A stretch of 64,000 bases of DNA, taken from NCBI GenBank assembly GCA_019459485.1, contig JAIBEZ010000017.1, positions 1,498 through 65,497 on the forward strand, written 5' to 3'. The translations under genes and the position numbers were made by a program. Under the pieces are notes generated by a model. That model had not been told where the DNA came from. It was given only the letters and a program-made list of their open reading frames with translations, and searched no databases. Positions 1-64,000 of this stretch are shown piece by piece. How positions within the stretch are numbered: position 1 is the stretch's first letter; each line of letters starts with the position of its first letter. The DNA comes from Prolixibacteraceae bacterium. GTDB taxonomy: Bacteria > Bacteroidota > Bacteroidia > Bacteroidales > Prolixibacteraceae.

Positions 1-116
1 GAATTTGAAATCTGGAACTTTATCTTCGTTTGTAACAAAACTTTAATATCATTGCAATCGTGCTGTAATCATGTAAGTCTATTTTTGTAGTGTAGAAAAA
101 TTTAAAAAAGACAATC

Positions 117-476
117 ATGAAACAATTAATCTTATCAGTTCTTGTGTTAGTCGCTTCAGTTAGCGCGTTTGCCGAAAAGTCTGATTCGAAAGCCGAAAAT
201 AAAACCGCCGCAAAAAGTGAAATGGCGTTGACAGTTGTCACCGGAAATATCATCGACGAAATAACAGGCGAAGCCCTTGTTGGTGTTGAAGTAACAGTTG
301 AAGGATCAGATTCAAAAACATATACCGATTTTGATGGTCATTTTACCCTGAAAGACGTTAAAGCTGGTGAATGTACTTTAGTAGCAAATTACACTTCTTA
401 CAACAAAACAGAAAAAACTGTTGAATTGAAATCAAAAAAGAATCAAGTTAAAATTGAACTTCAGGCTTCAAAATAA
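117..476 (+). CDS. Secreted carboxypeptidase-regulatory-like (CarboxypepD_reg) domain protein
   Basis: Signal peptide MKQLILSVLVLVASVSAFA; motif VTGNIIDEITGEALVGVEV...TYTDFDGHFTL typical of this Bacteroidota domain. Confidence 0.8.
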   Translation: MKQLILSVLVLVASVSAFAEKSDSKAENKTAAKSEMALTVVTGNIIDEITGEALVGVEVTVEGSDSKTYTDFDGHFTLKDVKAGECTLVANYTSYNKTEKTVELKSKKNQVKIELQASK

Positions 477-516
477 TTGTTGCGGTTGTTCATTGATTAT
501 TTAATACTCAAGATTG

Positions 517-550
517 AAACCTCTTCTTTAAGCCGGAAGAGGTTTTTTTT
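517..550 (+). terminator. Intrinsic terminator
   Basis: AAACCTCTTC / GAAGAGGTTT stem followed by a T run after the 117..476 gene. Confidence 0.75.
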
Positions 551-740
551 GCTCTAATAATTTCCATGAAACTTGCTATCTGTTGGAAAAATTCAACGCT
601 CACCTGACTTATTTCAGTAGGGAAAATTGATTACTCATGAATAACTTTGATGCAATTTTAAGGCTTGATTAAACTTCCGGTAATCTGATATGTTATTTAT
701 TAAATACTAATTTTAGCTCAAAATACTCACACTACGAATT

Positions 741-1277
741 ATGGAAGATTTAAACAAGATTGTTGCCAGCGAAAAAGCGGCAGACAATCAGAACGATTCA
801 AAAAAGGAAACTACAAAACCTACTGTGGTTAAAAAGGATAAAACAGAAAATAAAAAACCTGCAGAACCAAAAGAAACGACCCAGAGTCCGGTTGTAGCTG
901 CTGAGGTTTTAACTGCTGAATCTGAAACCGTTAAAGAGAAAAAAAGCGACGCCAAAAAAGCGGAGAAAGCGGAGAAAAAGCTAAAAGAAGAAGGTGAAAA
1001 GGAACTTCAGAATGAGCCTGCAACAAAGGAAACAAAGGAAACAAAGGCAACAAAGGAAAAACCGGAACCGGATAAAAAGAAGAAGAAAAAAATAAAAGTG
1101 ATAAAAAAGAATGCTCAAAAAGCAGAAGAAAAGGTTGACAAGCTAAAGGAGAAAGTTAAAAAAGCCAAGAAGAAAGAGGTTAAAAAAAGCAAAATCAGAG
1201 ACTTGAAGGACAAATTAGAAAAAGCTCTTGAAAAGCTGAAGAGCAAGGTTAAAAAGCTTAAAAAAGCAAAGAAATAA
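741..1277 (+). CDS. Lysine-rich low-complexity protein, basic helical C-terminus
   Basis: 178 aa, 60 Lys by hand count; 9-bp unit ACAAAGGAA x4 at 1023-1058 (TKE repeats); fills the space between a terminator and a convergent gene. Confidence 0.65.
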   Translation: MEDLNKIVASEKAADNQNDSKKETTKPTVVKKDKTENKKPAEPKETTQSPVVAAEVLTAESETVKEKKSDAKKAEKAEKKLKEEGEKELQNEPATKETKETKATKEKPEPDKKKKKKIKVIKKNAQKAEEKVDKLKEKVKKAKKKEVKKSKIRDLKDKLEKALEKLKSKVKKLKKAKK

Positions 1278-1283
1278 TTTAAA

Positions 1284-2267
1284 TCATCCATGCTTTAACA
1301 GAATTCCTTCGAGTATTTCGTCGGTCATATCAGGAAAACTGATCTGAAGTACTGTTGAATTCTGAATCCAATCAATTAGTTCCGGCGTTGAACCGGTAAA
1401 ATGATCGAGCACTTTTATCCCCATCGATTTAAGGTAAGCGGCGTTACAAAATTGTTCGTACTGCCCTTTCATCGGGATAACACAGAGTTTTTTACCAAGG
1501 AAAATTGCTTCCGCAGGGCCTTCGAAGCCTGCAGTACAAATTAGTCCGGTGCAACTCAGGAAACTTTCGGTAAAACCGTCGAGCGAAACAGGTTGAAAAT
1601 GAATGTTTCCGATTTTATATTTTTGTTTGGAATGTTTGGAAAAAACCTGCCATTCGGTATCCGGAATCTGGGATAAGACATCCTGAATCTGCTGATTGCT
1701 GTATGCGGGAAGATAAACAGTGAAGTGTGGTTTTACAGTCGGTTCGGCATTTCGGATGTCAGGACGAATGACAGGAGGGAAAATAGCAGGAGAGAAGGGT
1801 TTAAAATTAAAACCGTATTTAAACTTTGCCGGGGAATAATGTTTTAGAATAAGTTTTCCGAAGAAATCGTTGAATTCGGGTTTTGGCGCTGAAGGGTGCA
1901 AAACTGCATTCTGGTGACTAAGCCCTATGCAGGTCTTTCGTCGGAGCCGACATGCCCAGCTTGACACCGGTTCAAAATCACTGATCACCAGATCGTATTG
2001 TTTTACGGGTAAATTGCGGATGTCGCTAAAGAATTGCAATACAGGCATTCGTTGTATGGTCTTTAGAATATCAACTCCTCCATTTTGACCCACGATAAAA
2101 CTTAACCCGGAAAAACAGTAATCAATATTGAAGGGTACTTTCAAATCGGCCTGTGTGCCACTCACCAGAACATCGGTATCGGCCAGCGATTTCAGGATAG
2201 GAACAATTTCGGTTGCCCTGGCCAAATGGCCGTTACCCGTTCCCTGAATGGCGTATAAAATCTTCAT
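1284..2267 (-). CDS. Glycosyltransferase, MJ1255/TIGR00661-like (GT-B)
   Basis: N-terminal MKILYAIQGTGNGHLARA, ISDFEP, C-terminal AGFEGPAEA...PMKGQYEQ. Confidence 0.8.
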   Translation of the reverse strand: MKILYAIQGTGNGHLARATEIVPILKSLADTDVLVSGTQADLKVPFNIDYCFSGLSFIVGQNGGVDILKTIQRMPVLQFFSDIRNLPVKQYDLVISDFEPVSSWACRLRRKTCIGLSHQNAVLHPSAPKPEFNDFFGKLILKHYSPAKFKYGFNFKPFSPAIFPPVIRPDIRNAEPTVKPHFTVYLPAYSNQQIQDVLSQIPDTEWQVFSKHSKQKYKIGNIHFQPVSLDGFTESFLSCTGLICTAGFEGPAEAIFLGKKLCVIPMKGQYEQFCNAAYLKSMGIKVLDHFTGSTPELIDWIQNSTVLQISFPDMTDEILEGILLKHG

Positions 2268-2275
2268 CCTGAAAA

Positions 2276-3130
2276 TTAAAAGAAGCTGGCTATTTTCAAT
2301 TCTTCCAGAATGGATCGGTACATCTGGTTTTTATCAGGAATATACAGTTCGTCGCCAGGCAGTTCTGGCTCCTCGTCCTCTTGATCTGAATTGAAATAGT
2401 TCAGTGTCCAGTTTCCATTGATGCATTCGGCCGCAGAAAAGTGTTCGACCCAATCGCCGCAGTTGATATACCTGACGGTTCCTTTCTCGGTAGTAATTGT
2501 TTTATCAACCGGAATATGGGTGTGCCCGCAAATTACCAAGTCGATTTCTTTACTGAGGGCGGCATTGGCGATGGCAAGTTCAAAATTGGTCAGTACTTTT
2601 CTCTCTCTCGATATCCTGTCTTTCATCGATTTGTAAAGGATCATTTCTTTGCCTCCGAAAATTCTCAGTATAACATTCAAAAATCGGTTGAATCCTGTCA
2701 GAAAGCCATAGGCAGCAGCACCAAATTTGGCCAGCCAGAGCGAATGATGGATGATGTTATCGAAAACATCGCCATGAAAAATCCATATCTTTTGTTTTTT
2801 GATTGTCAGTTCAAGTTGGTTGACAATACTGAAATTGCCCAGCCGGGTATTGTTGAACTTTCGGAAAACATCGTCGTGGTTGCCGGTGATATAAACCACC
2901 TGAACACCTTTTTCGATCATTTTCACCAACTGACGGATCACTTTTAAATGGGCTTTCGGGAAATAATTCCGGCTAAAGCGCCATGAGTCAATGATATCGC
3001 CATTCAAAACCAATGTTTTAGGCTGAATGGATTTCAAATATTTAAGAAGGTGTTTGGCTTTGCTGGCCATGGTTGCCAGGTGAACGTCGGAAATGACTGA
3101 AATATCTAATTTTCGGATAGCTTCCTGCAT
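2276..3130 (-). CDS. Metallophosphoesterase, LpxH/PlcP-like
   Basis: Motifs SDVHL, GDIIDSW, GNHD, HGD, CGHTH, NCGDWVE; ATG at 3130 preferred over the TTG at 3139. Confidence 0.8.
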   Translation of the reverse strand: MQEAIRKLDISVISDVHLATMASKAKHLLKYLKSIQPKTLVLNGDIIDSWRFSRNYFPKAHLKVIRQLVKMIEKGVQVVYITGNHDDVFRKFNNTRLGNFSIVNQLELTIKKQKIWIFHGDVFDNIIHHSLWLAKFGAAAYGFLTGFNRFLNVILRIFGGKEMILYKSMKDRISRERKVLTNFELAIANAALSKEIDLVICGHTHIPVDKTITTEKGTVRYINCGDWVEHFSAAECINGNWTLNYFNSDQEDEEPELPGDELYIPDKNQMYRSILEELKIASFF

Positions 3131-3226
3131 AAAGCACAATGCTTTAAATTTAAAGCAAGTATGCTCATTCAGATTGCATGGAGATTAATAATCAGTGAAT
3201 GTTTGATTAATATAATAAGGCCTTTT

Positions 3227-3832
3227 CTAACGTTTCATCACACCGTAACAAAGAATTTTCACAATGTTATCAACACTTTGTTCAAGGTTAACTTTGCTGT
3301 AATCGCCTGCTGCCAATGGCATTTCAAGCCCTTTTATCGCGGTGGTAATTCCTATGGCGGCCAGGGTAAGGTCATATACTTCGAAAATATTTTTCCGGAC
3401 ACCTTCAATCAGGATTCGTTTTATCATCCTGATTTCTTCCTGTTGGTGACGGTGTTTTATGTTATCGATAAATTCGATGGCAGTCACATCGTTTTCGAGC
3501 GCATTGTAAAAATTAGCCATTCCTCTGAAAGTGGTCAGCTTTGTAAGTATATAATCACGTAGTTTGTCAACCGGATCGGTATTGCGGTTTACAACAATGT
3601 CGAGTTCTTTGCGCAGTAAATCAACTTCTTTTTGTATAACTGCCTGAAAAAGATCTTCCTTGCTCGTGAAATAATAGTAGAGTGAGCTTTTCCCTTTACG
3701 AACAGCGTTGGCGATATCGTCGAGCGTTGTTTTTTTATAACCGTATTTGCTGAATATTTCCTGAGCAATTTTCAGGATACTTTCACGGTTTGCATCTTTT
3801 TTGTTCGATCCGTTTTCGATATTCATCGCCAT
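3227..3832 (-). CDS. TetR/AcrR family transcriptional regulator
   Basis: HTH ...FSKYGYKKTTLDDIANAVRKGKSSLYYYFTSKEDL; start moved to MAMNIEN. Confidence 0.9.
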   Translation of the reverse strand: MAMNIENGSNKKDANRESILKIAQEIFSKYGYKKTTLDDIANAVRKGKSSLYYYFTSKEDLFQAVIQKEVDLLRKELDIVVNRNTDPVDKLRDYILTKLTTFRGMANFYNALENDVTAIEFIDNIKHRHQQEEIRMIKRILIEGVRKNIFEVYDLTLAAIGITTAIKGLEMPLAAGDYSKVNLEQSVDNIVKILCYGVMKR

Positions 3833-3938
3833 AACAATAGGTTTTTTTTCAGAAAGCAAATATAAGGTTAATTCCTGAAAATGAAACAATACATATATTC
3901 AGGATTAAGATTGATAATCTCTGAAATTCAAAACTAAT

Positions 3939-6143
3939 TTATTTCCGTCTTTTTTTTATTGAAGCTGAAGGATACTTTGGTGTGTTTTTGTTATCAGAAT
4001 TCTCTTTTATCAGGCGGAAATCGAGCTGTTTTTTCTCCAGGTTTGCCCTGATAATCTCCACATTAACAACATCTCCCAACTGAAATTTCTGGTGTGAATG
4101 CCGACCGACCAGGCAATAATTCTTTTCATCGAAAATGTAAAAATCATCGGCAAGCGAACTTACCGAAACCATGCCTTCGCACTTGTTTTCAAGTTCAACA
4201 AAAATGCCCCATTCGGTTACTCCGGAAATAACTCCGGAAAATTCCTCGCCGATTTTATCCTGCATGAACTCCACTTGTTTGTATTTAGTGGAAGCCCGCT
4301 CGGCATTGGCTGCTTTTGATTCCATAACGGACGAATGCTTGCACATGTCTTCCCATTTTGGTGCGCTCACTGTTCTTCCGCCTTCAAGATAGCGCTGGAG
4401 TAACCGGTGAACCATCACATCGGGATAACGACGGATGGGAGAAGTGAAATGGGTGTAGTATTCGAACGAAAGGCCGTAATGACCAATGTTTCGTGTCGAA
4501 TAAGCTGCTTTGGCCATGGTTCGGATGGCGAGTGTTTCAATCACATTCTGTTCATTTTTACCTTTTACATTGGTCATGAGCAGGTTCATCGACTTTGAGA
4601 TTTGTCCGGGAGTTCCAAGTTGCAGGCCGTACCCAAATTTGTGTATGAAATGATTGAAATTCATCAGTTTATCAGGATCCGGTTTGTCGTGGATGCGGTA
4701 AACAAACGTCCGGGGAGTTTTCTGATCTTCAGGATTACCAATAAATTCGGCTACCCGTTTGTTGGCCAGCAACATAAATTCTTCTACCAATTGATTGCTT
4801 TCTTTGGCTTCTTTGAAATAAACCGAAAGTGGTTTCCCATTTTCATCAAGGTTAAATTTTACTTCAACCCGTTCGAATCCGAGCGATCCTTTTTTGAAAC
4901 GGGCTTCGCGCATTTTTACTGCCAGACGGTGCAGGGTAAGAACTTCATCTTTCAGGTCGCCTTCGCCGGTTTCTATGATAGCCTGTGCATCTTCGTAGGC
5001 AAATCGTTTGTCGGAATGAATGACGGTGCGTCCGAACCATTGTTTCTGAATTTCAGCTTCATCGTTTAACTGAAATATAGCTGAAAAGCAAAGCTTGTCC
5101 TCGTTGGGCCGCAGTGAACACACTCCGTTCGAGAGTTTTTCGGGCAACATCGGAACCACGCGGTCAACAAGGTAAACCGAAGTGGCGCGATCGTATGCTT
5201 CCTCGTCGAGAATCGATCCGGGATTTACATAATAGGAAACATCGGCAATGTGAACGCCCACTTCCCAAAAACCATTTTCGAGTTTGCGTACCGAAAGGGC
5301 ATCGTCAAAATCTTTGGCATCGTGCGGGTCGATGGTTAAAGTGGTTACTCCTCGCATATCGCGGCGGCGTTCTATTTCTTCTGCCGGAACCAGATCCGGT
5401 ATTTTTTCAGCTGCTTTCAGTACATTTTCAGGGAAACGCAATGGCAGATCGAATTCAGCTAAAATGGCGTGCATTTCAGTATTGTTGTTGCCCACATCGC
5501 CCAGTACCTCTATAATTTCGCCAAATGGGTTTTTAGAACGTGCAGGCCATTCGGTGATCCGCGCAATTGCTTTCTGTCCGTCTTTTGCACCGTTCAGCTT
5601 TTCATTCGGTATAAATAAATCGAAAGCTGACTTTCCTGAAGGAATTAAAAATGAAAAATTCCGTGATTTCGAAATGGTACCAACAAAAATAGTTTTGGCA
5701 CGTTCTACAATTTCAACCACTTCGCCTTCAGGTTGTTGCTTTTTGTGCATGGCGTACAAATGTACTTTCACCTTGTCGCCGTCCATCGCGTGGTTCAGGT
5801 TATGGGCCGAGACCAATACAGGCTTTTCAACTTCTTCGGAAGTGACATACGCAAAACCTTGCCTTTGAATGTCAACAATACCGCAAATCGTTCCACCGCG
5901 CGATTTAAGCTTGTATTTTCCCCGTTGAACCATCTCAAGGTTGTCGCTTTCGGCGAGCTCTTCAAGCACAACAAAAACCAGTTTAATAATTTCGGGATCT
6001 TTGATCTTGAGCAGATCGGCTATTTGTTTGTAATTGTAGGTTCGTTCGGGTTGATCGTAATAAATAGTAAGTATTGCATTTTTAAGCTTTGGTTTATTGA
6101 ATGTTTCAACCAATTTGGCTTTTTTATCTTTTTTCTTTGCCAT
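3939..6143 (-). CDS. rnr: Ribonuclease R
   Basis: RNB motifs TIDPHDAKDFDDALS, HFTSPIRRYPD; cold-shock domains and C-terminal S1 domain. Confidence 0.95.
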   Translation of the reverse strand: MAKKKDKKAKLVETFNKPKLKNAILTIYYDQPERTYNYKQIADLLKIKDPEIIKLVFVVLEELAESDNLEMVQRGKYKLKSRGGTICGIVDIQRQGFAYVTSEEVEKPVLVSAHNLNHAMDGDKVKVHLYAMHKKQQPEGEVVEIVERAKTIFVGTISKSRNFSFLIPSGKSAFDLFIPNEKLNGAKDGQKAIARITEWPARSKNPFGEIIEVLGDVGNNNTEMHAILAEFDLPLRFPENVLKAAEKIPDLVPAEEIERRRDMRGVTTLTIDPHDAKDFDDALSVRKLENGFWEVGVHIADVSYYVNPGSILDEEAYDRATSVYLVDRVVPMLPEKLSNGVCSLRPNEDKLCFSAIFQLNDEAEIQKQWFGRTVIHSDKRFAYEDAQAIIETGEGDLKDEVLTLHRLAVKMREARFKKGSLGFERVEVKFNLDENGKPLSVYFKEAKESNQLVEEFMLLANKRVAEFIGNPEDQKTPRTFVYRIHDKPDPDKLMNFNHFIHKFGYGLQLGTPGQISKSMNLLMTNVKGKNEQNVIETLAIRTMAKAAYSTRNIGHYGLSFEYYTHFTSPIRRYPDVMVHRLLQRYLEGGRTVSAPKWEDMCKHSSVMESKAANAERASTKYKQVEFMQDKIGEEFSGVISGVTEWGIFVELENKCEGMVSVSSLADDFYIFDEKNYCLVGRHSHQKFQLGDVVNVEIIRANLEKKQLDFRLIKENSDNKNTPKYPSASIKKRRK

Positions 6144-6222
6144 TGTTTATGTGTAAATAAATTCAACGAAAGGTAGGAAACATTTTCGGAACGAGGTTTA
6201 ATCGGGCAATCTATTTTATTAA

Positions 6223-6473
6223 TGAGTCTACTCCGAGAAGTCCCAAAGTCAAAAGAGAGTCCTGAAAGGACTGAATTTGAATAACCATGGGTGAAACCCA
6301 TGGAAGAATGAAAGAAGGATCGACAGCCCTGAATGGGCTGAATATTAGCGACATAAAAATTCAACCCCTTGCAGGGTTGTGATTTTAATTTCTTTTTTTT
6401 CCACCGGTTTCACCGATGGTTATTCAAATTTTATCCCTTCAGGATAATCAATCGACTTTTCGGAGCTGACTCA
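6223..6473. repeat. Nested palindromic REP/MITE-like element
   Basis: About 20-bp terminal inverted repeats (6223-6242 / 6454-6473), an inner 30-bp inverted pair and four CCCTGAAAGGG-like hairpins. Confidence 0.7.
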
Positions 6474-6534
6474 ACTTTAAAGCGATTGAATGGTTAATTT
6501 GTATATTCGTTTGGTGAATTCCAACATGTACGAA

Positions 6535-8454
6535 ATGAAAAAGCTTTTACTTCTGCTCATAATAGCTGCGTTTCAAAATGCAGCGGCTCAGGTTTCCGAT
6601 CCTGATTTTAACGATAAAATGGCATTCAGCGAAAGCCGGTCGTATCTGAAATCAGTGTCTTTTATCGAATCGGCTGAATATTCTTCGTACGATCTGGTTT
6701 ATCAGCGGTTGAATTTCGAGGTCGATCCGGCTGTTAATTATATTTCAGGATCGGTACTATCTAAAATTAAATTCCTGAAGCAAAATACTACTGAAATTCA
6801 TTTTGATCTTGCCTCGGCATTAATTGTTGATTCCGTTCATTTTGAAGGAAATGCGATTGTCTTTCAGCATCAATCAGATAAAATAACGATTTCACTTCCT
6901 GCAAACATTCAACTAAACAGCTTTCGTCAGGTGGAGATTTTTTATCATGGTTCGCCTCCTCAAACCGGTTTCGGTTCGTTCGTGGTTTCGAAACACAATG
7001 ATGTACCAGTATTATGGACCTTATCGGAACCATACGGAGCGCGCGATTGGTGGCCTTGCAAGCAAAGTCTGGCAGATAAAATTGATTCGGTCGATATCTT
7101 CATAAAGTCTCCCGGCCAATACAAAGCAGCCAGCAACGGAAAACTGATTTCGGATGACATTTCAGGAGAAAAACGAACCGCACACTGGCAACACCGTTAC
7201 CCTATTGCGACTTACCTTATAGGCATTGCTGTTACCAATTACGAAACCTATTCCGATTTCGTGGATTTACCCGGTGGAAACAAGGTTGAAATTCTGAATT
7301 ATATCTACCCGGAATACCTTGCTACTGCAAAATCAAAGTCGAACGAAACCCATGATATCATGACCTTCTTCAATTCAAGACTGATACCCTATCCGTTTGC
7401 CGATGAAAAATACGGACATGCGCAGTTTGGCTGGGGTGGGGGAATGGAGCACCAAACCATGAGTTTTATGACACATCTGAATTTCGAACTGGTTGCCCAC
7501 GAAATGGCCCATCAGTGGTTTGGCAATTACATTACGCTGGCGAGCTGGCACGACATCTGGCTGAATGAAGGTTTTGCCACCTACTTAACTGGACTTGTTT
7601 ACGAAAATTTACTCGATGGCGCTGGTTGGCCTGGTTGGAAGCAAAACCAGATTACACGTATCACTTCTTCGCCGGAAGGTTCTGTTTATGTCACCGATAC
7701 GACCAATGTCGGGCGAATATTTAGCGGACGGCTTTCGTATTCGAAAGGCGCTTATTTGTTGCACATGCTGCGCTGGGAAATGGGCGACGAGCCGTTTTTC
7801 AGAAGCTTGAAAAACTACCTGGAGGATCCGTCGGTTGCAAACGGTTTTGCCACCCACGATCAATTTGTGAAACACCTTGAAGCGGCCGCTGACACCTCGT
7901 TTACCGAATTTTTTAACGACTGGTATTATGGCGAAGGTTACCCCAAATACAACATCACTGAATTTCCCGGTGATTTGGGGACAACAAAAATTAGGGTGAG
8001 TCAGGTTGCATCGCATCCTTCTGTCAGTTTTTTCGAGATGCACCTGCCGGTCAGAGTGTGGAAAGACTCACAATTCAAGGATTTACGGCTGTACCATACC
8101 GAACAAAATCAGGAGTTTGTAATTTCTGAAGAAAAAGTAGATTCCATTCAATTCGATCCCGAAAAATGGTTGTGCGCCAAAGCCGACATTGTTTCACCGG
8201 CAAGGAACATTGCCAAATCAGAACAAATTCAAATTATTCCGGAATATGCGACAAAAAAAATCAGGATAATTTTGCCTGAATTTTCAGGAAAAGAAAGCTT
8301 CTGTATTTATGATCTGAATGGAAGAACTGTTTTGACTGGCATACTAAAAATGAAAGACTCGCGCATTGAAACCAATGCACTTAAAAATGGTATTTATCTG
8401 GTAGAAGTTAAATCGAAAAACATAAAAAGGGTTAAAAAACTGATTGTCGATTAA
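6535..8454 (+). CDS. M1 family aminopeptidase with probable T9SS C-terminal domain
   Basis: GGMEH and HEMAHQW-x-LNEG (HEXXH-X18-E); signal peptide from MKKLLLL; C-terminal IYDLNGRTV...LKNGIYLVEV. Confidence 0.9.
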   Translation: MKKLLLLLIIAAFQNAAAQVSDPDFNDKMAFSESRSYLKSVSFIESAEYSSYDLVYQRLNFEVDPAVNYISGSVLSKIKFLKQNTTEIHFDLASALIVDSVHFEGNAIVFQHQSDKITISLPANIQLNSFRQVEIFYHGSPPQTGFGSFVVSKHNDVPVLWTLSEPYGARDWWPCKQSLADKIDSVDIFIKSPGQYKAASNGKLISDDISGEKRTAHWQHRYPIATYLIGIAVTNYETYSDFVDLPGGNKVEILNYIYPEYLATAKSKSNETHDIMTFFNSRLIPYPFADEKYGHAQFGWGGGMEHQTMSFMTHLNFELVAHEMAHQWFGNYITLASWHDIWLNEGFATYLTGLVYENLLDGAGWPGWKQNQITRITSSPEGSVYVTDTTNVGRIFSGRLSYSKGAYLLHMLRWEMGDEPFFRSLKNYLEDPSVANGFATHDQFVKHLEAAADTSFTEFFNDWYYGEGYPKYNITEFPGDLGTTKIRVSQVASHPSVSFFEMHLPVRVWKDSQFKDLRLYHTEQNQEFVISEEKVDSIQFDPEKWLCAKADIVSPARNIAKSEQIQIIPEYATKKIRIILPEFSGKESFCIYDLNGRTVLTGILKMKDSRIETNALKNGIYLVEVKSKNIKRVKKLIVD

Positions 8455-10297
8455 GTTCTTTAGGAATTTCGAAAAAGAAAGTGGTACCTTTTTCAGGTTC
8501 TGAATCAACCCAGATTTTGCCACCAATTAATTCAACGAGGCCTTTGGCAATTGTCAGACCCAGGCCAATGCCACCGTATTTTCTGGAAAGGGTTTCATCC
8601 TCCTGCCTGAACTTTTCAAAAATGAAACATTGTTTTTCCGGTGAAATTCCTTTGCCGGTATCCTGAACAAAAAACCGAATGTGTTTATCCTGAATGGAAT
8701 AGCCGAAACGGATGAACCCGCTTTTTGTAAATTTTCCGGAATTATTAAGCAAAAGGCGGAAAATATGCCTGATTTTTAACTGATCTGAAACAACAATGCA
8801 TTGATCATCTGTAAGTTCCCTTATCAATTCAATAGTTAACTCAAGCTTGTCTTTAACCACCTTTTCTCCCTTGAACCAAATCAACAGCTCATCGAGAAGG
8901 CTATTCAAACAAAATGGAGATGTAGATAAACGAATTTGTCTGCTGTCGATTTTCGAAATATCTACAATGTTGGTAATCACATCGAGCAAACTTTGACTGC
9001 TGTCGTTGATAACATTAATGAATTCGTGGCGGTCTTCGTTTGATAAATTATCGTCATTAAGCAATTCTGCAAATCCCATTATACCGTTCATCGGGGTGCG
9101 CAATTCGTGCGACATGTTTGCCAAAAAGGATGTTTTCAGCCGATCACCTTCTTCCGCCTTTTCTAGTGCCGATTTGATTTCCTGTTCAGCTTTCTTTTGC
9201 TGAATTGAAGAGCTTATTTGTTGTGAAACGAACTCAAGCATATTTACATCTTCCGGGGTAAATGCGTTTTCATCCTCATAGCTTTGCAAAGCAAAAACGC
9301 CGATAGGTTTATCTTTTGTCAGCAATGGCAGACCCAGCCAAACCGCTGACGGTTCTCCCACAGATTTAACCAGACCGGCCTGTTTAAGCGCATCAACATC
9401 GGCCCGTTTTCCGAGCAGTGTCATTTTCGTTTTTATCACATAAGCCGACAACGATTTTCCGGCAGGGAAGCTTGTAATGTCGTCTTTTTCATCGGAATAA
9501 TAAGGTATTGTAAACGAATCAGAAATTTCATCATAAAGTGCGATGTAAAAATTTGTCACATCAATTAGTGATTCCAGCTGGTTCTGAATCATCAGAATCA
9601 GTTCGCCCAAATCATTTGACTTTGAAGTACATCTGGAAATGGAATACATTACTTTTTGTATTTGCTCGTCACGTTTACGTTTGGTAATATCTGTAAAAAC
9701 CGTTGCAAATTCACCAATTCGTGGGCTGAATGCCCAAACTTCAAAATATTTCCCTAATTCAACCGAATAGTTTTCAAACTGAACTGCTTCTCCAGTCAGG
9801 GCAACATTTCCATATAAGTCAATCCAGTATTTTTCAGTTTGCGGTAAAACCTCCTTTACTGTTTTTCCGATAATATAGCTGGCTTTCATGCCGGTTAGTT
9901 TTTCAAATGAGGGATTTGCCGAAAGATAGACATAGTCAACCGGCAGGCTGTTTTCATCCAGAATTATTTTATGGGACGCAAAACCCTGGGCTACATTTTC
10001 GAACATTAAACGGTAATTCGTTTCATTTTCCTGAACTTGTATGCTGTTTGCTTTTTCCTTCAATCCATTGACTGAAGCACTTGCCAACATTTCAATCAAA
10101 TTGTTGATTACGGAAAGATACTTGTCAGATTGTTCCTGCGATAATACGGGAACCTGATCACGTGCATGAACATATGCGATTTCTGACATTTTTTCATTTG
10201 TATCCTGTTGGAAAGTTGAGCCCGAATAAATTTCATTCAGGCCGTCAAGCATGGACTGAAACAATCTTACGTCTATCAGGTTGGGCATTTTAACCAT
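8432..10297 (-). CDS. PAS-GAF sensor histidine kinase
   Basis: PAS (ANPSFEKLTG), GAF (WLGLPL...GVFALQSY), H-box SHELRTPMNG, G boxes DTGKGI and GLGL. Confidence 0.9.
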   Translation of the reverse strand: MVKMPNLIDVRLFQSMLDGLNEIYSGSTFQQDTNEKMSEIAYVHARDQVPVLSQEQSDKYLSVINNLIEMLASASVNGLKEKANSIQVQENETNYRLMFENVAQGFASHKIILDENSLPVDYVYLSANPSFEKLTGMKASYIIGKTVKEVLPQTEKYWIDLYGNVALTGEAVQFENYSVELGKYFEVWAFSPRIGEFATVFTDITKRKRDEQIQKVMYSISRCTSKSNDLGELILMIQNQLESLIDVTNFYIALYDEISDSFTIPYYSDEKDDITSFPAGKSLSAYVIKTKMTLLGKRADVDALKQAGLVKSVGEPSAVWLGLPLLTKDKPIGVFALQSYEDENAFTPEDVNMLEFVSQQISSSIQQKKAEQEIKSALEKAEEGDRLKTSFLANMSHELRTPMNGIMGFAELLNDDNLSNEDRHEFINVINDSSQSLLDVITNIVDISKIDSRQIRLSTSPFCLNSLLDELLIWFKGEKVVKDKLELTIELIRELTDDQCIVVSDQLKIRHIFRLLLNNSGKFTKSGFIRFGYSIQDKHIRFFVQDTGKGISPEKQCFIFEKFRQEDETLSRKYGGIGLGLTIAKGLVELIGGKIWVDSEPEKGTTFFFEIPKELNRQSVF

Positions 10298-10492
10298 GCT
10301 GAAGAAGGGGTATAAATTGATTTTGGTTAAAGATTGAAATTTAATTTGATTCTAAAAACAGAATGGAACAGAAAATTGGAAAGAATGTGTGTGAAACATA
10401 CAAAATCGAAACAGTGTTAAATATGAATTTGTATCTTTAAAGGCCCTGAGATTCAATATCAATTACTTTATTATTTAACCAAAAAAATCACA

Positions 10493-10780
10493 ATGAGAAC
10501 AAGTAAGTTTTTTACCCTGACAATTTTTGTACTTTTTACAATTTTATTTTTATCATCCTGCGCCGAAGTCCAGAACGTGGAAGCCTGTGCAACAGGTCAT
10601 ACTTATGGTTTTTTCGGTGGATTGTGGCATGGCATCATTGCGCCTGTATCATTTGTCATAAGCTTGTTCAGCGATAATGTTGCAGTCTGGGCTGTCAACA
10701 ACAACGGCGGATGGTACTCTTTCGGGTTTCTTATTGGTGTTGGCAGTTTGGGGTTTGGCGGCAGCAAAGCCTCGCGTTAG
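10493..10780 (+). CDS. Small membrane lipoprotein of unknown function
   Basis: Lipobox LSSC; Gly/aromatic hydrophobic segments GFFGGLWHG and GGWYSFGFLIG. Confidence 0.7.
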   Translation: MRTSKFFTLTIFVLFTILFLSSCAEVQNVEACATGHTYGFFGGLWHGIIAPVSFVISLFSDNVAVWAVNNNGGWYSFGFLIGVGSLGFGGSKASR

Positions 10781-11019
10781 TTTCCACTTCGGTTACATTC
10801 CTTAAGCAGAAACAGTTGCATTATGGATGAAAAATAGAGGAATGAAAATATACGAAAAAGGAGAAAATAATCGTTGAGAAAAAGAATAATCAATTATAGC
10901 CGTTGTTTTTTCCTATTTTTAGTTACTTTGTCGTGATTTTTATAAAATAGAAAAGTTTGAGTTGGGATTTCTGTTTCACCCTACAGCACATAAAAAATAA
11001 ACTGAATATATAAACTAAC

Positions 11020-11520
11020 ATGGCAAACTCAAAGAATCCTCTCATATTTGTTGTCGAAGACAATCAGATATACAACAAGTTGGTTGTAAGTTATTTGAAA
11101 ACCAATAAATTCACCAGAGTTGAATCCTTTTTATCAGGAGAAGATGTGCTTAAAAATATGCATCAAAATCCTGATATCATCATTCAGGATTACCTGCTGG
11201 AAGGAATGACCGGAATTGAGGTTTTAATTAAGGCAAAGAAGACCAATCCAAATGTAGAGTTTATCTTTTTGTCGGGACAGGACAGTATTGACATTGCTAT
11301 TAACAGCATGAAATATGGCGCTTACGATTATATTGTTAAAGATCAGATGGCTCTTCAGAAAATGGTGAACAAAATACACAAGATCAATTCGGTTACCGAA
11401 CTTGTGACATCAAACAAGCGCTACAAAGTTGGGGTGATCTTGTTTTTTGTCGGACTTGCCTTGCTGGTTGTTATTACATTGTTTTTGGCAATCAAGTACC
11501 CGCAAGTATTTGGAATGTAA
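11020..11520 (+). CDS. Response regulator receiver domain with C-terminal transmembrane helix
   Basis: VVEDN, IIQDY (phospho-Asp), FLSG, YIVKD; hydrophobic tail GVILFFVGLALLVVITLFLAI. Confidence 0.85.
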   Translation: MANSKNPLIFVVEDNQIYNKLVVSYLKTNKFTRVESFLSGEDVLKNMHQNPDIIIQDYLLEGMTGIEVLIKAKKTNPNVEFIFLSGQDSIDIAINSMKYGAYDYIVKDQMALQKMVNKIHKINSVTELVTSNKRYKVGVILFFVGLALLVVITLFLAIKYPQVFGM

Positions 11521-11536
11521 AATCTTATTACTTTAT

Positions 11537-11582
11537 AAAAAAAACGAACCCGGCTCAGTTATCTGCCCGGGTTCGTTTTTTT
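11537..11582. terminator. Bidirectional intrinsic terminator
   Basis: AAAAAAACGAACCCGG / CCGGGTTCGTTTTTTT between convergent genes. Confidence 0.8.
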
Positions 11583-13263
11583 AGTTCGATTTTATGATGC
11601 GCCCTGCATCAAATATGCTGGCATACCCATCAGGTTTATGGAGTATTTCCAGAGCTTTTTCAACATCCTTATCGTCTCTCAATGCAGCCTTGATGGCTCC
11701 TTTCTGGTAATAATATCTCGAAACGATTTCATCCGACATCAGTTCAGAAACTTCGGCTTTAAAATGTTCAAGATCCTGATCAATATTGTGTCCAAGCTTC
11801 ACTTTCAGGGCTTCAAATTCAGTTTTCGATAATTCGTAATATTTCTCGCGTTTGGCAACTTCAAGCAGTTTTTCAAGCTGTCCTTCAGTTCTCGATTCGT
11901 ATTTAAAATCCTGTTTTTTAACAAATTGCACGAAATCATTATACATTTCAGGCGTAATCTCAAACTCTTCGGGTGCTGCAACTTTTTCGGTTTTGCTGTT
12001 GAAATAGGTTGCATAGTCGAATACGACCGACTGGGTTATCAGGTTGGCCGACAGATTGCTCAATACTTCATTGTCAACAGTAATATCAGGCACAACGCCA
12101 CCGCCGTCGAATACAATACGTCCTTTTTTTGTGGTGTATTTTGTAATCAGCGAGTCGGGTATTTCGCCCACACTTCCATCTTCGTTCCGGTTCGAATAAT
12201 CGAGCGCCTGAATACAGCGACCGCTCGGAATATAATATTTGGCTGTGGTGATTTTAAGTTTTGCATTGTAGCTTAAATCGCGGGTAGTCTGAACCAGTCC
12301 TTTTCCGAAAGTACGCGTTCCGACAATCATTCCGCGATCGAGGTCCTGAATAGCACCTGCAACAATTTCGGATGCGGAAGCCGATCCGCGATTGACTAAA
12401 ACAGCGATTGGCATTACTGTGTCAAGCGGGTTTTCGGTGGCGGTATAAACTTTGTCCCATTGTTTTACTTTGCCTTTCGTGCTTACAATTTCCTGGCCTT
12501 TGGGAATAAAAAGGTTCGAAATTCTGACAGCTTCCATTAACAAACCACCCGGGTTTGAACGTAAATCCAACACAAGCGATTTGGCTCCATGCTTTTCTTT
12601 CAGTTCGATAAATGCAATTTTAACCCGCTCGGTACAATCAACCGTGAAGTTTGAAAGTCGGATGTAGCCGGTTTCCTTGTCCAGCATTCCGTAATAGGGT
12701 ACAGGGTCGATCTGTATTTTCTCGCGGATAACTTCAATGTCCATCGGTTTTTTCTGTCCGTAGCGTTCAATTTTTATCAGTACCGATTTTCCGGCTGGTC
12801 CTTTTAAAAGGCTGCTCACATCTTCGGTTGAAAGCTTTTCGGTTGATTTACCGGCCACTTCAAGCAAAATATCGCCCGCTTTCAGTCCGCTTTTCTGTGC
12901 CGGAAATCCTTCGTACGGTTCAGCAATCACAATTTTATCTTTTTGTTTGCTGATCAGCGCTCCAATTCCGGCATATTCGCCGGTTGTCATAAACCTGAAA
13001 TCTTCCACATCGTCTTCCGAAATAAAATTGGTGTACGGGTCGAGCGATTCGAGCATCTTGTCGATACTGGTTTTTACAAGCTTGTTCGGATTCACATCGT
13101 CCACGTAAAACAGGTTCAATTCCCTGAAAAGGGTGTAGTAAATATCGAGGTTCTTGGCTATCTGGAAATTTTTATCGTCTTGTTTAAAGCTGTAAAAGCT
13201 TATGGCAAAAACTAAAATCCCAACAATAACAATCCCTGCTTTTTTTGTTCTGGAAAATTTCAT
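11581..13263 (-). CDS. S41 family C-terminal processing peptidase (CtpA/Prc-like)
   Basis: LESLDPYT, PDZ domain, DLRSNPGGLL, SASASEIVAGAIQD, RTFGKGLVQ. Confidence 0.92.
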   Translation of the reverse strand: MKFSRTKKAGIVIVGILVFAISFYSFKQDDKNFQIAKNLDIYYTLFRELNLFYVDDVNPNKLVKTSIDKMLESLDPYTNFISEDDVEDFRFMTTGEYAGIGALISKQKDKIVIAEPYEGFPAQKSGLKAGDILLEVAGKSTEKLSTEDVSSLLKGPAGKSVLIKIERYGQKKPMDIEVIREKIQIDPVPYYGMLDKETGYIRLSNFTVDCTERVKIAFIELKEKHGAKSLVLDLRSNPGGLLMEAVRISNLFIPKGQEIVSTKGKVKQWDKVYTATENPLDTVMPIAVLVNRGSASASEIVAGAIQDLDRGMIVGTRTFGKGLVQTTRDLSYNAKLKITTAKYYIPSGRCIQALDYSNRNEDGSVGEIPDSLITKYTTKKGRIVFDGGGVVPDITVDNEVLSNLSANLITQSVVFDYATYFNSKTEKVAAPEEFEITPEMYNDFVQFVKKQDFKYESRTEGQLEKLLEVAKREKYYELSKTEFEALKVKLGHNIDQDLEHFKAEVSELMSDEIVSRYYYQKGAIKAALRDDKDVEKALEILHKPDGYASIFDAGRIIKSN

Positions 13264-13402
13264 TTTTAACGTGTTGTTGATAAGGGGAACAAAAATAGTA
13301 AAAGCTTTGTTTTTATCGGCTTGACTTCTAGTCTTAAACGTTAATTATTCTTAACTGAATTTTTTCGCTATTTTGTGCTCCCGAATTTATAATTGGTATT
13401 CA

Positions 13403-14848
13403 ATGTCGAAACTTCAGATTTTCAAAAAATATCCTTCCCTGTTTTGGGTGGCCAACATCATCGAATTGTTTGAGCGTTATGCCTGGTATGGTTTTTACAT
13501 GGGTTTTGGCCTTTTTCTGGTGGGTTCGAAAGAAACCGGTGCCATGGGATTTTCGCCGGTTGAAAAAGGTGCGATCATGGGAACCGGCTCCATGTTGCTG
13601 TATTTTCTACCCATCCTGACAGGCGCCATTGCCGATAGAATCGGGTACAAAAAGGTGTTGTTACTGGCTTTTCTGCTATACAGTTCCGGATTTTATATGA
13701 TCCAGCAGTTCGACAGCTTCGGAATGGTTTTCTTTTCATTCATCTGGATTTGCGTGGGTGGGGCATTTTTTAAGCCCGTCATTTCGGCAACCATATCAAA
13801 AACAACCAACGAAGAAACGGCTTCCATCGGGTTTGGAATTTTTTACATGATGGTGAACATCGGCGGATTTATCGGCCCCTTTGTTGCCGGAATTGTACTG
13901 GGAAAAGGCTGGAATTTTGTGTTTATGTTGTCGATCGCAGCCATTGCAATTAACTTTCTGATTACGCTGTTATTTTTCAAGGAACCCAAAGAAATAAAGG
14001 AATCCACCACTTTCCTGAAATCTGTATTTCAACCGTTTATAAATATATTTTATACAATTATCAACTGGCGGTACAGCATGTTTTTGCTGATCATGTCGTT
14101 GTTTTGGGCAGCTTTCAACCAACTTTATTATTCGTTCCCGAATTTTGTGGTCGATTGGGTAAACACTGCAACCCTTTACAACGGAATTCATTCATTTTCA
14201 CCCTGGCTGGCCGAATTGATTGGATCCGATCCCGGGAGCATTGCCTTGACATTGAGTAGTATGGATGCTTTTTTTATCATTGTATTCCAATTGGTAGTTT
14301 CGGCATTTGTTATGCGATTCAGGCCACTGAATGCCATGATGGGCGGCATATTTGTTTTGGCTGTTGGCCTTGGAATGATGTTCTCGTTTCAAAACGGATG
14401 GATTATTCTTTTGGGATTGCTGATTTTTGGATTGGGCGAAATGGGGAGTTCGCCAAAATACACCGAATATGTGGGCAGCATTGCACCTCCCGACAAAAAA
14501 GCCTTGTACATGGGTTCATCGTTTCTGCCGATTGCTTTGGGACATCAGATTGCAGGTTTTATTTCCGGCGCACCTTACGAAAAAATTGCCGATAAACTTT
14601 TTCTCCTGAAATCAGAAGTCGCGAAACGCGGTTTAACCATTCCTGAAATAGTGGACGGATCGTTTACCAAAACCGACTATTTCAACGAAGCAGCCCGGCA
14701 GATGAACTTCAGTCAGCAACAATTGACCGATTTCCTTTGGACAAGTTATCACCCGCAGTCCATCTGGATTATTTTCAGTTCGCTGGCTTTAAGCGCTGTT
14801 GTTCTATTATTTTTGTACGACCGGTTTATTTTGCCGAAGAAAGAATAA
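13403..14848 (+). CDS. MFS transporter, POT/peptide-transporter-like
   Basis: ELFERYAWYG (ExxER) motif, GAIADRIG motif A, about 12 hydrophobic helices; start at MSKLQIFK. Confidence 0.85.
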   Translation: MSKLQIFKKYPSLFWVANIIELFERYAWYGFYMGFGLFLVGSKETGAMGFSPVEKGAIMGTGSMLLYFLPILTGAIADRIGYKKVLLLAFLLYSSGFYMIQQFDSFGMVFFSFIWICVGGAFFKPVISATISKTTNEETASIGFGIFYMMVNIGGFIGPFVAGIVLGKGWNFVFMLSIAAIAINFLITLLFFKEPKEIKESTTFLKSVFQPFINIFYTIINWRYSMFLLIMSLFWAAFNQLYYSFPNFVVDWVNTATLYNGIHSFSPWLAELIGSDPGSIALTLSSMDAFFIIVFQLVVSAFVMRFRPLNAMMGGIFVLAVGLGMMFSFQNGWIILLGLLIFGLGEMGSSPKYTEYVGSIAPPDKKALYMGSSFLPIALGHQIAGFISGAPYEKIADKLFLLKSEVAKRGLTIPEIVDGSFTKTDYFNEAARQMNFSQQQLTDFLWTSYHPQSIWIIFSSLALSAVVLLFLYDRFILPKKE

Positions 14849-14855
14849 AACAATT

Positions 14856-15064
14856 CCGTTCACTGAAGTGAACGGCAAAGGATATCTTACAATTAACAAA
14901 TATATATGATATTTAACGAGATAATATCCTTTGCTCCCGATTTTCATCGGGACAGGCTGTCTGGCTTGAGCCAACGGACGAAATGAAAATAGAAAAAAAC
15001 CGTCTGCGCAGTAATGATTTTTAAAGTGTTTCCTATTTTCGGACGCCTGCCAGCCGCAGGCAGG
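14856..15064. repeat. Cluster of different REP-like palindromes
   Basis: CCGTTCACTGAAGTGAACGG (14856-14875), GCAAAGGATAT/ATATCCTTTGC pair, TCCCGATTTTCATCGGGA (14935-14952), CCTGCC..GGCAGG (15046-15064). Confidence 0.6.
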
Positions 15065-15065
15065 G

Positions 15066-15103
15066 AATAGATGTCCCATTCAAAAATAGATGTCCCATTC
15101 AAA
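15066..15103 (+). repeat. 19-bp tandem direct repeat x2
   Basis: AATAGATGTCCCATTCAAA at 15066-15084 and 15085-15103. Confidence 0.9.
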
Positions 15104-15144
15104 AATGGACAATACAATAGAGATAAATAATTCAAACTGAAAGA

Positions 15145-16257
15145 ATGCAAAAACTCTTCATCATATTCTGCCTGATTTTGTTTGCAGCCCAACTTCAGGC
15201 TCAAACCCTGATTGATCTGAACAATCACTACAAAAACCTTGATACCACAGAGGTGAAAGAATTGAATTTCCGTTTCGAGAGCATGAGCTTTTTTCACAAT
15301 ACCGAATACATGGGCGATATTGTGGATGGTTACACCTGGACAGGCGCATGGGTACGGCCAAAGCTGAGCTATACTTTTTCTGAAAAACTGAAACTGGATG
15401 TTGGCGGTCACTTTTTGAGATACCATAGCCGCGATGATTTTACCGTTGTGCGTCCATGGTTTTCGGCACAATACCAGATGTTTCCGAAAATGAAAGCCAT
15501 TTTTGGAAACCTGAACGTAAATAAAAATCAGGGTTTGGTGAAACAACTTTGGGAACCGGAACGGATCATGACCGATGCCCCGCGCGAAGGCGTTCAGTTT
15601 TTGTACGAGTCGAAATACTTTGAGATGCAAAACTGGATGGGTTGGGAACAGTTTATTTTACGTGGCGATCCGTACCAGGAACATTTTACATTCGGGCTGA
15701 GTGGCCGCGCACAAATATTCCCCAATTCCGGTCTCAAAATTCACATACCCTTGCAAGTTCTGATTTACCACATGGGAGGCGAAATCGATTCGAGTCCGCT
15801 GGGGGTGGTTACCGATTTAAATTATGCCACCGGTCTTGAAACGCAATTCGATGTTGGCGGATTCCTGAAAGACATTGATTTGAACTTGCATTGGATTGGA
15901 TACGACTGCCCCGACGGACCAGCGCCTTATGGTTACAAAAGCGGACATGGTTATTCGGTAACTGTTGCCGGAGATACCCGTTTCGGAAAATTTTCGCTTG
16001 ATTACTGGAATGCTTACCAGTTTATAGCGCCCTACGGAAAACGCATTTACATGTCGATTTCAGACCGCGACATTGCTCTTTCCCAGCAGGATCGCTCGCA
16101 GGTAGCTTTCAATTATATGATGAAACAGCACATTCTGAAAGACATCGAATTTGCCTTTCAGGGCGAAGCACTCTACGACTTCCTGACCACCAAATTCTCA
16201 TTTGCTTTTGGATATTATTTGGTGATTAATCAGGATTTTTTGCTGAAGAGGTTTTAA
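15145..16257 (+). CDS. Probable outer-membrane beta-barrel protein of unknown function
   Basis: Signal peptide MQKLFIIFCLILFAAQLQA, alternating aromatic-rich strands, C-terminal Phe. Confidence 0.65.
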   Translation: MQKLFIIFCLILFAAQLQAQTLIDLNNHYKNLDTTEVKELNFRFESMSFFHNTEYMGDIVDGYTWTGAWVRPKLSYTFSEKLKLDVGGHFLRYHSRDDFTVVRPWFSAQYQMFPKMKAIFGNLNVNKNQGLVKQLWEPERIMTDAPREGVQFLYESKYFEMQNWMGWEQFILRGDPYQEHFTFGLSGRAQIFPNSGLKIHIPLQVLIYHMGGEIDSSPLGVVTDLNYATGLETQFDVGGFLKDIDLNLHWIGYDCPDGPAPYGYKSGHGYSVTVAGDTRFGKFSLDYWNAYQFIAPYGKRIYMSISDRDIALSQQDRSQVAFNYMMKQHILKDIEFAFQGEALYDFLTTKFSFAFGYYLVINQDFLLKRF

Positions 16258-16268
16258 AATTTACCCAC

Positions 16269-17522
16269 ATGCTGACCGAACGTGAACACATAGGGATTTT
16301 TGGCAAAATGAATTCAGGCAAAAGTAGCCTGATGAATTTATTGACCCAACAGGAAACATCCATTACCGATTCAACTCCCGGCACTACCGCCGATGTGAAA
16401 ATTGCCCTTCAGGAAATTCATGGATTGGGGCCTGTAAAGTTTTTCGATACGGCTGGGCTGGATGAAGGAACACTTCTTGGCGCTAAAAAAAGGGAAAAGG
16501 TGATGAATGTGCTGAAGGAATGTGACCTTGTTTTATTGGTCATCGACCCGTCAACCAAAGTATTTGATTCTGAAAACCAAATTATTGAGGCAGCGCGTGA
16601 GCTTGACAAGCAGATATTGGTTATTTATAACCTGTTTGAAATAGCGGGCAACAGGCTTCCCGATGAAATCGAAACGCAGATTCCTTTGTTGAAATTTATT
16701 CCTTCTATTACCTTATCTGCAATAGACGTTTCGTTCCGACAGTCGCTCCTGAACTTTATTCTTAACAATTATGATCCGAAGTTTCAGAAAACGGACTTAC
16801 TGCCTTTCGTTGAAAAGGATCAGTTTTACATTCTGAATATTCCTATGGATGAAGAAACGCCGCCGGGGCGATACCTCCGTCCACAGGCAATGGCCGAGGA
16901 ATACATTACACGAAACTGGGCATTTCCGATTTCGTACCGGATGAATTTAGGAGTCGCCCGTAGCGAAAACCCGCAGCCGGAAAAAGATCGTTTCGATGCT
17001 TTTCTGAATAGCCTGGGTCGTAGGCCAAAAGCCCTTATTACCGACTCGCAGGCCATGGATATCATGGCAAAATGGACGCCTCCGGATATTATGCTGACCA
17101 CCTTTTCGATCATGATGATCAATTTTATGAGCAAGGGAAGGATTTACGAATTTTATGAAGGCATCAAAGCCCTCGATAAGCTGCAACCCGGCGACAAGGT
17201 GCTGATTGCCGAAGCATGCAACCATTCGCGGATCAACGAAGATATCGGGACTGTACAAATTCCGCGAAAAATTAACCAAACGTTTCCGGGTGTAATCATC
17301 GACCATAATTTTGGCAGGGAATTTCAGACAAACAGCGAATTGGGCAACTACAAACTGATCATCCATTGCGGTGGCTGTATGATCAGTCACCAAAAATTAC
17401 AGGCCCGCCTGCGCGATTTGCGCCATGCCGGTGTTCCAGTAACCAACTACGGGGTGTTTCTTTCGTGGATGCAGGGACAGGCAGCGCTGGAGCGGGTAAT
17501 GGAACCATGGAGAAAAGATTAA
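16269..17522 (+). CDS. hydF: [FeFe]-hydrogenase maturation GTPase HydF family
   Basis: GKMNSGKS, PGTT, DTAG, and C-terminal EACNH...HCGGCM Fe-S motif, VPVTNYG. Confidence 0.88.
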   Translation: MLTEREHIGIFGKMNSGKSSLMNLLTQQETSITDSTPGTTADVKIALQEIHGLGPVKFFDTAGLDEGTLLGAKKREKVMNVLKECDLVLLVIDPSTKVFDSENQIIEAARELDKQILVIYNLFEIAGNRLPDEIETQIPLLKFIPSITLSAIDVSFRQSLLNFILNNYDPKFQKTDLLPFVEKDQFYILNIPMDEETPPGRYLRPQAMAEEYITRNWAFPISYRMNLGVARSENPQPEKDRFDAFLNSLGRRPKALITDSQAMDIMAKWTPPDIMLTTFSIMMINFMSKGRIYEFYEGIKALDKLQPGDKVLIAEACNHSRINEDIGTVQIPRKINQTFPGVIIDHNFGREFQTNSELGNYKLIIHCGGCMISHQKLQARLRDLRHAGVPVTNYGVFLSWMQGQAALERVMEPWRKD

Positions 17523-17528
17523 TTTTAA

Positions 17529-17585
17529 TTCGCCTTTGGCAATTATTTGGTTGTCAATCAGGATTTCTTGCTGAAGAGGTTTTGA
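17529..17585 (+). repeat. Second copy of the 3' end of the 15145..16257 gene
   Basis: 48/57 nt identical to 16201-16257; translates FAFGNYLVVNQDFLLKRF* versus FAFGYYLVINQDFLLKRF*. Confidence 0.9.
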
Positions 17586-17591
17586 TGAAAT

Positions 17592-17629
17592 AAAAAAGAG
17601 AAGCTGCCAACTGGCTGAGCAGCTTCTCT
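17592..17629. terminator. Intrinsic terminator (U-run on minus strand; may be bidirectional)
   Basis: AGAGAAGCTGC / GCAGCTTCTCT stem preceded by an A run. Confidence 0.7.
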
Positions 17630-17748
17630 GATGTATAAAACTTTGTTAAGTAAAGCTTATTATCCTATGCTTAGTGTTATTTCACAACTAATTTAACTTG
17701 CAGGTTTCCTTGTATTTAACCCGAAATATATAATCGTTCGTTCTCATT

Positions 17749-18498
17749 TTATTTGTTTTTTATAATTTTTAAATAGTCTTCCGATAAACTCATCACTTTA
17801 TTTACAGTATCAGAGTCAATGATTAAAATATAAGCAACATTTAATAACATTAATTCATTGTTATTGTATTCTTCAATAAGGGGTTGATACTTGTCGAGGT
17901 ACATAATCCGCGATAAAATAGCACAGGTTGTCATCATTCCAGCAATGCCCCAGATTTGATGTGCCAACTCATACTTTTTCTTTTGATTATCAAGCGCCAA
18001 TTGAAACAGCTCTAATTTTTCACGAGCGGTCAGGTCGTTCAGGATTTCATACTGGGCAATTATGAGTTCATGCCTGACAATGTTGTCTATATACCTTCCA
18101 TTTTCTAAATCGGTATAGGATTGCCAGTCCCTGTTAAAATCCAATTGTTTGTACAAACTAATTAATCTCTGATATTTATCTCCCCTTCCAAACAACTCTT
18201 CAAGACCGTTGCACATTTCATAAACCTTGTCGAATCCACCTTGCAGATCAGACATTGTCCATATCAAGCTCATTTTTGGATAACTGATGCAGGATTTAAT
18301 CAATGCATCGGTTGAAAGGCAATGCAAGGTTTGTTCGGGAATCTTGAACATTTTTATCTGCTCATCAAAAGGTTTACCGAATGCAGCCTCAATCGGATAA
18401 ATGTAAGCTTGATCAAAAACTACTTCGCAGTTATTTTTCTTACAACCAATTACAAAGAAGAAAAAACACAATAACAATGAAATTTTTCTATAACCCAT
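17749..18498 (-). CDS. Hypothetical lipoprotein
   Basis: Start at MGYRKISLLLCFFFFVIGC with lipobox; visibly AT-rich DNA. Confidence 0.7.
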   Translation of the reverse strand: MGYRKISLLLCFFFFVIGCKKNNCEVVFDQAYIYPIEAAFGKPFDEQIKMFKIPEQTLHCLSTDALIKSCISYPKMSLIWTMSDLQGGFDKVYEMCNGLEELFGRGDKYQRLISLYKQLDFNRDWQSYTDLENGRYIDNIVRHELIIAQYEILNDLTAREKLELFQLALDNQKKKYELAHQIWGIAGMMTTCAILSRIMYLDKYQPLIEEYNNNELMLLNVAYILIIDSDTVNKVMSLSEDYLKIIKNK

Positions 18499-18742
18499 CT
18501 GAAAGGATTTTGTCATTCTCCATTACAATATTATTCATTGTGGGTGGTTTTTGTATAATATTCTGTTAATATAAATAGTAAGTTATGAATAACAAAATTT
18601 ATTTTGCCAGTTCAATTTTAATGTACTCATAGCTAGATTGTTAAAAATTCATGTTTCATAACACGAGTTAGATTAATTAGATTGAACAAAAAAAGAGGGT
18701 TGCTTTTTTGCGGTTTTGGGAATAAACAAAATAGTGAAAGTT

Positions 18743-19249
18743 TCAAATGGAAAACCTCCAAAGCCGATCTTTCCACTCGCCCGAGTACTCAATACCGACC
18801 CGTTTTGAAGTGCGTATTTCTGAAACAGGTTCTGCATCTTCCACCCAGATCCGTTGGGAATTAATCAGGCTTTCGCCGTAAAACGAGCGATCGAGTTGAA
18901 GTTCGCGTCCCACGCGTCCAGGTCCGGGAAAACCTTCGATACCGCGGATCAGCACTGCCGAAGCATCGCCTTCGCTGCCGGTCACGAAATTAAGTAACCA
19001 ATATTGGCCATATATAAGGTACACGTAAACGGTTCCGCCTTCCTGAAACATGACTTCGGTGCGCGGTGTTCGTCCTTTGCTGGCATGGCAGGCCAAATCT
19101 TCTGTTCCGCGGTAAGCTTCAACTTCGGTAATCATGTATTTCCCGATACTTCCGTCAGGAAAGCAACGGACCAGTTTTTTGCCAATCAGTTCAGGGGCAA
19201 CTTGCAGCACGTCGCGCAGGAAAAATTCAGGAAGAAGACGCGTATTCAT
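18743..19249 (-). CDS. mpg: DNA-3-methyladenine glycosylase (MPG/AAG family)
   Basis: ITEVEAY, DLACHA, GTVYVYLIYG, AVLIR, GPG, RVGI motifs. Confidence 0.92.
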   Translation of the reverse strand: MNTRLLPEFFLRDVLQVAPELIGKKLVRCFPDGSIGKYMITEVEAYRGTEDLACHASKGRTPRTEVMFQEGGTVYVYLIYGQYWLLNFVTGSEGDASAVLIRGIEGFPGPGRVGRELQLDRSFYGESLINSQRIWVEDAEPVSEIRTSKRVGIEYSGEWKDRLWRFSI

Positions 19250-19345
19250 GTTCCGGTTTTTAAATTTCAGGAGACCAATGATACAAATGTGATAAAAAAC
19301 AACAGAATAGCCCGAATTAATACTTGCAAATTAAAAAAAAGAAAA

Positions 19346-19353
19346 TACTTTTG
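19346..19353 (+). promoter_or_regulatory. Bacteroidota primary-sigma -7 element for the rplM operon
   Basis: TACTTTTG matches TAnnTTTG, about 160 nt upstream of rplM. Confidence 0.65.
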
Positions 19354-19511
19354 CAGTCCGATTATTGTCCTTACTTGCAGTTCATGTAAATAACTGAAAA
19401 TGTTGAGTGTGCAGATCTTATTAACAATTCCGGGTTAATAAATAACGGCGCTCTAAATGATTGAATTTTAATTTAATGCGAGTTAGTGTTTAATTTTTTA
19501 ATAATAAACAA

Positions 19512-19967
19512 GTGGATACACTAAGTTATAAAACCGTATCGGCAAACAGAGCCACGGTAACAAAAGAGTGGGTTCTTGTTGATGCTACAGATGTTGTTCT
19601 CGGACGTTTGGCCAGTAAAGTTGCCAAAATTCTAAGGGGAAAAAACAAACCAAGCTTCACGCCTCACGTTGACTGTGGTGATAACGTGGTTATCATCAAC
19701 GCTGAAAAAGTTCGTCTGACAGGAAACAAACTGAACGACAAAATTTATTTGAGCTATTCGGGCTATCCGGGTGGACAGAGAAAACAGACTCCGGCTGAGT
19801 TGATGGCCAAATATCCTGAAAGACTGATTGAAAAAGCAGTTAAAGGGATGTTGCCGAAAAACCGCCTGGGAAGTAAAATCTATGGCAACATGAAAGTTTA
19901 TGTTGGACCAGTTCACGATCAGGTTGCCCAGAGCCCAAAAGTAATTGATTTAAATACAATTAAATAA
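19512..19967 (+). CDS. rplM: 50S ribosomal protein L13
   Basis: WVLVDA..LGRLAS..LRGKNKPSFTPHVDCGD; GTG start. Confidence 0.98.
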   Translation: MDTLSYKTVSANRATVTKEWVLVDATDVVLGRLASKVAKILRGKNKPSFTPHVDCGDNVVIINAEKVRLTGNKLNDKIYLSYSGYPGGQRKQTPAELMAKYPERLIEKAVKGMLPKNRLGSKIYGNMKVYVGPVHDQVAQSPKVIDLNTIK

Positions 19968-19973
19968 TAACTA

Positions 19974-20360
19974 ATGGAAGTAGTAAACGCGTTAGGTCGT
20001 AGGAAATCTGCGGTAGCCAGAGTTTATGTGAGCGATGGCAAAGGAAAAATCACTATCAATAAAAGAGAATTGACTGAATATTTTCCAACCGGAATCCTGC
20101 AGTATGTTGTTTTGCAACCGTTGAATCTGTTAGGTGTTGCTGGTCAGTATGATATCAATGTGAACCTTGATGGTGGTGGTATCACCGGACAGGCTGAAGC
20201 ATTGCGTTTAGGAATTTCACGTGCAATGCTCGAAATTGTTCCTGAATCGAGAGCCGCTTTAAAAGCAGCCGGATTTTTGACAAGAGACCCACGTGAGGTT
20301 GAACGTAAAAAACCAGGTCAGCCAAAAGCACGCAAAAGATTCCAGTTCTCAAAACGTTAA
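19974..20360 (+). CDS. rpsI: 30S ribosomal protein S9
   Basis: [10 protein letters not shown]...[25 protein letters not shown]. Confidence 0.98.
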
Positions 20361-20486
20361 TATTTTTTATCCAAAAATATTCTGCTTTGGATCTAAATTG
20401 TCCAGACTTCCGCCCCGAGCACTCGGGGCAGAACTACCCGGCAATTGCTTTTCAAGAGATTATTTTTTTAACAAAAAAGTAAAAAG
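20361..20486 (+). promoter_or_regulatory. Putative structured rpsB leader (S2 autoregulation candidate)
   Basis: 126-nt intergenic with GCCCCGA/TCGGGGC hairpin at 20412-20429; assignment by position. Confidence 0.4.
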
Positions 20487-21338
20487 ATGCCAAGAACAAA
20501 TTTTCAAGATTTATTGGACGCAGGTGTTCACTTCGGACACTTGAGAAGAAAGTGGAACCCAAACATGGCCCCATATATTTTTATGGAGAAAAACGGGATT
20601 CACATTATCGATCTTCAGAAAACAATCGTCAAAGTTGACGAAGCCGCTGATGCAATTAAACAAATTGCAAAATCAGGTCGCAAAATTTTATTCGTAGCCA
20701 CAAAAAAACAAGCCAAAGACATTGTCGCTGACTTGGTTGGCAGTGTTAACATGCCTTACGTTACTGAACGCTGGCCAGGTGGTATGCTTACCAACTTTCC
20801 AACTATCCGTAAAGCGGTTAAGAAAATGATGACCATCGACAAGATGGCAAAAGACAACAGTTGGGATGTACTTTCAAAACGCGAAAAACTTCAGATTAGC
20901 CGTCAACGCGCTAAACTCGAAAAAATGCTTGGAAGTATTTCTGACCTGACCCGTCTTCCTGCAGCGCTTTTCATTGTTGATGTACTGAAAGAAAAGATCG
21001 CAGTTCGCGAAGCCAAAAGATTGGGTATCCCGGTTTTTGCAATGGTTGACACCAACTCTGACCCGGAAGGAATCGATTTCGTAATTCCTGCAAACGATGA
21101 TGCTTCTCAGTCGGTTAGCCTGATTGTTAAAGTTATTACCGATGCAATTCAGGAAGGTCTTTCGGAACGCAAAGTTGAACGCGACACCGATGGCGAAGAA
21201 AAAGAAGTTAGGGTAAAAAGAAAAAAACCAAGAGTTACTGACGAGCAAGATGCCCCTGCTATTGAAGAAGAAGTAGAGGAAGAAGAAGATGAAGATCTTG
21301 ATCATGAAGATGATGAGGATGAAGAAATTCATGAATAA
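20487..21338 (+). CDS. rpsB: 30S ribosomal protein S2 with long acidic tail
   Basis: LLDAGVHFGH..KWNPNM, RWPGGMLTNF, PANDDA. Confidence 0.98.
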   Translation: MPRTNFQDLLDAGVHFGHLRRKWNPNMAPYIFMEKNGIHIIDLQKTIVKVDEAADAIKQIAKSGRKILFVATKKQAKDIVADLVGSVNMPYVTERWPGGMLTNFPTIRKAVKKMMTIDKMAKDNSWDVLSKREKLQISRQRAKLEKMLGSISDLTRLPAALFIVDVLKEKIAVREAKRLGIPVFAMVDTNSDPEGIDFVIPANDDASQSVSLIVKVITDAIQEGLSERKVERDTDGEEKEVRVKRKKPRVTDEQDAPAIEEEVEEEEDEDLDHEDDEDEEIHE

Positions 21339-21368
21339 TCGTTCAATAACTTTTTAAATACAAAATAT

Positions 21369-22196
21369 ATGGAAATTAATGCAGCAGATGTAATGAAGTT
21401 GCGTAAAGCAACAGGTGCTGGCATGATGGATTGCAAAACAGCGTTGATGGAAGCCGAAGGCGATTTTAGCCGTGCGACCGAAATCATCCGCGAAAAAGGT
21501 AAACTGGTTGCCAGCAAAAGAGCTGACAGGGCCGCTAGCGAAGGAGTTGTACTTGCAAAAGTGAATGAATCAGGTAAATCAGGCGCTATATTGGTTTTAA
21601 ATTGCGAAACCGACTTCGTTGCTAAAAATGAAGCCTTTGTAAATTTTGCCCAAAGAATCCTTGATGCTGCCATTGCAAACAATGCAGCCGATCTGGACGC
21701 TGTTAAGGCGCTTGTTCTTGACGGTCGTACCGTTGAAAATCACGTGATCGAACAAACCGGTGTTATTGGCGAAAAACTTGATTTACCCTATTTTGCAAAA
21801 CTTGATGCAGAAACAGTAGTCGGATACATTCATCCAGGAAACAAATTATCGACCCTGGTTGGATTTAACAAAGCTGGTGTTGACGCGCATGTTGCAAAAG
21901 ATGTGGCCATGCAGGTTGCGGCTATGAACCCTGTTGCTGTTGACAAAGATGATGTTCCTGCCGAAGTTGTTGCAAAAGAACTGGAAATTGCCAAAGAAAA
22001 ATTCCGTCAGGAAGGCAAACCGGAAGCTATGCTCGATAAAATTTCGCAAGGCGCTTTGGCTAAATTCTTCAAAGAAAGTACTTTGTTGAATCAGGCTTTC
22101 ATCAAAGAAAACAAACAAACTGTTCAGGAATTCCTTCAGGGAACCGAAAAAGGGCTGACAGTTACAGCTTTCTACCGTTACAATCTTGGCGACTAA
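21369..22196 (+). CDS. tsf: Elongation factor Ts
   Basis: LRKATGAGMMDCK, NCETDFVA. Confidence 0.98.
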   Translation: MEINAADVMKLRKATGAGMMDCKTALMEAEGDFSRATEIIREKGKLVASKRADRAASEGVVLAKVNESGKSGAILVLNCETDFVAKNEAFVNFAQRILDAAIANNAADLDAVKALVLDGRTVENHVIEQTGVIGEKLDLPYFAKLDAETVVGYIHPGNKLSTLVGFNKAGVDAHVAKDVAMQVAAMNPVAVDKDDVPAEVVAKELEIAKEKFRQEGKPEAMLDKISQGALAKFFKESTLLNQAFIKENKQTVQEFLQGTEKGLTVTAFYRYNLGD

Positions 22197-22221
22197 TAAG
22201 TTATCGCAAGATTCAAAATAC

Positions 22222-22252
22222 AAAAGCCTTCCATTTCCGGAGGGCTTTTTTT
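22222..22252 (+). terminator. Intrinsic terminator of the rplM-tsf operon
   Basis: AAAAGCCTTCC / GGAGGGCTTTT plus T run. Confidence 0.8.
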
Positions 22253-22316
22253 ATAATGTCGTTTAGCCTGATTTGAAAGAATGTACTATCTTCGCAAGCG
22301 TTAAAATGCCCAAATA

Positions 22317-25300
22317 ATGAAAAACTTCAAACAACTGAACAATATTGCAGGCTGGGTCACTTTCCTGATCGCTGCTGTTGTGTATTTACTGACAATTGAA
22401 CCAACAACCAGTTTTTGGGATTGTGGTGAGTTTATAACCACTTCGTATAAACTGGAGGTCGGCCATCCGCCCGGCGCACCATTCTTTATGATATTGGGCA
22501 GGTTCTTTACCATTTTTGGCGGCGGACCATCACATGCAGCACTGATGATCAATGCCATGTCGGCCCTGGCCAGTGCGTTTACCATTTTGTTCCTGTTTTG
22601 GACGATCACCCATTTGGGCAGGAAATTGGTAAAAACCGCAGGTGAATTTTCATTGGGACAAACCATTGCTATCCTCGGAGCGGGCGCAGTCGGCGCTTTG
22701 TCATATACCTTTTCAGATACATTCTGGTTTTCGGCGGTCGAGGGCGAAGTATATGCTTCTTCGTCGCTGTTTACCGCAATGGTATTTTGGGCAATCCTGA
22801 AATGGGAAGATTCGGCCGATGAACCACACGCCAACCGCTGGATTATCCTGATAGCTTATCTTATGGGTCTTTCAATCGGCGTTCACCTTCTGAACCTTTT
22901 GGCAATTCCGGCAATTGTATTTGTCTATTATTTCCGCAAATACAAAGCTACCCGAAATGGGATTCTGATTAGTCTGGCCGTTTCTTTTGTAATTCTTGGA
23001 GTGGTGATGTACGGAATTATTCCCGGAGTAATAACCATTGCAACATGGTTTGAACTGATGTTTGTAAACGGACTCGGACTTCCATTTAGCACCGGTGTAA
23101 TTATTTATGCAATTCTTTTGGTTGCTGCATTGGTTTATGGAATTTATTATACAGTGCAAAAAAAACTTGTTCTCTGGAATACTGTTTTGATCAGCGTTGT
23201 TGTAATCCTGATAGGTTATTCATCGTTTGCAATGATTGTGATCCGTTCATCAGCCAATCCGCCGATGGATCAAAACAGTCCGGACAATGTTTTCGCATTG
23301 CTTGGATACCTGAACCGCGAGCAATATGGAGATCGTCCGCTGGTTTATGGCAGATATTACAACACTCCCTTAGATGAGAGAACTCCGTATGTTGACGACA
23401 AGCCTTATTACATTCAGAAAAACGGGAAATACGTAGTTGCCGATATGAGGCAAAAACCGGTTTTCAATTCAAACTATAGCACTCTTTTCCCACGAATGTA
23501 CAGCCGCGAGGATTCGCACATTCAGGCTTACAAACAATGGGCAGGAATTAAAGGCCGGAAAGTACAGATCGCCGATGAAGAGGGCCAAACCAAAACAATA
23601 CAAATTCCGACATTTGGTGAAAACCTGGTCTTTTTCTTCAGGTATCAGGTAAATCAGATGTATTTCAGGTATTTCATGTGGAATTTCGCCGGACGTCAGA
23701 ATGATATTCAAAGCCAGGGCGAAATCATGAATGGCAACTGGATTACCGGAATAAATTTTATTGACTCGCAACGGCTGGGCGACCAGGAAAATCTGCCAAC
23801 AGAGTTTAAAAACAACAAAGGGCGAAATGCCTATTACCTGCTTCCTTTGATTTTAGGAATTATCGGCATTGTATTCATGTACAACCGGGGCGCTGAAGGG
23901 CGCAAAAATTTGTGGGTTGTCTTTCTGTTGTTTTTCATGACCGGGCTGGCCATCGTTTTATACCTGAACCAATCGCCGCTTCAACCGCGTGAACGTGATT
24001 ATGCTTACGCCGGTTCGTTCTATGCATTTACAATTTGGATTGGCATCGGCGTGTTGTCGTTGTATGAAGGAATGAAAAAGTACCTTCCGGACACTACCAG
24101 CGCCGGCATTGCTACCGTTTTAGCGCTTCTGTTGGTGCCAACTTTGATGGCAGCCGAAAACTGGGACGACCACGACCGCTCTAACCGATATACCGCCCGT
24201 GATTTCGGAGCCAATTATCTGAATACCTGTGCACCAAATGCCATTATTTTTACGAATGGCGACAACGATACTTTCCCTCTTTGGTACAATCAGGAGGTAG
24301 AAGGAGTTCGGACTGACGTGAGGGTATGTAACCTGAGTTATTTCCAGACCGACTGGTACATCAGGCAAATGAAGAGCAAATCGTATGAGTCGGAACCACT
24401 TCCAATCAGTTTCACCGCCGACCAATACGTGCAGGGTAACCGTGATGTGGTTTACCTGATGGAAGATCCCCGGTTGAAAGGCTCTGTCGAACTTAAAAAA
24501 GCGCTTGATTTTGTAAAGGACGAAAACCCACGAACCAAACTCGAACAGGCTGATTTTGCTTCCTATATTCCATCTAAAAAATTGTTTTATGTGGTTGATA
24601 AAGCGGCTGTAATCAGGAATAAAGTAGTTGAACCGCAGGATTATGACAAGATTGTTGATACCATTACAATTGATTTGAGCGACAAACATTACATTACCAA
24701 AGACGAATTGATGGTTTTGGACATGATTGCCAACAACAACTGGGAACGTCCGATCTATTTTGCCATTACAATTGGCCGTGACAAATACATGAACCTTCAG
24801 GATTATTTTCAGTTGGAAGGACTTGCTTATAAACTTGTTCCGGTAAAATCTCAATCTGATGGAATTTCGTTCGGAATGGTTAATACAAGGTTGATGTATG
24901 CGAATGTGATGGAAAACTTCAAGTGGGGAAACATGAACGACCCGAATGTTTACATCGATGAAAATAACGCCCGGATGATGATGAACATTCGCAATACATT
25001 TGATCGTTTGGCCGAATCGCTTGTTGCCGAAGGGCAAAACGACAAGGCAATCAAAGTGCTCGATCGCGGTATTGAGCTGATTCCTCATAAGATTGTTCCT
25101 TACAACTACTTTTCGTTGCTGATGTCGGAAACATATTTTAAAGCTGGTCAGGCTGAAAAGGCAAAAGAAATTATTACTACCATGATGGACAGCTATAAAG
25201 AACAACTGGACTATTATTTCAAGATGAAACCGGCGATGCGCAATTCTGTTGACGACGACATCCAGCGGAACTTATATTTCATGCGTGAAATAAATATGAT

Positions 25301-25388
25301 TTGTAGCAGAAACAATCAACCTGAATTGCTGAAAGAAGTTTCGGCCACGTTTAACAGTTACATTGAAAGATACAGTTCACTAAAATAA
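22317..25388 (+). CDS. DUF2723 (TMEM260-like) polytopic membrane glycosyltransferase
   Basis: SFWDCGEFI, VGHPPGAPFF, AVEGEVYA, GDNDTFPLWY, RERDYAY. Confidence 0.88.
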   Translation: MKNFKQLNNIAGWVTFLIAAVVYLLTIEPTTSFWDCGEFITTSYKLEVGHPPGAPFFMILGRFFTIFGGGPSHAALMINAMSALASAFTILFLFWTITHLGRKLVKTAGEFSLGQTIAILGAGAVGALSYTFSDTFWFSAVEGEVYASSSLFTAMVFWAILKWEDSADEPHANRWIILIAYLMGLSIGVHLLNLLAIPAIVFVYYFRKYKATRNGILISLAVSFVILGVVMYGIIPGVITIATWFELMFVNGLGLPFSTGVIIYAILLVAALVYGIYYTVQKKLVLWNTVLISVVVILIGYSSFAMIVIRSSANPPMDQNSPDNVFALLGYLNREQYGDRPLVYGRYYNTPLDERTPYVDDKPYYIQKNGKYVVADMRQKPVFNSNYSTLFPRMYSREDSHIQAYKQWAGIKGRKVQIADEEGQTKTIQIPTFGENLVFFFRYQVNQMYFRYFMWNFAGRQNDIQSQGEIMNGNWITGINFIDSQRLGDQENLPTEFKNNKGRNAYYLLPLILGIIGIVFMYNRGAEGRKNLWVVFLLFFMTGLAIVLYLNQSPLQPRERDYAYAGSFYAFTIWIGIGVLSLYEGMKKYLPDTTSAGIATVLALLLVPTLMAAENWDDHDRSNRYTARDFGANYLNTCAPNAIIFTNGDNDTFPLWYNQEVEGVRTDVRVCNLSYFQTDWYIRQMKSKSYESEPLPISFTADQYVQGNRDVVYLMEDPRLKGSVELKKALDFVKDENPRTKLEQADFASYIPSKKLFYVVDKAAVIRNKVVEPQDYDKIVDTITIDLSDKHYITKDELMVLDMIANNNWERPIYFAITIGRDKYMNLQDYFQLEGLAYKLVPVKSQSDGISFGMVNTRLMYANVMENFKWGNMNDPNVYIDENNARMMMNIRNTFDRLAESLVAEGQNDKAIKVLDRGIELIPHKIVPYNYFSLLMSETYFKAGQAEKAKEIITTMMDSYKEQLDYYFKMKPAMRNSVDDDIQRNLYFMREINMICSRNNQPELLKEVSATFNSYIERYSSLK

Positions 25389-26029
25389 TGAAGTGTTTTG
25401 ATCCGAGGGTTCGTTTGCCGGGATTTTTCACTTCGCTTTTCAAGAGTGCTGTCTGGAGATTGGATGAAACCGAAAGGGTGGTTTACCTCACTTTCGATGA
25501 TGGGCCAATTCCAGAGGTGACTCCCTGGGTTCTTGAACTTCTGGAAAAGGAAGATATTAAGGCGACTTTCTTTTGTGTGGGCGAAAATGTTCAGAAATAT
25601 CCTGAAGTATATCATCGAATCCTGATGGGCGGCCATTCGGTTGGAAATCACACTTTCAATCATTTGCAGGGATTGGACAGCAACGATCATGATTTTTTCA
25701 GGAACATTGAAAAAGCTGGTGAATTTATTGATTCCGATCTTTTCAGGCCACCACACGGCTGGTTAAAATACACTCAGTACAAATTCCTGAAGAACAAGTT
25801 CAGGATTATAATGTGGGATTTGATTTCGTGCGATTACGACCGCCGGATAAAGCCTGAAAAGGTGCTGAAAAATGTGACTGATTTTGTGCGACCTGGTTCT
25901 ATTATAACGTTTCACGATTCAATAAAAGCAAAAAATAACCTGATGAAAGCGCTGCCTCTTTCGATAAAATGGATGAAAGAACAGGGTTATCGTTTTGAAG
26001 CTATTCCGTTTAATAAAAGAATAAAATGA
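25388..26029 (+). CDS. Polysaccharide deacetylase (NodB/CE4)
   Basis: LTFDDGP, GNHTFNH, FRPPHG, ITFHD. Confidence 0.92.
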   Translation: MKCFDPRVRLPGFFTSLFKSAVWRLDETERVVYLTFDDGPIPEVTPWVLELLEKEDIKATFFCVGENVQKYPEVYHRILMGGHSVGNHTFNHLQGLDSNDHDFFRNIEKAGEFIDSDLFRPPHGWLKYTQYKFLKNKFRIIMWDLISCDYDRRIKPEKVLKNVTDFVRPGSIITFHDSIKAKNNLMKALPLSIKWMKEQGYRFEAIPFNKRIK

Positions 26030-27297
26030 TAAATATTTTAATTGTCGGTTCAGGAGGAAGAGAACATGCAATGGCATGGAAAATTAAGCAATCACCAAAA
26101 CTGAACCAATTATTTATTGCACCGGGAAACGCCGGAACTTCACTTTTGGGAACCAACATTGAGGCGGACGTTTCAGACTTTGAAGCATTAAAAAAAGCCG
26201 TACTCGACAACCAAATTGACCTTGTGCTCGTTGGTCCCGAAGTTCCATTGTGCGAAGGATTACACGATTATTTTCTGGCTGACAGCAGCCTGCAACACAT
26301 AAAAGTAGTTGGCCCTCAGAAACTGGGCGCACAACTCGAAGGGAGCAAGGATTTTGCCAAGGAATTCATGGTGCGCCATCAGATTCCGACTGCAAAATAT
26401 TGTTCGGTTACTTCCGAAACACTCTCGGAGGGTCTGTCTTTCCTGAAAACCATGACAGCGCCATACGTTCTGAAAGCTGATGGACTGGCTGCCGGAAAAG
26501 GTGTTCTCATTATCGACGAACTTGCTGAAGCCGAAAATTCGCTGAAAGAAATGCTGGATGGCCAGTTTGGCGCAGCAAGCCAAAAAGTGGTGGTTGAAGA
26601 ATTTCTCAGCGGAATTGAATGCTCGGTTTTTGCCATTACCGATGGGAAAGACTATAAAATACTTCCGGTAGCAAAAGATTACAAACGCATTGGCGAAGGA
26701 GATACCGGCTTGAATACCGGTGGTATGGGCGCCATTTCGCCCGTTTCGTTCGCCGATGAAATATTCATGAACAAGGTTGAAGAACGGATCATCCGGCCAA
26801 CGGTTCAGGGATTGCAAAAGGATCAGATTCCATACAATGGCTTCCTCTTCTTTGGCCTGATCAGTGTAAAAGGCGAACCGATGGTAATCGAATACAATGT
26901 CCGCATGGGCGATCCTGAAACAGAAGCTGTAATGCTGCGCATCAAATCTGATTTTATGGATTTACTGATTGGTGCAGCTGATGGTACATTGGCTGAAAAA
27001 AGCATTGAGATTGATGAAAGAACTGTTGCTGCCGTAATGCTTGTTGCGGGAGGTTATCCCGGGCCATACGAAAAAGGGAAAGTCATTACCGGATTGGAAA
27101 ATGTAGAAAACAGTTTTGCATTTCATGCCGGAACAAATTACCGCAACGGAGAAATCTGTACGAATGGGGGACGGGTTATTGCAGTCAGTTCCTATGGCAA
27201 TTCTATGCAGGAAGCGCTTTCACTGTCGTACAAAAATGCACAGCTAATTAATTTCGAAGGTAAATATTTCCGGAAAGATCTGGGTTTTGATTTATAG
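26026..27297 (+). CDS. purD: Phosphoribosylamine-glycine ligase
   Basis: GSGGREHA, PGNAG, LKADGLAAGKGV, NTGGMG, EYNVRMGDPE. Confidence 0.97.
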   Translation: MINILIVGSGGREHAMAWKIKQSPKLNQLFIAPGNAGTSLLGTNIEADVSDFEALKKAVLDNQIDLVLVGPEVPLCEGLHDYFLADSSLQHIKVVGPQKLGAQLEGSKDFAKEFMVRHQIPTAKYCSVTSETLSEGLSFLKTMTAPYVLKADGLAAGKGVLIIDELAEAENSLKEMLDGQFGAASQKVVVEEFLSGIECSVFAITDGKDYKILPVAKDYKRIGEGDTGLNTGGMGAISPVSFADEIFMNKVEERIIRPTVQGLQKDQIPYNGFLFFGLISVKGEPMVIEYNVRMGDPETEAVMLRIKSDFMDLLIGAADGTLAEKSIEIDERTVAAVMLVAGGYPGPYEKGKVITGLENVENSFAFHAGTNYRNGEICTNGGRVIAVSSYGNSMQEALSLSYKNAQLINFEGKYFRKDLGFDL

Positions 27298-27302
27298 ACA
27301 TC

Positions 27303-28286
27303 ATGTTACTTAAAACATTAAAATCAAATCAGCCCTTTCATTATTTTTTGATACCGCTCATTGCCGTGGCTCTGTGGATCAGGTCGTTTGTTCATGCAGA
27401 GGCGTTTCCGTTTTATGCCGGCGAAAACATGATGATACTATACCAGCCGGTTAATTATTTGCTGGGCGATAACCTTTTGCTGAGCAACATTATCGCGCTC
27501 ATCTTTACCATTCTGCTTGCTTTTCTGGTTCTGAAATTAAATGTTCAATATGCTTTTATAAATGTAAAAACATCACTTCCGCCAGCATTATTTATATTGA
27601 TTGCCAGTGGAATGCCTGATTTGCATGGAATGCATCCGGTTTATCCGGCAACCTTGTTTCTGGTTATGGCCATTGACCGGGTTTTTAACTCTATAGATAA
27701 GGAAGTTATTCACTCGAACGCCTTCGAAGCGGGTATTTTTTTAGCGATCGGTTCACTGTTTTACCTGAACCTGGTTTTCTTTTTCCCATTGCTCTGGTTC
27801 GGCTTCATTATTATAAAACAGAAAGTAAACTGGCGTGAATATTTTTTAACTGCCATCGGTTTTGCATTGCCATGGCTGGCAACATTTATCTACTATGTGA
27901 TTGCTGGTACCGAAAACGAATTGTTACACACAATACAAATGAACCTTACCTCCCATCAGGTCTTTCTGAGGGATAGTCTTCCAATTCAGGTATTCGTCGG
28001 GTACCTGGTTTTGCTGACACTTCTGGGTAGTTTTTTCTTTTTGTCGCAGTACGATGGTAAGAGAATCAGCTCACGAAGGTTCTTTAAAGTATTTTTCTGG
28101 ATTTTCCTGATTTCAATTATTCTGATTATTGCCAATCCTGCCGTTTCTCAGGAAATCATAGTTATACTGGCTTTGCCGTTAACTTATCTGATATCGAACT
28201 ACCTGATTTTTATGAAGCGGCAAACTTTGGGCGAAGTTATTATCTATATCCTTGCAGCCGGGGTAATCTATTTACAGTTTACATAG
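27303..28286 (+). CDS. Multi-pass membrane protein (DUF6427-like)
   Basis: About 10 hydrophobic helices; usual position after purD in Bacteroidota. Confidence 0.65.
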   Translation: MLLKTLKSNQPFHYFLIPLIAVALWIRSFVHAEAFPFYAGENMMILYQPVNYLLGDNLLLSNIIALIFTILLAFLVLKLNVQYAFINVKTSLPPALFILIASGMPDLHGMHPVYPATLFLVMAIDRVFNSIDKEVIHSNAFEAGIFLAIGSLFYLNLVFFFPLLWFGFIIIKQKVNWREYFLTAIGFALPWLATFIYYVIAGTENELLHTIQMNLTSHQVFLRDSLPIQVFVGYLVLLTLLGSFFFLSQYDGKRISSRRFFKVFFWIFLISIILIIANPAVSQEIIVILALPLTYLISNYLIFMKRQTLGEVIIYILAAGVIYLQFT

Positions 28287-28288
28287 GT

Positions 28289-29218
28289 TCAAAACCAATT
28301 CTTCCGTTTAAACAGAAAAATCCCAATCAGCGCTAAACTGACTGAAATAGCAATCACATAAGCAAAGGCGAAGGGCGAATTTTCAAGGCCGTTTGGAACG
28401 TTCATCCCGTATAAACTTGCAACCAAAGTGGGGATCATCAGGATAATGGTTACTGAAGTAAGTTGCTTCATTATCACGTTCAGGTTATTTGAAATAATCG
28501 AAGCAAAGGCATCCATCATTCCACTCTGAATATCGCTGTAAACATTGGCCATTTCAAGAGCCTGTTTGGTTTCGATCACCACATCTTCCATCAGGTCTTC
28601 ATCGTGCTCAATGCCCTGCATATTTCGGCCATTTCGCATCTTTGCCAAAACCATTTCGTTCGATTTCAGCGAAGTGATAAAGAAAACCAAACATTTTTCC
28701 ATGTGCAGCAGGCGGTGCAGCTCTTTGTTTTTGGTAGCATTCTCCAAATCCTTTTCAATAAGGGCCGTCTGCACATTTATCTCTTTCAGGAACTGAAGGA
28801 ACCATACTGCTGAAATCAGGAATATGCGCAATACATAGTCGAAATGGTTGGTAATGGTGATTTTGTTTTCGTTAACGGCCTTCATCAGCGACGGTATAAT
28901 CTCCGTTTTTCGTGAACAGATCGTAATGATTTGTTTTCCTGAAATTATTATGCCCAAAGGTATTGTAATGAAAGGGATACCATTGTTTTGATTGTTGAGC
29001 GGCACGCGTAGAATAATCATCACTACGTCTTCATCAACCTCAATACGCGAACGTTCATCGGTATCCAGAACGTCCATGATAAAATCGCGCGGAACATGGT
29101 GTTGGCGGATTAAAAGCTCGACTTCTTCGTTGGTAAGTTCCTGTGAGTTGATCCAGCAGTTTGGCTGAAATTCATTCAAACGTGTAAAGGAGGTACCGGT
29201 TTCCCAATAAGTAATCAT
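28289..29218 (-). CDS. corA: CorA family magnesium transporter
   Basis: DERSRIE, SNNLNVIMKQLT, YGMN signature. Confidence 0.93.
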   Translation of the reverse strand: MITYWETGTSFTRLNEFQPNCWINSQELTNEEVELLIRQHHVPRDFIMDVLDTDERSRIEVDEDVVMIILRVPLNNQNNGIPFITIPLGIIISGKQIITICSRKTEIIPSLMKAVNENKITITNHFDYVLRIFLISAVWFLQFLKEINVQTALIEKDLENATKNKELHRLLHMEKCLVFFITSLKSNEMVLAKMRNGRNMQGIEHDEDLMEDVVIETKQALEMANVYSDIQSGMMDAFASIISNNLNVIMKQLTSVTIILMIPTLVASLYGMNVPNGLENSPFAFAYVIAISVSLALIGIFLFKRKNWF

Positions 29219-29263
29219 AGTTTCTCCGTTTTTTCGACAAACAGAGACTATGACGGGCTCTGT

Positions 29264-29311
29264 TTACCGGATTAATAACTTGAATAACTGTGTCGAATGA
29301 TAATCGTCCAT
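29264..29311 (-). CDS. Putative corA leader peptide MDDYHSTQLFKLLIR
   Basis: 15-codon ORF just downstream of a TACCTTTG promoter element; stop codon overlaps a leader hairpin. Confidence 0.45.
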   Translation of the reverse strand: MDDYHSTQLFKLLIR

Positions 29312-29335
29312 TTTGGATTTATTATTATTGTGGCG

Positions 29336-29343
29336 CAAAGGTA
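29336..29343 (-). promoter_or_regulatory. Primary-sigma -7 element for corA
   Basis: TACCTTTG on the minus strand. Confidence 0.65.
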
Positions 29344-29467
29344 AGTTAATTGAGTTTATATTTTTACAAACGAGGAAAAAATGATTTAAAATTGAAGCTC
29401 AACAATCATTCGCTTCCAGCTCATTATTCCTGAATTTTGAGCTTCAAATTAGAGTCAGTTGAGCCAT

Positions 29468-29497
29468 AAAAAAACCCGCCTGTTTTCACAGACGGGT
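29468..29497 (-). terminator. Intrinsic terminator after TolC gene
   Basis: ACCCGCCTGT / ACAGACGGGT stem with minus-strand U run. Confidence 0.65.
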
Positions 29498-29535
29498 AAA
29501 ACCAAAAATCAACTACCTGTAAAACCCTGAGATTA

Positions 29536-30864
29536 TTACAAAACAATGGATTGGCCATTGTAAAAGTCAAGAATTTTTGTCCTGAAAATGTATTCGTATT
29601 TGGCCTGAAGCAAATCGCTCTGGGCATTGGTGAGGTTATTTTTTACCTGGTTGTATTCAACAGAATTGATCATTCCCACGTTGAATTTTTCTTCTGTATA
29701 ACGAAAAGCTTCCGTCGAAGAAACAACCGCTTTCTGGTTCGCAACATATCTTTTGAATGATGCAAGTGCGTTGGTGTAGGCTTGCTCAATGTCTTTCCTG
29801 AGTAAATTTTTGGTGCTTTGTAATTGCAGTTCCGTATTTTCAACCTGAATTTGTGCATTGCTCACCCCGGTTTGTGCCTGATAACGGTTAAAAATCGGTA
29901 TGTTGAGTGATGCTCCAAAGCCATAGCGCTGATTACCTTTAAACTGATCTTTAAGTGAAGCCGTTGGATAATCGAATAAGTTTTGATAGAAGTTATTATA
30001 ATTACCGCCGAATGATAGTGTGGGCATCAGGTTTCCTTTCGCAATTTCCAGTTGTTTACGTGCACTCTCAAGTTTAAACTCGGCGCCTTTTACAGCCGGC
30101 CTGATTTGCACCGCATTTTTAAATACATCCATCGAATTCAACATGGTCATGTTGGCACTAATTTCAGGAAGTACCGGTTTTTCGATTTTAAAACTTTCGG
30201 AAGAGGGCAATTCAAGAAACTGGTACAAGCTGAGATAGGCCAGTTGAAGCCTGTTTTGAGCATTTACAACATTCAATTCTTCACGGGCATATTGCGCTTC
30301 TATTTCAAGCAAACTTCCTTTTGCCAGGCTTCCGGCTTCAACCAGTTTACCAGTGCGGTCGATCTGAAGCTGGGTTATTTTCAGGAGGTCTTCTGTAACG
30401 ATCAGCAATTCATCGGCAAAAAGTATTTCAAGGTAAGATGCAGCAATGTTGAGCATGATATCATCTTTTGCCTTTTGCATTTCTTCCAGACTGGCACGCA
30501 AATCCATCTCTGCCATTTTTATGGAATTTTTAAGTGTAAATCCATTCCAAACAGTAACATTCGAGCTTAGATTTCCAGAGGTTGAATTTGAATTGATATC
30601 CAGATAGGTATTATCCGGTCCAAGTGATCTTCCAAAACTCATGTTGTTCTGAAATCCTGCATTCAGGTTTGGCAGGCGGTTATACTTTGCCTGTTGGTGC
30701 TGATTGTTGTAATATTCTGAATTCAGAGCCTGCTGTTTGATCTGGATGTTGTTTTCAAGCGCGTAATCAATACATTTCTGTAACGACCATGTTTGCTGGG
30801 CCTGCGCACCCGTAAAAACAACCAGCATGATAGCTGCGGCAATGAGGCTGTACATTCGTTTCAT
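29536..30864 (-). CDS. TolC family outer-membrane efflux protein
   Basis: WSLQKCIDYALENN, LPNLNAG, two OEP repeats, YNVG...LLQAKYEY. Confidence 0.92.
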   Translation of the reverse strand: MKRMYSLIAAAIMLVVFTGAQAQQTWSLQKCIDYALENNIQIKQQALNSEYYNNQHQQAKYNRLPNLNAGFQNNMSFGRSLGPDNTYLDINSNSTSGNLSSNVTVWNGFTLKNSIKMAEMDLRASLEEMQKAKDDIMLNIAASYLEILFADELLIVTEDLLKITQLQIDRTGKLVEAGSLAKGSLLEIEAQYAREELNVVNAQNRLQLAYLSLYQFLELPSSESFKIEKPVLPEISANMTMLNSMDVFKNAVQIRPAVKGAEFKLESARKQLEIAKGNLMPTLSFGGNYNNFYQNLFDYPTASLKDQFKGNQRYGFGASLNIPIFNRYQAQTGVSNAQIQVENTELQLQSTKNLLRKDIEQAYTNALASFKRYVANQKAVVSSTEAFRYTEEKFNVGMINSVEYNQVKNNLTNAQSDLLQAKYEYIFRTKILDFYNGQSIVL

Positions 30865-30969
30865 ATTTTATAGTGTTTGTTTTTTTTATTTCCTGATACC
30901 TTTCCGTCCGATGAACCAGTTTCTTTAAATAGCATGATTCCGCGGACGGTTTCTCTTTTTTTATTCGTT

Positions 30970-31058
30970 ACCCCAGGGCTTCGTTCGTTTCTCACTTGCC
31001 GTTCGGCTGAGCTCACGCCGAAGCCCTGGGTTATTGATATATCACCCTTTCAGGGTGA
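30970..31058. repeat. REP-like composite palindrome
   Basis: CCCAGGGCTTCG/CGAAGCCCTGGG arms, inner TTCGGC-TGAGCTCA-CGCCGAA, then GGTTATT and TCACCCT/AGGGTGA hairpin. Confidence 0.65.
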
Positions 31059-31155
31059 GGAATTATTCCATTCAACTGTTTTCTATAGTCTTCAGTCCAT
31101 TCTATCAGATAAGTTTTTTAAACCTGAAACTTGGAACTTGAAACCTGGAACTTCT

Positions 31156-32280
31156 TTATGCTTTTTTCTTTTCTTCTTCCTTCACTTTCTTCGGATCAAT
31201 CTTTTCGCCTTTTACCTTATCGGTCTTGGCCAGCCCTTCAGTCACTTCGATGTTGATTCCGTCGGAAATTCCGGTTTTTACCATTCGTTTTTCGAATACC
31301 TGCGGAGTCATTGTTTCCACTTCAACAAACGACGAGTCTTTTTCAAACTTCAGTAAGCCTTCAGGAATAACCAACACGCTGTCTTTCTTTTCGAGAACGA
31401 TGTTTGCGTTGGCGCTGTACCCGGCCCTAATAAACTGATCTTCCTTCAGAACTACATTTGCTTTTATTTCAAACTGAATGGCGCCATTCTCTTCTTTACC
31501 TTTTGGGGCAATGTATTCGAGTATTGCTCCGAATTTATCTTTTTCAATCGCACCAATTTCAAGTTCGATGTTCATTCCTTCCTTGATTTTGCCGACTTCA
31601 GTTTCATCCACTTTTCCTTTGAAAATCATGTCCTGCATATCGGCCACGGTACAGATGGTGGTTCCGTTGTTAAAGGTATTCGATTGAATGACCGAGTTTC
31701 CTTCTTTGATCGGAACATCCAGCACCATTCCGTTTACTGTTGAACGAACAAGCGTATTAGTAGCCGTTGATGCCCTTTTTGTTACACCGTTTCTAATTAA
31801 TTCCAGATTATTTTCAGCTGCCGATAATTCCTCCTTTGCCGCATCGTAGCTAACTTTGGCATTTTTGTATTCATTGTACGAAATTACTTTCTGATCGTAC
31901 AATTTTTGCTGACGGTCGTAATCGATTTTTGAATCGTCGAAACTCAATTGCGCACGGTTGAGGCGGGTTTCAGCATTGTTCAGGTTTACCATATCAGGAA
32001 TAATCTTGATTTTGGCAATCACCTGGTCTTTCTTTACAAAGTCGCCGGCAACAATGTACAATTCGTCAATAATTCCTGAAACCTGGGGCACAATATCGAT
32101 TTCTTTGCGCGGAACAACCGAGCCTGTAGCAACGGTTTTGCGGATAACATTCGATACAAACGGGCTTTTTGTCTCGAATACTTCAGGTACTTTTTTTGAT
32201 TTGGTGTAGAGAAAGTAGATCGTTCCTCCGAAAATCCCCACAAGGATTACAATTCCTAAGATTCTAAAAATTTTTTTCAT
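31156..32280 (-). CDS. Periplasmic adaptor (MacA-like membrane fusion protein)
   Basis: N-terminal TM, VATGSVVP..PQVSGII, VDETEVGKIKEG; start at MKKIFRILG. Confidence 0.9.
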   Translation of the reverse strand: MKKIFRILGIVILVGIFGGTIYFLYTKSKKVPEVFETKSPFVSNVIRKTVATGSVVPRKEIDIVPQVSGIIDELYIVAGDFVKKDQVIAKIKIIPDMVNLNNAETRLNRAQLSFDDSKIDYDRQQKLYDQKVISYNEYKNAKVSYDAAKEELSAAENNLELIRNGVTKRASTATNTLVRSTVNGMVLDVPIKEGNSVIQSNTFNNGTTICTVADMQDMIFKGKVDETEVGKIKEGMNIELEIGAIEKDKFGAILEYIAPKGKEENGAIQFEIKANVVLKEDQFIRAGYSANANIVLEKKDSVLVIPEGLLKFEKDSSFVEVETMTPQVFEKRMVKTGISDGINIEVTEGLAKTDKVKGEKIDPKKVKEEEKKKA

Positions 32281-32360
32281 GGTTTTGTTTTTATATGTTT
32301 CTGTTTTTCTGTTTTTCAAAAATTACAAGCTAATTCGAAATCTATAATTGTTAATTGCCA

Positions 32361-33623
32361 TTACCCTTCGTCACGAATGGCATCAATTGGCTTTATGCTA
32401 ACTGCTCTTTTTGCCGGTATCAGCCCGGCGATTATTCCGGCAACAACCAAAACAGCCAGTGCCGATAGTGCCATCGTGAGGTTTATCTCCGGATTCCGAA
32501 AGAATAATTCGTCACCACCTTTCAGCAATATTTGGTTTAGTATTTCGAGTACGCCAACTCCCAGCGACAAACCTATGTAACCGGCCATTACAGTCAGGAA
32601 TACACTTTCGGCAACAATGTGTTTAATAACTGTTGCCGGAGTGGCACCAATTGCCCGCTGTATCCCGATTTCCTGGGTTCGTTCCTTGATAATTACCAGC
32701 ATGATGTTGCTCACACCAATTACCCCGGCCAGAAGTGTTCCGATTCCAACAATCCATGTCAGACCCTGAATGCCCAGGAATAATGCGCTGAATTTGACGA
32801 ATTCTTTTTCGATGTTGAAGGACCCAATGGCCTGTTGGTCTTCAGGGGCAATTTTATGGCGGTCTTTTAGCAAGGTTTTTAGTTTTTCTTCCAGATCGCT
32901 TACTTTGGTTCCGGGTTTTGATGTTACTGAGAAAAAATATACCCGGTTACCGAAATTATATGCTTTCCGCATGGTTGTAAACGGGATAATGATGGTTTCT
33001 TCTTTTTTGCCACCACCAATATTAATCCTCGTTTCAGCATGAATAACACCCACCACCTGAAAATAAACACCGCTAATTTTCAGGTATTGTCCTATCGGGT
33101 TTTCATCTTTGTCAAACATAACTTCAGCAACACGTTCGCCAATGTTGCAGACTTTTCGTTCCTGAAGCAAGTCAATTTCGTTGATCAATCGACCCTGAGC
33201 CGGAGTCCAGCGATCGATTTTGAAATAGTCGGGATAATCGCCAAACACATTAAATGCACCGGTACGTTCGCCGCGAATGGTATTATTGCCTGTTTGGTTA
33301 TTGCCAAACAATCGGGGCGACAGATATTCTACTTCTTTCACATTGTCGCGGATATAATCGATATCGCTTGTTTCGTAGTTCCAGCGACGGCCCCGTTGAA
33401 ATCCTTCATAAGGCACGCTGGTTCGTTCGGTCCAGAAGAAGGCCGAGTTGGTTGCAAATGCCTTCACTCCGTCAAGTACGCCATTTTCGAGCGCTTTCCC
33501 TGCCCCCGACATGATGACGAGCATGAAAATTCCCCAGAAGACGCCGAAGGCTGTCATAAAACTGCGCAGTCGATTTTTTTTCAGTGCGCTGACTATTTCT
33601 CTCCAAAGGTCTAAATCAAACAT
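32361..33623 (-). CDS. ABC transporter permease (MacB/FtsX type)
   Basis: RSFMTAFGVFWGIF, KERTQEIGIQRAIGA, IPAKRA..PIDAIRDE. Confidence 0.92.
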   Translation of the reverse strand: MFDLDLWREIVSALKKNRLRSFMTAFGVFWGIFMLVIMSGAGKALENGVLDGVKAFATNSAFFWTERTSVPYEGFQRGRRWNYETSDIDYIRDNVKEVEYLSPRLFGNNQTGNNTIRGERTGAFNVFGDYPDYFKIDRWTPAQGRLINEIDLLQERKVCNIGERVAEVMFDKDENPIGQYLKISGVYFQVVGVIHAETRINIGGGKKEETIIIPFTTMRKAYNFGNRVYFFSVTSKPGTKVSDLEEKLKTLLKDRHKIAPEDQQAIGSFNIEKEFVKFSALFLGIQGLTWIVGIGTLLAGVIGVSNIMLVIIKERTQEIGIQRAIGATPATVIKHIVAESVFLTVMAGYIGLSLGVGVLEILNQILLKGGDELFFRNPEINLTMALSALAVLVVAGIIAGLIPAKRAVSIKPIDAIRDEG

Positions 33624-33633
33624 GGCTTTAGTT

Positions 33634-34884
33634 TTATTCGTCGCGCAGGGCAACTATCGGTTTAATACTGGCAGCTCTTTTTGCCGGAATGTAACCCGCA
33701 AACGCACCTGCAATGATGAGCAGCAAAGTGGAATATACGGCAATGTTAATGTCAACAGTAGGGTTCATAAATATGGTTTCGCTCTGGTCGGTAGCCGGTA
33801 CTGCTGATTGCATCATAAAATAGTTGATCATTTCCATCAACCCTGTTCCTAAAACCAGGCCGATGTAACCGGCGATGGTGGTTATCATGATCGATTCAAG
33901 CAAAATCAGGCCAATTACTGACGACGGACTTGCACCGATGGCTTTTCGGATTCCAATTTCTTTGGTGCGTTCTTTTACGACAATCAGCATAATATTGCTG
34001 ACACCCACAATTCCGGCAATCAAAGTACCAATCCCAATGATCCAGATGAAAATTTTGATGGCCTGGAATATTTTCATGGTTTGGATATAATTTTCCAGCT
34101 TGTTATACAATCCAATAGCGCCTTCATCTTTGGGGTCAAATTTATGTTTCTTGCCCAGTGCTGTTCTGATTTGTTCTTCAATAGCCTGGCTTTCTTCAAG
34201 GGTCGAAGCATTTATGGTAAGGGCCAGATTATGAATTTTGTTTGAACCATTAAAAATCATTTGTGCAGTTGAAAGCGGCATGTAGGCATTCCGGTTCCGG
34301 GTTGATCCCGGTTCCGAGCAAATTCCTACAACTTTAAAAGGAACCATATTTATATTTACATACTCGCCCAATGCTGTGGAATCCTTAAAAAGAGCAGTCT
34401 TAATATCAGTGCCGATGACCACTATTTTTCGGTTCTGGAGTATATCAATCTGATTAATGAAACGGCCTTCATTCAGGATAAGATTTTCAACATCTCTTAA
34501 AGCGGGTTGACAGGTTATTGTGGTATATTCTCCCGATTCTTTTCCGTAAGAATACCGGGTGTTTCCCATAAAATACCGGCCTGACGATGCGCCGACTCCC
34601 GAAACTTTTGACACAATATCCTGATCCTGGTTCTGAAAACTGATTGGTCTTCCGGTTTTCATCCCTTCATAAGCAATGGTGGTTTCTCCATTCCAAATCC
34701 ACATGGCGTTTACTGCATCGTTCATAAAGTTTGCAGCTACACCGTTGCTCAAACCGTTTCCGGAACCCAGTAAAATCATCAGCATAAAAATTCCCCAGGC
34801 GACAGAAAATCCGGTGAGGAATGTCCGCATTTTATTTTTTTTGATAGTGGCAAGAATTTCCTGCCAAATGTCAATGTCAAACAT
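33634..34884 (-). CDS. ABC transporter permease (MacB/FtsX type)
   Basis: RTFLTGFSVAWGIF, KERTKEIGIRKAIGA. Confidence 0.92.
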   Translation of the reverse strand: MFDIDIWQEILATIKKNKMRTFLTGFSVAWGIFMLMILLGSGNGLSNGVAANFMNDAVNAMWIWNGETTIAYEGMKTGRPISFQNQDQDIVSKVSGVGASSGRYFMGNTRYSYGKESGEYTTITCQPALRDVENLILNEGRFINQIDILQNRKIVVIGTDIKTALFKDSTALGEYVNINMVPFKVVGICSEPGSTRNRNAYMPLSTAQMIFNGSNKIHNLALTINASTLEESQAIEEQIRTALGKKHKFDPKDEGAIGLYNKLENYIQTMKIFQAIKIFIWIIGIGTLIAGIVGVSNIMLIVVKERTKEIGIRKAIGASPSSVIGLILLESIMITTIAGYIGLVLGTGLMEMINYFMMQSAVPATDQSETIFMNPTVDINIAVYSTLLLIIAGAFAGYIPAKRAASIKPIVALRDE

Positions 34885-34894
34885 GGCTTCAGGA

Positions 34895-35620
34895 TTAAGC
34901 GGTTTCGAGTCCGTGGATGTATTCTTTCTGGAACTGTTTTAGTTCGCCGTTGCGGATAATTTCGTGAATCCGTCCGTCGTTCAACCTGATGATCTGACTC
35001 GTCATGGCAGCAATGTCGTGTTCATGGGTAACAATGATTACGGTTATCCCGTCATCGTTAATTTCTCGCAGGATGTCCATTACTTCATAAGAGTTTGCTG
35101 AATCCAACGCTCCGGTAGGTTCGTCAGCCAGAATTATTTTTGGTTGCGAAATCAAGGCACGTGCAATGGCTACGCGTTGTTTTTGTCCTCCCGACATTTC
35201 GTTCGGCATGTGGTTCGCCCATTCTTTTAAACCTAATTTATCGAGGTATTCCAATGCAATCAGATTACGCTTTTTCCTTGGAACTCCCTTATAATAGAGG
35301 GGAAGCGCCACATTTTCCATCGCGTTTTTAAACGAAATCAGGTTGAACGACTGAAATACGAAACCGACCATTTCGTTTCTAAGCTTGGCGGCTTTTTTTT
35401 CGCTCATGTTCGCAATAAGATTGCCTGACAAATGGTAAGTACCGTTGTCATAATTGTCGAGCATCCCCAAAATGTTCAAAAGGGTTGACTTCCCTGAACC
35501 AGAGGAACCCATGATGGAAACAAAGTCGCCCTGTTCTATATGGAGGTCGATACCTTTCAGAACATGGAGACTACTGCTTCCCATCTCATAGGATTTGTGA
35601 ATGTTGTTTAATCTGATCAT
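34895..35620 (-). CDS. ABC transporter ATP-binding protein (MacB/LolD type)
   Basis: Walker A GSSGSGKS, MSGGQKQR signature, ILADEPTGALD; start at MIRLNNIH. Confidence 0.95.
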   Translation of the reverse strand: MIRLNNIHKSYEMGSSSLHVLKGIDLHIEQGDFVSIMGSSGSGKSTLLNILGMLDNYDNGTYHLSGNLIANMSEKKAAKLRNEMVGFVFQSFNLISFKNAMENVALPLYYKGVPRKKRNLIALEYLDKLGLKEWANHMPNEMSGGQKQRVAIARALISQPKIILADEPTGALDSANSYEVMDILREINDDGITVIIVTHEHDIAAMTSQIIRLNDGRIHEIIRNGELKQFQKEYIHGLETA

Positions 35621-35822
35621 GGCATTGTTTTCTGTTAGTTTTCTGTTCAAAATTCGGTAATAATGGTTTTTCGATCTCATTTATTTCGATGAATCGTCGG
35701 TTTCGATCTGTAAAACGGTTAAAAAGTCAGTTTTAACGGAATAAACACGCACAAAACACCGGTAAATTAAAATTGCTGACCATTCTGTTTTCTGTTTCTG
35801 AATTTTCTTTACACCGAAGTAT

Positions 35823-35848
35823 GACGGATTGTTAAACGAAACGTTACA
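35823..35848 (-). promoter_or_regulatory. Candidate ECF sigma promoter of the efflux operon
   Basis: TGTAAC-N16-CGTC on the minus strand. Confidence 0.4.
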
Positions 35849-35957
35849 GGAATTAGTAATTTTTTGGAAAATTTAACTCAATAAAAAAAGGATGGAACAA
35901 CTTAATGTCCATCCCTTCAGTATTTTAGAAAGTAAAATTTCTTATCCTGAAGTAAAA

Positions 35958-36359
35958 TTATTCAGTTTTACTCATTATCAGTTTGCCATGTTGGAGGCCT
36001 TTAATACTTATCAGTTTGTCCGACAGTTCGGTAAGTCGGCGGGATGCTCCTTTAACCGCGATAATCTCCATGCAATTCTGTTCGCTCAGGTTAAACTGCT
36101 GAACGCCAATTACGACATCGCGGTATGAAACCTGAAGCTCAAAAGAGTGGATTCTGATATCTGGTTTTTCATTGCTGTAAACCAGAACAATGGCACCAGC
36201 CACCAGATTGCCGCATTTCCATTTTTGCTCCACCAGGTTTTTCTCAATCAGGTATCGGATGGCCTGCGACCGGTTCGAGAAATTATTATCGGTCACATAC
36301 TGATCGAGGGCTGTCAACAGCTCTTCTTCCAACGAAACGCCAAAACGGGAAACGGACAT
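35958..36359 (-). CDS. nikR: NikR-like RHH-ACT regulator with degenerate Ni site
   Basis: RFGVSLEEELL..NRSQAIR RHH domain; C-terminal CMEIIAVKG..KGLQHGKL; His ligands absent. Confidence 0.8.
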   Translation of the reverse strand: MSVSRFGVSLEEELLTALDQYVTDNNFSNRSQAIRYLIEKNLVEQKWKCGNLVAGAIVLVYSNEKPDIRIHSFELQVSYRDVVIGVQQFNLSEQNCMEIIAVKGASRRLTELSDKLISIKGLQHGKLIMSKTE

Positions 36360-36534
36360 GATGTAAATACTTTAAAAATTCGATTTATTTTGAAGCGAAG
36401 TTAAAGGATTGGGAGAAGTTTACAAACGATAACCGCTAATTTCCCGGATTTAAGCAATGAATTAGCGGATCGAGACTTTTATAAAATCAATAGTTATTCA
36501 AGACACGGAGAGAGCGCACTTTTGCTTTGTTCGT

Positions 36535-37506
36535 CTATCTTACATTAAATTTTTCCCGGTATTCCATGGGAGTCATGCCCACCAGTTTATTAAAAACCTT
36601 CCTGAATGATTTTGGATCGGAATAACCGGTCCGATCAATAATTTCATTAATGTTCTGATTGGTTTGTTCCAATTGTTTCTTGGCCGACTCGATGCGCACA
36701 TTTTGCAAATATTCAATGGGTGGAATTCCGGTTGCCAGTTTAAATCTCCGGGCAAAATTCCGTCTGCTCGAAGGAATGTCTTTCATAATATCCTCCAGTG
36801 ATCCAATCTCATGAAACCGGGTTTCCATATTCTCCTGTACTTTTTTTACCAGATCATCTTTGTGATTGTGGCTGGGCACAAAAGTTCCAAAATAACTCTG
36901 GCTATACCGGTCCAAATCAATGGCAAAAATTTTAGCTATCCGGATTACCATTTCATTTCCGCAGTATTTTTGAACCAACCGCAGCAAAAGGTGAAAGGTT
37001 GAAGTTGATCCGCCGCTGGTATAAAAACAACCGTCTTCAGTAACCACATGGTCTGGTTTTAAAATTACAGCAGGAAAAGCTAATGAAAACCGGGTACAGG
37101 CGTCGATGTGTGTAGTCGCCAGTTTCCCGTTGAGCAATCCGGACGCGCCGAACAAAAACGTTCCGGTACAAAAACTGGCAATTTCAGCTCCACCCTGATA
37201 TTGACCATGCAGCCAGGGAATATACATTTGATTCTTGGTTAGCGTTTCCTTCATGTTTTCTGTTGAAAACGAAGGAATTAAAACCACATCTGCTTTCTGT
37301 TCTGATTTTATTGAGGTTACAGGATAACCATGCAATAAAGCCCCTTCCTTTTCAATTTGATCAGGAGTACGAAGAACGTGGATCACAAAAGGTTTTTCCC
37401 TGTTTTCTTCCTTATAAATCCGGTTAACTGTTTCAAAAACGTCTAGAATTGCAGCTATGCTCAATAGCTTATAATCGTATGGCACTATCAATCCTAAGTT
37501 TATCAT
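36535..37506 (-). CDS. GlxA family regulator (DJ-1/PfpI + AraC HTH)
   Basis: ASFCTGTFLFGASGLL, ATTH, RRFKLATGIPPIEYLQ..RIESAK. Confidence 0.9.
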   Translation of the reverse strand: MINLGLIVPYDYKLLSIAAILDVFETVNRIYKEENREKPFVIHVLRTPDQIEKEGALLHGYPVTSIKSEQKADVVLIPSFSTENMKETLTKNQMYIPWLHGQYQGGAEIASFCTGTFLFGASGLLNGKLATTHIDACTRFSLAFPAVILKPDHVVTEDGCFYTSGGSTSTFHLLLRLVQKYCGNEMVIRIAKIFAIDLDRYSQSYFGTFVPSHNHKDDLVKKVQENMETRFHEIGSLEDIMKDIPSSRRNFARRFKLATGIPPIEYLQNVRIESAKKQLEQTNQNINEIIDRTGYSDPKSFRKVFNKLVGMTPMEYREKFNVR

Positions 37507-37645
37507 TTTTCTTTTTTTCTGCTAATTTAAGACATATTTGTCTTAAATACCCCGAAATTTGACCTTTTTGTTACTAATCTTGTTACCAAAATGTCCGAAC
37601 TTTGGGAATAAGAAAAATGTTAGTAAGAATTAAATTACATAAATC

Positions 37646-38584
37646 ATGAAAACACAAACTAAAGCAGAACTAGATAAAACAAAAAAGTGGAATAAAATTC
37701 AAAAGATTACCCCATTCTTATGGTTCGATAATCAGACAGAAGAAGCTGTAAATTTTTATGTCTTAGTTTTCAAAAACTCGAAAATAAAAATAACCACCCG
37801 CTATGGGGAAGAAGGAGCAAAATTTACGGGAATACCGGAAAATTCGGTCATGACGATGGCGTTCCAGATTGAAGGGCAGAATTTCGTAGCCATAAACGGC
37901 GGGCCGGTTTTTCAAATTAACCCAACCATCTCTTTTTTCGTGAATTGCGAAACCATTCAGAAAATAGACCGGCTTTGGGGCAAACTATCGGAAAACGGAA
38001 CTGTAATGATGGAGCTCGACAGCTACCCCTTCGCCGAAAAGTATGGCTGGATTCAAGATAAATATGGCGTTTCGTGGCAGTTGATTTTACCTGAAAGGGA
38101 ACAAAAGATCGTACCCTGTTTTATGTTTTCAGGCGATCAGCATAAAAAAGCCGAAGAAGCAATCAATTTCTACACCTCCATATTCAGCGATTCCAAAATT
38201 ATTCAGTTGGAGCGATATGGAAAAGAAGTTGGTCCTGAAGGCGCTGTAGTACATTGCAAGTTCACCCTCAACGGACAGGAATTTATCGCTATGGACAGCC
38301 ACGAAAATATGGGTATGAATTTTAATCCGGCCATTTCTATGGTGGTAAATTGTGAAACTCAGGATGAAATTGATTTTTACTGGGATAAACTTACGGAAGG
38401 TGGTTTAGAGGGCGCTCAGCAGTGTGGCTGGCTTCAGGATAAGTTTGGAGTTTCTTGGCAAATTGTGCCGACTGTTTTGGGTGAGTTACTGAGCCATCCG
38501 GATAAAGGTGGCAATGCGATGCAGGCCATGCTTCAAATGAAAAAACTTGACATCAAAATGTTACAGGATGCTGTAAATCAATAA
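37646..38584 (+). CDS. VOC family protein, tandem PhnB/3-demethylubiquinone-methyltransferase-like domains
   Basis: KITPFLWF, duplicated YGWIQDKYGVSWQL / CGWLQDKFGVSWQI. Confidence 0.9.
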   Translation: MKTQTKAELDKTKKWNKIQKITPFLWFDNQTEEAVNFYVLVFKNSKIKITTRYGEEGAKFTGIPENSVMTMAFQIEGQNFVAINGGPVFQINPTISFFVNCETIQKIDRLWGKLSENGTVMMELDSYPFAEKYGWIQDKYGVSWQLILPEREQKIVPCFMFSGDQHKKAEEAINFYTSIFSDSKIIQLERYGKEVGPEGAVVHCKFTLNGQEFIAMDSHENMGMNFNPAISMVVNCETQDEIDFYWDKLTEGGLEGAQQCGWLQDKFGVSWQIVPTVLGELLSHPDKGGNAMQAMLQMKKLDIKMLQDAVNQ

Positions 38585-38608
38585 TAAATACAAATTAAAA
38601 AATCAGAG

Positions 38609-38818
38609 ATGGTTGAGGTTTTTAAAACAAATGTTGAGCAGCCCGAGCATTCGGAAATAATTATTAATCAAATTATTAACCAGATTCCTAATAGTCAGAT
38701 CAATTTCGATTTGGAAGACTGTGATAAAATTCTGAGGATTGAGGCTGAAAGTGTGTCAAACCAACTGATCATTGAAATACTCCATCGAAACGGCTATCAT
38801 GCCGAAGTTCTGATTTAA
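38609..38818 (+). CDS. Small HMA-like protein
   Basis: VFKTNV...NFDLEDCDKILRI motif. Confidence 0.65.
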   Translation: MVEVFKTNVEQPEHSEIIINQIINQIPNSQINFDLEDCDKILRIEAESVSNQLIIEILHRNGYHAEVLI

Positions 38819-38837
38819 AACAAATAAAAATCTGGAA

Positions 38838-39410
38838 ATGAGAAAATTAGTTTCATTTATGCACATTTCGCTGGATGGTTTTACCACCAACTCGCAGGGA
38901 CAAATGGATTGGATTCTGGCAGATGAGGAAATGTTCGAAATTGCCGGACAGCAAACCCTGAAATCAGACGCCGCCCTTTATGGACGGGGAACATACAAAA
39001 TAATGGAAGACTACTGGCCAACGGCAGCCGATCAGCCCAATGCATCCAAACACGACATTGAGCATTCGGCCTGGTACAAAAGTGTTCAAAAAATTGTTGT
39101 TTCAAAAACATTGAAAAGTTCCGAAATAAAGAACGCGAAGCTTTTCAGTGAGAATTTACAGGATGATATCATGAAATTGAAAAATGAGCAAGGAAAAGAA
39201 ATCGTCCTGTTTGGTAGTCCGACTCTTACCCGCTCGTTAATGAATGAAAATTTAATTGATGAGTACTGGCTATTCATCAACCCCATCCTGCTTGGGCAAG
39301 GCAATTCTTTGTTCAAAGATCTCTCACACGAAATTAAACTAAAACTCCTGAAGAGCGAAACATTTGCTTCGGGAGTTATTTGTCTTCATTATACAACTAA
39401 TACCATTTAA
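38838..39410 (+). CDS. Dihydrofolate reductase/RibD C-terminal family protein
   Basis: MHISLDGF, LYGRGTY, FGSPTL, IDEYWLFINPILLG. Confidence 0.88.
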   Translation: MRKLVSFMHISLDGFTTNSQGQMDWILADEEMFEIAGQQTLKSDAALYGRGTYKIMEDYWPTAADQPNASKHDIEHSAWYKSVQKIVVSKTLKSSEIKNAKLFSENLQDDIMKLKNEQGKEIVLFGSPTLTRSLMNENLIDEYWLFINPILLGQGNSLFKDLSHEIKLKLLKSETFASGVICLHYTTNTI

Positions 39411-39427
39411 CAATTAAAGATTTAATC

Positions 39428-39907
39428 ATGGAAACAAAAGTAAAAGCAATTCCTGAAGGATGGCATTCATTAACTGCCTACATTTCAGTAAAGGGCGCTG
39501 AGGACGCCATCGAGTTTTACAAAAGCGCTTTCGGCGCAAAAGAAACAGGACGTCTCACGATGCCTGATGGAAGCATTGGCCATGCTGAGTTGGAAATAGG
39601 CGATTCGAAAATCATGATCGCTGAAGAGAATGAACAATGGGGCAATCTGAGTCCGCAAAAAATCGGTGGATCTCCGGTAAGCCTTTGTTTGTATGTTGAA
39701 GATGTGGATGCCGTATTTGCCAAAGCGATTCAGTCCGGAGCAACGGTAACCGGAGAAATGGAGGTAAAAGACCAATTTTACGGAGACCGGACTGGCAGCT
39801 TTACTGACCCGTTTGGACACAAGTGGTCAATCATGACGCACATTGAGGATGTTTCTTTCGAGGAAATGCAAAAACGAATGAGTGCAATGTTTCAGACAAC
39901 CAATTAA
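39428..39907 (+). CDS. VOC family protein (PhnB-like)
   Basis: AIEFYKSAFGA, HAELEIGDS, DQFYGDRTG..DPFGHKW. Confidence 0.9.
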   Translation: METKVKAIPEGWHSLTAYISVKGAEDAIEFYKSAFGAKETGRLTMPDGSIGHAELEIGDSKIMIAEENEQWGNLSPQKIGGSPVSLCLYVEDVDAVFAKAIQSGATVTGEMEVKDQFYGDRTGSFTDPFGHKWSIMTHIEDVSFEEMQKRMSAMFQTTN

Positions 39908-39937
39908 TTGAAATACTAAACATTAAAGCAAATTGAT

Positions 39938-40168
39938 ATGTCATTTCAGGCTTATTTAAATACAATCAAATCGAAGACCGGCAAAGGTCCTGAAGATTTC
40001 AGGAAAATGGCAGAAGAGAAGGGATTTAGTCAAGGCGGAAAATTGAAACCTGAAACCAAAGCAGGTGAAATTGTTAATTGGCTAAAGACTGATTTTGAAT
40101 TGGGACATGGCCACGCCATGGCGATTTATGCACTTTTGAAAGGAATGAAAAACGAAGACAGCAAATAG
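39938..40168 (+). CDS. DUF4287 family protein
   Basis: SFQAYLNTIKSKTGK..WLKTDFELGHGHAMA. Confidence 0.8.
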   Translation: MSFQAYLNTIKSKTGKGPEDFRKMAEEKGFSQGGKLKPETKAGEIVNWLKTDFELGHGHAMAIYALLKGMKNEDSK

Positions 40169-40177
40169 CATCGCCAT

Positions 40178-40582
40178 TTACCAATTGAATTTAATCGTCT
40201 GTTTCAGATCAGGATGAACGCTTAACGGAACCGGACTGATGCCTGCGACACCTTCGATGAGCCGTTTTTCTTCTTCGGAATAGCCTTTCTTCGGAAAGTT
40301 AAATTCCATTACGACCTCGGCCACACGACGCGGAGCATCTGCCATTATTTTGGTAATCTCAATTTCTGTACCTGCCAGATCAATACCGTTGTCCATCGCT
40401 TTGATGCCCATGATCGTCATAATACAATTGGCCAACGCTGTTGCAAGCATATCGGTGGGAGAGAAGCCTTCGCCTTTTCCACGATTGTCGGTGGGCGCAT
40501 CGGTAATAATTTTACTGCCCGATTGCAAATGAATATTCTCGGTGCGCAAATCGCCCAGATAGGTAGTTTTTATTGTTGTCAT
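40178..40582 (-). CDS. OsmC family protein
   Basis: TDAPTDNRGKGEGFSPTD..ALANC; second Cys position reads SPV; start at MTTIKTTY. Confidence 0.85.
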   Translation of the reverse strand: MTTIKTTYLGDLRTENIHLQSGSKIITDAPTDNRGKGEGFSPTDMLATALANCIMTIMGIKAMDNGIDLAGTEIEITKIMADAPRRVAEVVMEFNFPKKGYSEEEKRLIEGVAGISPVPLSVHPDLKQTIKFNW

Positions 40583-40601
40583 AGTTTGTAATTTTTGTGA
40601 T

Positions 40602-41243
40602 TTAAAACTCAAGTCCGCCAAAGAATTCAGGAACATGAAAGCTGGGCTTTTCAGTTTTTATTTTGGTCCATGAAATGAAATGAGGAACAGATAGTTCGTC
40701 GCCGCATTTGTAAAAGTTTCCACGCATTTTCTTTCCCTGTATCAGTTCCAGGTTATGCTTAAAAAATACATTCCAAGGAATCGCAATTGTAATTTGCCAT
40801 TCGGTGGTTTCTTTTTGTTCCGGGAAAGTTGATTCACCCAAACAGGAAATTCTGCGGATTGTAGCAATTTGCTTATCTGTTGCATGAATTGCCGGCTCGC
40901 CATTTTTCCTGAAGCCAAGCAAAATCGTTCCAATACAGTTTATTTCCAGGTTGTAGTATTCGTCATTTCCTTCAGGGGAAAGAAAAAACTCGACACAACT
41001 GTCGGTCCAAACCCGCCCGTTACTTTTTGCAACTTCAGCTTTTACCGACTGTTCGATCACCTGATACTTCAGAAACAGTTCATTTTCGTTGTATGCAATT
41101 TGAACCGAAACTTCTGGTTTATAGGGGAATTCATTCCAGTTCACCATTTCGAGCTGAAGAGGTTGAATTTCAAGATCTAGTGTTTCGGTAACCAGTTCCA
41201 AAGGTGGATTGGAAAAACCGGGTAATATTTCTGGTACTTTCAT
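40602..41243 (-). CDS. CBM9-like (DOMON-like) carbohydrate-binding protein
   Basis: VWTDSCVEFF, YYNLEINCIGT, GNFYKCGD, FHVPEFFG; start at MKVPEIL. Confidence 0.8.
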   Translation of the reverse strand: MKVPEILPGFSNPPLELVTETLDLEIQPLQLEMVNWNEFPYKPEVSVQIAYNENELFLKYQVIEQSVKAEVAKSNGRVWTDSCVEFFLSPEGNDEYYNLEINCIGTILLGFRKNGEPAIHATDKQIATIRRISCLGESTFPEQKETTEWQITIAIPWNVFFKHNLELIQGKKMRGNFYKCGDELSVPHFISWTKIKTEKPSFHVPEFFGGLEF

Positions 41244-41310
41244 TGTCTTAAATTTGTTGTCAGTATTTTCAATATTTATGTTTTGATAGTTTTCTGGAAG
41301 AGGACTTAAA

Positions 41311-42405
41311 TCAGGCCAGCTTAGCAGCAACAGCGCGCACAATCCTGCACATTTCATCATATTGATCCTCCATACTTGTTAATAGTTTATACTGTGCAAG
41401 GGTGCGCTGATAATTGTGCTCCGGATGTTTGATTTTGTAATATTTGTCGCCGTCGATATAATCCATCAAAAATCGAAGCACCTGTTCATAGGTTATATAT
41501 TTGGCCGAAAATGCGAGGTATTCAAGTTCTTTTTCGTTCAGGAAACCAATCGTTTCTGAAAGATATCCCTGGGTAAAACCTTCGAAAATCCGGATATCGG
41601 ACGATACATTGTTCAGGTCAACGTCATCTTCCTCGCCTGAATTGGTATAGGAGCGCATCGCATCACCAAAATCATTCAGGCAGGTACTGTTCAGAACCGT
41701 GTCGAGGTCGATCACACAAAGCACTTCGCCATTTTGATCGAATAAAATGTTGTTTATTTTGGTGTCGTTGTGAGTAACACGGGTCGGAATTTCGCCGTTT
41801 TCAACCAGTTTCCAGAAATTGAGCATTTCTTCTCGACGGCTTTCAACCCAGTCAATTTCTTTACCAAGTTTTGCTTTTCGTCCAACCGGATCGGCAGCCA
41901 GAACTTTGTCCCATTGCCCAAAACGGTAGCGGATGTTGTGGAATCCGGGCAAAATATCGGTCAGTGGTTCGTTCAAATCAGCCACCATCGACTGGAATTT
42001 ACCGATTCCTTTTCCGCCCTGAAAAGCCAGTTCAGGAGTTTTAGCAGCCTGATAGGTAATGGTATTGGCAATAAAAATGCAAGCCGCCCAAAATTCGTCT
42101 TCTTCATCCTTAAAATAAAGTTTGCCATCGGTTGCAGGAACTACTGTCATCACTTCGCGCAAAGGATCACCGTTCCGGGTAATCACTATCTCCTTCATGT
42201 GAGTAGTAACTTTCTGAATATTTTCCATCATTGCCGGAACATTGGTGAAAATGCGCTTGTTTTTCCGCTGCAAAAGATAATCAGGAGTACTTTTTTCGAG
42301 GGTGCGAATGATAAAGGTATCGTTGATAAATCCTTCACCCATCTGTTCTACCTTTTCAACTTTTCCATCAAGTTGAAAACTGGCCGCTATTTGTTCAAGG
42401 TTCAT
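41311..42405 (-). CDS. Aminoglycoside-phosphotransferase-fold sugar kinase (NahK-like)
   Basis: GFINDT, RVTHNDTKINNIL, VIDLDT, DFGD. Confidence 0.85.
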   Translation of the reverse strand: MNLEQIAASFQLDGKVEKVEQMGEGFINDTFIIRTLEKSTPDYLLQRKNKRIFTNVPAMMENIQKVTTHMKEIVITRNGDPLREVMTVVPATDGKLYFKDEEDEFWAACIFIANTITYQAAKTPELAFQGGKGIGKFQSMVADLNEPLTDILPGFHNIRYRFGQWDKVLAADPVGRKAKLGKEIDWVESRREEMLNFWKLVENGEIPTRVTHNDTKINNILFDQNGEVLCVIDLDTVLNSTCLNDFGDAMRSYTNSGEEDDVDLNNVSSDIRIFEGFTQGYLSETIGFLNEKELEYLAFSAKYITYEQVLRFLMDYIDGDKYYKIKHPEHNYQRTLAQYKLLTSMEDQYDEMCRIVRAVAAKLA

Positions 42406-42431
42406 AAATTAAAATTTAGCTTTTGGAGTTC

Positions 42432-42439
42432 CAAAGGTA
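42432..42439 (-). promoter_or_regulatory. Primary-sigma -7 element for the kinase gene
   Basis: TACCTTTG on the minus strand. Confidence 0.55.
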
Positions 42440-42566
42440 TGTTTCATTTAAATGTTAAAACAAATAAATTGCTCATCTTTTGATCGATTTGTGATTTATT
42501 GCGGATTCAACCTTTTGCAATGCTTTTCTTTTTCCCTTCCAGGCATTGCTGTCCTTGTATTTTTAT

Positions 42567-42574
42567 TAATTTTG
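42567..42574 (+). promoter_or_regulatory. Primary-sigma -7 element for the cytochrome operon
   Basis: TAATTTTG 43 nt upstream of the start. Confidence 0.5.
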
Positions 42575-42616
42575 GACGACCTAATTTGAATTTAATAACA
42601 ACAAACCAAACCCTCT

Positions 42617-44146
42617 ATGCTGAAGAAGACAGGAGAATTTCTCCGCAAACGAATATTTTTCCTTTTATTTATTTCGTTTGCAATCGGAATTTTAGCTGCC
42701 GTTACTGGCAATAAAGCTGTAGAATATACTTCAACCGACGAATTTTGTGCTTCATGCCACGTTCATCCGCATGTATTTGAATCATGGAAACTTTCTACCC
42801 ATTACGATAATAAAGGTGGTATTCAGGTTCATTGTGTCGATTGCCATCTTCCGCCCAAAGGAGAAGGTTATCTTTATCAAAAAGCAAGGTTAGGAATCAA
42901 GGATATTTACGGAGTTCTGTTCAAAGATTCGGCGGATTTCAACTGGGAAGCCAAACGTACAGTTGAAAAAGCACAACATTTCACCTTCAAAGCCTCGTGT
43001 GTGAAATGCCATGCCAACCTTTTCCCGTTAAAACTGAACAAGGAAGGACAAGACGCGCACCTTTATTATACCCAAAACGAAGCAACGCTCGAATGTATCA
43101 ATTGCCACCTGAACGTGGGTCATTACGATCCGAATGCCATCCACGCCAGTAATTCCGATTTTGGAAAAGGGTCAGGAGTAAATCAAGTGGTTTATACCGA
43201 AGCAACGAAAGTGGAAAAATTCGCCAATTTTACTGAATTGATCCCCGGATCGACCATTTCGTTCAGCATGATTGCCATTCCGGGCGGAAAATTCAAATTG
43301 GGAAGTCCGGAAAATGAGCCCTATCGCCGACCAGATGAAGGCCCGGTAAAAGAGGTTGAAATCAGTCCGTTCTACATGGCTGAGGTGGAAGTTACCTGGG
43401 ACGAATTTTTGGTTTTCTATAGCCAGACCGGAGGAGAAGGACGCACCACCGACATAAAAGCTGCGCCCGTTGCCGGAGAGGTTGATGCCATCAGCGGACC
43501 AACCCCACCATACGGTCAACCGGACCAGAACTGGGGAATGGGAAATCGCCCGGCGATTACAATGCGTTATGCCACTGCCGAAACATATTGTGAATGGCTG
43601 TCGCTTAAAACAGGCAAAAAATACCGGCTGCCTACTGAAGCTGAATGGGAATACGCCTGCCGAGCCGGATCACAAACTCCGTATTTCTTTGAAGGCGATC
43701 CGAAAAAATACTCAAAAGACCGTTTGATGAATAAAATATTTGGCGCCGATACCACCAACATTGACCGATACGTTATTTATTCAGGAAACAGCATGGCCAA
43801 AACACAAAAGCCGGATGCAGTAAAACCGAACCCGTTTGGTCTGAGAAATATGCTCGGAAATGTTGCTGAATTTTGTGCCGACTGGTATGCTCCGGATGCC
43901 TATTCGGCATTGAATGATGGTGTTAAAGATCCAAAAGGCCCTGCGTCAGGAACAGAACGTGTGATTCGCGGAGGCTCGTTTAAAAGTGAACCGACTGAGG
44001 TTCGCAGCGCTGCCCGTGATTTTACACAAGACGAAACATGGATGAGAACCGATCCGCAGATACCAAAAAGTATTTGGTGGTATTCTGATTGTAACATGGT
44101 TGGATTCCGTGTTGTTTGTGAACTGGATGAAACTACCGGCAAATAA
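42617..44146 (+). CDS. NapC/NirT-type tetraheme cytochrome c fused to an FGE/SUMF1-like domain
   Basis: N-terminal TM, YTSTDEFCASCH plus CVDCH, CVKCH, CINCH; then IPGGKFKLGS, EVTWDEF, YRLPTEAEWEYACRAG, NMLGNVAE, RGGS. Confidence 0.88.
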   Translation: MLKKTGEFLRKRIFFLLFISFAIGILAAVTGNKAVEYTSTDEFCASCHVHPHVFESWKLSTHYDNKGGIQVHCVDCHLPPKGEGYLYQKARLGIKDIYGVLFKDSADFNWEAKRTVEKAQHFTFKASCVKCHANLFPLKLNKEGQDAHLYYTQNEATLECINCHLNVGHYDPNAIHASNSDFGKGSGVNQVVYTEATKVEKFANFTELIPGSTISFSMIAIPGGKFKLGSPENEPYRRPDEGPVKEVEISPFYMAEVEVTWDEFLVFYSQTGGEGRTTDIKAAPVAGEVDAISGPTPPYGQPDQNWGMGNRPAITMRYATAETYCEWLSLKTGKKYRLPTEAEWEYACRAGSQTPYFFEGDPKKYSKDRLMNKIFGADTTNIDRYVIYSGNSMAKTQKPDAVKPNPFGLRNMLGNVAEFCADWYAPDAYSALNDGVKDPKGPASGTERVIRGGSFKSEPTEVRSAARDFTQDETWMRTDPQIPKSIWWYSDCNMVGFRVVCELDETTGK

Positions 44147-44194
44147 ATAGTAAAATTTATAAACCAAATTGAATATTATAAAACTAAAGGAACC

Positions 44195-45547
44195 ATGAGT
44201 GAATCAAATTTTTCGAGAAGGAAATTCCTGGCAAATGCTGCCGCTATAAGCGCAGTGGGTGTCATTGGTGTTAATGCTTTGAGTTCATGTGCAGGCCCTA
44301 AAAAACCTGAAGTAGTATTAAATCTGCCACCTCTTTTGGAACTGGCACCAGATGGCGCTCCCCTGAAAGTTGGTATTATTGGCTGTGGTGGCCGTGGATC
44401 GGGCGCCATGATCGACTTCCTGAATGCTGGTCCAAACCTGAGCGTTCATGCGCTTGGCGATACCTTTCTGGACAATATCACCGCCTGCCGTGAAAAGTTG
44501 AAAAATGAAAAAAACATGGAAGTTGCCGATGAAAATGTATTTGTTGGTTTCGATGCTTATGAGAAAGTACTTGACTCTGGTGTTGACGTGGTAATTCTGG
44601 CTACTCCTCCTCATTTCCGTCCAATGCATTTCGAAGCGGCTGTTCAGGCACGCAAACATATTTTCATGGAAAAACCGATTGCTGTAGATCCGGTTGGTAT
44701 CCGCTCGATCATGGCTTCAGCAAAAAAAGCTGAACCACTCGGTCTTAAAATTGTAACCGGAACGCAACGCCGTCACCAGCTTGATTATGTTGAAATTTAC
44801 AAACAGGTGATGAATGGTGCAATTGGCGATATTGTTTCGGCAAATTGCTACTGGAATCAGAATCAGTTGTGGTACCGTAATCCAAAAGCTGAATGGTCGG
44901 AAATGGAATACATGATCCGCGACTGGGTAAACTGGTTGTGGTTGTCGGGCGATCACATTGTTGAGCAGCACGTTCACAATATTGATGTAATTACCTGGTT
45001 TACCGGAAAACATCCGACCAAAGCGGTTGGTTTTGGTTCCCGTCAGCGTCGTGTAACCGGCGATCAATACGATAATTTCAGTGTTGATTTTGTTTATGAT
45101 AACGGAATGCACATGCACAGTATGTGTCGTCAGATCAACGGAACTGCAAACAATGTTTCCGAATTTATCATGGGAACCAATGGTTCTTCAAACTGTAAAG
45201 ACAAAATATGGGATGCAAAGGGCGTAGAAAAATTTGCATACGCATATCCGCTTGATGATAAAGGACAACCGATGAAGAGTGTAAAAGTTAGTCCTTACGT
45301 TCAGGAACACATTGACCTGGTAACCTGTATCCGCCAAAACATTCCTGTAAACGAAGCAGAGCAGACGGCCATTTCGAACATGACTGCCATTATGGGCCGC
45401 GTCTCGGCTTACACCGGAAAAGAAGTTACATGGGACGAAATGATGAACTCTGACATGAAGCTCGGCCCAACAACTTACATCATGGGTTCGGTTGGAATCG
45501 TTGGAACTGCTCAGGTAGCAATTCCGGGAGAAGAGAATAAAGCTTAG
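44195..45547 (+). CDS. Gfo/Idh/MocA oxidoreductase, Tat-exported lipoprotein
   Basis: SRRKFL Tat motif, LSSC lipobox, GIIGCGGRG, ATPPHFR, MEKP. Confidence 0.9.
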   Translation: MSESNFSRRKFLANAAAISAVGVIGVNALSSCAGPKKPEVVLNLPPLLELAPDGAPLKVGIIGCGGRGSGAMIDFLNAGPNLSVHALGDTFLDNITACREKLKNEKNMEVADENVFVGFDAYEKVLDSGVDVVILATPPHFRPMHFEAAVQARKHIFMEKPIAVDPVGIRSIMASAKKAEPLGLKIVTGTQRRHQLDYVEIYKQVMNGAIGDIVSANCYWNQNQLWYRNPKAEWSEMEYMIRDWVNWLWLSGDHIVEQHVHNIDVITWFTGKHPTKAVGFGSRQRRVTGDQYDNFSVDFVYDNGMHMHSMCRQINGTANNVSEFIMGTNGSSNCKDKIWDAKGVEKFAYAYPLDDKGQPMKSVKVSPYVQEHIDLVTCIRQNIPVNEAEQTAISNMTAIMGRVSAYTGKEVTWDEMMNSDMKLGPTTYIMGSVGIVGTAQVAIPGEENKA

Positions 45548-45548
45548 T

Positions 45549-45618
45549 GATTGCAGATTAACGATTTTTGATTGAAGATTTTAAATCGTTAATCAACAAT
45601 CGTTAATCAGTAATCGTT
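45549..45618. repeat. 7-nt periodic inverted micro-array (GATT x5 then AATC x5)
   Basis: GATT at 45549/56/63/70/77 and AATC at 45584/91/98/45605/12, all in one 7-nt register. Confidence 0.85.
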
Positions 45619-45631
45619 AATTTTTTAAGAT

Positions 45632-46543
45632 ATGACAATCAACAGAAGAAATTTTCTGGGAACGGCTGTTTCCGGTGCTGCATTGGCTGCATCGGGCGGC
45701 CTTTTCTCTTCTTTCAGGAGCGAATCGGAATCTCAGGCTGGTAAAAAGAATTCCACAAAATTGAAAATATCGTGTCAGGAAGGTGTTGCCCCAGGCAAGT
45801 CGCTGGCCGAAAAACTCGATTTTATGGAATCTCTCGATATTGTCGGGCTTGAGATTTGGGGTGGAGGCCTTGAAAAAAGAGTAAGTGAAATTCAACAGGC
45901 TTTGCAGAACCGCAACATGAAAGTGAGTGCGATTTGTGCAGGCTTTGATGGCTGGCTCATTGCCGATGATCCTTCTATTCAGAAAAAATGCATGGATTCG
46001 TTGAAGGTGATCATTGGTGCGGCTGGCGAACTGGGTTCTACCGGTGTCATATTTGTTCCGGCATTCAACAACCAGAAATCGCTGCCAGACAAAGAAGCAC
46101 GCGAACTTTTGATTGGCCAGATGAAAGAACTGGGCGATTATGCACTTCAACGCAATACCAGAATATTACTCGAGCCTTTGAACCGTGAAGAGTGCTATTT
46201 CTGCCGTCAGGTGGCTGATGGCGCAGCCATCGTTCGTGATGTCAATTCTGCAGGTGCCGCCGTGATGGGCGATTTTTGGCACATGACCTGGGAAGAAACC
46301 AATGACCGTGCGGCTTTTCTTGCAGCAGGCGATTATTTGCGGCATGTGCACATTGCCAGTCGCAAAAGACGCAAAATGCCCGGAGAAGACGGCGAAGCAG
46401 ATAATTACATCAACGGTTTCCGCGGACTGAAGGAAATCAATTATCAGGATTATGTGAGCTTTGAATGTGGTTCGGTGGGAGACGCGAAAGATACTTTGCC
46501 AGCCGCAGTAAAACTGATGCGCGAACAATGGAAGAAAGCGTGA
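45632..46543 (+). CDS. Tat-exported xylose-isomerase-like TIM-barrel protein (sugar isomerase/epimerase/lyase)
   Basis: NRRNFL Tat motif; metal ligands in LEPLNR, GDFWHM, HVHIAS, SFEC. Confidence 0.88.
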   Translation: MTINRRNFLGTAVSGAALAASGGLFSSFRSESESQAGKKNSTKLKISCQEGVAPGKSLAEKLDFMESLDIVGLEIWGGGLEKRVSEIQQALQNRNMKVSAICAGFDGWLIADDPSIQKKCMDSLKVIIGAAGELGSTGVIFVPAFNNQKSLPDKEARELLIGQMKELGDYALQRNTRILLEPLNREECYFCRQVADGAAIVRDVNSAGAAVMGDFWHMTWEETNDRAAFLAAGDYLRHVHIASRKRRKMPGEDGEADNYINGFRGLKEINYQDYVSFECGSVGDAKDTLPAAVKLMREQWKKA

Positions 46544-46604
46544 AAGGAAAGTGTTCAGTGGTCAGTCGCAGTTTTTAGTATTCAATTAAGGGCTGTATAG
46601 AATT

Positions 46605-46644
46605 TAAAACCCCCGGTTTCGAATGAAGCCGGGGGTTTTATTTT
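46605..46644. terminator. Intrinsic terminator
   Basis: TAAAACCCCCGGTTTC / GAAGCCGGGGGTTTTA plus T run. Confidence 0.8.
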
Positions 46645-46715
46645 GGTTTGAATTGATTTCAAATGGAATTTATGATATGAAAAAGAAAAACGAACAATAA
46701 AGAAATTGATATTTT

Positions 46716-47039
46716 TTATGCTTTTATAGTTCCTTTATACAATTGGCTGACAGGGAAGATTAAATCCCAATTTTCGCCCCAGACAAGATTTCCTGCTTCA
46801 ATTTTAAATTGTTTAAAAAGTTCGATCTCCTTGTATTTGTTGTGTTGTGGGTGTGGCCGTTTTTCAAGAAAATTGCCAAAATCAACGGTTTTAACGGAAT
46901 GGTCATTAAACTCGATTTCAATTTTATATCCATCAATATAACGAGCTTTTTCAACCTGAATTGGTTTCAGACCTATCTGATCTTCCGGGTTATTTTTTCG
47001 TTTTTTGGTTCTATTTTTAGTAGATAAAATTGCGTCCAT
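46716..47039 (-). CDS. DUF2442 family protein (putative antitoxin); start uncertain
   Basis: ARYIDGYKIEIEFND..VDF..FKQFKIEAGNLVW; homologous region seems to begin at CTG 46970. Confidence 0.75.
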   Translation of the reverse strand: MDAILSTKNRTKKRKNNPEDQIGLKPIQVEKARYIDGYKIEIEFNDHSVKTVDFGNFLEKRPHPQHNKYKEIELFKQFKIEAGNLVWGENWDLIFPVSQLYKGTIKA

Positions 47040-47278
47040 TTTTCAACGATTTTAAGATAATAAGCAAAAACAAATTTTTCAATATCCTTTCGGTAGGACG
47101 GAGGTATAGGTTTTGATCCAGTTGATCGCTTGAATTTAATGTTTACAAGCTTTCCTTCCGAAATTTCGAGTTCAATAACCGATTCGTATTCTCCATAACG
47201 CGCATGAACGTGTAAAGGTTTGTGGTCGTTGGAATAAAAGAAGAATATGAATCCTAAGTATTCAAAAATTTTTGGCAT
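46973..47278 (-). CDS. DUF4160 family protein (putative toxin)
   Basis: MPKIFEYLGFIFFFYSNDHKPLHVH; paired with DUF2442. Confidence 0.8.
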   Translation of the reverse strand: MPKIFEYLGFIFFFYSNDHKPLHVHARYGEYESVIELEISEGKLVNIKFKRSTGSKPIPPSYRKDIEKFVFAYYLKIVEKWTQFYLLKIEPKNEKITRKIR

Positions 47279-47345
47279 CTCATAGATTGGCTTTTGATGA
47301 AACAAATCTAGTCATTTTTTGAAGGATTTTTTGTTAGCTATTCTC

Positions 47346-50123
47346 CTATTCAACCTTGTAATTCACTACGCTTCCATCTTCGTTTCCAACCAGAAGATTG
47401 AAATAGGAACTTAAATCGTTAAATTTACCAAGCACGAATGCGGTGTTTCCGGCTTGTGGAAATCCATGGGTGACCGATCCGTTTGAATTGAGCAGGTAGA
47501 TTTTGTTATCGCTACCGGTTATTATGCCTATTTTAAAGATGCCTGGGCCATAAGAGCAAACGAATGGAGTTTCGCTGATGGCATCGGGGAAAGCCCGTTC
47601 GAATAGTTTTTTCCCATCGGCAGCAAATACGGTCAGCTTTTTGTCTTCAGCGAAGAGATATTCAACCGAACCGTTTCCGTCAATGTCTTCAGCAGCAAAG
47701 CGGTGACTTGCACCAAATTTGCCAACTTCCTTTATATCAGTTTGTCCGGTGAAATCCTGAATGTGGATTTTCCCCGTTTGATCGGTAGAAATCAACCTGG
47801 GATTTCCGTCGTTAACAAAAGTCATTTGGTTTGAAGAACGATCGAACGGAGCTGGCTGAACTTCGCGTTTTTTCCCCTGCCAGTCGAGGAAATAGGTGTT
47901 TTTCTGATCTGAAAAAACGATGTGGGTTTTTCCATCGATAAAGTGATGACTGACCGGTTTGGTAACTAAACTTTCTGATCCTTCAAAATTCCACTTTGGA
48001 ATTAGCTTCCCGTCACGATCGTATGCATATACTTTTTTGTCTTCGCCGGCTACGAAAAAGCGGTATTCCCTGTTTTTCCCAAATTGCGACACCGACACAC
48101 CGTTTGAAGCCATTGCTTTTAAGTAAACCGGGTATTTTCCCACTTTGCTTCCCGTGCGGTCAACCACATACAATTGGGATTTTGTATTGAAAAGGTACTG
48201 AAACCTTTTGGTCTGGTATATGTCAATCAAATGGATGTCGGAAATAACCGGTTCGGGCAGGTTCAACTTCCAAAGAATGACACCTTCTTTGTTGATCAGG
48301 TAGATGTTGTTCAGTTTATCGGTCACAATCATTTCTTTGTTGGCCAAATCCTTATGATTCAGAACAAGTGTTGGCTTTTGTGCCAGCGGGGCATCAAGTT
48401 TTAATTGCCAGATGGCTTCGGGTTCTTCTTTAATATTCGGATCGTATTTCAGGTTCATTTTGTTTTCGATCATATTGCCTGAAACCGAAAATTGCCAGGA
48501 AAAAGTACTGAATTTGCGAAATACTTCTTCGTTTGCCGACAGTTTTGCACTTAGATCAGCTTTTAGCAACCCATCTTTCAGCCTGAATACTTTGGGGATT
48601 TTGGCATAAAGATAGAAGTTGGATTTTGGCTGGTTATTTTTTGCATAAACCTTGTAAATAGAGTCGTTTGCAAGGGTTTTTTCTGAAGCAAGACTTTGCA
48701 GATAGCTTTTCATTCCGGGGAGGTTGTCGCCCCAAATAAGGTATTTTCGGTACAAAGCAAAGTAATTGCCATTGATGCCTGAGAATGCACGTCCAAAAAG
48801 CGATTCGGCCATGTTGCTGATTGGCAGACGATAAATATCGAACGAATTTTTCTTGTCTATGCTGTATTTTGTGTGTAGCTGGCCGGCATCTTCTTTTGTC
48901 GTGCGGTTAAATTCCGCAACGGCTTTGCCAATCTTTTCCTTAACATCGGCTTCGTCAATTATTTCAGCAACAAAAAAGCGGTTTTGTTCGGGATTCGATT
49001 TGTTGATAGTGGTATAAACACCTGCGAACTGAGTTCCACCAACCTCTTTGAACAGGCGGATTGCATCAGTTTTTGTTTTCTTCTGAAACTCCATCAGGCT
49101 CATTTCGCGTGGATAATAATTACCGTTTGCCTTGATGTAGGATTCATATTTGTCCAGATAGCTGGTGGTATTTTTCAGGTTTAGGGCGACAAAGTAGGTC
49201 GCGTTTGCCGGAATGACTTTTTCGATGGTCATTTTCTGTGCTTCCTGATTGCGGAAAATGTTGAGATAATGATCACTCGAATCTTTGGTATAGCTAAACC
49301 CGTTTAATTCCAACTCCGAAGGTTTCAGCACCAGATCAAGTTCCGACCAGTTTGAATATGCTTCGAGCTGACCGATTGTTTTACGGATTTCAGGAGTAAC
49401 AAAATTGGCAAGTAGCTGATGGATAGTAAGGTGATTGATGAAAATGTTTACAAATGCATTCTCTTCGATGGTTTTGTAAAGTTCGGTAAATTCGAAATTG
49501 TTGAGCAGGTTTTGTGAATTGGTTTGCCTGATGGCTTGTTCGAGGAGGATAAAGTCTTCGCTCACCATAAAAACATCGTTGGCACAGGCGAAGAAAAAAC
49601 TGAGTTCAGCCGATCTGGCATTAAAAACGGTAGTGTTCTCGTAATTTTTCCGGGTAATGGTATATTGCGATCCCAAATCCGACGAAACAGTTTCTGTCGC
49701 TGAATTCGATTCATTCTGGTCGTTCATCTGCACCAGATAAAGGCTTGTGAGTTGGTTCTTGCCTGTCGGATTGATCGAAATGATGATCGATTTCCCTTTT
49801 AGCAGACTACCGATTCCTGAATGATCATTGACAAAATCGTTAAACCGGCCGATTTTTGAAAACAGCTCATTAACTTCCCTGACACCTTTTAATTCAGCAA
49901 TAATTGGCTGATTACTTTTGAGTTCCCTATAAAATCCCTCCGTATTTTTTACCTCGATAATCAAAGGGCATTTCTGCGGAATAGCCTTGTAAGCAGGGTT
50001 TTGCTTGGTCGAGAAAGTCTGTAAGATGGGTTGATCGGATTCTGTTGGAAAATATTTGATGCCCAGTATAACTGCGGCAATAACCAAAATAACTATTCCT
50101 GAAATGACAATAACTTTTCGCAT
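47346..50123 (-). CDS. Large membrane-anchored DUF3352-like protein with C-terminal beta-propeller-like repeats
   Basis: N-terminal TM; C-terminal repeats such as IYLINKEGVILW, VYAYDRDGKLIPKW, DIDGNG. Confidence 0.65.
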   Translation of the reverse strand: MRKVIVISGIVILVIAAVILGIKYFPTESDQPILQTFSTKQNPAYKAIPQKCPLIIEVKNTEGFYRELKSNQPIIAELKGVREVNELFSKIGRFNDFVNDHSGIGSLLKGKSIIISINPTGKNQLTSLYLVQMNDQNESNSATETVSSDLGSQYTITRKNYENTTVFNARSAELSFFFACANDVFMVSEDFILLEQAIRQTNSQNLLNNFEFTELYKTIEENAFVNIFINHLTIHQLLANFVTPEIRKTIGQLEAYSNWSELDLVLKPSELELNGFSYTKDSSDHYLNIFRNQEAQKMTIEKVIPANATYFVALNLKNTTSYLDKYESYIKANGNYYPREMSLMEFQKKTKTDAIRLFKEVGGTQFAGVYTTINKSNPEQNRFFVAEIIDEADVKEKIGKAVAEFNRTTKEDAGQLHTKYSIDKKNSFDIYRLPISNMAESLFGRAFSGINGNYFALYRKYLIWGDNLPGMKSYLQSLASEKTLANDSIYKVYAKNNQPKSNFYLYAKIPKVFRLKDGLLKADLSAKLSANEEVFRKFSTFSWQFSVSGNMIENKMNLKYDPNIKEEPEAIWQLKLDAPLAQKPTLVLNHKDLANKEMIVTDKLNNIYLINKEGVILWKLNLPEPVISDIHLIDIYQTKRFQYLFNTKSQLYVVDRTGSKVGKYPVYLKAMASNGVSVSQFGKNREYRFFVAGEDKKVYAYDRDGKLIPKWNFEGSESLVTKPVSHHFIDGKTHIVFSDQKNTYFLDWQGKKREVQPAPFDRSSNQMTFVNDGNPRLISTDQTGKIHIQDFTGQTDIKEVGKFGASHRFAAEDIDGNGSVEYLFAEDKKLTVFAADGKKLFERAFPDAISETPFVCSYGPGIFKIGIITGSDNKIYLLNSNGSVTHGFPQAGNTAFVLGKFNDLSSYFNLLVGNEDGSVVNYKVE

Positions 50124-50198
50124 AGAAGGTAAAAATTTGCTCAAAAATAAGAAGTTTGGTTGTCTCTTTTGGTTTTCATTCGCCGAAAGAAAACTTTA

Positions 50199-50543
50199 TC
50201 AGGCGTTTAACAGATCCTGCTGACTCATTAATACATCTTTAATGATTGCATTGATCGATCGACCAGTCATTTGTGCTTTCAGTGCCAATTTACTGTGTAT
50301 CTCAGATGGAATTCTGATATTAAGTGATCCACTGTATGGTTTTTGAGGTTTTTCACCCCGATCAATGCAACTTTCGAGGTATAAGTCTATCCCAGTCTCA
50401 AAATCAGCTTTCAATTCCTCCACAGTTTTGCCCTCATAAGTAATAAGGTTTTTATTCATACCGATTACCTTACCGAACAGGCAGTTGTCCTCTTCGCTGT
50501 ACTCTACAGTTCCTGAATAACCTTTATGTTTTAATGTTCCCAT
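50199..50543 (-). CDS. hicB: HicB family antitoxin
   Basis: YSGTVEYSEED..LFGKVIG..YEGKTVEEL..KPYSGSLNIRIPSEIH. Confidence 0.92.
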   Translation of the reverse strand: MGTLKHKGYSGTVEYSEEDNCLFGKVIGMNKNLITYEGKTVEELKADFETGIDLYLESCIDRGEKPQKPYSGSLNIRIPSEIHSKLALKAQMTGRSINAIIKDVLMSQQDLLNA

Positions 50544-50551
50544 AATGTGAT

Positions 50552-50810
50552 CTATATTAATTTGTTTGATGTTTGGAATTCCAAAACCTGTTTCATTACA
50601 TAGCTTTTGATTGCGCTGTCGGGGTGCGGTTTATGAGCACCGTAGGAGAGTTCCTTTTCAATATTGACAAACTCGACACGTGAACCCGGATGTTTTCCCT
50701 TTTTGACTGGCTTCAAACCCAAGAATCCGAAATAAACGTATTAGCTCTTCAAAAGAAAAATCTTTGGGTTGCCTTTTAAATCTTTCGATCAGTTTCTCCT
50801 TTGTTCCCAT
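50552..50810 (-). pseudogene. hicA: HicA toxin interrupted by a 1-nt insertion
   Basis: MGTKEKLIERFKRQPKDF...KGKTSG then stop after 50 aa; deleting one G of GGG (50685-50687) gives SRVEF..HKPHPDSAIKSYVMKQV..LI*, 85 aa. Confidence 0.85.
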
Positions 50811-50828
50811 TCAATAATGTTTGCGACA

Positions 50829-50852
50829 CAAATGTAACTACTATTAGTTACA
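50829..50852 (-). promoter_or_regulatory. hicAB promoter with overlapping palindromic operator
   Basis: TACATTTG (50829-50836, minus) overlapped by TGTAACTA-N4-TAGTTACA (50833-50852). Confidence 0.6.
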
Positions 50853-50888
50853 AATACTACTTGACTGACAATAAATATCGTTGGTAAC

Positions 50889-52145
50889 TTATTGTTGTTT
50901 AACTTGCGATGCCTCAACAATTTTATACAGCTTGTCCGATTTCCTGATTTTTACATCAACCGGTATGGAAATGTACGATCCTTTTGGCGCTTCCTCAACC
51001 GACTGTTTATCAAGCTGAATTTCAGAAACAATGGTTTTTACCAGGCCGGTTGTAGGTCCGGTAATATAAATTTCGTCGCCAACTTTTAACGGGCCGGTTT
51101 CGAGTTTGAATTCAGCCACTTTCAGTTTCGAAAAATAATTGATGCCTTTGCCCACATATACTTTCCGGTGGGTTGCCAGCGATCCGTAATTCTTGCTCCA
51201 TTCGCCCAGCCTTTGACCGAGATAATAACCGTCCCAGAAACCGCGGTTAAAAACAGAAGCCAGACGCTCATCCCAGTCTGCTATCTTTTCATCAGTAAAT
51301 TCCTGATCGAAATAAGCATTAACAGCTTCGCGGTAACATTCAACAACGGTGTAAACATATTCCGGAGACCGTGCCCGTCCTTCAATTTTCAGCACCGATA
51401 CGCCTGCATCCAGCAACTTATCCAGAAATCCAATCGATTTGAGATCTTTGGGCGACATGATGTATTCGTTGTCGACTTCAAGTTCGGCACCGGTTTCCTT
51501 ATCGGTAACAATGTAAGCGCGGCGGCAGGTTTGCATACAACTTCCGCGGTTGGCCGACGAATTTGTTTCCTGCAAACTGAGGTAACATTTGCCCGAAACA
51601 GCCATACACAGCGCACCATGCACAAACATTTCGAGTTTTACCGGTTTCCCGGAAGGTCCTGTAATGTTTTGTTCTCTGATTTGTCTCGATATTTCTCCAA
51701 CCCGGTCAACATTCATTTCGCGGGCAAGCACTACCACATCAGCAAATTGCGCATAAAACCTGACTGCTTCGATGTTGGTAATATTTACCTGGGTCGAAAT
51801 ATGTACTTCAACGCCCACCTGGCGGGCATACATTATTGCTGAGATATCGGAAGCGATAATGGCCGAAACTCCGGCTTCTTTGGCTGCATCAATAATCCCG
51901 TGGAGTTGGTCGAGTTCGGTATCGAAAACTACCACATTTACAGTCAGGTAGGTTTTTACTCCTTTTGAATGGGCGGTTTCGGTAATATTTTTTAAATCAT
52001 CAATCGTAAAATTGTTCGATGAGCGGGCACGCATATTTAACTGATCGACACCAAAATAAACCGATCCTGCTCCTGACTGAATGGCTGCGATCAATGATTC
52101 GTACGAACCAACCGGAGCCATTATTTCAACATCTTCCCTTCTCAT
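50889..52145 (-). CDS. U32 peptidase family (TrhP/RlhA-like hydroxylation protein)
   Basis: EIMAPVGS, LNMRAR, HGALCMAVSGKC..CMQTCR, LKIEGR. Confidence 0.92.
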   Translation of the reverse strand: MRREDVEIMAPVGSYESLIAAIQSGAGSVYFGVDQLNMRARSSNNFTIDDLKNITETAHSKGVKTYLTVNVVVFDTELDQLHGIIDAAKEAGVSAIIASDISAIMYARQVGVEVHISTQVNITNIEAVRFYAQFADVVVLAREMNVDRVGEISRQIREQNITGPSGKPVKLEMFVHGALCMAVSGKCYLSLQETNSSANRGSCMQTCRRAYIVTDKETGAELEVDNEYIMSPKDLKSIGFLDKLLDAGVSVLKIEGRARSPEYVYTVVECYREAVNAYFDQEFTDEKIADWDERLASVFNRGFWDGYYLGQRLGEWSKNYGSLATHRKVYVGKGINYFSKLKVAEFKLETGPLKVGDEIYITGPTTGLVKTIVSEIQLDKQSVEEAPKGSYISIPVDVKIRKSDKLYKIVEASQVKQQ

Positions 52146-52240
52146 ATTTTCCTGAATTATTGAACTGCAAATTTAGTTTTTATTTCGGAGGGAATCAGGA
52201 GGCATTTTTAAGGTTGCGAATTTCGATCAGTGCTTTTTAT

Positions 52241-52274
52241 AAAAAAAATGCGGTTCCGTTTGGAAACCGCATTT
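52241..52274 (-). terminator. Intrinsic terminator
   Basis: AAATGCGGTT / AACCGCATTT stem with minus-strand U run. Confidence 0.7.
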
Positions 52275-52303
52275 ACTTAATTAAGAGGTGACTGGTGAAT
52301 TGA

Positions 52304-52903
52304 TTATTCCACATTTAAGTTGTATGTATAACTGTTACTGTCTGTTGAAAGTACTACTGAATATGCTCCTTTGTTCAGTTTTGAGAGGTCAAATCCTTCG
52401 GTTACATTGAATTTGTCGCCGATTTTTTTAGAATAAACCAAGTCGCTTTTGTCATAGAAATTCAAACTAAGGTTTTCTTCTGAAAAATTCAGGTACGAAA
52501 GCTTCAGTACGCCTTCTTTGTATGCAAAGAATGGTTCCATGATGCTTTTTTCCTTACCTACCGCGATGTTCTTGTTTTCAATTTTGAACAAACGTTCTGT
52601 TGTAGATCCATCAACTGATACAGCCAATTTGTAATCTCCTTTTTCGAGGTTCGAGAAATCGAATACTTTGCGGTAATCGTTGCTTCCAGCTGCTGTTTCT
52701 TTGTAATAAACAGTTTCGCCTTTTTCGTTTGCGATGCTGATCCTAAAATTGGCAGCTGAAGAGTTTGAAATTGCTACAACTGCTTTTTCGGAAGTGAGTG
52801 GCACGATGTTAACTTTTAAGTTTCCTGATGCCATTAATGTGTTTGCAAATGCTACAAATGCGAACAACATTGCTAATTTTGAAATTGTTTTAATTGTTTT
52901 CAT
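52304..52903 (-). CDS. Secreted protein with two Ig-like (DUF3244-like) repeats
   Basis: Signal peptide; repeated FDFSNLEKGDYKL and FDLSKLNKGAYSV. Confidence 0.6.
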   Translation of the reverse strand: MKTIKTISKLAMLFAFVAFANTLMASGNLKVNIVPLTSEKAVVAISNSSAANFRISIANEKGETVYYKETAAGSNDYRKVFDFSNLEKGDYKLAVSVDGSTTERLFKIENKNIAVGKEKSIMEPFFAYKEGVLKLSYLNFSEENLSLNFYDKSDLVYSKKIGDKFNVTEGFDLSKLNKGAYSVVLSTDSNSYTYNLNVE

Positions 52904-53094
52904 GTTTTCTTTGTTTTAAATACAATGCAAACATACATGTTGTGCAGCAGATATGCTGAAAAACATACGTTAAAGATGTATTATCCTTTCGTTAACGGAC
53001 ACGGGCAACATTAAAACAATGTAAACACATTCTGTAAATATTTATAGTACAGATGTTTACTGAATGATAATAATGCATTAACAAATCTATTTTC

Positions 53095-53790
53095 ATGGAT
53101 ATAGAAATACTTCAATTGCTCGAAGGAGCCAAAAAAGCCAAAGGTTTAACGGTGATCATCGATGTTTTCAGGGCTTTTTCGACGGCTTGCTATGCCGTCG
53201 GTAATGGAGTTCAGCGAATTTATCCGGTTGGCGACCTCGAAATTGCCTATAAAATGAAAGAACAGCATCCTGAATTCATATTGGTTGGCGAACGGAATGA
53301 GCAAAAACCCGAAGGTTTCGACTTCGGAAATTCTCCTTCTCAACTGCTGGTAGCCAATCTGGCAGGTAAAACCATGGTGCATACTACAAGTTCAGGAACG
53401 CAGGGAATTGCCAATGCAACTGGCGCAAACGAAATAATAACCGGTAGTTTTGTGAATGCCGGAGCAATCGTTGATTATATCAGGAAACAGAATCCAGCCA
53501 AAGTTTCATTGGTTTGCATGGGTTACAGTTGCCAGTACCCGACCGATGAGGATACTCTTTTGGCTGTTTATATAAGGAATGAACTCGAAGGAGTTCCCAA
53601 TGATTTTCAGGCAATGGTTGAGCAATTGAGAAGTGGTGATGGCGCCCGTTTTTTTTCTCCGGAGAAACAGGAATGGGCTCCTGCTGCCGATTTCGATTTG
53701 TGCCTTTCACTGAACCGTTTCGATTTTGTGCTGAAAGTAGAAAAAGACAAGGGAATGAATTATTTGAAGAAAATTGATATAAACACATAG
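53095..53790 (+). CDS. comB: 2-phosphosulfolactate phosphatase (ComB) family
   Basis: VIIDVFRAFST, GER..GFDFGNSP, TTSSGT, EDTLLA. Confidence 0.88.
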   Translation: MDIEILQLLEGAKKAKGLTVIIDVFRAFSTACYAVGNGVQRIYPVGDLEIAYKMKEQHPEFILVGERNEQKPEGFDFGNSPSQLLVANLAGKTMVHTTSSGTQGIANATGANEIITGSFVNAGAIVDYIRKQNPAKVSLVCMGYSCQYPTDEDTLLAVYIRNELEGVPNDFQAMVEQLRSGDGARFFSPEKQEWAPAADFDLCLSLNRFDFVLKVEKDKGMNYLKKIDINT

Positions 53791-53841
53791 GCACATAGGG
53801 CACATAGGTGAAATTTTCTATGTGAACTATGTGCCTATGTG
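53784..53841. repeat. Mirror-symmetric CACATAG x3 / CTATGTG x3 array
   Basis: CACATAG at 53784, 53792, 53801; CTATGTG at 53818, 53827, 53835. Confidence 0.85.
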
Positions 53842-53856
53842 GTTAATACAAAAAAG

Positions 53857-55026
53857 ATGAAAACATACAACTTTGATGAGCTGATTGACCGCACCAATAC
53901 CAATTGCATTAAATACGACGCACGAAAAATGTTCTTCGGGAACGAAGACTTATTGCCGCTTTGGGTGGCCGACATGGATTTCCGCACTCCCGATTTTATT
54001 GTTGAGGCAATAAAAAAGCGGGCTGAACACGAAGTTTTCGGATATACTTTTCGTGGTGAATCATACAATCAATCGATCGTCAATTGGCTGAAGCGCCGTC
54101 ATAACTGGGAAATTAAACCCGAATGGATATCGTTCAGCCCCGGAGTTGTTGCAGGTTTCACAATGGCGATCGAAGCCTTTTCGAATCCCGGCGATGGTAT
54201 AATTGTTCAGCCTCCGGTGTATTTCCCGTTTTTTGATTCGGTAAAAGGATCTGGTCGCGAAATGATTGAGAATCCGTTGCGTGTTGAGAATGGCCGTTAT
54301 CATTTCGATCTTGAAGATCTGAAAAGTAAAATCACACCTGAAACAAAACTGCTTTTGCTATGTAATCCGCAGAATCCCGGGGGAATGGCATGGACAGAAA
54401 AGGAACTTACCGATTTGGCTCAGATTTGCCTGGAAAACAAAATACTGATTATTTCAGACGAAATACACTCCGATCTGATTTTCGATGGTTACAGGCACAT
54501 TCCTCTGGCTGGAATTTCAGAGGAAATTGCCCAGAACTGCGTGGTATGCATGGCTCCCAGCAAAACATTCAACACTGCAGGATTGACAACTTCGTTTCTG
54601 GTTATTCCGAATAAAAGGCATTTGGTCGCCTATGAACGGGTAATGAGACTTCCTCATTTGCACATGGGAAACATTTTCGGATCAGCAGCACTAGAAGCTG
54701 CCTACACGCTTGGTGACGAATGGCTTGCCCAGTTATTGAAATACCTTCAGGAGAATTATGCTTTTCTGGAGCGGTTTTTCAACGAAAATCTTCCTGAAAT
54801 AAAAGTGATGCGTCCCGAAGCTACTTATCTGATTTGGCTTGACTTTTCAGCGTTTTGCTTGACGGATGAAACAATCAATCAAAAACTGATTGATGGCGGA
54901 GTTGGTCTGAACCGCGGTGTTCAGTTCGGAAAGCAGGGAAGTGGTTTTATGCGCATTAACATCGGTTGTCCACGTTCGGTGCTGGAAGAAGCTTTGTTCA
55001 GGATACAAAAGGCTTTTCAGGAATAA
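53857..55026 (+). CDS. MalY/PatB family PLP-dependent cystathionine beta-lyase
   Basis: LWVADMDF, LCNPQNP, SDEIHSD, APSKTFN, RINIGCPRS; start at MKTYNFDE. Confidence 0.92.
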   Translation: MKTYNFDELIDRTNTNCIKYDARKMFFGNEDLLPLWVADMDFRTPDFIVEAIKKRAEHEVFGYTFRGESYNQSIVNWLKRRHNWEIKPEWISFSPGVVAGFTMAIEAFSNPGDGIIVQPPVYFPFFDSVKGSGREMIENPLRVENGRYHFDLEDLKSKITPETKLLLLCNPQNPGGMAWTEKELTDLAQICLENKILIISDEIHSDLIFDGYRHIPLAGISEEIAQNCVVCMAPSKTFNTAGLTTSFLVIPNKRHLVAYERVMRLPHLHMGNIFGSAALEAAYTLGDEWLAQLLKYLQENYAFLERFFNENLPEIKVMRPEATYLIWLDFSAFCLTDETINQKLIDGGVGLNRGVQFGKQGSGFMRINIGCPRSVLEEALFRIQKAFQE

Positions 55027-55029
55027 AGA

Positions 55030-55064
55030 AGCAGGGGGCAGATCATAGCACTCTGCCCCCTGCT
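55030..55064. terminator. 13-bp hairpin between convergent genes (terminator or REP)
   Basis: AGCAGGGGGCAGA / TCTGCCCCCTGCT. Confidence 0.65.
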
Positions 55065-57462
55065 ATTCGTACCTCAACACTTCTACCGGATTTTTCGATG
55101 CAGCCTTAAAACTTTGCCAGCTAACGGTGAGCAATGCAATTCCCAGAGTCAGCAAACCGGCCAGCGCAAAAATCCACCAGCTTAGGTCGGTTTTGTACGC
55201 AAAGTTTTCGAGCCAACGGTTCACCACGTACCAGGCAACAGGAATGGCGATTACAAATGCAATTACTACCCATTTTATGAAAGTCAGGTTGATTAAATGA
55301 ATAATCTGACCAATGTTTGCGCCGTTTACCTTTCTTAAACTGATTTCTTTTTTGCGTTTTTCGAGGTAAAACAAAATAAGGCCGTACAAGCCAATTGTGG
55401 CAATTCCGATAGAAAGCAAAGTCAGCCAAACGTACAATTTGCTGAACCGGCTGTCGGATTCGTACTGCCTGTTAAATTGCTCGTCGGCTAAAGCGAAATC
55501 GAAATTATCTTTCGGGTAGTGGCGTGTCCAGGTAGTTTGCAGCCTGCTCAGTGTTTCCTGTAAATTTTGCGTGTTTATCCTGACCGAAAAATAACCAAAC
55601 TCGCTTGGGAAACGGTTATTCCAGATGATCGGGTAAATGGCTTTGTGCAATCCTTCGTGATGAAAGTCGGCCACCACGCCTTCAATCTTCAGTGGAGTGG
55701 TGATATTTTCCTTCCTGAAAATTTCTTTGCCAACAGCTTCTTCAGGAGAACCGAAACCCAGCAGTTTCATGCTCGATTCGTTCAAAATAACACGGTTCAG
55801 ATTTTGTGCTTCGTTCTCGCTGAAATCGTTTCCTGCCAGCAATTTCAGCCCGTAAGTTTTAATAAAACCGCGACCGGCGTTGTTCTCCAGAATCTGGTTG
55901 TCGGGCGATTTTCCTTGCATAGGGTTATTAAATTCGCGGAATCCGAACCCCGGCTCCTGGCCTGGCACAAATTGGTTAAAAGTTACACCTTCAACACTGG
56001 TCTGACTTTGGAGATCGCTGCGAAAACCTTCGTAACGCTTCCGCTTGTTGCCATCGGCATTCAGCGATGCCGGTCCGGTCAATACCACCACATCATTCAG
56101 CGCCACGCCCAAATCTTTGTTTTTCATGAATGAGATTTGCTTGTAAACCACCAGTGTGCCGATCAGGAAAATGATTGAAAGCGCCATTTGTACAACCACC
56201 AGTCCGCTCTTTAGCTTTCCGCCTCCAACATGTTTCTGGTCGGGTAAAATTTTAATTCGTGTCAGCTCAATTCCATGGTACATTCCTGAAAAAAATATTC
56301 CTCCTGAAACAGTGAGTACAGAAATGAGAATAACATACCCGATCGGGATATGAGCCTGGTTAACCGGAATGTTAAAAACCGAAGCAACAGAATTCTGCAG
56401 AATAAAATAAAGCAGAAAAGAGATGACCAATGCGGCGATATTCAGAATAGAACTTTCGGCCAGAGATTGGTGCCAGAGATGAAAATCGGAAGCGCCGATT
56501 AATTTGCGAGTGCGAATTTGGACCGATCGCGACTGGGCGTGTGCCACCGAAAGGTTCACGTAATTGATCCAGGCGATGAAAAGGGTAATTACCGCAATTA
56601 CTATCAGGTTGATGAGCGACGAATAGTTTGTAATGGCGCCCATTTCGCCCTCTATTCCCTGAATAAAATGCAGTTTTTTAAGTGGTTGCAATGAATATTT
56701 TGCGTCGCGTTTGTCTTCGGCCAGAAAACCCATGTACGACTGTATGAAACTATTGATTTTGGTTGTCGTCAATTCCGGCGAACTTCCGTCTTTGAGTCTG
56801 ATGTAATTCCACCAGCCATTCCATCGCCAATCGCCCTCAGCGTTGATAGCGCCCATTTCGACCCAGGTTTTTACCGAAACAAAATACTGTGCCTGCAAAT
56901 GCGTGTTGGGTGGCAAATCCTTGAAAACGCCGGTTATTTCAATGGGCATTCCCTGGTTTACACCCATAATTTTGCCAATCGGATTTTCATTTCCGTAGAG
57001 TGCTTTGGCGCAGGTTGCCGAAATAACACCGGTTCGCGGCCTCGAATAATCGCCAATTCCCTCGATCATTTCAAGCGGAAAGACTTTTTCAAAATCTTCG
57101 GAAACCCACAATATATCCTGATTGGCAATGTTTCGGTCCTGATAACTCACCAGACATTTTTCGAAATAGGCCAATCCATTGGCTTCAATTTCGGGGATTT
57201 CACGTTTCATGGCAAAAAACAAAGCCCGTGGAGTTTTGGCCCCGTGATAAATGGACTGCCCTTCTTTTTCAACTTCCAGGTTGACACGGTAAACATTTTC
57301 TGATTTTTGAAAAAATGAGTCGTAAGAAAACTCAAATAAAATGTAGTGAACAGCAAATAAAAACGAGGTCAGTCCGGCAATCAGTCCGATCAGGTTGATA
57401 ACACTCATGTGTTTGTATTTCAACAAGCTTCGGAAGGCAGAGATGAAAATTATTCTTAGCAT
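55063..57462 (-). CDS. Large ABC permease (two FtsX/MacB units)
   Basis: INLIGLIAG, WINYVNL, KEISLRKVNGA, NPVEVLRYE. Confidence 0.9.
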   Translation of the reverse strand: MLRIIFISAFRSLLKYKHMSVINLIGLIAGLTSFLFAVHYILFEFSYDSFFQKSENVYRVNLEVEKEGQSIYHGAKTPRALFFAMKREIPEIEANGLAYFEKCLVSYQDRNIANQDILWVSEDFEKVFPLEMIEGIGDYSRPRTGVISATCAKALYGNENPIGKIMGVNQGMPIEITGVFKDLPPNTHLQAQYFVSVKTWVEMGAINAEGDWRWNGWWNYIRLKDGSSPELTTTKINSFIQSYMGFLAEDKRDAKYSLQPLKKLHFIQGIEGEMGAITNYSSLINLIVIAVITLFIAWINYVNLSVAHAQSRSVQIRTRKLIGASDFHLWHQSLAESSILNIAALVISFLLYFILQNSVASVFNIPVNQAHIPIGYVILISVLTVSGGIFFSGMYHGIELTRIKILPDQKHVGGGKLKSGLVVVQMALSIIFLIGTLVVYKQISFMKNKDLGVALNDVVVLTGPASLNADGNKRKRYEGFRSDLQSQTSVEGVTFNQFVPGQEPGFGFREFNNPMQGKSPDNQILENNAGRGFIKTYGLKLLAGNDFSENEAQNLNRVILNESSMKLLGFGSPEEAVGKEIFRKENITTPLKIEGVVADFHHEGLHKAIYPIIWNNRFPSEFGYFSVRINTQNLQETLSRLQTTWTRHYPKDNFDFALADEQFNRQYESDSRFSKLYVWLTLLSIGIATIGLYGLILFYLEKRKKEISLRKVNGANIGQIIHLINLTFIKWVVIAFVIAIPVAWYVVNRWLENFAYKTDLSWWIFALAGLLTLGIALLTVSWQSFKAASKNPVEVLRYE

Positions 57463-57506
57463 TGGTTTAGGTTTGAGTTTACTGCTATAAAGCTATAAAC
57501 TTTACC

Positions 57507-58427
57507 TTACCTTCGACCTGGATTATTCTGATCATTTCTGTTTCCACTGCTATTTCTTTGACTTTCAGTATTACTGTTGCTCCTCCGGGGAGTTTCGGTT
57601 GAATTTTGAATTCGCATTTGTCTGTCTACCTTCACTGGCTGACCAATGGGTACGCCGTAATAGTTTGTGTCGTGAGTTCTTCTTGTCTCCGGTGCTTTGG
57701 CAGGTTGCGGGCGGGAAGTATTATCAGTGCTCTTAGTGGAATTTAATCTGTTATTTTCGTTTTCAGTCTGTCTGTTTACCGGACTGTTAACTGGATTTTC
57801 TGCCCGATTGGCGTTATTGTTCCGGGAATTGTTGTTGGCAGAACTGTCAGTGGATTGTCTGCTGATGCCGGAATTATTCATATTCCTTTGTTGCTGACGG
57901 TCTTCTTTCGAGTATCTGAACTGACGGCCGGCTCTCAGATTTTCATCATTCCAGTTCCGTGCCCGGTCTCTTTCATTCTCTGACCAGTAAATTGCACTGC
58001 TGCTATTTTCGTTAAATCCTCTTACATAAGCAAAATTACTGCGATCGTAATAATCGCGATAGTAATATCTTGGAAAATGCGAAATATAATACTGGTGATG
58101 CATCCAGGGTTGATACATATTCGAATTCACTACGACAATAAAAGAATTATTCAGATTAAAATCCGGGTATATAGTAGGGAGATAAGGTGAATAAATCCAT
58201 TGTGCATGGTTCAGAAAAATAAATTCACGGGTGTAAATGTCGTAATAGCTTTCGATGTCGGGCAAATAGTAATAGCGTGTTCCGCCATAATAGGATGGAG
58301 CCCATTGCGGATTTTCATAATTGGTTTGTGATCCGTAAGTTCCCTGGCGGTAGGTATTACATCCGTTAAATGAGGTCATGGAAAGAAGCACAACAGCTAC
58401 TACCACCCATTTTTTAAATTTTTTCAT
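57507..58427 (-). CDS. Hypothetical lipoprotein, Tyr-rich core and R/N/S/Q-rich disordered tail
   Basis: Lipobox FNGC; PQWAPSYY..RYYYLPDIESYYD. Confidence 0.7.
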   Translation of the reverse strand: MKKFKKWVVVAVVLLSMTSFNGCNTYRQGTYGSQTNYENPQWAPSYYGGTRYYYLPDIESYYDIYTREFIFLNHAQWIYSPYLPTIYPDFNLNNSFIVVVNSNMYQPWMHHQYYISHFPRYYYRDYYDRSNFAYVRGFNENSSSAIYWSENERDRARNWNDENLRAGRQFRYSKEDRQQQRNMNNSGISRQSTDSSANNNSRNNNANRAENPVNSPVNRQTENENNRLNSTKSTDNTSRPQPAKAPETRRTHDTNYYGVPIGQPVKVDRQMRIQNSTETPRRSNSNTESQRNSSGNRNDQNNPGRR

Positions 58428-58536
58428 TTGTTGAGTTATTTAAAACAATCACAGGTAAAAGTAAGCTCAACATCACGCAAAATTTTTACATATTTCCTTT
58501 TAAAAATTACATAATTCACACATCAGTAAGTTCACA

Positions 58537-58564
58537 GTAGAGACAAGGCATGCCTTGTCTCTAC
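58537..58564. repeat. Perfect 28-bp GTAG-type REP palindrome
   Basis: GTAGAGACAAGGCATGCCTTGTCTCTAC. Confidence 0.88.
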
Positions 58565-60948
58565 TCGTACCGTAATGCCTCCACGGGGTTCTTCGTAGCA
58601 GCCCGCCAGCTTTGCCAACTCACAGTTAGCAAGGCAATTCCCAATGCCAGCATACCAGCCAGGGCAAAAATCCACCAGCTTAATTCGGTTTTGTAGGCAA
58701 AGTTTTCGAGCCATTTGTTCATGGCGTAGTACGCAACAGGTGTGGCAATTACAAAGGCGATGGCTACCCATTTCACAAAGTCGCGGTTGAGTAAGATTAA
58801 AATTTCTGAAATACGGGCGCCGTTTACTTTGCGGATACCTATTTCTTTGGTACGCTGTTGAATGGTAAACAGGATCATACCCAATATCCCAAGAATTGAA
58901 AGAAAAATAGAAATACCTGAAAGTCCGGTAATTATTTTGGCTGTGTTTATTTCTGATTTGTAATTGATACTGATCCTTTCGTCCATGAACTGGTAGCTAA
59001 ACGGCCATTGCGGAGCAATTTCTTTCCAGATACTTTCAATCTGCTTTAGTGTTGCCGAATAATCGCCACTTACCAGTTTCATCGCAATTTCATACTTGCC
59101 CCAATCCTTGATATAGTACATTACTGGTTTCGAAGCTTCTCGCAGGGTGAAATATTGCATGTCTTCGATCACTCCAATTACCTCAAGTTCATTGTTGGGT
59201 GTATCGACATTGTTTTGAACGACAATTTTTTTTCCGATAGGATCGTTCAAATTGAGCGCTTTAACAGCCGATTGGTTAATAATCATCCCTGTAGCTTTAT
59301 CGCTTGTAACATTGATGTCGAAGTTGCGGCCAGCTGCGAATTTTGCGCCTACAGTTTTCAGAAAATCGTGATCAACGGAAATTTGTCCCAAATCTGCTTT
59401 TTGGTCATTCTGGTTAGGCAACCATACGGGCGAAAAATTATTGATGCTATTGCCAGGAGCATTTTGTGCAACACCGATACTTTGTATCATGGGCAAATTG
59501 CCCAGTTTTTGCCTGAACAGATCATAACGTTCATTCATCCCTTCAGTATATGGGTTGTAAACGATCAGGGTATTTTCTTTATCGAAGCCTGTTTTCGTAT
59601 TCATTACCAGTTGAAGCTGGTTGTTGATCACAATAGTTGAAGCAATTAACAGGGTGGCTATGGCCAATTGGAAGGTAACGAAAGCGCCTCTTAACCATTG
59701 CTGTTTTTGCTGACTCTTTACCTTAATGATACTTAGCTGGTTTTTGAGTGCTTCGGCAGGTTTTATGGAATTCAGGAAAACAATTGGATAGATGGACGAT
59801 AAAATGATGGACGTGGCAAGCAATGCCAGGCCGGGAATCAGCACCGACCAGTTAATCGACAATAACTTACCGCTTAGGTTATTGACAACCGGTAACATCA
59901 GAGAAGTTAGGACCATTGACAACAGAAAGGCGGACAGAAGGAAAACCGACGTTTCAAGAACCTGATCGGCAATGACGGAATATCCTGAAGCTCCATTAAC
60001 CCGTTGAATGCTGGTTTCTTTTGCTTTTCGCCGGCAATCGGCTGTAAGCACATTGATGTAGTTGGCAATTGCTATTCCCAGAATGAGTAAAGCAATCATA
60101 ACCAAACCATAGACTACCTGGATGTCGCCTTTTAGTGCGTTATCCCAGCGTGTGCCAACCGACTTCAAATGAATGTCGGCTATTGGTTCCAGGTACATTT
60201 CAAATTCCATCTTGTTTTTGTCAATTCCATTTCCTTCGGCAAAAAGATTGGCCAACTGGGTTTCTATTTCCTTCTTGTTTACTGCATCGGGTATGAGCAG
60301 ATAATAGTAAAAAGCTGACATGTACCATTTGGTGAGCAAATCGCTGTTTGAGGTCTGGTAACTTGCCACTGGGGCAAGGAAATTCATGGTAAAATGCGAT
60401 TGTCTGGGTAGGTCTTTCACAACCGCAGAAACTGTAAAGTCCTGATCGTCTTGCCTGATTATCTTTCCGATCGGATTTGCACTGCCAAAATATTTTTGAG
60501 CAGTCGATAGGTTGATTATAACATTCAATGGTTTTGCCAATGCTTCTCTGGGGTCGCCCAACAGGAAATCAAATTGAAGAATATCAAGGATTTCAGGATC
60601 GGCAAACAAGAAACTGGTTTCGGTGTAGGTTGTATTGTCAATCGAAATAAACCGTTCGCCCATATAGGTCTGAAATCTTGTATATTTTTCAATCCCCGGA
60701 ATTTTAGTGAATTTTTCGGTGAAGACAGCCGGGAATAGACAATTCTTATAACTTTTGTCTTTCGACTGAAGATTAAGACGGTAGGTGTGGGCGAAATTTG
60801 CGTTGTGCTTGTCGAACGACAATTCGTCTGCAACAAAAAGGTACACCAAAATACAACAGCTAAAAGCCATCGTAAAACTGATCAACACAAACGAAGTCGT
60901 CAATCTTCGGTTGATCAGATGCCTGAAAATGGTTCTAATTTTCTTCAT
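58561..60948 (-). CDS. Large ABC permease (two FtsX/MacB units)
   Basis: IANYIN, KEIGIRKVNGA, NPVEALRYE. Confidence 0.9.
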   Translation of the reverse strand: MKKIRTIFRHLINRRLTTSFVLISFTMAFSCCILVYLFVADELSFDKHNANFAHTYRLNLQSKDKSYKNCLFPAVFTEKFTKIPGIEKYTRFQTYMGERFISIDNTTYTETSFLFADPEILDILQFDFLLGDPREALAKPLNVIINLSTAQKYFGSANPIGKIIRQDDQDFTVSAVVKDLPRQSHFTMNFLAPVASYQTSNSDLLTKWYMSAFYYYLLIPDAVNKKEIETQLANLFAEGNGIDKNKMEFEMYLEPIADIHLKSVGTRWDNALKGDIQVVYGLVMIALLILGIAIANYINVLTADCRRKAKETSIQRVNGASGYSVIADQVLETSVFLLSAFLLSMVLTSLMLPVVNNLSGKLLSINWSVLIPGLALLATSIILSSIYPIVFLNSIKPAEALKNQLSIIKVKSQQKQQWLRGAFVTFQLAIATLLIASTIVINNQLQLVMNTKTGFDKENTLIVYNPYTEGMNERYDLFRQKLGNLPMIQSIGVAQNAPGNSINNFSPVWLPNQNDQKADLGQISVDHDFLKTVGAKFAAGRNFDINVTSDKATGMIINQSAVKALNLNDPIGKKIVVQNNVDTPNNELEVIGVIEDMQYFTLREASKPVMYYIKDWGKYEIAMKLVSGDYSATLKQIESIWKEIAPQWPFSYQFMDERISINYKSEINTAKIITGLSGISIFLSILGILGMILFTIQQRTKEIGIRKVNGARISEILILLNRDFVKWVAIAFVIATPVAYYAMNKWLENFAYKTELSWWIFALAGMLALGIALLTVSWQSWRAATKNPVEALRYE

Positions 60949-60972
60949 GATTCCATTGTTTTACTTCATTTA

Positions 60973-63360
60973 TTATTCATACCTCAAGGCCTCCACCGGA
61001 TTTCGGGTAGCTGCTTTCCATGATTGAAATGAAACAGTTAGCAGCGCAATTCCCAATACCAGCAAGCCAGCCAGGACAAAAATCCACCAGCTTAATTCAG
61101 TTTTGTAGGCAAAGCTTTCAAGCCACTTGTTCATGGCAAACCAGGCTAGGGGAGTAGCAATCACAAAAGCGATGGCAACCCATTTTGCAAAGTCCTTGTT
61201 GAGCATAGTCATTACTTCCGATATTTTGGCTCCATTTACCTTGCGGATGCCGATTTCTTTTCTTCGCTGATCAGCTGAATACAGAGCCAGTCCAAAAAGT
61301 CCAAGACATGCGATAAGGATGGAGAGAATACTGAAATAGCCGAATATCAAATTGATTTTCCGTTCAGATGAATAAAGATGATCGTAGGTTTGATCCAAAA
61401 AATGAAACTCAAAGGGAGCGTCTGCATTGAGGCGCTTCCATGTTTTCTCAATAAATGAGAGGGTTTCAGTCTGTTTTGTCCCATTCAGTTTTATCAATAT
61501 TATACCCGTCAACCCAGCTTCTGCCTGGATATTTTGCATGATGTGAAAGACCTGTGGATTTGGCTTTTCATGCAATGATTTGAAATTGGTATTTTTTATA
61601 ATTCCAACGATTGTTCCTGACTTGTTCCAGGTTGCAAATTTTTTCCCAATCGGAGATTTCAGAGCAGTTTGTCTGACGGCTTCTTCGTTTAAAATGAAAG
61701 CATTAGAAGCGTCACCGGGAAACGTTTCTGAAAAGCTTCGGCCAGCCGACAAGCTGATGTTGAGTACTTCAAAATATTGATAATCGACACCGGTTAATTC
61801 CATCATTACTTGTTGTCCCGGTTTTTTATCGTCCCAATAAAAATCAACAAGGTTGCGCAGTGTGGTGGTTGGGAGACAGTCTTTTGCCGATACTGCTAAA
61901 ACATCCGGGTTTTTCAGAAGTTCCTCTTTCATTGTTTTATACCGACTTGCCGAATTTCCGGTGATGGGAACATGAACAATATTTTCTTTCTGAAAGCCTA
62001 GTTTTTTATCCTGAATATATTGCAACTGCTTATAAAAGATAAATGTGCCTGTTATCAGAATGATTGAAATGGCAAACTGAAATATGACAAGTGAAGACCG
62101 CAAATTGCTTGTTTTAAGAGAACCGTGAACCTGCGATTTTAACGTTTTTATCGGACTAAATGAGGAAAGGCTAAATGCCGGATAAAAACCATCCAGCAAA
62201 GTGGTCACCAACAGTATTGTAAGATAAAGAAAGGTATTCTCTGCATGATTAACAACGAGTGTTTTCCCGCTGATCTGATTGAACCAAGGCAATAACAGAT
62301 TTACCACATTTATTGCAACTAACAGGGCGATCATGTTTACCAGGAAAAATTCACCCATAAACTGTAATCTAAGCTGACCTTTGGAAGAACCCATTACTTT
62401 CTTCAATCCAATCTCACGCGTTCTTCCGCCGGATTGAGCAATTGAGAGATTCATGAAATTGATGCAGGCAAGAAGGAGAATAAAAAATGCGATGCACGAA
62501 AAAATGTAAACAATATTCCTATCCTCAACAACGGTAAAGTCACCTAAAAAGTGATGATTCGAAATATCAGCACTCAAATGGCATTGCGCCAAGGGTTGTA
62601 ACTCAAATTTATTCCAGAAACTGAGTAACTCGATAGGTAATTTATCCTTTGCTATCAGATTAATTTTTTCATTGGTTGCAGCAATATTTGCTTTTGGTGC
62701 GATTTGCAGATAAGTGGTATAATTAAATGCGCACCAATTATTTACGTCGGATGCCATGATTGCCTCCAAAAGGCAAAAAGGCATCACAAAATCAAATTTC
62801 AGGTGGGAATTCATTGGAATGTCTTTGATCACCCCAGTTACAACCGATGCGCTTTTTCCGTCAATATTGATGGTCTTGTTAATGGGGTCGCTGTTTCCAA
62901 AATATTTTTTAGCCAGCGTTTCAGTAATGATTACATTAGAAGGTGCGGAAAGTGCTGTTGCCGGATTTCCTTCTAAAAAAGGAAAATTGAAGATGGAAAA
63001 GAACTGTGGGTCAACAACTATTCCATTGTCTTCGGTGAAGATATTTGTCTCCTGCTTAAAAACCAAACCTGGAAGTTTAAAAATACGGGTGAAACTGCTA
63101 ATTTCAGGAATCTTAGCGGTTACCTCCGGTGCCAGCATTGCCGGAGTGCGAGAATTTCTACCGTCTTTATCATCCTGAACGATTCGGTAAATTTGGCTTC
63201 CATTCTTATGAAACTGGTCAAAATTCAACTCATCCTGAACCCATAACAAAATTAAGATGGTACAGACAATTCCAATTGAAAGTCCGAAAACATTGATGAA
63301 AGAAAAGGTTTTGTTCTTTAGCAGGTTTCGCAATGCTATTTTCAGATTGTTCGAAAACAT
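60973..63360 (-). CDS. Large ABC permease (two FtsX/MacB units)
   Basis: INVFGLSIG, ACINFMNL, KEIGIRKVNGA, NPVEALRYE. Confidence 0.92.
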   Translation of the reverse strand: MFSNNLKIALRNLLKNKTFSFINVFGLSIGIVCTILILLWVQDELNFDQFHKNGSQIYRIVQDDKDGRNSRTPAMLAPEVTAKIPEISSFTRIFKLPGLVFKQETNIFTEDNGIVVDPQFFSIFNFPFLEGNPATALSAPSNVIITETLAKKYFGNSDPINKTINIDGKSASVVTGVIKDIPMNSHLKFDFVMPFCLLEAIMASDVNNWCAFNYTTYLQIAPKANIAATNEKINLIAKDKLPIELLSFWNKFELQPLAQCHLSADISNHHFLGDFTVVEDRNIVYIFSCIAFFILLLACINFMNLSIAQSGGRTREIGLKKVMGSSKGQLRLQFMGEFFLVNMIALLVAINVVNLLLPWFNQISGKTLVVNHAENTFLYLTILLVTTLLDGFYPAFSLSSFSPIKTLKSQVHGSLKTSNLRSSLVIFQFAISIILITGTFIFYKQLQYIQDKKLGFQKENIVHVPITGNSASRYKTMKEELLKNPDVLAVSAKDCLPTTTLRNLVDFYWDDKKPGQQVMMELTGVDYQYFEVLNISLSAGRSFSETFPGDASNAFILNEEAVRQTALKSPIGKKFATWNKSGTIVGIIKNTNFKSLHEKPNPQVFHIMQNIQAEAGLTGIILIKLNGTKQTETLSFIEKTWKRLNADAPFEFHFLDQTYDHLYSSERKINLIFGYFSILSILIACLGLFGLALYSADQRRKEIGIRKVNGAKISEVMTMLNKDFAKWVAIAFVIATPLAWFAMNKWLESFAYKTELSWWIFVLAGLLVLGIALLTVSFQSWKAATRNPVEALRYE

Positions 63361-63397
63361 AGTGACTCCTCCTCATTAGTTTTTAAAACTTCATTTA

Positions 63398-64000
63398 TTA
63401 TTCATACCGTAACGCTTCCACCGGGTTCCTCGTGGCAGCCCGCCAACTTTGCCAGCTCACCGTCAACAATGCAATTCCCAATACCAGCAAGCCAGCCAGG
63501 GCAAAAATCCACCAGCTCAAATCGGTTTTGTAAGCATAGCTTTCGAGCCATTTCCTCATGACAACCCATGCAATGGGTGTTGCAATTACAAAAGCAATGG
63601 CGACCCATTTTACGAAGTCTTTGTTCAGCATCGCAAGTACTTCTGAGATTGTGGCACCGTTTACTTTCCGAATACCTATTTCCTTGATCCGGCGCTGACT
63701 GGCAAAGAGCGACATGGCTAAAATTCCCATACAGCAAATCACAATAGCACTTCCGGCGAAAAGCGAGAAAGTGCGCCGAAATTGAAGTTCAGACTGGTAC
63801 ATATTTTCAATAGCCTGATCGAAAAAGCTGATTTCAACCGGAAAAGAAGGGGAAAGGCCGGCGGCGGCTGCTTTGAGTTCCTGAATGGTTTTGTGAAGTG
63901 AATTGAAATCGTTGGTTTGCAGTTTGACCAGACAATAGGATGCATCCGGTTCATTTTGGATGATCAATGCTGCGATGGGCTGGTCGACCGCTTTGTAATG
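63398..64000 (-). CDS. Large ABC permease, C-terminal part (cut by the window edge)
   Basis: Frame stays open to 64000 (HYKAVDQPIAALIIQ...); KEIGIRKVNGA, NPVEALRYE. Confidence 0.85.
   Translation of the reverse strand, partial: HYKAVDQPIAALIIQNEPDASYCLVKLQTNDFNSLHKTIQELKAAAAGLSPSFPVEISFFDQAIENMYQSELQFRRTFSLFAGSAIVICCMGILAMSLFASQRRIKEIGIRKVNGATISEVLAMLNKDFVKWVAIAFVIATPIAWVVMRKWLESYAYKTDLSWWIFALAGLLVLGIALLTVSWQSWRAATRNPVEALRYE

Follow-up and report, generated by a model that had tools for sequence, protein, structure and literature searches.

Why should a single hydF-like GTPase gene stand between two copies of the end of the gene upstream of it? In the window, by which we mean the whole 64-kb stretch of DNA analysed, the last codons of an outer-membrane beta-barrel gene recur directly behind the hydF-like gene that follows it (Table 1). 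A first-pass annotation had proposed that a replacement 3' end plus hydF recombined into the barrel gene and displaced its native end, in the manner of an island integrating at a gene terminus. This idea is partly supported. With a probability of about 0.6, copy 2 is a displaced tail left by recombination between haplotypes with different cargo, one junction of which would have been illegitimate and placed at the hydF stop codon, and the best reading of the locus is a scar that ordinary recombination left at a highly variable place in the chromosome rather than a mobile island.

Table 1. Features of the barrel/mpg locus, in window coordinates.
Feature	Position	Strand	Remarks
MFS transporter gene	13373..14848	+	Pfam MFS_1; conserved left flank; syntenic with the barrel gene, on its upstream side, across most Prolixibacteraceae loci
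Outer-membrane beta-barrel gene, 370 aa	15145..16257	+	PF28590 in homologues; distant LpxZ family relative
Copy 1	16193..16257	+	Functional tail: closing beta-strand (residues 350-361), C-terminal residues 362-370, stop codon
TAA + 11 nt	16255..16268	+	Last piece of the hydF leader; its TAA is now the barrel stop codon
hydF-like GTPase gene, 417 aa, intact	16269..17522	+	Pfam MMR_HSR1, HydF_dimer, HydF_tetramer
Copy 2	17521..17585	+	Probable displaced barrel pseudo-tail, reads F*FAFGNYLVVNQDFLLKRF*, untranslated
Hairpin	17597..17629	-	U-tract 17587-17596 on the minus strand; putative terminator of the convergent cargo gene
Hypothetical gene, 255 aa	17749..18516	-	Further cargo of the variable region; no Pfam or NCBIfam match
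mpg (methylpurine-DNA glycosylase)	18743..19249	-	Pfam Pur_DNA_glyco; conserved right flank, convergent with the barrel gene

The repeat itself is well defined. The 48 identical nucleotides among 57 (16201-16257 against 17529-17585) counted in the first-pass annotation were exactly reproduced, as was its tally of changes: eight codons differ, six of them synonymously (including TAA/TGA) and the others as Y to N and I to V. The similarity is longer than first reported, with 53/63 positions identical between 16193-16255 and 17521-17583, so that copy 2 starts at the hydF stop codon itself and not 6 nt after it, as had been stated. The second-best match to copy 1 within the window is 34/63 and the ceiling for shuffled sequence is 36/63 (50 shuffles), while copy 2 scores 53 bits with a tail PSSM that finds nothing above 12 bits in 40 shuffled loci. 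Although it lies in the hydF frame, copy 2 is untranslated because TAA TTT TAA stands before it, and it carries one nonsense and two missense changes. As to the suggestion that both copies are selected as coding sequence, the preponderance of synonymous differences fits a divergence that accumulated in separate lineages at a time when each tail still functioned, but does not point to present selection on copy 2. By its sequence, copy 2 appears to be a displaced barrel end, and it is orthologous to remnants in two related loci, L001 (8406-8471) and L002 (3312-3378). The arrangement is no assembly artefact, since both junctions are reproduced with 100% identity in independent contigs of three bioreactor runs and L002, from a second MAG, has the same structure. 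An Rfam scan of 14700-18800 gave no match.

Because the barrel protein scores 191 bits against NCBIfam LpxZ_fam (NF052651), below the curated equivalog cut-off of 460, it is only a distant relative of the LpxZ lipid A deacylases, whose function has been established for PGN_1123 of P. gingivalis (PMC11784228). Its AlphaFold model has 16 strands (pLDDT 79.7), and the fold matches of this model in the PDB are porins with a TM of ~0.5. The hydF product scores 317 bits against TIGR03918, for which the cut-off is 325.55, and contains CxH...HCxxC together with GTPase, dimerisation and tetramerisation/FeS domains; hydE, hydG and hydA are absent from the 36 window ORFs scanned. Relatives are transcribed in soil metatranscriptomes. 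The terminator that had been placed after copy 2 is indeed a strong hairpin (about -20 kcal/mol, z about -4.5), but since its U-tract sits on the minus strand, with merely an A-tract on the hydF side, it would mainly serve the convergent 255-aa gene and possibly act weakly in both directions. That gene has a counterpart of 78% identity in L001 and is missing from empty-site loci, and the tail-plus-hairpin module recurs in L001, in L002 (after the third tail) and in L004 (after the functional tail).

Comparison with 78 Prolixibacteraceae and related loci (77 for the tandem-paralog and adjacent-tail checks) shows that the barrel gene is usually convergent with mpg. The empty site expected among relatives exists: in 28 of the 78 loci the stop codons of the barrel gene and mpg abut, at a distance of -9 to +16 nt. 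A relative in which the barrel gene ends like copy 2 and runs directly into the terminator had also been anticipated, and L004 has a similar hairpin, a TGA stop and a copy-2-like tail. Other cargo is present in 12 loci, and hydF adjoins the barrel gene in five, plus L003; the cargo types seen are hydF, an ATPase_2 gene, T9SS proteins, OMPs and a methyltransferase. The barrel gene is itself exchanged. Both flanks of L015 and L037 are 92.5% identical while their barrel alleles are unalignable, with breakpoints in the MFS-barrel spacer and at the barrel stop, and this swap between matching flanks indicates frequent homologous exchange at the locus. That a lipid-A-deacylase-like barrel has two deeply divergent alleles, precisely swapped among close relatives, is worth following. 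Endings of the form DFL[IL]SS[VL]KR* in five loci (L006, L030, L034, L040, L047) were considered as shared insertion junctions and rejected; the sequences downstream of them are unrelated, so these endings are allelic tail variants.

Extra barrel tails are confined to the closest clade of the window (the window, L001, L002, L003 and L005). They are structural strands, 84-95% identical, and the remnants are always limited to the final 11-34 codons of the barrel gene, but their extents differ: 63 nt in the window, L001 and L002, ~100 nt in L005 and a 5' fragment alone in L003, with a break at 17544 in the X4 contigs. In L005 the remnant directly abuts mpg, exactly at the position of the single ancestral tail. 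L002 has three tails in a row, two of them remnants, and the most distal one is the most decayed. The remnant and the hairpin of the window recur in L001 (89.5% identity across 219 nt), where the place of hydF is taken by an ATPase_2 gene on the opposite strand, and the same tails also bracket several kb of cargo. The last 130 nt of the L001 barrel gene are 96% identical to those of L003 as opposed to 88-89% upstream, so the barrel 3' end travels with cargo; this shift of affinity is present for L001 and L003 and not clear for the window, whose last 130 nt came closest to L008 (90%) in a breakpoint search, by few sites only. The mirror case is found in L020, where a leftover of the mpg 3' end (~100 codons, interrupted by stops) abuts the barrel gene and is followed by a methyltransferase gene and then by a full mpg.

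The leader of hydF ('ttattttttcatttttaaggTAAaattacacacATG', roughly 46-60 nt) is common to L003, L035, L078, L158, L163, L164 and one X4 contig; in the window and L002 it is cut down to the TAA and 11 nt. Together with ~46 nt of this leader, hydF recurs as a separate unit, 79-100% identical, in at least four different chromosomal contexts, with homology stopping at the hydF stop codon. A hydrogenase maturation gene that shifts its chromosomal address among close relatives is likewise worth following. When 0.5 Mb of hydF-seeded metagenome loci were scanned for barrel tails, only two weak matches were obtained (13 and 20 bits); the tails therefore do not accompany hydF elsewhere. The ~45 nt conserved upstream of hydF in L003, L035 and L078 were examined as an older, decayed barrel tail and rejected, as the alignment is no better than shuffles (34-350 of 500 with equal score) and the same leader precedes hydF in the unrelated context of L158; the tail-derived part is limited to the 5' fragment of L003, 'TTTTCGTTTGCCTTTGG' (3/500 shuffles). 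L163 and L164 are alike in upstream cargo and leader but diverge past the hydF stop into a tail remnant (L163) and mpg (L164), which points to an illegitimate junction at this stop. Since L163 has the hydF/remnant junction of the window with other cargo and the full leader upstream, a replacement end plus hydF, proposed earlier as one segment, is not a fixed unit.

Taken together, these observations suggest the following order of events. In the ancestral state, the barrel gene and mpg would have been convergent with hardly any spacer between their stop codons, a situation in which DNA could be gained without gene loss only if a gene end were supplied anew. Two haplotypes would then have recombined, one with hydF next to the barrel gene and the other with the barrel gene, the hairpin and other cargo. 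One crossover would have been homologous, on the barrel/MFS side or the mpg side, while the other would have been illegitimate, joining the hydF stop codon to codon -20 of a barrel gene. The outcome would be one functional tail, complete, in front of hydF and, behind it, an orphan tail of 63 nt that is now decaying. A later deletion may have taken most of the leader of hydF, which as a result lies 11 nt past the barrel stop and is probably co-transcribed with the barrel gene. The repeat, the empty sites, the recurrent and variable remnants, the mirror remnant of mpg and the turnover of cargo between tails are observed. How the haplotypes recombined (by homology-facilitated illegitimate recombination or a similar process), in what order the events took place and which tail is native are inferred; that it was the native end that was displaced, as first proposed, goes beyond the locus structure, which would fit either tail as the native one.

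This reading agrees with the lack of a fixed boundary among the remnants, with no recombinase having been found among the ORFs scanned and with no tandem paralog in the 77 loci. Several observations sit less easily with it. The microhomology that the junction shares with the barrel sequence, 2-4 nt at most (AA/AAT), has no diagnostic value. The junctions of hydF are very tight, with a shared stop codon on the left and no spacer on the right, and random illegitimate joining predicts such tightness only after selection for compactness. Conservation of the remnant is also somewhat higher than expected of a neutral scar: 8/63 of its sites differ between the window and L002 as opposed to 40/150 four-fold sites of hydF (Fisher p=0.03). 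We know of no natural transformation or other DNA-uptake route in this lineage, and exact matches to the parental haplotypes were not found among the loci compared.

It is conceivable, if doubtful, that the barrel/mpg junction is a dedicated capture site and that hydF with its leader is a nomadic single-gene unit, moved by a putative mechanism that is not integrase-encoded locally, the tail repeats being portable homology arms. If so, cargo could be gained, lost and exchanged reversibly without ever inactivating the barrel gene. Site-specific integration is unlikely. It would have brought a replacement tail and hydF into an att site within the last 20 codons of the barrel gene by means of a recombinase encoded elsewhere, as with a gene-terminus island or an integron cassette, and the direct repeats around hydF, the restored gene end and the recurrence of hydF and its leader as a unit speak for it. 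However, Pfam scans of the 36 largest window ORFs (among them those flanking the locus) and of ten sampled cargo ORFs, drawn from seven related loci, revealed no integrase, transposase or recombinase, and copy 1 does not fold like an attC site (-6.8 kcal/mol, z=+1.2). The variable remnant boundaries, the opposite-orientation ATPase gene and the several kb of cargo between the same tails, the mirror remnant of mpg and the L163 junction, which has no replacement tail beside hydF, all argue against it, and the other contexts of hydF show no flanking repeats. Excision of hydF by recombination between the copies, which had also been envisaged, finds no backing in a longest identical block of 16 nt, and contigs of the three runs with the exact genotype contain no hydF-less joint at a depth of 3-5x, which carries no power. 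One RNA-run joint (X22; '17585 -> 16257, goes back 1329') was considered as a circle junction and rejected because the upstream part of the contig is barrel sequence; it is the barrel-hydF junction of a relative whose tail is nearer copy 2 than copy 1.

An equally unlikely possibility is that a local tandem duplication of the barrel tail and stop served as a neutral landing pad, with hydF or other cargo inserted between the copies later. The window and L001 have the same remnant and hairpin but differ in cargo, hydF in the one and the ATPase gene in the other, and such turnover between a fixed pair of tails would fit this sequence of events; but none of the 77 loci has two adjacent, cargo-free tails, the remnants differ in length, and the hydF stop is fused straight to the remnant, the same hydF end being fused to mpg in L164. 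Two rare events would also be needed where one suffices. There is little to recommend a function of copy 2 in its own right, whether as a hairpin in the RNA by which the hydF transcript is stabilised or terminated, or as a homology arm for reversible gain and loss of cargo. Copy 2 does fold into two hairpins (-18.6 kcal/mol, z=-2.5) where copy 1 does not, the remnant in L002 is still an intact reading frame, and the conservation noted above points the same way; but the z-score is modest, no remnant follows hydF in L015, L035, L037, L078 or L164, the window remnant has its nonsense codon and that of L001 a 6-nt deletion, and the longest block identical to copy 1 measures 16 nt. The reading of copy 2 as the rest of a second tandem barrel paralog, almost wholly deleted, is close to refuted, for although one MAG has two barrel loci (L024, L029) and paralogs can thus exist, tandem barrel genes, or barrel genes on both sides of hydF, occur in none of the 77 loci, the remnants are never more than gene ends, and that of L005 lies just where the single ancestral tail meets mpg.

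If the displaced-tail reading is correct, this locus provides a clean and well-sampled case of gene gain at a junction without free intergenic space, in which one of two convergent genes that abut receives a new end, while its former end persists as a scar that can be dated. Pseudo-tails of this kind should be annotated neither as genes nor as att sites.

Among known systems, islands at the 3' ends of tRNA or protein genes, with their attL/attR duplication, likewise have direct repeats of the gene end around the insert and leave the gene intact. Unlike these islands, the locus described here has no integrase in the scanned ORFs and no constant core or boundary, its cargo is a single gene or arbitrary and in either orientation, and its convergent neighbour mpg bears the same kind of scar. 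Integron cassettes resemble it as single, nearly promoterless genes in one orientation with short repeats of ~60 nt between them, but no intI was found among the window ORFs scanned, the repeats belong to the coding sequence of the upstream gene and do not fold like attC, copy 2 folding only weakly, and cargo orientation varies. Homology-facilitated illegitimate recombination (de Vries and Wackernagel, 2002; Prudhomme et al., 2002, as cited in PMC5361080 and PMC3240628) is known from experiments with only a few transformable species and with E. coli conjugation. It combines a homologous anchor at one end with a junction of little or no homology at the other, which explains a foreign segment that has a leftover of the resident gene on one flank, although here, unlike in those studies, it is deduced from comparative structure. 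C-terminal displacement with orphan 3' ends is reportedly a feature of Rhs, CDI and T6SS effector-immunity loci (Jackson et al., 2009; Poole et al., 2011; Kirchberger et al., 2017). Displaced 3' fragments in the same orientation are found in the window, L001, L002, L003 and L005, and as in Rhs, CDI and T6SS loci a conserved gene body has a working 3' end with earlier ends downstream, sometimes serially as in L002, while cargo accumulates between the tails. For T6SS effector-immunity loci, the published model is one of sequential displacement with orphaned 3' ends, through homologous anchoring and an illegitimate junction (Kirchberger et al., 2017, PMC5361080). The differences lie in what is displaced and what is carried: the displaced ends here are near-identical barrel-closing strands in place of alternative toxin domains, with no diversifying role evident for the barrel tail itself, and the cargo consists of hydF, an ATPase gene, T9SS substrates and the like and not of immunity genes. 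Displacement of 3' ends would thus reach beyond polymorphic toxin loci.

In the window, the gene for a hydF-like GTPase has on either side a copy of the final 19 codons of the upstream barrel gene: the functional tail (copy 1) before it and an orphan tail (copy 2) behind it. The first-pass annotation had put their identity at 48/57 nt, which is confirmed over the span that it compared, as is its account of the differences, which fall in eight codons (six synonymous, TAA/TGA included, plus Y>N and I>V). The similarity is longer, with 53/63 positions shared between 16193-16255 and 17521-17583, and copy 2 therefore begins at the hydF stop codon itself, not 6 nt after it as had been stated. Apart from copy 2, the tail finds no match in the window better than 34/63, and none of 50 shuffles exceeded 36/63. 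In the hydF frame, copy 2 reads F*FAFGNYLVVNQDFLLKRF*, preceded by TAA TTT TAA, and is untranslated. Since both junctions are matched at 100% by independent contigs from three bioreactor runs, and the same tail/hydF/tail structure occurs in another MAG (L002), the arrangement is real. Downstream of copy 2 lies a hairpin (about -20 kcal/mol) whose U-tract belongs to the minus strand and which serves mainly as the terminator of a convergent gene. Two adjacent hairpins are also predicted across copy 2 (-18.6 kcal/mol, z=-2.5), the second stem apparently strengthened by a copy-2-specific T>C at 17566 and the TGA-T context; copy 1 has no comparable predicted fold (z=+1.2).

The barrel protein has no match in the Pfam copy searched, while its homologues carry PF28590. 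It scores 191 bits against NCBIfam LpxZ_fam (cut-off 460) and is only a distant relative of LpxZ, the P. gingivalis lipid A deacylase PGN_1123 (PMC11784228). Its AlphaFold model (pLDDT 79.7) is a 16-strand barrel resembling porins in the PDB. In this model the final strand spans residues 350-361, so that copy 1 would encode the closing strand and a short C-tail, whose loss the protein presumably would not tolerate. The bracketed gene product has MMR_HSR1, HydF_dimer and HydF_tetramer domains and a CxH...HCxxC motif, and it scores 317 bits on TIGR03918, slightly below the cut-off of 325.55; the label "hydF-like" is justified. The 36 largest ORFs of the 64-kb window were scanned and yielded no gene for hydE, hydG, a hydrogenase, an integrase or a transposase. 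Elsewhere in the window are three successive large minus-strand ORFs of ~2.4 kb each (about 795-799 aa), the two scanned carrying MacB_PCD and FtsX domains, and additional MacB/FtsX, HlyD and OEP genes. A perfect 19-nt tandem duplication (AATAGATGTCCCATTCAAA x2) sits in the region preceding the barrel gene, at a distance of 42 nt from the start codon. A GC-rich hairpin there (GCCTGCCAGCCGCAGGCAGG) is single-copy in the window, and many metagenome contigs from the bioreactor and soil runs (X1-X4) diverge at it into differing flanks, pointing to a short repeat dispersed through these communities.

Coordinates of features in the window and in related loci
Feature	Source	Position (strand)
GC-rich hairpin	window	15031-15071
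19-nt tandem duplication	window	15066-15103
Barrel gene	window	15145-16257 (+)
Copy 1	window	16193-16257
hydF-like gene	window	16269-17522 (+)
Copy 2	window	17521-17585
Predicted double hairpin	window	17521-17590
Terminator-like hairpin	window	17597-17629
Convergent gene	window	17749-18516
mpg (methylpurine-DNA glycosylase)	window	18743-19249 (-)
MacB/FtsX, HlyD, OEP genes	window	29536-35680
Large ORFs, whole region	window	55063-63360 (-)
MacB_PCD + FtsX ORFs	window	55063-57462; 58561-60948 (-)
Third large ORF	window	60973-63360 (-)
Barrel alleles	L015; L037	5934-7119; 5817-7143
Alternative barrel C-terminus	L006; L030; L034; L040; L047	3743-3811; 5989-6057; 7051-7119; 7048-7116; 3691-3759
mpg remnant	L020	7120-7440
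Functional mpg	L020	8704-9201
Barrel locus	L024	228-1081
hydF homologues	L158; L160; L162; L165	592-1839; 5001-6251; 5001-6248; 5001-6248

A scan with the barrel-protein alignment, taking one genome per species, yielded 77 loci from Prolixibacteraceae and, more distantly, Marinifilaceae, with the conserved order S41 peptidase(-), MFS(+), barrel(+), mpg(-), rplM. In 28/78 loci the stop codons of the barrel gene and mpg are only -9 to +16 nt apart; other cargo separates the two genes in 12/78, and other DNA follows the barrel gene, with mpg out of reach, in 32/78. Only 5/78 have hydF directly after the barrel gene, in addition to L003, where it stands behind an ATPase gene. The cargo is mixed (ATPase_2 protein, T9SS substrates, OMPs, a TonB receptor, DUF4258, methyltransferase), with a recombinase in 0/10 sampled cargo ORFs. 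The predicted relative lacking the insert exists: in L004 the barrel gene has a TGA stop and a copy-2-like tail and is followed directly by a similar hairpin. Neither tandem paralogs flanking hydF nor a general lack of empty sites, the outcomes named earlier as refuting, was seen in the 77-78 loci. Two deeply divergent barrel alleles (about 44-46% amino acid identity, DNA unalignable) occupy the position of the window's barrel gene in L015 and L037, between flanks 92.5% identical on both sides, with breakpoints in the MFS-barrel spacer and at the exact barrel stop codon; the pattern resembles an exact exchange of one surface-protein allele for another. An alternative C-terminus, DFL[IL]S[ST][VLT]K[RFH]*, has three inserted residues and, in most such loci, lacks the terminal Phe; barrels of either allele type can carry it, and the DNA that follows is unrelated. 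One Sunxiuqinia MAG (JBBIHV01) has two barrel loci, L024 and L029; in L024 the barrel gene is preceded by an mpg fragment fused beside an MFS fragment, a further rearrangement of the neighbourhood.

Extra tails, sought by tail PSSM and nucleotide alignments, are confined to the window's closest clade (barrel identity at least 91%). L001 has a 63-nt remnant and hairpin as in the window (89.5% over 219 nt), but where the window has hydF it carries an ATPase_2 gene in the opposite orientation. In L002 the tail immediately behind hydF looks intact, and another 2 kb beyond it comes a third tail, which is decayed. In L005 a ~100-nt remnant abuts mpg directly, in the ancestral position, after 4.6 kb of cargo; L003 retains only a 5' fragment, between the ATPase gene and hydF, and soil contigs (X4) break within copy 2, at 17544. 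The last 130 nt of the L001 barrel gene are 96% identical to L003, compared with 88-89% upstream, indicating that the barrel 3' end moves with neighbouring cargo. L020 shows the scar in mirror image: some 100 codons from the 3' end of mpg, interrupted by stops, directly adjoin the barrel stop. This remnant is 80% identical to the functional mpg, from which a methyltransferase gene separates it, and it argues that the displacement process is not specific to the barrel tail.

The hydF homologues form a continuum within the family, and those at 79-86% identity occur in three contexts outside the barrel locus (DUF2442/hydF/Band_7 or malic enzyme; CTP_transf/hydF; DUF5522/hydF/DapB). Its chromosomal position seems to shift from one close relative to another, and no mobile-element gene lies near the homologues in L158, L160, L162 and L165. 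A leader of ~46-60 nt accompanies it in barrel loci (L003, L035, L078, L163, L164 and X4) and in the DUF2442 context (L158). Of this leader the window and L002 retain just TAA plus 11 nt, and that TAA now serves as the barrel stop codon; other type-A barrels mostly have TGA. Transcription of hydF now probably comes by read-through from the barrel gene, its own promoter having been lost. One RNA contig from a related soil population crosses a barrel-hydF junction, and four metatranscriptomes give coverage of hydF relatives. L163 and L164 share upstream cargo and leader and diverge right after the hydF stop, where mpg follows in L164 and a barrel tail in L163, so that the proposed illegitimate junction lies exactly there and is independent of the DNA upstream of hydF.

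The simplest account of the window's arrangement is recombination of two locus haplotypes, one with hydF and one with barrel-hairpin-cargo. One crossover would have been homologous; at the other, an illegitimate junction would have joined the hydF stop to barrel codon -20. Deletion of the material separating the barrel stop and hydF would have come later. Surviving insertions would carry a re-supplied gene end because the convergent barrel/mpg junction has zero spacer, and only short tails would be seen because long remnants would be unstable. Copy 2 may be the native end of the window's genome, as the annotation proposed, or the leading edge of an incoming downstream segment; the structure fits either. 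Weak junction microhomology, the tightness of both hydF junctions and some conservation of the remnant between the window and L002 count against a tidy fit.

Among the alternatives, all of them unlikely, retention of copy 2 for a function of its own has in its favour only the modest predicted fold (z=-2.5) and mild conservation: the remnant differs between the window and L002 at 8/63 sites, compared with 40/150 four-fold sites (p=0.03). Excision of hydF through recombination between the copies, as proposed earlier, is possible in principle, but the copies share no identical run longer than 16 nt, and sequence at 3-5x depth showed no such joint. A tandem-tail landing pad, with cargo inserted later between the tails, was never seen empty in 77 loci, and descent of copy 2 from a deleted barrel paralog, the annotation's own alternative, is supported by 0/77. 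Site-specific integration of a hydF element into the barrel tail lacks a fixed core and fixed boundaries, and no recombinase was found among the ORFs scanned in the window and the sampled cargo; L163 and the mirror mpg remnant also contradict it.

The original interpretation was broadly right about a displaced gene end beside acquired DNA and about empty sites in relatives, and its island and excision framing falls away. With haplotype recombination as the preferred reading, the feature adds one more case to a known class of recombination scars, in an unusually variable locus: the orphaned 3' ends of Rhs, CDI and T6SS loci have been explained by the same logic as is proposed here for copy 2 (PMC5361080).

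Follow-up and report, generated by a model that had tools for sequence, protein, structure and literature searches.

A putative periplasmic dehydrogenase operon of a Prolixibacteraceae bacterium with a candidate electron route to the respiratory chain

Introduction

In Zymomonas, GFOR leaves the cytoplasm through Tat with its NADP tightly bound. For BT2158, another Tat-exported enzyme of the Gfo/Idh/MocA family, the electron acceptor is unknown (PMC8121099). The operon at 42617-46543 of the 64-kb window (the whole stretch of DNA that was analysed, 64,000 nucleotides) encodes a Tat-exported enzyme of this family between a cytochrome fused to an FGE-like domain and a Tat-exported TIM barrel. The reading preferred here, with a probability of roughly one half, is that the operon specifies a dehydrogenase module that works in the periplasm and delivers its electrons to the respiratory chain through an FMN relay.

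Organization and transcription of the locus

The five genes, the Tat signals, the four haem motifs and the terminator at 46605 listed in the preliminary description were all found at the positions given there (Table 1). The G+C-rich terminator hairpin closes a unit of three plus-strand genes, and that these form one transcription unit, as first proposed, is supported by soil metatranscriptome RNA contigs covering both junctions; this evidence consists of assembled metatranscriptome contigs, among which there may be DNA. The cytochrome-Gfo junction is tiled by contigs at 44056-44192, 44163-44220 and 44197-44294, and the Gfo-TIM junction is bridged by a single contig at 45294-45873. The X12 RNA coverage bins start at 42510-42760, and contig coverage stops near the terminator, in the 46526-46776 bin. 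The TAnnTTTG elements pointed out on both sides are indeed present, one per direction within the 211-nt divergent spacer. Over the whole window the element shows no enrichment (61 found, 68 expected), and at this background frequency it is therefore weak evidence for promoters only. The neighbourhood contains neither a DUF1080 gene nor a SusC/D-type transporter, as had been remarked, and the FGE-like/Gfo pair sits amid housekeeping genes, outside any polysaccharide utilisation locus.

Table 1. Features of the locus and the basis of their assignment (positions in the window)
Feature	Position	Strand	Basis or remark
CBM9_2-family protein	40602..41360	-	Pfam PF16011, E 4.8e-72; neighbour judged not part of the system
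NahK-like anomeric N-acetylhexosamine kinase	41311..42405	-	divergent neighbour judged not part of the system
TAnnTTTG copy facing kinase	42432-42439	-	27 nt 5' of kinase ATG
TAnnTTTG copy TAATTTTG	42567..42574	+	Bacteroidota -7-like promoter element; 43 nt 5' of cytochrome-FGE ATG
Cytochrome-FGE fusion, 509 aa	42617..44146	+	PF03264 + PF03781
N-terminal transmembrane helix, residues 13-35	42653..42721	+	sequence; AlphaFold helix H13-38
Four haem c attachment motifs	42746..43108	+	CXXCH at C44, C73, C128, C160
Haem motifs singly	42746-42760, 42833-42847, 42998-43012, 43094-43108	+	CASCH, CVDCH, CVKCH, CINCH
FGE-fold domain, residues 217-505	43265..44131	+	alignment to T. curvata FGE 6s07
DAISGPT, D290-T296	43484..43504	+	candidate ApbE flavinylation motif; T296 = proposed FMN acceptor
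Ser457	43985-43987		at position of first copper-binding cysteine of FGE
Gfo/Idh/MocA Tat lipoprotein, 450 aa	44195..45547	+	PF01408, PF22725, PF02894
Tat motif SRRKFL; lipobox LSSC	44213-44230; 44279-44290		in Gfo/Idh/MocA protein
Rossmann motif GIIGCGGRG; EKP motif	44372-44398; 44669-44677		in Gfo/Idh/MocA protein
Gfo-TIM spacer repeats	45557..45621	.	four exact copies of AATCGTTAAT
Xylose-isomerase-like TIM barrel, 303 aa	45632..46543	+	Pfam PF01261
Tat motif RRNFL	45644-45658		in TIM barrel
Intrinsic terminator	46605..46640	+	16-bp stem, 8 G-C pairs, then T run

The dehydrogenase and the TIM barrel

Judged from its motifs and its TAT_signal match (NCBIfam), the Gfo/Idh/MocA lipoprotein is an NAD(P)-dependent, Tat-exported dehydrogenase. 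Its fold matches those of sugar and cyclitol dehydrogenases, the nearest solved structures being only 13-20% identical. Membership in the BT2158 glycoside 3-dehydrogenase family was rejected (score 30 bits, cut-off 750), which makes the 3-keto-glycoside route an analogy and not an assignment. The TIM barrel probably depends on a metal and acts on keto-sugars as an epimerase, isomerase or eliminase, to judge from its similarity to PDB 3kws, an uncharacterised "putative sugar isomerase" (E 2e-113), and to the 3-keto-D-glucoside 4-epimerase YcjR (6wn6, E 3e-23).

A conserved pair and two cytochrome fusions

An FGE-like gene followed directly by a close orthologue of the window's Gfo (150-626 bits) on the same strand, with a gap of less than 400 nt, occurs at 28 loci, the window included, in Bacteroidota, Planctomycetota, Verrucomicrobiota, Acidobacteriota and Gemmatimonadota; 26 of these 28 adjoining orthologues have the Tat motif. 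On this comparative evidence, the conserved core of the system is the FGE-like protein together with a predicted Tat-exported Gfo/Idh/MocA dehydrogenase. Tat-exported TIM barrels recur beside the pair in Bacteroidota, Gemmatimonadota and Acidobacteriota (L002, L005, L006, L007, L023, L032, L034, L036). Of the five-gene conservation that had been envisaged, the part concerning the FGE-like, Gfo and TIM genes holds across phyla, and that concerning the kinase and CBM9 genes holds among close relatives only.

In the window the FGE-like protein (FGE-sulfatase domain, PF03781, E 6.5e-43) begins with a NapC/NirT domain (PF03264, E 2.2e-31), and its N-terminal helix is predicted to be the inner-membrane anchor. 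Full-length homologues number thousands, mostly from Prolixibacteraceae and other Bacteroidia, and the four CXXCH motifs do not vary among 61 homologues. Across the loci the FGE-like partner carries a NapC/NirT tetrahaem N-terminus in Bacteroidia, KSB1 and one Acidobacteriota locus, a PSCyt1 monohaem N-terminus in Verrucomicrobiota (L014, L025) and Bryobacteraceae (L018, L027), and no cytochrome domain in Flavobacteriia, Chitinophagia, Sphingobacteriia and Planctomycetota. Since NapC/NirT and PSCyt1 are unrelated and occur in different lineages, two independent cytochrome fusions have taken place, and the proposed link to respiration gains support because a cytochrome was joined to the FGE-like protein twice. 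This is the strongest evidence available from sequence for the electron link between the dehydrogenase module and c-type haems that the preliminary description had suggested.

An FGE-like domain without the FGE catalytic cysteines

In the alignment to 6s07 the query has "rggsfkSe" where the enzyme has "kggsflCh", placing Ser457 at the first copper-binding cysteine, and the second such cysteine has no alignable counterpart. This loss of the catalytic cysteines, a feature of the domain that had been overlooked, indicates that it is not a formylglycine-generating enzyme. The AlphaFold model is confident for the FGE-fold core (pLDDT 80-93), and neither the cytochrome domain nor the motif loop 275-315 is modelled reliably (pLDDT below 50).

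The retained fold could still mean that the protein matures sulfatases in another way, the FGE-like domain binding the sulfatase motif while the Gfo enzyme oxidizes its serine or cysteine to formylglycine and electrons pass to quinone in a DsbB-like manner. The phyla concerned abound in sulfatases, and at one locus (L088) a sulfatase gene lies two genes off. Nevertheless nearby sulfatase genes are inconsistent across loci, the catalytic cysteines are lost, and the recurrent Tat-TIM sugar enzyme would be left without a role; this explanation is considered extremely improbable.

ApbE and a flavinylation-like motif

A second feature missed earlier, and a new lead from gene neighbourhoods, is the association of this FGE-like subfamily with ApbE. 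Of about 47 subfamily loci, 14 have an ApbE gene (PF02424, E 1e-64 to 1e-77) no more than 2.5 kb from the FGE-like gene; among about 40 generic FGE-like loci there is no such case. At L022, and similarly at L009 and L016, the FGE-like and ApbE genes occur together without Gfo and amid unrelated neighbours. The 64-kb window itself contains no ApbE gene, and the NapC-fused versions mostly have none adjacent, L007 being the sole exception.

The candidate acceptor motif lies in the FGE-like protein. D290, G294, P295 and T296 are fixed across 61 homologues, and the pattern D-[AG]-[IVL]-[ST]-x-[PA]-[ST] is found throughout the Gfo- or ApbE-associated subfamily and not in generic FGE-like proteins. 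As D-A-[IV]-[ST]-x-P-[TS] it is the sole flavinylation-like motif in these clusters; none was found in the Gfo orthologues and neighbouring genes examined. We know of no FGE-fold protein that binds flavin, and the DA[IV] portion of the motif is shared, in alignment, with genuine FGE. Whereas the known ApbE motif is D-x-x-[S/T]-G-A-[S/T], in which an alanine-to-valine change halves flavinylation (PMC12052999), most subfamily members have proline in place of the alanine, and the glycine position varies. The FGE-like proteins of L002 and L004 have the canonical GAT form.

This non-canonical motif is one argument for supposing that the redox partnership is real while the FGE-like domain is only a cofactor-free dock or scaffold, with ApbE serving some other client or role. 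In Bacteroidota, FGE-fold proteins without catalytic residues do act as structural lipoproteins, and the domain matches GldK (E 1.3e-27) and PorK structures (E 8e-9). However, a converter is required if hydride of NAD(P)H is to reach haems, which take one electron at a time, the L022 unit offers ApbE no other plausible client, and the Gfo orthologues and examined neighbours supply no alternative motif. A pure scaffold accordingly seems unlikely.

Proposed electron flow

From these patterns we infer contact between the Gfo and FGE-like proteins, flavinylation of the latter, electron flow towards quinone and a sugar- or cyclitol-like class of substrate. The Gfo/Idh/MocA enzyme would fold and take up NAD(P) in the cytoplasm, be exported by Tat, and in the periplasm convert a hydroxyl of its substrate to a ketone. 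Re-oxidation of its reduced, non-exchangeable nicotinamide would fall to the adjacently encoded FGE-like domain, to Thr296 of which ApbE would have attached FMN covalently. The flavin would split the two-electron hydride into one-electron steps, and the electrons would run through the four c haems of the NapC/NirT domain to the menaquinone pool. The TIM barrel may then act at the carbon adjoining the new keto group to epimerise, isomerise or eliminate. By textbook midpoint potentials, transfer of electrons from a secondary alcohol to menaquinone is downhill. The cross-phylum comparison suggests a route for electrons from such periplasmic NAD enzymes to the respiratory chain.

The direction proposed is opposite to the usual role of NapC/NirT proteins, which is quinol oxidation. 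The best matches of the cytochrome part, TorC, NrfH and NapC, are quinol dehydrogenases that supply periplasmic reductases, and electrons might likewise leave menaquinol and reach the Gfo cofactor by way of the FGE-like domain, with the enzyme reducing a periplasmic carbonyl such as a keto-sugar or reactive aldehyde in a reductase or detoxification system. The housekeeping setting of the pair would also suit such a role. On textbook potentials, though, reduction of NAD(P)+ or a ketone by menaquinol is uphill, the FGE-like-Gfo-ApbE unit is kept in lineages without any cytochrome domain, and a downstream keto-sugar TIM enzyme better suits an oxidation product; taken as a whole, reverse flow is judged improbable.

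Neighbours and spacer

The preliminary description had also counted the divergent kinase and CBM9 genes as parts of the system, the kinase salvaging the products. In a five-gene system of this kind, glycosides or amino sugars would be oxidized in the periplasm with coupling to respiration, and the kinase would salvage the products in the cytoplasm with the CBM9-like protein assisting. The kinase matches Pfam APH, is a good homologue of solved N-acetylhexosamine 1-kinases (NahK, 4ocu/4wh1, E 2.5e-65) and has no signal peptide; its ORF overlaps that of the CBM9 protein by 50 nt. Relatives with 81-99% identity in the TIM or cytochrome protein retain all five genes as a block, even where the flank past the CBM9 gene differs. 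Conservation within this close clade is uninformative, however, because the downstream flank is syntenic there too. Only relatives sharing at least about 80% identity in the cytochrome or TIM protein have the two genes; at 65-72% identity a ComF-like gene replaces them, and no locus further removed has them. Four metatranscriptomes with RNA contigs over the operon gave none over the kinase, and the neighbourhood lacks a transporter. A five-gene system is very improbable, and the salvage role is not supported: the NahK-like kinase and CBM9 genes are clade-specific neighbours, not components. At L084 the CBM9 gene is missing and a ComF-like gene comes after the kinase.

In the Gfo-TIM spacer three copies of AATCGTTAAT are direct repeats 14 nt apart and one is inverted, and together they fold as an imperfect 43-nt hairpin. 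A related transcript has a 7-nt GATTAAC insertion in this spacer.

Gene content and conservation of the locus

All five genes that the preliminary description had joined in a respiration-linked periplasmic sugar oxidation system were found as described, together with their Tat motifs, the four CXXCH motifs and the hairpin at 46605. The parts that it had reported as missing were confirmed to be so; the neighbourhood of the operon contains neither a DUF1080 hydrolase nor a SusC/D pair nor any sugar transporter.

Features of the locus and of the fusion protein
Feature	Position	Strand	Remarks
CBM9_2-family gene	40602-41360	minus	
APH-fold kinase, NahK-like	41311-42405	minus	PF01636 match
Cytochrome-FGE fusion, 509 residues	42617-44146	plus	membrane helix, NapC/NirT domain and FGE-sulfatase domain
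DAISGPT motif	residues 290-296 of the fusion protein		D290, G294, P295 and T296 invariant in 61 homologues
Gfo/Idh/MocA oxidoreductase	44195-45547	plus	twin-arginine motif SRRKFL, lipobox LSSC
Xylose-isomerase-like TIM barrel	45632-46543	plus	twin-arginine motif RRNFL
Terminator closing the three-gene unit	46605-46640		16-bp hairpin, then T run

Conservation was judged from a scan in which an alignment of the fusion protein was run against a single genome of each GTDB species; the best 80 loci were kept, and all of their ORFs were then searched with the window proteins. The 80 loci are a sample from which the closest genera are missing, and a 99% identical relative stood in for the window's own protein, which is without an exact database match. 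In at least 28 loci a gene for an FGE-like protein adjoins, on the same strand, a close orthologue of the Gfo/Idh/MocA (Gfo) gene (150-626 bits); this count takes in the window itself and six loci retrieved through exact-protein look-ups. The pair occurs in Bacteroidota (four classes), Planctomycetota, Verrucomicrobiota, Acidobacteriota and Gemmatimonadota. The expected conservation of a five-gene neighbourhood therefore holds for the FGE-like/Gfo pair across five phyla, with the TIM barrel as a frequent companion, but not for the kinase and the CBM9 gene. These two were seen only in relatives whose cytochrome or TIM protein is ~80% or more identical; relatives at 65-72% identity have a ComF-like gene directly upstream in their place, and neither gene lies within 8 kb in any distant locus among the best 80. 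From this distribution we conclude that the kinase and CBM9 gene are a clade-specific insertion beside the operon.

The kinase matches the solved N-acetylhexosamine 1-kinases (Bifidobacterium NahK) over its full length (E 2.5e-65, residues 5-358) and has the APH fold, features that qualify it as NahK-like. Salvage of the oxidation products by this kinase is nevertheless not supported, because of its confinement, with the CBM9 gene, to close relatives and because the kinase region (41506-42509) has zero RNA contig coverage in all four metatranscriptome runs. The kinase and CBM9_2 ORFs overlap by 50 nt (41311-41360). The N-terminus encoded by the CBM9_2 ORF is hydrophobic (MMKCAGLCALLLLSW), Met40 is a possible alternative start, and the counterpart in the relative L088 is annotated as a 214-aa form.

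The FGE-like domain and its cytochrome partners

The FGE fold of the fusion protein is recognized by PF03781 at 148 bits against a cut-off of 23, and the AlphaFold model has a pLDDT of 80-93 in the core of this domain. The FGE catalytic pair (...GGS[FY]xCHxSYCxRYR... motif) is lacking: in an alignment to the Thermomonospora curvata FGE (6s07), Ser457 stands at the first copper-binding cysteine, where the alignment stops with the second cysteine unmatched. Judged by its sequence, the domain is not an FGE, and annotation of these proteins as formylglycine-generating or non-haem iron enzymes is to be avoided. The top curated match is the periplasmic PvdO (E 2.7e-32, 112 bits, cut-off 500) and the next is the structural lipoprotein GldK. 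A profile search of 1.84 billion representatives gave 167,167 representative clusters for the FGE-like superfamily. Full-length fusions made up ~4 clusters at 50% identity among the top 150 matches listed, a count from which the size of the subfamily can hardly be judged, because giant multi-repeat FGE proteins crowd the top matches. The giants P0361 and P0362, of 3008-4448 residues with 19-22 FGE-like repeats, outscore true fusion homologues.

The N-terminal part of the fusion protein is assigned to the NapC/NirT family by a transmembrane helix (residues 13-35), a PF03264 match of 109 bits against a cut-off of 24, and four CXXCH motifs that are invariant in 61 homologues. Scores against the named NCBIfam equivalogs are far below their cut-offs (TorC 80 vs 478, NrfH 73.5 vs 134, napC_nirT 69 vs 311). 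The pLDDT of the fusion model is below 50 in the cytochrome domain, in the loop 275-315 that carries the DAISGPT motif and in residues 474-493, and the model is silent on the haem-flavin distance.

The segment N-terminal to the FGE-like domain differs among lineages. It is a NapC/NirT tetrahaem cytochrome in Bacteroidia, one KSB1 and one Acidobacteriota genome, and a PSCyt1 ("planctomycete cytochrome c") monohaem domain in Verrucomicrobiota (loci L014, L025) and Bryobacteraceae (L018, L027), while in Flavobacteriia, Sphingobacteriia, Chitinophagia, Planctomycetota and Gemmatimonadota only a signal peptide precedes the FGE-like domain. No consistent CXXCH-containing ORF was found within 6 kb of the unfused pairs. 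Independent fusion of the Gfo-linked domain to two unrelated c-type cytochromes argues that the FGE-like domain lies in the electron path between dehydrogenase and haem. The respiration-linked periplasmic oxidation originally suggested is well supported by comparative evidence.

The Acidobacteriota NapC-FGE fusion (L007) has three CXXCH motifs only, and its upstream ApbE gene (L007:6735-7863) and downstream Gfo gene (9705-11123) are each broken across several reading frames; assembly errors or a decaying locus would account for both the frame breaks and the missing motif.

Association with ApbE and a flavinylation-like motif

ApbE is the periplasmic FAD:protein FMN transferase. Clustering of the neighbours of the pair yielded a family that is ApbE by Pfam (E 1e-64 to 1e-77). 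When the subfamily is taken as the ~47 loci whose FGE-like protein scores ~125 bits or more against the window domain, 14 of these (L007, L009, L016, L017, L022, L024, L025, L026, L027, L028, L032, L034, L044 and L057) have an ApbE gene no more than 2.5 kb away from the FGE-like gene, vs none of the ~40 generic FGE-like loci. The usual operon order is FGE-like, Gfo, ApbE, followed in some by the TIM barrel, and L007 is a NapC-fused member of the set. L022 has a unit of FGE-like gene and ApbE, without Gfo and amid unrelated neighbours, and L009 and L016 are similar; these units point to the FGE-like protein as the client of ApbE. The window itself contains no apbE gene.

At one aligned position all the subfamily members carry the motif D-[AG]-[IVL]-[ST]-x-[PA]-[ST]-x-x-Y, or in its narrower consensus form D-A-[IV]-[ST]-x-[PA]-[TS]; in the ~40 generic FGE-like loci of the same scan the motif is absent and there is no Gfo or ApbE gene nearby. 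The recognition sequence of ApbE is D-x-x-[S/T]-G-A-[S/T] (PMC12052999), to which the subfamily motif corresponds in length and in its end residues. The window's DAISGPT has, like most members, Pro where this consensus has Ala; the G-A-T end of the consensus is found in L002 (DAIVGAT) and L004 (DGITGAT), and the whole consensus in L004. The DA[IV] part of the motif also occurs in true FGE. No flavinylation-like motif was found in any Gfo orthologue, nor a second candidate in the FGE-like proteins beside ApbE. FGE-like and Gfo proteins go unmentioned in two published surveys of protein flavinylation and in a recent review. The ApbE association, which the preliminary description did not contain, leads to the hypothesis that the FGE-fold domain may be a flavinylated relay.

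Several loci depart from the common arrangement. In Planctomycetota (Pirellulaceae, Fimbriiglobus) two motif-bearing FGE-like genes stand in tandem (L020:7770-10414 and L028:1367-3651). A Pirellulaceae subgroup (L020, L022, L029, L031) has the motif DAITAPTELY and no adjoining Gfo gene, so that this clade may use a different partner enzyme. In the Flavobacteriaceae locus L016 a YceI-like gene (8960-9511) lies between the FGE-like gene and ApbE with no Gfo nearby; its product, a member of a family of periplasmic proteins that bind polyisoprenoids and quinones, is a possible alternative route to quinone.

The dehydrogenase and the TIM barrel

Membership of the window dehydrogenase in the Gfo/Idh/MocA family is established by matches to PF01408, PF22725 and PF02894, with GIIGCGGRG from residue 60 and EKP from residue 159. 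Its SRRKFL sequence is scored as a Tat signal (NCBIfam TAT_signal, 17.9 bits vs 16.7), and the twin-arginine motif is retained in 26 of 28 orthologues. Assignment to the 3-keto-glycoside route, as at first entertained, is not upheld: the protein scores 30.4 bits against the model for BT2158-type glycoside 3-dehydrogenases (NCBIfam NF058561), whose cut-off is 750, and that pathway is therefore an analogy only. The fold neighbours of the Gfo model are an aldose-aldose oxidoreductase, inositol dehydrogenases, DgpA, GFOR and a glucuronide 3-dehydrogenase; since these are generic family members at 13-20% identity, no substrate is called.

The TIM barrel matches PF01261 at 114 bits and scores below the cut-off of every equivalog, IolO (98 vs 300) and psicose epimerase (69 vs 300) included. 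Its nearest structure, 3kws, is uncharacterised, and its nearest characterised relatives are the 3-keto-glucoside 4-epimerase YcjR (E 3e-23) and the 5-keto-L-gluconate epimerase IolO (E 5e-28). A close orthologue follows the pair in the distant Bacteroidales loci L005 and L006, and divergent xylose-isomerase-like barrels, all with twin-arginine motifs, are beside the cluster in L002, L007, L023, L032, L034 and L036, so that TIM-bearing comparison loci span Bacteroidota, Acidobacteriota and Gemmatimonadota. In Gaoshiqia, as in several other loci, the pair lacks an adjoining TIM gene, and the barrel is therefore a frequent accessory rather than an obligate neighbour.

A proposed relay and its relation to known systems

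Gfo/Idh/MocA enzymes of the periplasm abound in Bacteroidota, Planctomycetota and Verrucomicrobiota, where they start the non-hydrolytic 3-keto breakdown of glycans, and cytochrome c-coupled periplasmic sugar dehydrogenases are known for FAD and PQQ enzymes. In the mechanism that we propose, Gfo would be exported folded with NAD(P) bound, by analogy with Zymomonas GFOR, and would oxidise a hydroxyl of a sugar- or cyclitol-like compound; the reduced cofactor would then deliver its hydride to FMN bound at Thr296 in the FGE-like partner, from which single electrons would pass by way of the four haems to menaquinone, and the keto product would be processed by the TIM barrel. We put at roughly 40% the probability that the FGE-fold domain is a new ApbE-flavinylated class that serves as dedicated acceptor of the Tat-exported, NAD(P)-loaded Gfo and as relay to c-type cytochromes and the quinone pool in at least five phyla. 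On thermodynamic grounds oxidation is the favoured direction; operation in reverse, as a quinol-driven reductase, is retained as an unlikely rival because NapC/NirT proteins are normally quinol oxidisers.

If the oxidative relay is correct, it would bear on how the buried NAD(P)H of periplasmic Gfo enzymes is re-oxidised, a step for which an unidentified second sugar has been proposed (PMC8121099). The relay would explain Gfo turnover without a second sugar substrate, part of the sugar oxidation in these phyla would conserve energy via the respiratory chain, and the very large FGE-like superfamily would acquire a new cofactor role, as would flavinylated proteins a new fold. With a partner that is genetically linked, cytochrome-fused and ApbE-associated, the re-oxidation question becomes directly testable.

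The window dehydrogenase shares its fold, Tat signal and proposed periplasmic action on sugars with Zymomonas mobilis GFOR and Bacteroides thetaiotaomicron BT2158 (PMC8121099), and the same paper cites GFOR, the precedent for folded, cofactor-loaded export. The likeness in sequence is remote, at 13% identity to GFOR and with the low BT2158 score given above, and whereas GFOR regenerates its cofactor by means of a second sugar, the window Gfo has a cytochrome-fused partner encoded next door. Among membrane-bound periplasmic sugar dehydrogenases that have cytochrome c subunits, the FAD-type glucoside 3-dehydrogenase LacABC follows the logic proposed here, oxidising sugar in the periplasm and sending electrons via c haem to respiration (PMC8121099, PMC9007349), but the catalytic subunit in the window is an NAD(P) Rossmann enzyme rather than an FAD or PQQ one, the mediator would be of the FGE fold and the cytochrome is of NapC/NirT type. 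With NapC, NirT, NrfH, CymA and TorC the fusion protein has in common the N-terminal helix and four CXXCH motifs (TorC E 1.5e-22, NrfH E 1.7e-20), and TorC is also a fusion with an additional C-terminal domain; unlike these quinol dehydrogenases, the window protein is proposed to send electrons toward quinone. A C-terminal FGE-fold fusion to NapC/NirT is not described in the literature searched.

The resemblance to the ApbE-flavinylated NqrC, RnfG, NosR, PceC, FMN_bind, DUF2271 and other proteins lies in periplasmic location, in an apbE gene beside the client in many genomes, and in a seven-residue motif with Asp first and Thr or Ser last (PMC12052999); the FGE-like fold and the Pro in place of the consensus Ala set the new candidates apart. 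PvdO and PorK/GldK also have an FGE fold that has lost the catalytic cysteines, and PvdO also acts in periplasmic oxidation, but PvdO and PorK have other gene partners, and both are without a fused cytochrome. In YcjS/YcjR, DgpA/DgpBC, IolG/IolE/IolO and BT2156-2159 the scheme is the one proposed here: the keto-sugar produced by a dehydrogenase is the substrate of a TIM barrel, which uses a metal to act on the adjacent carbon. These known pairs are cytoplasmic or redox-neutral and have no cytochrome or flavin partner. The window locus is without a DUF1080 hydrolase. Cytochrome c-coupled periplasmic sugar dehydrogenases, Tat-exported Gfo and ApbE clients are each already known singly. No description of a combination in which an NAD(P) Rossmann dehydrogenase is joined by an FGE-fold mediator that bears a flavinylation-like motif and is fused to a NapC/NirT or PSCyt1 cytochrome was found in a literature search that covered subscription journals thinly.

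Transcription and surroundings of the unit

The window organism or near-identical relatives are present in four soil metatranscriptomes of one study, in whose assembled RNA contigs the three plus-strand genes are covered as far as the bin of the terminator, where coverage ends. In run X23 the contigs 44056-44192, 44163-44220 and 44197-44294 form a tiling path that starts within the cytochrome gene and runs past its stop codon into the Gfo gene, and in run X12 a single contig (45294-45873) bridges the Gfo-TIM junction. The view of these genes as one transcript-like unit is strengthened by contigs that cross both junctions and stop near the terminator, although the data are supportive rather than proof because assembled contigs may include DNA. 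The TAnnTTTG element reported on each side of the divergent spacer is present, one copy per direction, but was dropped as strong promoter evidence because its frequency in the window is no higher than chance (61 found, 68 expected).

Within the 84-nt Gfo-TIM spacer, at 45557-45621, there are four exact copies of AATCGTTAAT, three direct and 14 nt apart and one inverted, which jointly fold into an imperfect 43-nt hairpin; no exact copies occur elsewhere in the window. A related transcript has a 7-nt GATTAAC insertion in this spacer, which is missing altogether in the relatives L088 and L089. Just past the terminator, on the minus strand (46716-47305), a pair of short, overlapping ORFs (107 and 110 aa) has the appearance of a two-gene cassette, and a HigB-like toxin pair occupies a comparable position in the relative L084. 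The remaining large genes of the window are MacB/FtsX-type efflux systems, at unusual local density in 55063-63360 and 29536-35680; they include three tandem MacB_PCD/FtsX permease paralogues of ~795-799 aa and a separate complete MacB-type set of outer-membrane factor, HlyD-like adaptor, two FtsX permeases and ABC ATPase.

Follow-up and report, generated by a model that had tools for sequence, protein, structure and literature searches.

Bacteroidota, Planctomycetota and Verrucomicrobiota encode large families of Tat-exported Gfo/Idh/MocA oxidoreductases. Among them are the gut Bacteroides enzymes that open the 3-keto-glycoside route, by which glycans and glucosinolates are broken down. Free NAD(P)+ is not available in the periplasm, and the NAD(P)H bound to an exported Gfo enzyme therefore needs to be re-oxidized in place. 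In the model for BT2158, from the Bacteroides cluster BT2156-BT2160, the enzyme is exported by the Tat system with its nicotinamide cofactor bound, and the authors left the re-oxidation of that cofactor open (PMC8121099). A second sugar substrate has been postulated for the recycling of the bound cofactor (Liu et al. 2021).

Extracytoplasmic proteins flavinylated by ApbE act as electron relays that connect carriers in the membrane with redox enzymes of the periplasm (PMC8238504, PMC12052999). Their flavinylation motif is D-x-x-[S/T]-G-A-[S/T], and substitution of its G or A lowers flavinylation to about 50% without abolishing it (PMC12052999). For the formylglycine-generating enzyme (FGE) fold, the roles of active-site residues have been described in the enzyme of T. 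curvata (tcFGE), where Met99 and Ala101 line the substrate dell and Trp108 and Trp109 contact the substrate and active-site waters (PMC6676471, Miarzlou 2019).

Here we analyze a locus of a Prolixibacteraceae bacterium in which a tetraheme NapC/NirT cytochrome is fused to an FGE-like domain and is encoded next to a Tat-exported Gfo/Idh/MocA oxidoreductase. The window referred to below is the whole stretch of DNA analyzed, 64,000 nucleotides in length. We propose, with a probability of roughly 0.55, that the fusion protein is the electron-accepting, membrane-bound subunit of a system that oxidizes sugars in the periplasm. Electrons from the Gfo enzyme would first reach a covalent FMN carried by the FGE fold and would then travel by way of the hemes to menaquinone.

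Results

Architecture of the fusion protein

The features of the locus are collected in Table 1. A basic N-terminus, MLKKTGEFLRKR, precedes the hydrophobic segment of the anchor (residues 13-31), which has a mean Kyte-Doolittle value of 2.5 and is the only segment of the protein to exceed 1.6. The remainder of the protein is predicted to lie in the periplasm: the N-terminal anchor and the c-type heme motifs together would make the FGE-like domain extracytoplasmic. The cytochrome half matches PF03264 with an E value of 2.2e-31 (109.4 bits, cut-off 24.1) and contains four CxxCH motifs (C44ASCH, C73VDCH, C128VKCH and C160INCH), at which hemes are predicted to be attached. Its NCBIfam scores stay below the family cut-offs for TorC (80 vs 478 bits), NrfH (73.5 vs 134) and NapC/NirT (69 vs 311). 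Lys89 and Asp96 align with the K and D of the NrfH sequence 'KAIAGARD', positions near heme 1 that have a role in quinol binding in NrfH.

Table 1. Features of the fusion locus, with positions in the window.
Feature	Position	Strand	Basis and remarks
Putative promoter -7 element, match TAATTTTG	42567..42574	+	About 45 nt upstream of the fusion start codon
Fusion-protein gene, 509 aa	42617..44146	+	ATG ORF; order anchor, tetraheme NapC/NirT, PvdO-like FGE fold
NapC/NirT tetraheme cytochrome c domain, residues 11-173	42647..43135	+	Pfam PF03264 (Cytochrom_NNT)
Single N-terminal transmembrane anchor, residues 12-30	42650..42706	+	Hydropathy
Heme motifs	42746-42760, 42833-42847, 42998-43012, 43094-43108	+	CxxCH
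Lys89; Asp96	42881-42883; 42902-42904	+	Invariant columns of homologue alignment
FGE-sulfatase fold domain, PvdO-like, residues 217-470	43265..44026	+	Pfam, AF2, Foldseek
Near-canonical ApbE flavinylation motif, D290-A-I-S-G-P-T296	43484..43504	+	Motif comparison
Degenerate FGE active-site stretch RGGSFKSEPTEVRSAAR, residues 451-467	43967..44017	+	Alignment to tcFGE 6s07
C-terminal signature DPQIPKSIWW, residues 479-488	44051..44080	+	Subfamily-specific
Tat-exported Gfo/Idh/MocA oxidoreductase	44195..45547	+	Pfam PF01408, PF22725, PF02894; TIGR01409 Tat signal
Xylose-isomerase-like TIM barrel, Tat signal NRRNFL	45632..46543	+	Pfam AP_endonuc_2, 1.5e-32
Strong intrinsic terminator, 3' end of three-gene operon	46605..46650	+	16-bp stem, 8 G-C pairs, then T run

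The initial annotation, made from the sequence of the window, had described this union of a NapC/NirT cytochrome with an FGE-like domain, and it is borne out by Pfam, by the CxxCH motifs and by more than 100 full-length homologues of 63-100% identity. All four heme motifs are kept in 118 of 120 full-length homologues, isolates carrying the fusion include complete Gaoshiqia and Sunxiuqinia genomes, and the domain junction is covered by independent metagenome DNA contigs and by one metatranscriptome contig. The fusion is thus genuine and not an assembly artefact. A wider search of cluster representatives was dominated by giant multi-repeat FGE proteins and added few full-length sequences (P0123-P0125 and P0170). 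The annotation had also noted the lack of a nitrate or nitrite reductase nearby, and this holds: no nitrate, nitrite or TMAO reductase was found by Pfam in the window (nearly all ORFs of at least 150 aa and several shorter ones), and no annotated homologue locus pairs the fusion with one. The same Pfam survey of the window found no cytochrome c maturation genes.

Operon and partner genes

The upstream match in Table 1 was compared with TAnnTTTG, the Bacteroidota -7 promoter consensus. The depth of metatranscriptome contigs rises from 0 (bin 42400-42543) to 15 (bin 42544-42687) in this region and falls from 118 to 6 at the terminator. These contigs derive from close relatives; between them they span the three genes, and coverage essentially ends at the operon borders. 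The intergenic gaps are short (48 nt between the fusion and Gfo genes, 84 nt between the Gfo and TIM-barrel genes), and the second is spanned by an RNA contig.

The Gfo/Idh/MocA partner carries both the GxGxxG motif of a Rossmann fold and an EKP motif, and its N-terminal sequence (SRRKFL...LSSC) suggests that it is possibly lipidated. With 30.4 bits against a cut-off of 750 for BT_2158_fam and 68.6 against 355 for IolG (inositol 2-dehydrogenase), it is assigned by sequence to the superfamily only, and not as an equivalog of BT_2158 or IolG. The TIM-barrel protein matches PDB entry 3kws at 2e-113 and 6wn6, a 3-keto-D-glucoside 4-epimerase, at 3e-23; its sequence places it as a relative of that enzyme and of keto-sugar epimerases. 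The TIM-barrel gene also lies downstream in two other fusion loci, L005 and L006.

Fold and former active site of the FGE-like domain

The C-terminal half matches Pfam FGE-sulfatase (PF03781) with an E value of 6.5e-43 over residues 217-470, equivalent to profile positions 4-240 of 255. The AF2 model of residues 193-509 has a pTM of 0.81. The full-length model, built on a shallow alignment, has a mean pLDDT of 43, and the fold search was therefore made with the FGE-domain model only, for which the alignment was deeper. Foldseek placed PvdO (5hha) first (E 2e-17, TM 0.75 on the target), followed by FGEs at E values of about 1e-15, with SUMF2 and PorK well below. PvdO (NF051459, dihydropyoverdine dehydrogenase) is also the best NCBIfam match, at 2.7e-32 and 112 bits against a cut-off of 500, and PorK/GldK (TIGR03525) scores 97 bits against 350. 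The domain is thus closer to PvdO and to true FGEs than to the GldK/SUMF2 type to which it had first been assigned. None of the T9SS ring genes porL/M/N adjoins the fusion gene, pyoverdine (pvd) genes are absent from the window and from homologue loci with annotated neighbours, and no sulfatase gene adjoins the FGE-like gene in the window or in loci L081-L084.

In the alignment to tcFGE 6s07, Ser457 occupies the position of copper ligand Cys269. The alignment stops at residue 458, leaving the second ligand, Cys274, unaligned, and residues 451-467 contain no Cys at all, so that the catalytic Cys pair is absent, as the initial annotation had stated. Other pocket residues have changed as well: Trp228 of tcFGE is replaced by Ala417, and Trp108/Trp109 by Pro/Tyr. 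Residues 191-509 contain no His, and of the Cys residues Cys325 alone is conserved in both the fused and the standalone clades; a metal enzyme (Cu or non-heme Fe) was rejected on these grounds. The lack of His also makes it unlikely that the name 'nonheme iron enzyme', used in databases, is correct. The DPQIPKSIWW tail is invariant in the fused and standalone clades and absent from generic FGE loci; AF2 confidence is low over it.

Gene neighbourhoods of the subfamily

An orthologous Tat-exported Gfo/Idh/MocA gene lies directly 3' of the fusion gene in all 11 fusion loci with downstream DNA (L001, L002, L004-L008, L081-L083 and the window). Across the subfamily, such a gene is adjacent in 29 of 41 loci, with 29-61% identity among the orthologues, as opposed to none of the 40 loci of generic FGEs (Fisher p = 1.3e-12), and is not adjacent in the other 12. 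The pairing extends to unfused relatives and to relatives fused to the monoheme cytochrome domain PSCyt1, in at least five phyla.

A gene for ApbE, identified by Pfam at 1e-66 to 1e-77, is adjacent, at a distance of up to about 2.7 kb, in 15 of the 41 loci of the subfamily and in 0 of 40 generic FGE loci (p = 1.3e-5). Gene orders include Gfo / PSCyt1-FGE / ApbE in L027 and ApbE / NapC-FGE / Gfo in L007. In L009, L016, L022 and L044, ApbE stands beside the FGE-like gene where the Gfo gene is absent; in six further loci with no Gfo gene (L010, L012, L019, L020, L029 and L031), the ORF list and translated N-termini gave no evident redox partner. ApbE had no match in the window and is adjacent in 1 of the 11 fusion-type loci, so a housekeeping ApbE elsewhere in the genome must be assumed for them.

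One or two PSCyt1 domains are fused to the same FGE-like subfamily in L010, L014, L018, L019, L025 and L027, from Verrucomicrobiota and Acidobacteriota. Standalone members with signal peptides are secreted in Pedobacter, Flavobacteriaceae, Chitinophagaceae and Planctomycetota. The subfamily therefore occurs in three cytochrome arrangements: fused to NapC/NirT, as in the window; fused to PSCyt1; and separate from the cytochrome, as in Pedobacter and related aerobes. By the Rosetta-stone argument, the FGE-like subfamily is linked to cytochromes, since it has been fused independently to cytochromes c of two kinds.

A flavinylation-like motif bordering the former active site

The loop D290-A-I-S-G-P-T296, which is conserved in the subfamily, matches the ApbE motif at 4 of 5 specified positions, with Pro in place of Ala. 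The exact canonical motif, in the form D-x-I-[ST]-G-A-T, is present in orthologues L004, P0124 and P0125, and the final residue is T or S in every subfamily member among about 280 sequences examined. Most unfused relatives read D-A-V-T-R-P-T and so also lack the motif Gly. A relaxed form of the motif, set after the sequences had been seen, occurs once in the 23,495 aa of window ORFs, in the fusion protein only. The loop is absent or different in generic FGEs, in tcFGE (DAVVPEA) and in PvdO.

By alignment, the loop corresponds to tcFGE residues 100-106, between Met99/Ala101 and Trp108/Trp109, a position on the rim of what was the active site in FGE; AF2 confidence (pLDDT) is low for the loop. 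No canonical D..[ST]GA[ST] motif was found in the other ORFs of at least 100 aa in ApbE loci L009, L016, L022 and L027, and the only SGA-type string of the Gfo partner in the window is GSGAM, within the Rossmann GxGxxG loop and without a terminal Ser/Thr. From sequence, we propose that Thr296 is probably the FMN attachment site, which would place a covalent flavin on an FGE-like domain.

Discussion

In the proposed relay, the Tat-exported Gfo/Idh/MocA enzyme would oxidize a hydroxyl of a sugar or glycoside, probably to a keto-sugar, which in the window would be processed by the TIM-barrel epimerase/isomerase. The FGE-fold domain, its copper site lost, would re-oxidize the Gfo-bound NAD(P)H by way of an FMN that an ApbE-type flavin transferase would attach covalently to Thr296, on the rim of the old substrate pocket. 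This FMN would accept two electrons from the dehydrogenase and hand them singly to the four NapC/NirT hemes, which would then reduce menaquinone at the membrane surface. Several points speak against the relay: it is unusual for a nicotinamide cofactor bound to one protein to pass its hydride to a flavin carried by a second, the motif in the window has Pro for Ala, ApbE is absent from the window and adjacent in only 1 of 11 fusion-type loci, and 12 of 41 subfamily loci have no adjacent Gfo gene.

The nearest alternative is that the FGE-like domain carries no cofactor and docks the Gfo enzyme or a sugar, electrons passing from the dehydrogenase directly to heme. The conserved Gfo synteny is equally compatible with docking, the domain has no conserved metal-binding His/Cys set, and Cys-less FGE folds (PorK/GldK, SUMF2 and T6SS immunity proteins) are binding modules, in line with the title of bioRxiv 10.1101/2021.05.21.445229. 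This alternative leaves unexplained the ApbE linkage, the pairs of ApbE and FGE-like genes that occur without Gfo, and the restriction of the last motif residue to T or S; moreover, by established chemistry, a two-electron hydride donor requires a 2e-/1e- converter ahead of the hemes. We consider it unlikely. The ApbE linkage (15/41 vs 0/40), together with a near-canonical motif at the former active-site rim, points to an FMN-carrying redox relay rather than the inert binding or scaffold module of the initial annotation. The broader suggestion made there, that the protein wires a periplasmic enzyme to the respiratory chain, is supported and gains a named partner in the Gfo/Idh/MocA enzyme (11 of 11 loci), with which physical contact is predicted.

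A second alternative reverses the current: the cytochrome would oxidize menaquinol, and electrons would run through the FGE-like domain to the Gfo enzyme, reducing a periplasmic keto-sugar or other acceptor. NapC/NirT proteins are classically quinol oxidases, and this opposite direction is possible for that reason; characterized NapC, NrfH, TorC and CymA are mostly quinol dehydrogenases, the quinol-site Lys and Asp are conserved here, and the host looks anaerobic or fermentative, with HydF encoded in the window. Energetics argue the other way: by textbook potentials, electrons would have to climb steeply from menaquinol (about -74 mV) to reach NAD(P)+ (-320 mV), and the couples of ketones with alcohols likewise lie below menaquinone. 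In addition, unfused and PSCyt1-fused relatives occur in aerobes, whose high-potential cytochromes c accept electrons rather than donate them. Flow away from the quinone pool is accordingly a distinctly unlikely direction.

It is more improbable still that the FGE-like domain acts as a PvdO-like catalyst, oxidizing a small pocket-bound molecule such as an enediol or an aromatic compound made by the neighbouring enzymes, with the hemes as electron sink and the Gfo enzyme as a pathway neighbour rather than the donor. PvdO is both the closest named family (NCBIfam 2.7e-32) and the closest structure, and the old substrate pocket is remodelled rather than destroyed. Set against this are a score far under the PvdO cut-off (112 vs 500 bits), a subfamily loop motif that PvdO lacks, and the absence of pyoverdine genes from the window and annotated homologue loci; the ApbE linkage would still require a flavin target. 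Finally, an assembly artefact or a subunit of nitrate/nitrite respiration, for which there is only family-level similarity to NapC, NrfH and TorC under every curated cut-off, is refuted by the more than 100 independent homologues, the junction-spanning DNA and RNA contigs and the annotated loci, none of which holds a nitrate or nitrite reductase.

Taking the flavin-heme relay a step further, the FGE/SUMF1 fold may represent a new class of ApbE-flavinylated redox domain, in which FMN at the pocket rim would re-oxidize the non-exchangeable NAD(P)H of Gfo enzymes and feed cytochromes c; we advance this general form tentatively, at somewhat short of even odds. Our literature searches returned nothing relevant linking FGE/SUMF1 with NapC/tetraheme cytochromes, flavinylation, ApbE or Gfo/Idh/MocA, the last search being weak because of the slash-written name. 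In the flavinylation papers text-searched for 'sulfatase', 'FGE' and 'Gfo', the FGE-sulfatase fold was absent among the substrates.

If the proposal is true, the FGE fold joins the ApbE substrates, and the locus exemplifies a hitherto undescribed and widespread way for electrons from sugars oxidized in the periplasm to enter respiration, with members in Bacteroidota, Planctomycetota, Verrucomicrobiota, Acidobacteriota and Gemmatimonadota. Thousands of proteins named 'SUMF1/EgtB/PvdO family nonheme iron enzyme' would be misnamed and would gain a function. With a relay that ends in the quinone pool, energy would be conserved when sugars are oxidized in the periplasm; and since the fusion gene stands beside an exported dehydrogenase in every fusion locus with downstream DNA, it may show how periplasmic NAD-bound dehydrogenases reach the respiratory chain. 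A compact two-gene module would also become available, with which NAD-dependent dehydrogenases could be connected to respiratory chains or to electrodes.

It is instructive to compare the locus with the known systems that it resembles. The fusion protein shares the fold of SUMF1/FGE and retains its RLPTEAEWE and GNVxE(W/F) core motifs, but lacks the Cu-binding Cys pair and sulfatase neighbours. PvdO is likewise a periplasmic, Cys-less FGE fold implicated in an oxidation, that of dihydropyoverdine, but it has no D..S.PT loop, no DPQxPKSxWW tail and no cytochrome fusion, and the fusion gene has no pyoverdine gene context. On the cytochrome side, TorC/DorC has the same plan of an N-terminal membrane-anchored tetraheme NapC/NirT domain with a fused C-terminal periplasmic domain and an adjacently encoded Tat-exported partner, and TorC is among the best NCBIfam matches of residues 14-189 (1.5e-22). 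Here, in contrast, an FGE fold takes the place of the C-terminal monoheme domain, a Gfo/Idh/MocA enzyme of the NAD(P) type that of the molybdoenzyme partner, and electrons are likely to flow towards quinone. Heme 1 also sets the protein apart from NapC/NrfH, with CxxCHVHPH instead of the CxxCHxM of those proteins.

Like the ApbE-flavinylated proteins (NqrC, RnfG, PplA, UrdA/fumarate reductase FMN-bind, DUF2271 and DUF3570), the fusion protein is predicted to be extracytoplasmic and would serve as a relay; it has a Thr-ending motif close to D-x-x-[S/T]-G-A-[S/T], and its subfamily, though not the window, shows gene clustering with apbE. It differs in its carrier fold (PF03781) and in the Pro that replaces Ala, and its flavinylation is predicted. 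The 3-keto-glycoside routes of E. coli (YcjS/YcjR) and Bacteroides (BT2156-BT2159) combine, as here, a Gfo/Idh/MocA dehydrogenase with a xylose-isomerase-like TIM barrel. LacABC and ThuAB, cytochrome-dependent periplasmic 3-keto-glycoside routes, are grouped here as near systems; according to Liu et al., LacABC is a cytochrome-c-dependent dehydrogenase unrelated to ThuAB. The BT2156-BT2160 cluster, unlike the present locus, includes no cytochrome, and its BT2160 is a SusR-family regulator. The present locus would thus offer a concrete and testable answer to nicotinamide recycling in a compartment without NAD(P): a dedicated flavin-heme relay.

Results

The fusion gene is real and conserved

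The fusion protein has a single hydrophobic segment (residues 13-31) preceded by a basic N-terminus, four CxxCH motifs (residues 44, 73, 128 and 160), a NapC/NirT domain (residues 11-173; Pfam, E 2.2e-31) and an almost complete FGE-sulfatase domain (residues 217-470, profile positions 4-240 of 255; Pfam, E 6.5e-43). The ORF call, motif positions and Pfam domains thus bear out the membrane anchor, four heme motifs and full FGE-fold domain of the initial annotation. Searched against 5.8 billion proteins, the fusion protein gave more than 7,900 matches. Of the best 120, almost all are full-length (about 505-530 aa, with a few truncated fragments) and contain the same two domains at 63-100% identity; most belong to Prolixibacteraceae and other Bacteroidota, the cultured Gaoshiqia and Sunxiuqinia among them. 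NCBI names the homologues 'SUMF1/EgtB/PvdO family nonheme iron enzyme'; the protein itself falls below the curated cut-offs of NapC, NrfH, TorC, PvdO and GldK. The full-length homologues, together with contigs of independent metagenomes (42724-43905, 42923-44932) and a metatranscriptome contig (43145-43510) that cross the domain junction, exclude an assembly artefact as the origin of the fusion.

Of the 120 best homologues, 118 keep all four heme motifs unchanged. Lys89 and Asp96, also invariant among homologues, correspond in the alignment to the K..D pair of NrfH, which we take to be its quinol site. At heme 1, CxxCH[VIT]HPH is kept in 118 of the best 120, while NapC, NrfH and CymA have CxxCHxM; the quinone-proximal heme may therefore have other axial ligands than in these proteins.

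Features of the operon and its surroundings (positions in the window)
Feature	Position	Strand	Remarks
HydF [FeFe]-hydrogenase maturation GTPase	16269-17522	+	
Two MacB/FtsX-type permeases and ABC ATPase	32361-35680	-	adjoin HlyD and outer-membrane efflux protein
APH-family kinase-like protein and CBM9_2 carbohydrate-binding protein	40602-42405	-	364 and 252 aa; divergently upstream of operon
Fusion gene	42617-44146	+	ATG ORF, 509 aa
Heme 1 motif	42746-42775		CASCHVHPHV, residues 44-53
Subfamily loop			D-A-[IV]-[ST]-x-P-[TS]-x-P-Y; residues 290-299, DAISGPTPPY; invariant
C-terminal signature			DPQxPKSxWW; residues 479-488; invariant in subfamily
Gfo partner	44195-45547	+	450 aa; starts 48 nt downstream of fusion gene
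Signal region of Gfo partner	44195-44300		residues 1-35; SRRKFL, then lipobox-like LSSC
TIM-barrel gene	45632-46543	+	303 aa; own Tat-type signal; 84 nt beyond Gfo partner
Terminator after TIM-barrel gene	46605-46640	+	16-bp stem
Overlapping DUF4160 and DUF2442 genes	46716-47305	-	110 and 107 aa; directly after operon terminator
HicB-family antitoxin-like gene	50199-50543	-	114 aa; no HicA called at 80-aa ORF threshold
Three tandem MacB/FtsX-type permeases	55063-63360	-	about 795 aa each

The conserved partner is an exported oxidoreductase

The gene downstream of the fusion encodes an oxidoreductase with a twin-arginine signal, a GxGxxG Rossmann motif and Gfo/Idh/MocA domains. The lipobox-like sequence after its Tat signal suggests that this Gfo partner may be a lipoprotein tethered to a membrane rather than a soluble protein. 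The nearest characterised PDB relative of the TIM barrel that follows is a 3-keto-D-glucoside 4-epimerase (6wn6, E 3e-23). A soil metatranscriptome contains RNA contigs of close relatives that extend over the whole trio and run across the space from the Gfo gene to the TIM-barrel gene; their depth drops to about zero outside 42544-46575.

In the genome collection, every one of the seven fusion loci with downstream sequence has a Gfo orthologue (48-61% identical over the full length) as its next gene, and so do three more loci taken from complete or long assemblies. What follows varies between loci, so that the conserved unit is the fusion gene and Gfo pair. The association extends to the wider subfamily, fused or standalone: a Gfo orthologue adjoins 29 of 41 informative loci, compared with 0 of 40 generic FGE-domain loci in the same scan (p = 1.3e-12). 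At an Acidobacteriota MAG locus (L007), both the Gfo gene next to the fusion (7705-8850) and the ApbE gene (4891-5809) are split over several reading frames, likely through long-read assembly errors rather than as pseudogenes.

A Pfam scan of the 64-kb window, covering nearly all ORFs of at least 150 aa and several shorter ones, found no cytochrome c maturation gene and, as the initial annotation had stated, no nitrate or nitrite reductase. The presence of HydF points to a host that is anaerobic or ferments, in keeping with a NapC-type entry point linked to menaquinone. The APH-like and CBM9_2 genes did not accompany the cassette in other genomes and are thus probably unrelated to it.

The FGE-like domain has an emptied pocket and a subfamily loop

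Alignment to T. curvata FGE (tcFGE, structure 6s07) places Ser457 at the copper-ligand position Cys269, Ala417 at Trp228, and Pro298/Tyr299 at Trp108/Trp109: by these substitutions the former substrate/copper pocket is emptied. Residues 451-467 (RGGSFKSEPTEVRSAAR) contain no Cys, and no histidine occurs anywhere in residues 191-509. The Cys pair that defines catalytic FGE is therefore absent, as had been noticed from the sequence at the outset. In the Foldseek ranking PvdO leads, followed by true FGEs, with SUMF2 and PorK further down; the GldK/SUMF2-type scaffold originally proposed is therefore not the closest comparison. The AF2 model of the domain is good overall (pTM 0.81), and confidence is low only in a stretch that contains the motif loop (residues 273-313) and within the C-terminal signature (482-487); this hints faintly at elements that may be ordered only by a cofactor or partner.

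Two invariant elements, the loop and the C-terminal signature, define the subfamily. Proteins of 36-44% identity that carry both come from Planctomycetota, Verrucomicrobiota, Acidobacteriota, Gemmatimonadota and aerobic Bacteroidota. Some relatives (in Pedobacter, Flavobacteriaceae, Chitinophagaceae and Planctomycetota) are standalone secreted proteins of 300-400 aa; others are fused to one or two PSCyt1 monoheme cytochrome c domains (loci L010, L014, L018, L019, L025, L027). The fusion of the same module to two unrelated kinds of c-type cytochrome speaks for a cytochrome as its direct working partner. Subfamily genes are duplicated in tandem in Pirellulaceae and Fimbriiglobus (L020, 5770-8417; L028, 1367-3654), and some Planctomycetota copies (L020, L022, L029, L031) have the loop variant D-A-I-T-[AS]-P-[TS]-x-L-Y. 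An exhaustive representative search for relatives was dominated by giant proteins from public metagenomes (P0121, P0122 and others), 1,000-4,400 aa long and containing as many as 19 FGE-sulfatase domains in tandem.

The loop resembles a flavinylation site. ApbE transfers FMN from FAD to the last Thr/Ser of D-x-x-[S/T]-G-A-[S/T] in extracytoplasmic proteins, and substitution of the Gly or Ala lowers flavinylation to about 50% without abolishing it (PMC12052999; PMC8238504). The window protein has the near-match D290-A-I-S-G-P-T296, and the exact motif occurs in three fusion orthologues (L004, DGITGAT; P0124, DAISGAT; P0125, DAITGAT). Among roughly 280 sequences inspected, the motif always ends in T or S. 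Generic FGEs are without the loop; at the same place tcFGE reads DAVVPEA, and PvdO reads ECIAGK-. Residues 289-299 map to tcFGE Met99-Trp109 (HMMER alignment to 6s07 and the published structure), where Met99 and Ala101 line the substrate dell, and Trp108 and Trp109 touch the proline of the substrate and the network of active-site waters (PMC6676471). Thr296, aligned with Ala106, thus sits on the rim of the former substrate/copper pocket. We consider a covalent FMN at Thr296 about an even bet.

Of 41 subfamily loci, 15, spanning five phyla, have an ApbE homologue no more than ~2.7 kb from the FGE-like gene, compared with none of the 40 controls (p = 1.3e-5); four of the 15 were confirmed by Pfam (E 1e-66 to 1e-77). 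The Pedobacter cassette reads FGE-like / Gfo / ApbE / aldose epimerase, a Bryobacteraceae chromosome (L027) has a tight Gfo / PSCyt1-FGE / ApbE operon, and at L007, a NapC/NirT fusion locus, ApbE is directly upstream. At four loci (L009, L016, L022, L044) ApbE adjoins the FGE-like gene with no Gfo gene in flanks of 1.2 to 5.9 kb, which makes the FGE-like protein the common denominator of the ApbE linkage. ORFs of at least 100 aa at L009, L016, L022 and L027 contain no canonical ApbE motif. Cassette ApbE proteins from L025, L028, L007, L026, L034, L024 and L016 are 39-50% identical to that of L009, and all of these only about 23-27% identical to the Pedobacter one; such identity across phyla hints that a dedicated ApbE clade travels with the FGE-like gene. 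At L016 (a Flavobacteriaceae MAG, without adjacent Gfo), a YceI-like protein (6972-7514), of a polyisoprenoid- or quinone-binding fold, is encoded between the FGE-like gene and ApbE.

Discussion

We conclude, with a probability of about 0.7, that the fusion protein is the electron-transfer subunit of a Gfo dehydrogenase linked to the quinone pool. In the proposed mechanism, the Gfo enzyme would be exported folded with NAD(P) bound, as modelled for Z. mobilis GFOR and proposed for BT2158 (PMC8121099). It would oxidise a sugar or glycoside; an FMN tethered to Thr296 would take two electrons from the reduced cofactor and hand them singly to the hemes, which would reduce menaquinone, and the TIM barrel would epimerise or isomerise the keto product. 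What the data establish is the periplasm-facing tetraheme NapC/NirT module and its quinone-site residues, the fused FGE fold devoid of metal ligands, the obligate Tat-exported Gfo/Idh/MocA neighbour, the independent cytochrome fusions, the ApbE linkage, and the conserved, flavinylation-like Thr at the former active site; we infer cofactor attachment, protein contacts, substrate and direction of electron flow.

Electrons could possibly run the other way, which is the classical direction of NapC-type proteins, but the potentials disfavour this: with NAD(P)H at -320 mV and menaquinone at about -74 mV, flow toward menaquinone is thermodynamically favoured. The initial idea that the FGE-like domain wires a periplasmic enzyme to the respiratory chain stands, and can now be made specific to the Gfo partner; that the domain is an inert scaffold is probably wrong. 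On this reading, the system is a respiratory-chain-linked periplasmic dehydrogenase of a new form. The chance that it brings to light a hitherto unrecognised class of flavinylated domain, and explains in general how periplasmic Gfo/Idh/MocA enzymes are recycled, is in our estimate substantial, though slightly short of even.

Our literature search, which may in part have missed the slash-written family name, found no description of the fusion architecture or gene trio, and in a text search of three flavinylation papers, PMC8238504 among them, the FGE fold went unmentioned. The nearest functional likeness is to the ApbE-flavinylated relays NqrC, RnfG, PplA and the FMN-bind domains of extracytoplasmic reductases. 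The pathway context is similar to the 3-keto-glycoside routes of YcjS/YcjR and BT2156-BT2159, but at curated cut-offs no named enzyme is matched by the Gfo partner as an equivalog. In architecture the system resembles TorC/DorC, in which a NapC/NirT module is likewise combined with a partner-specific C-terminal domain and a Tat-exported partner, but it differs from them in the domain that is added, in the partner and in the probable direction of electron flow.
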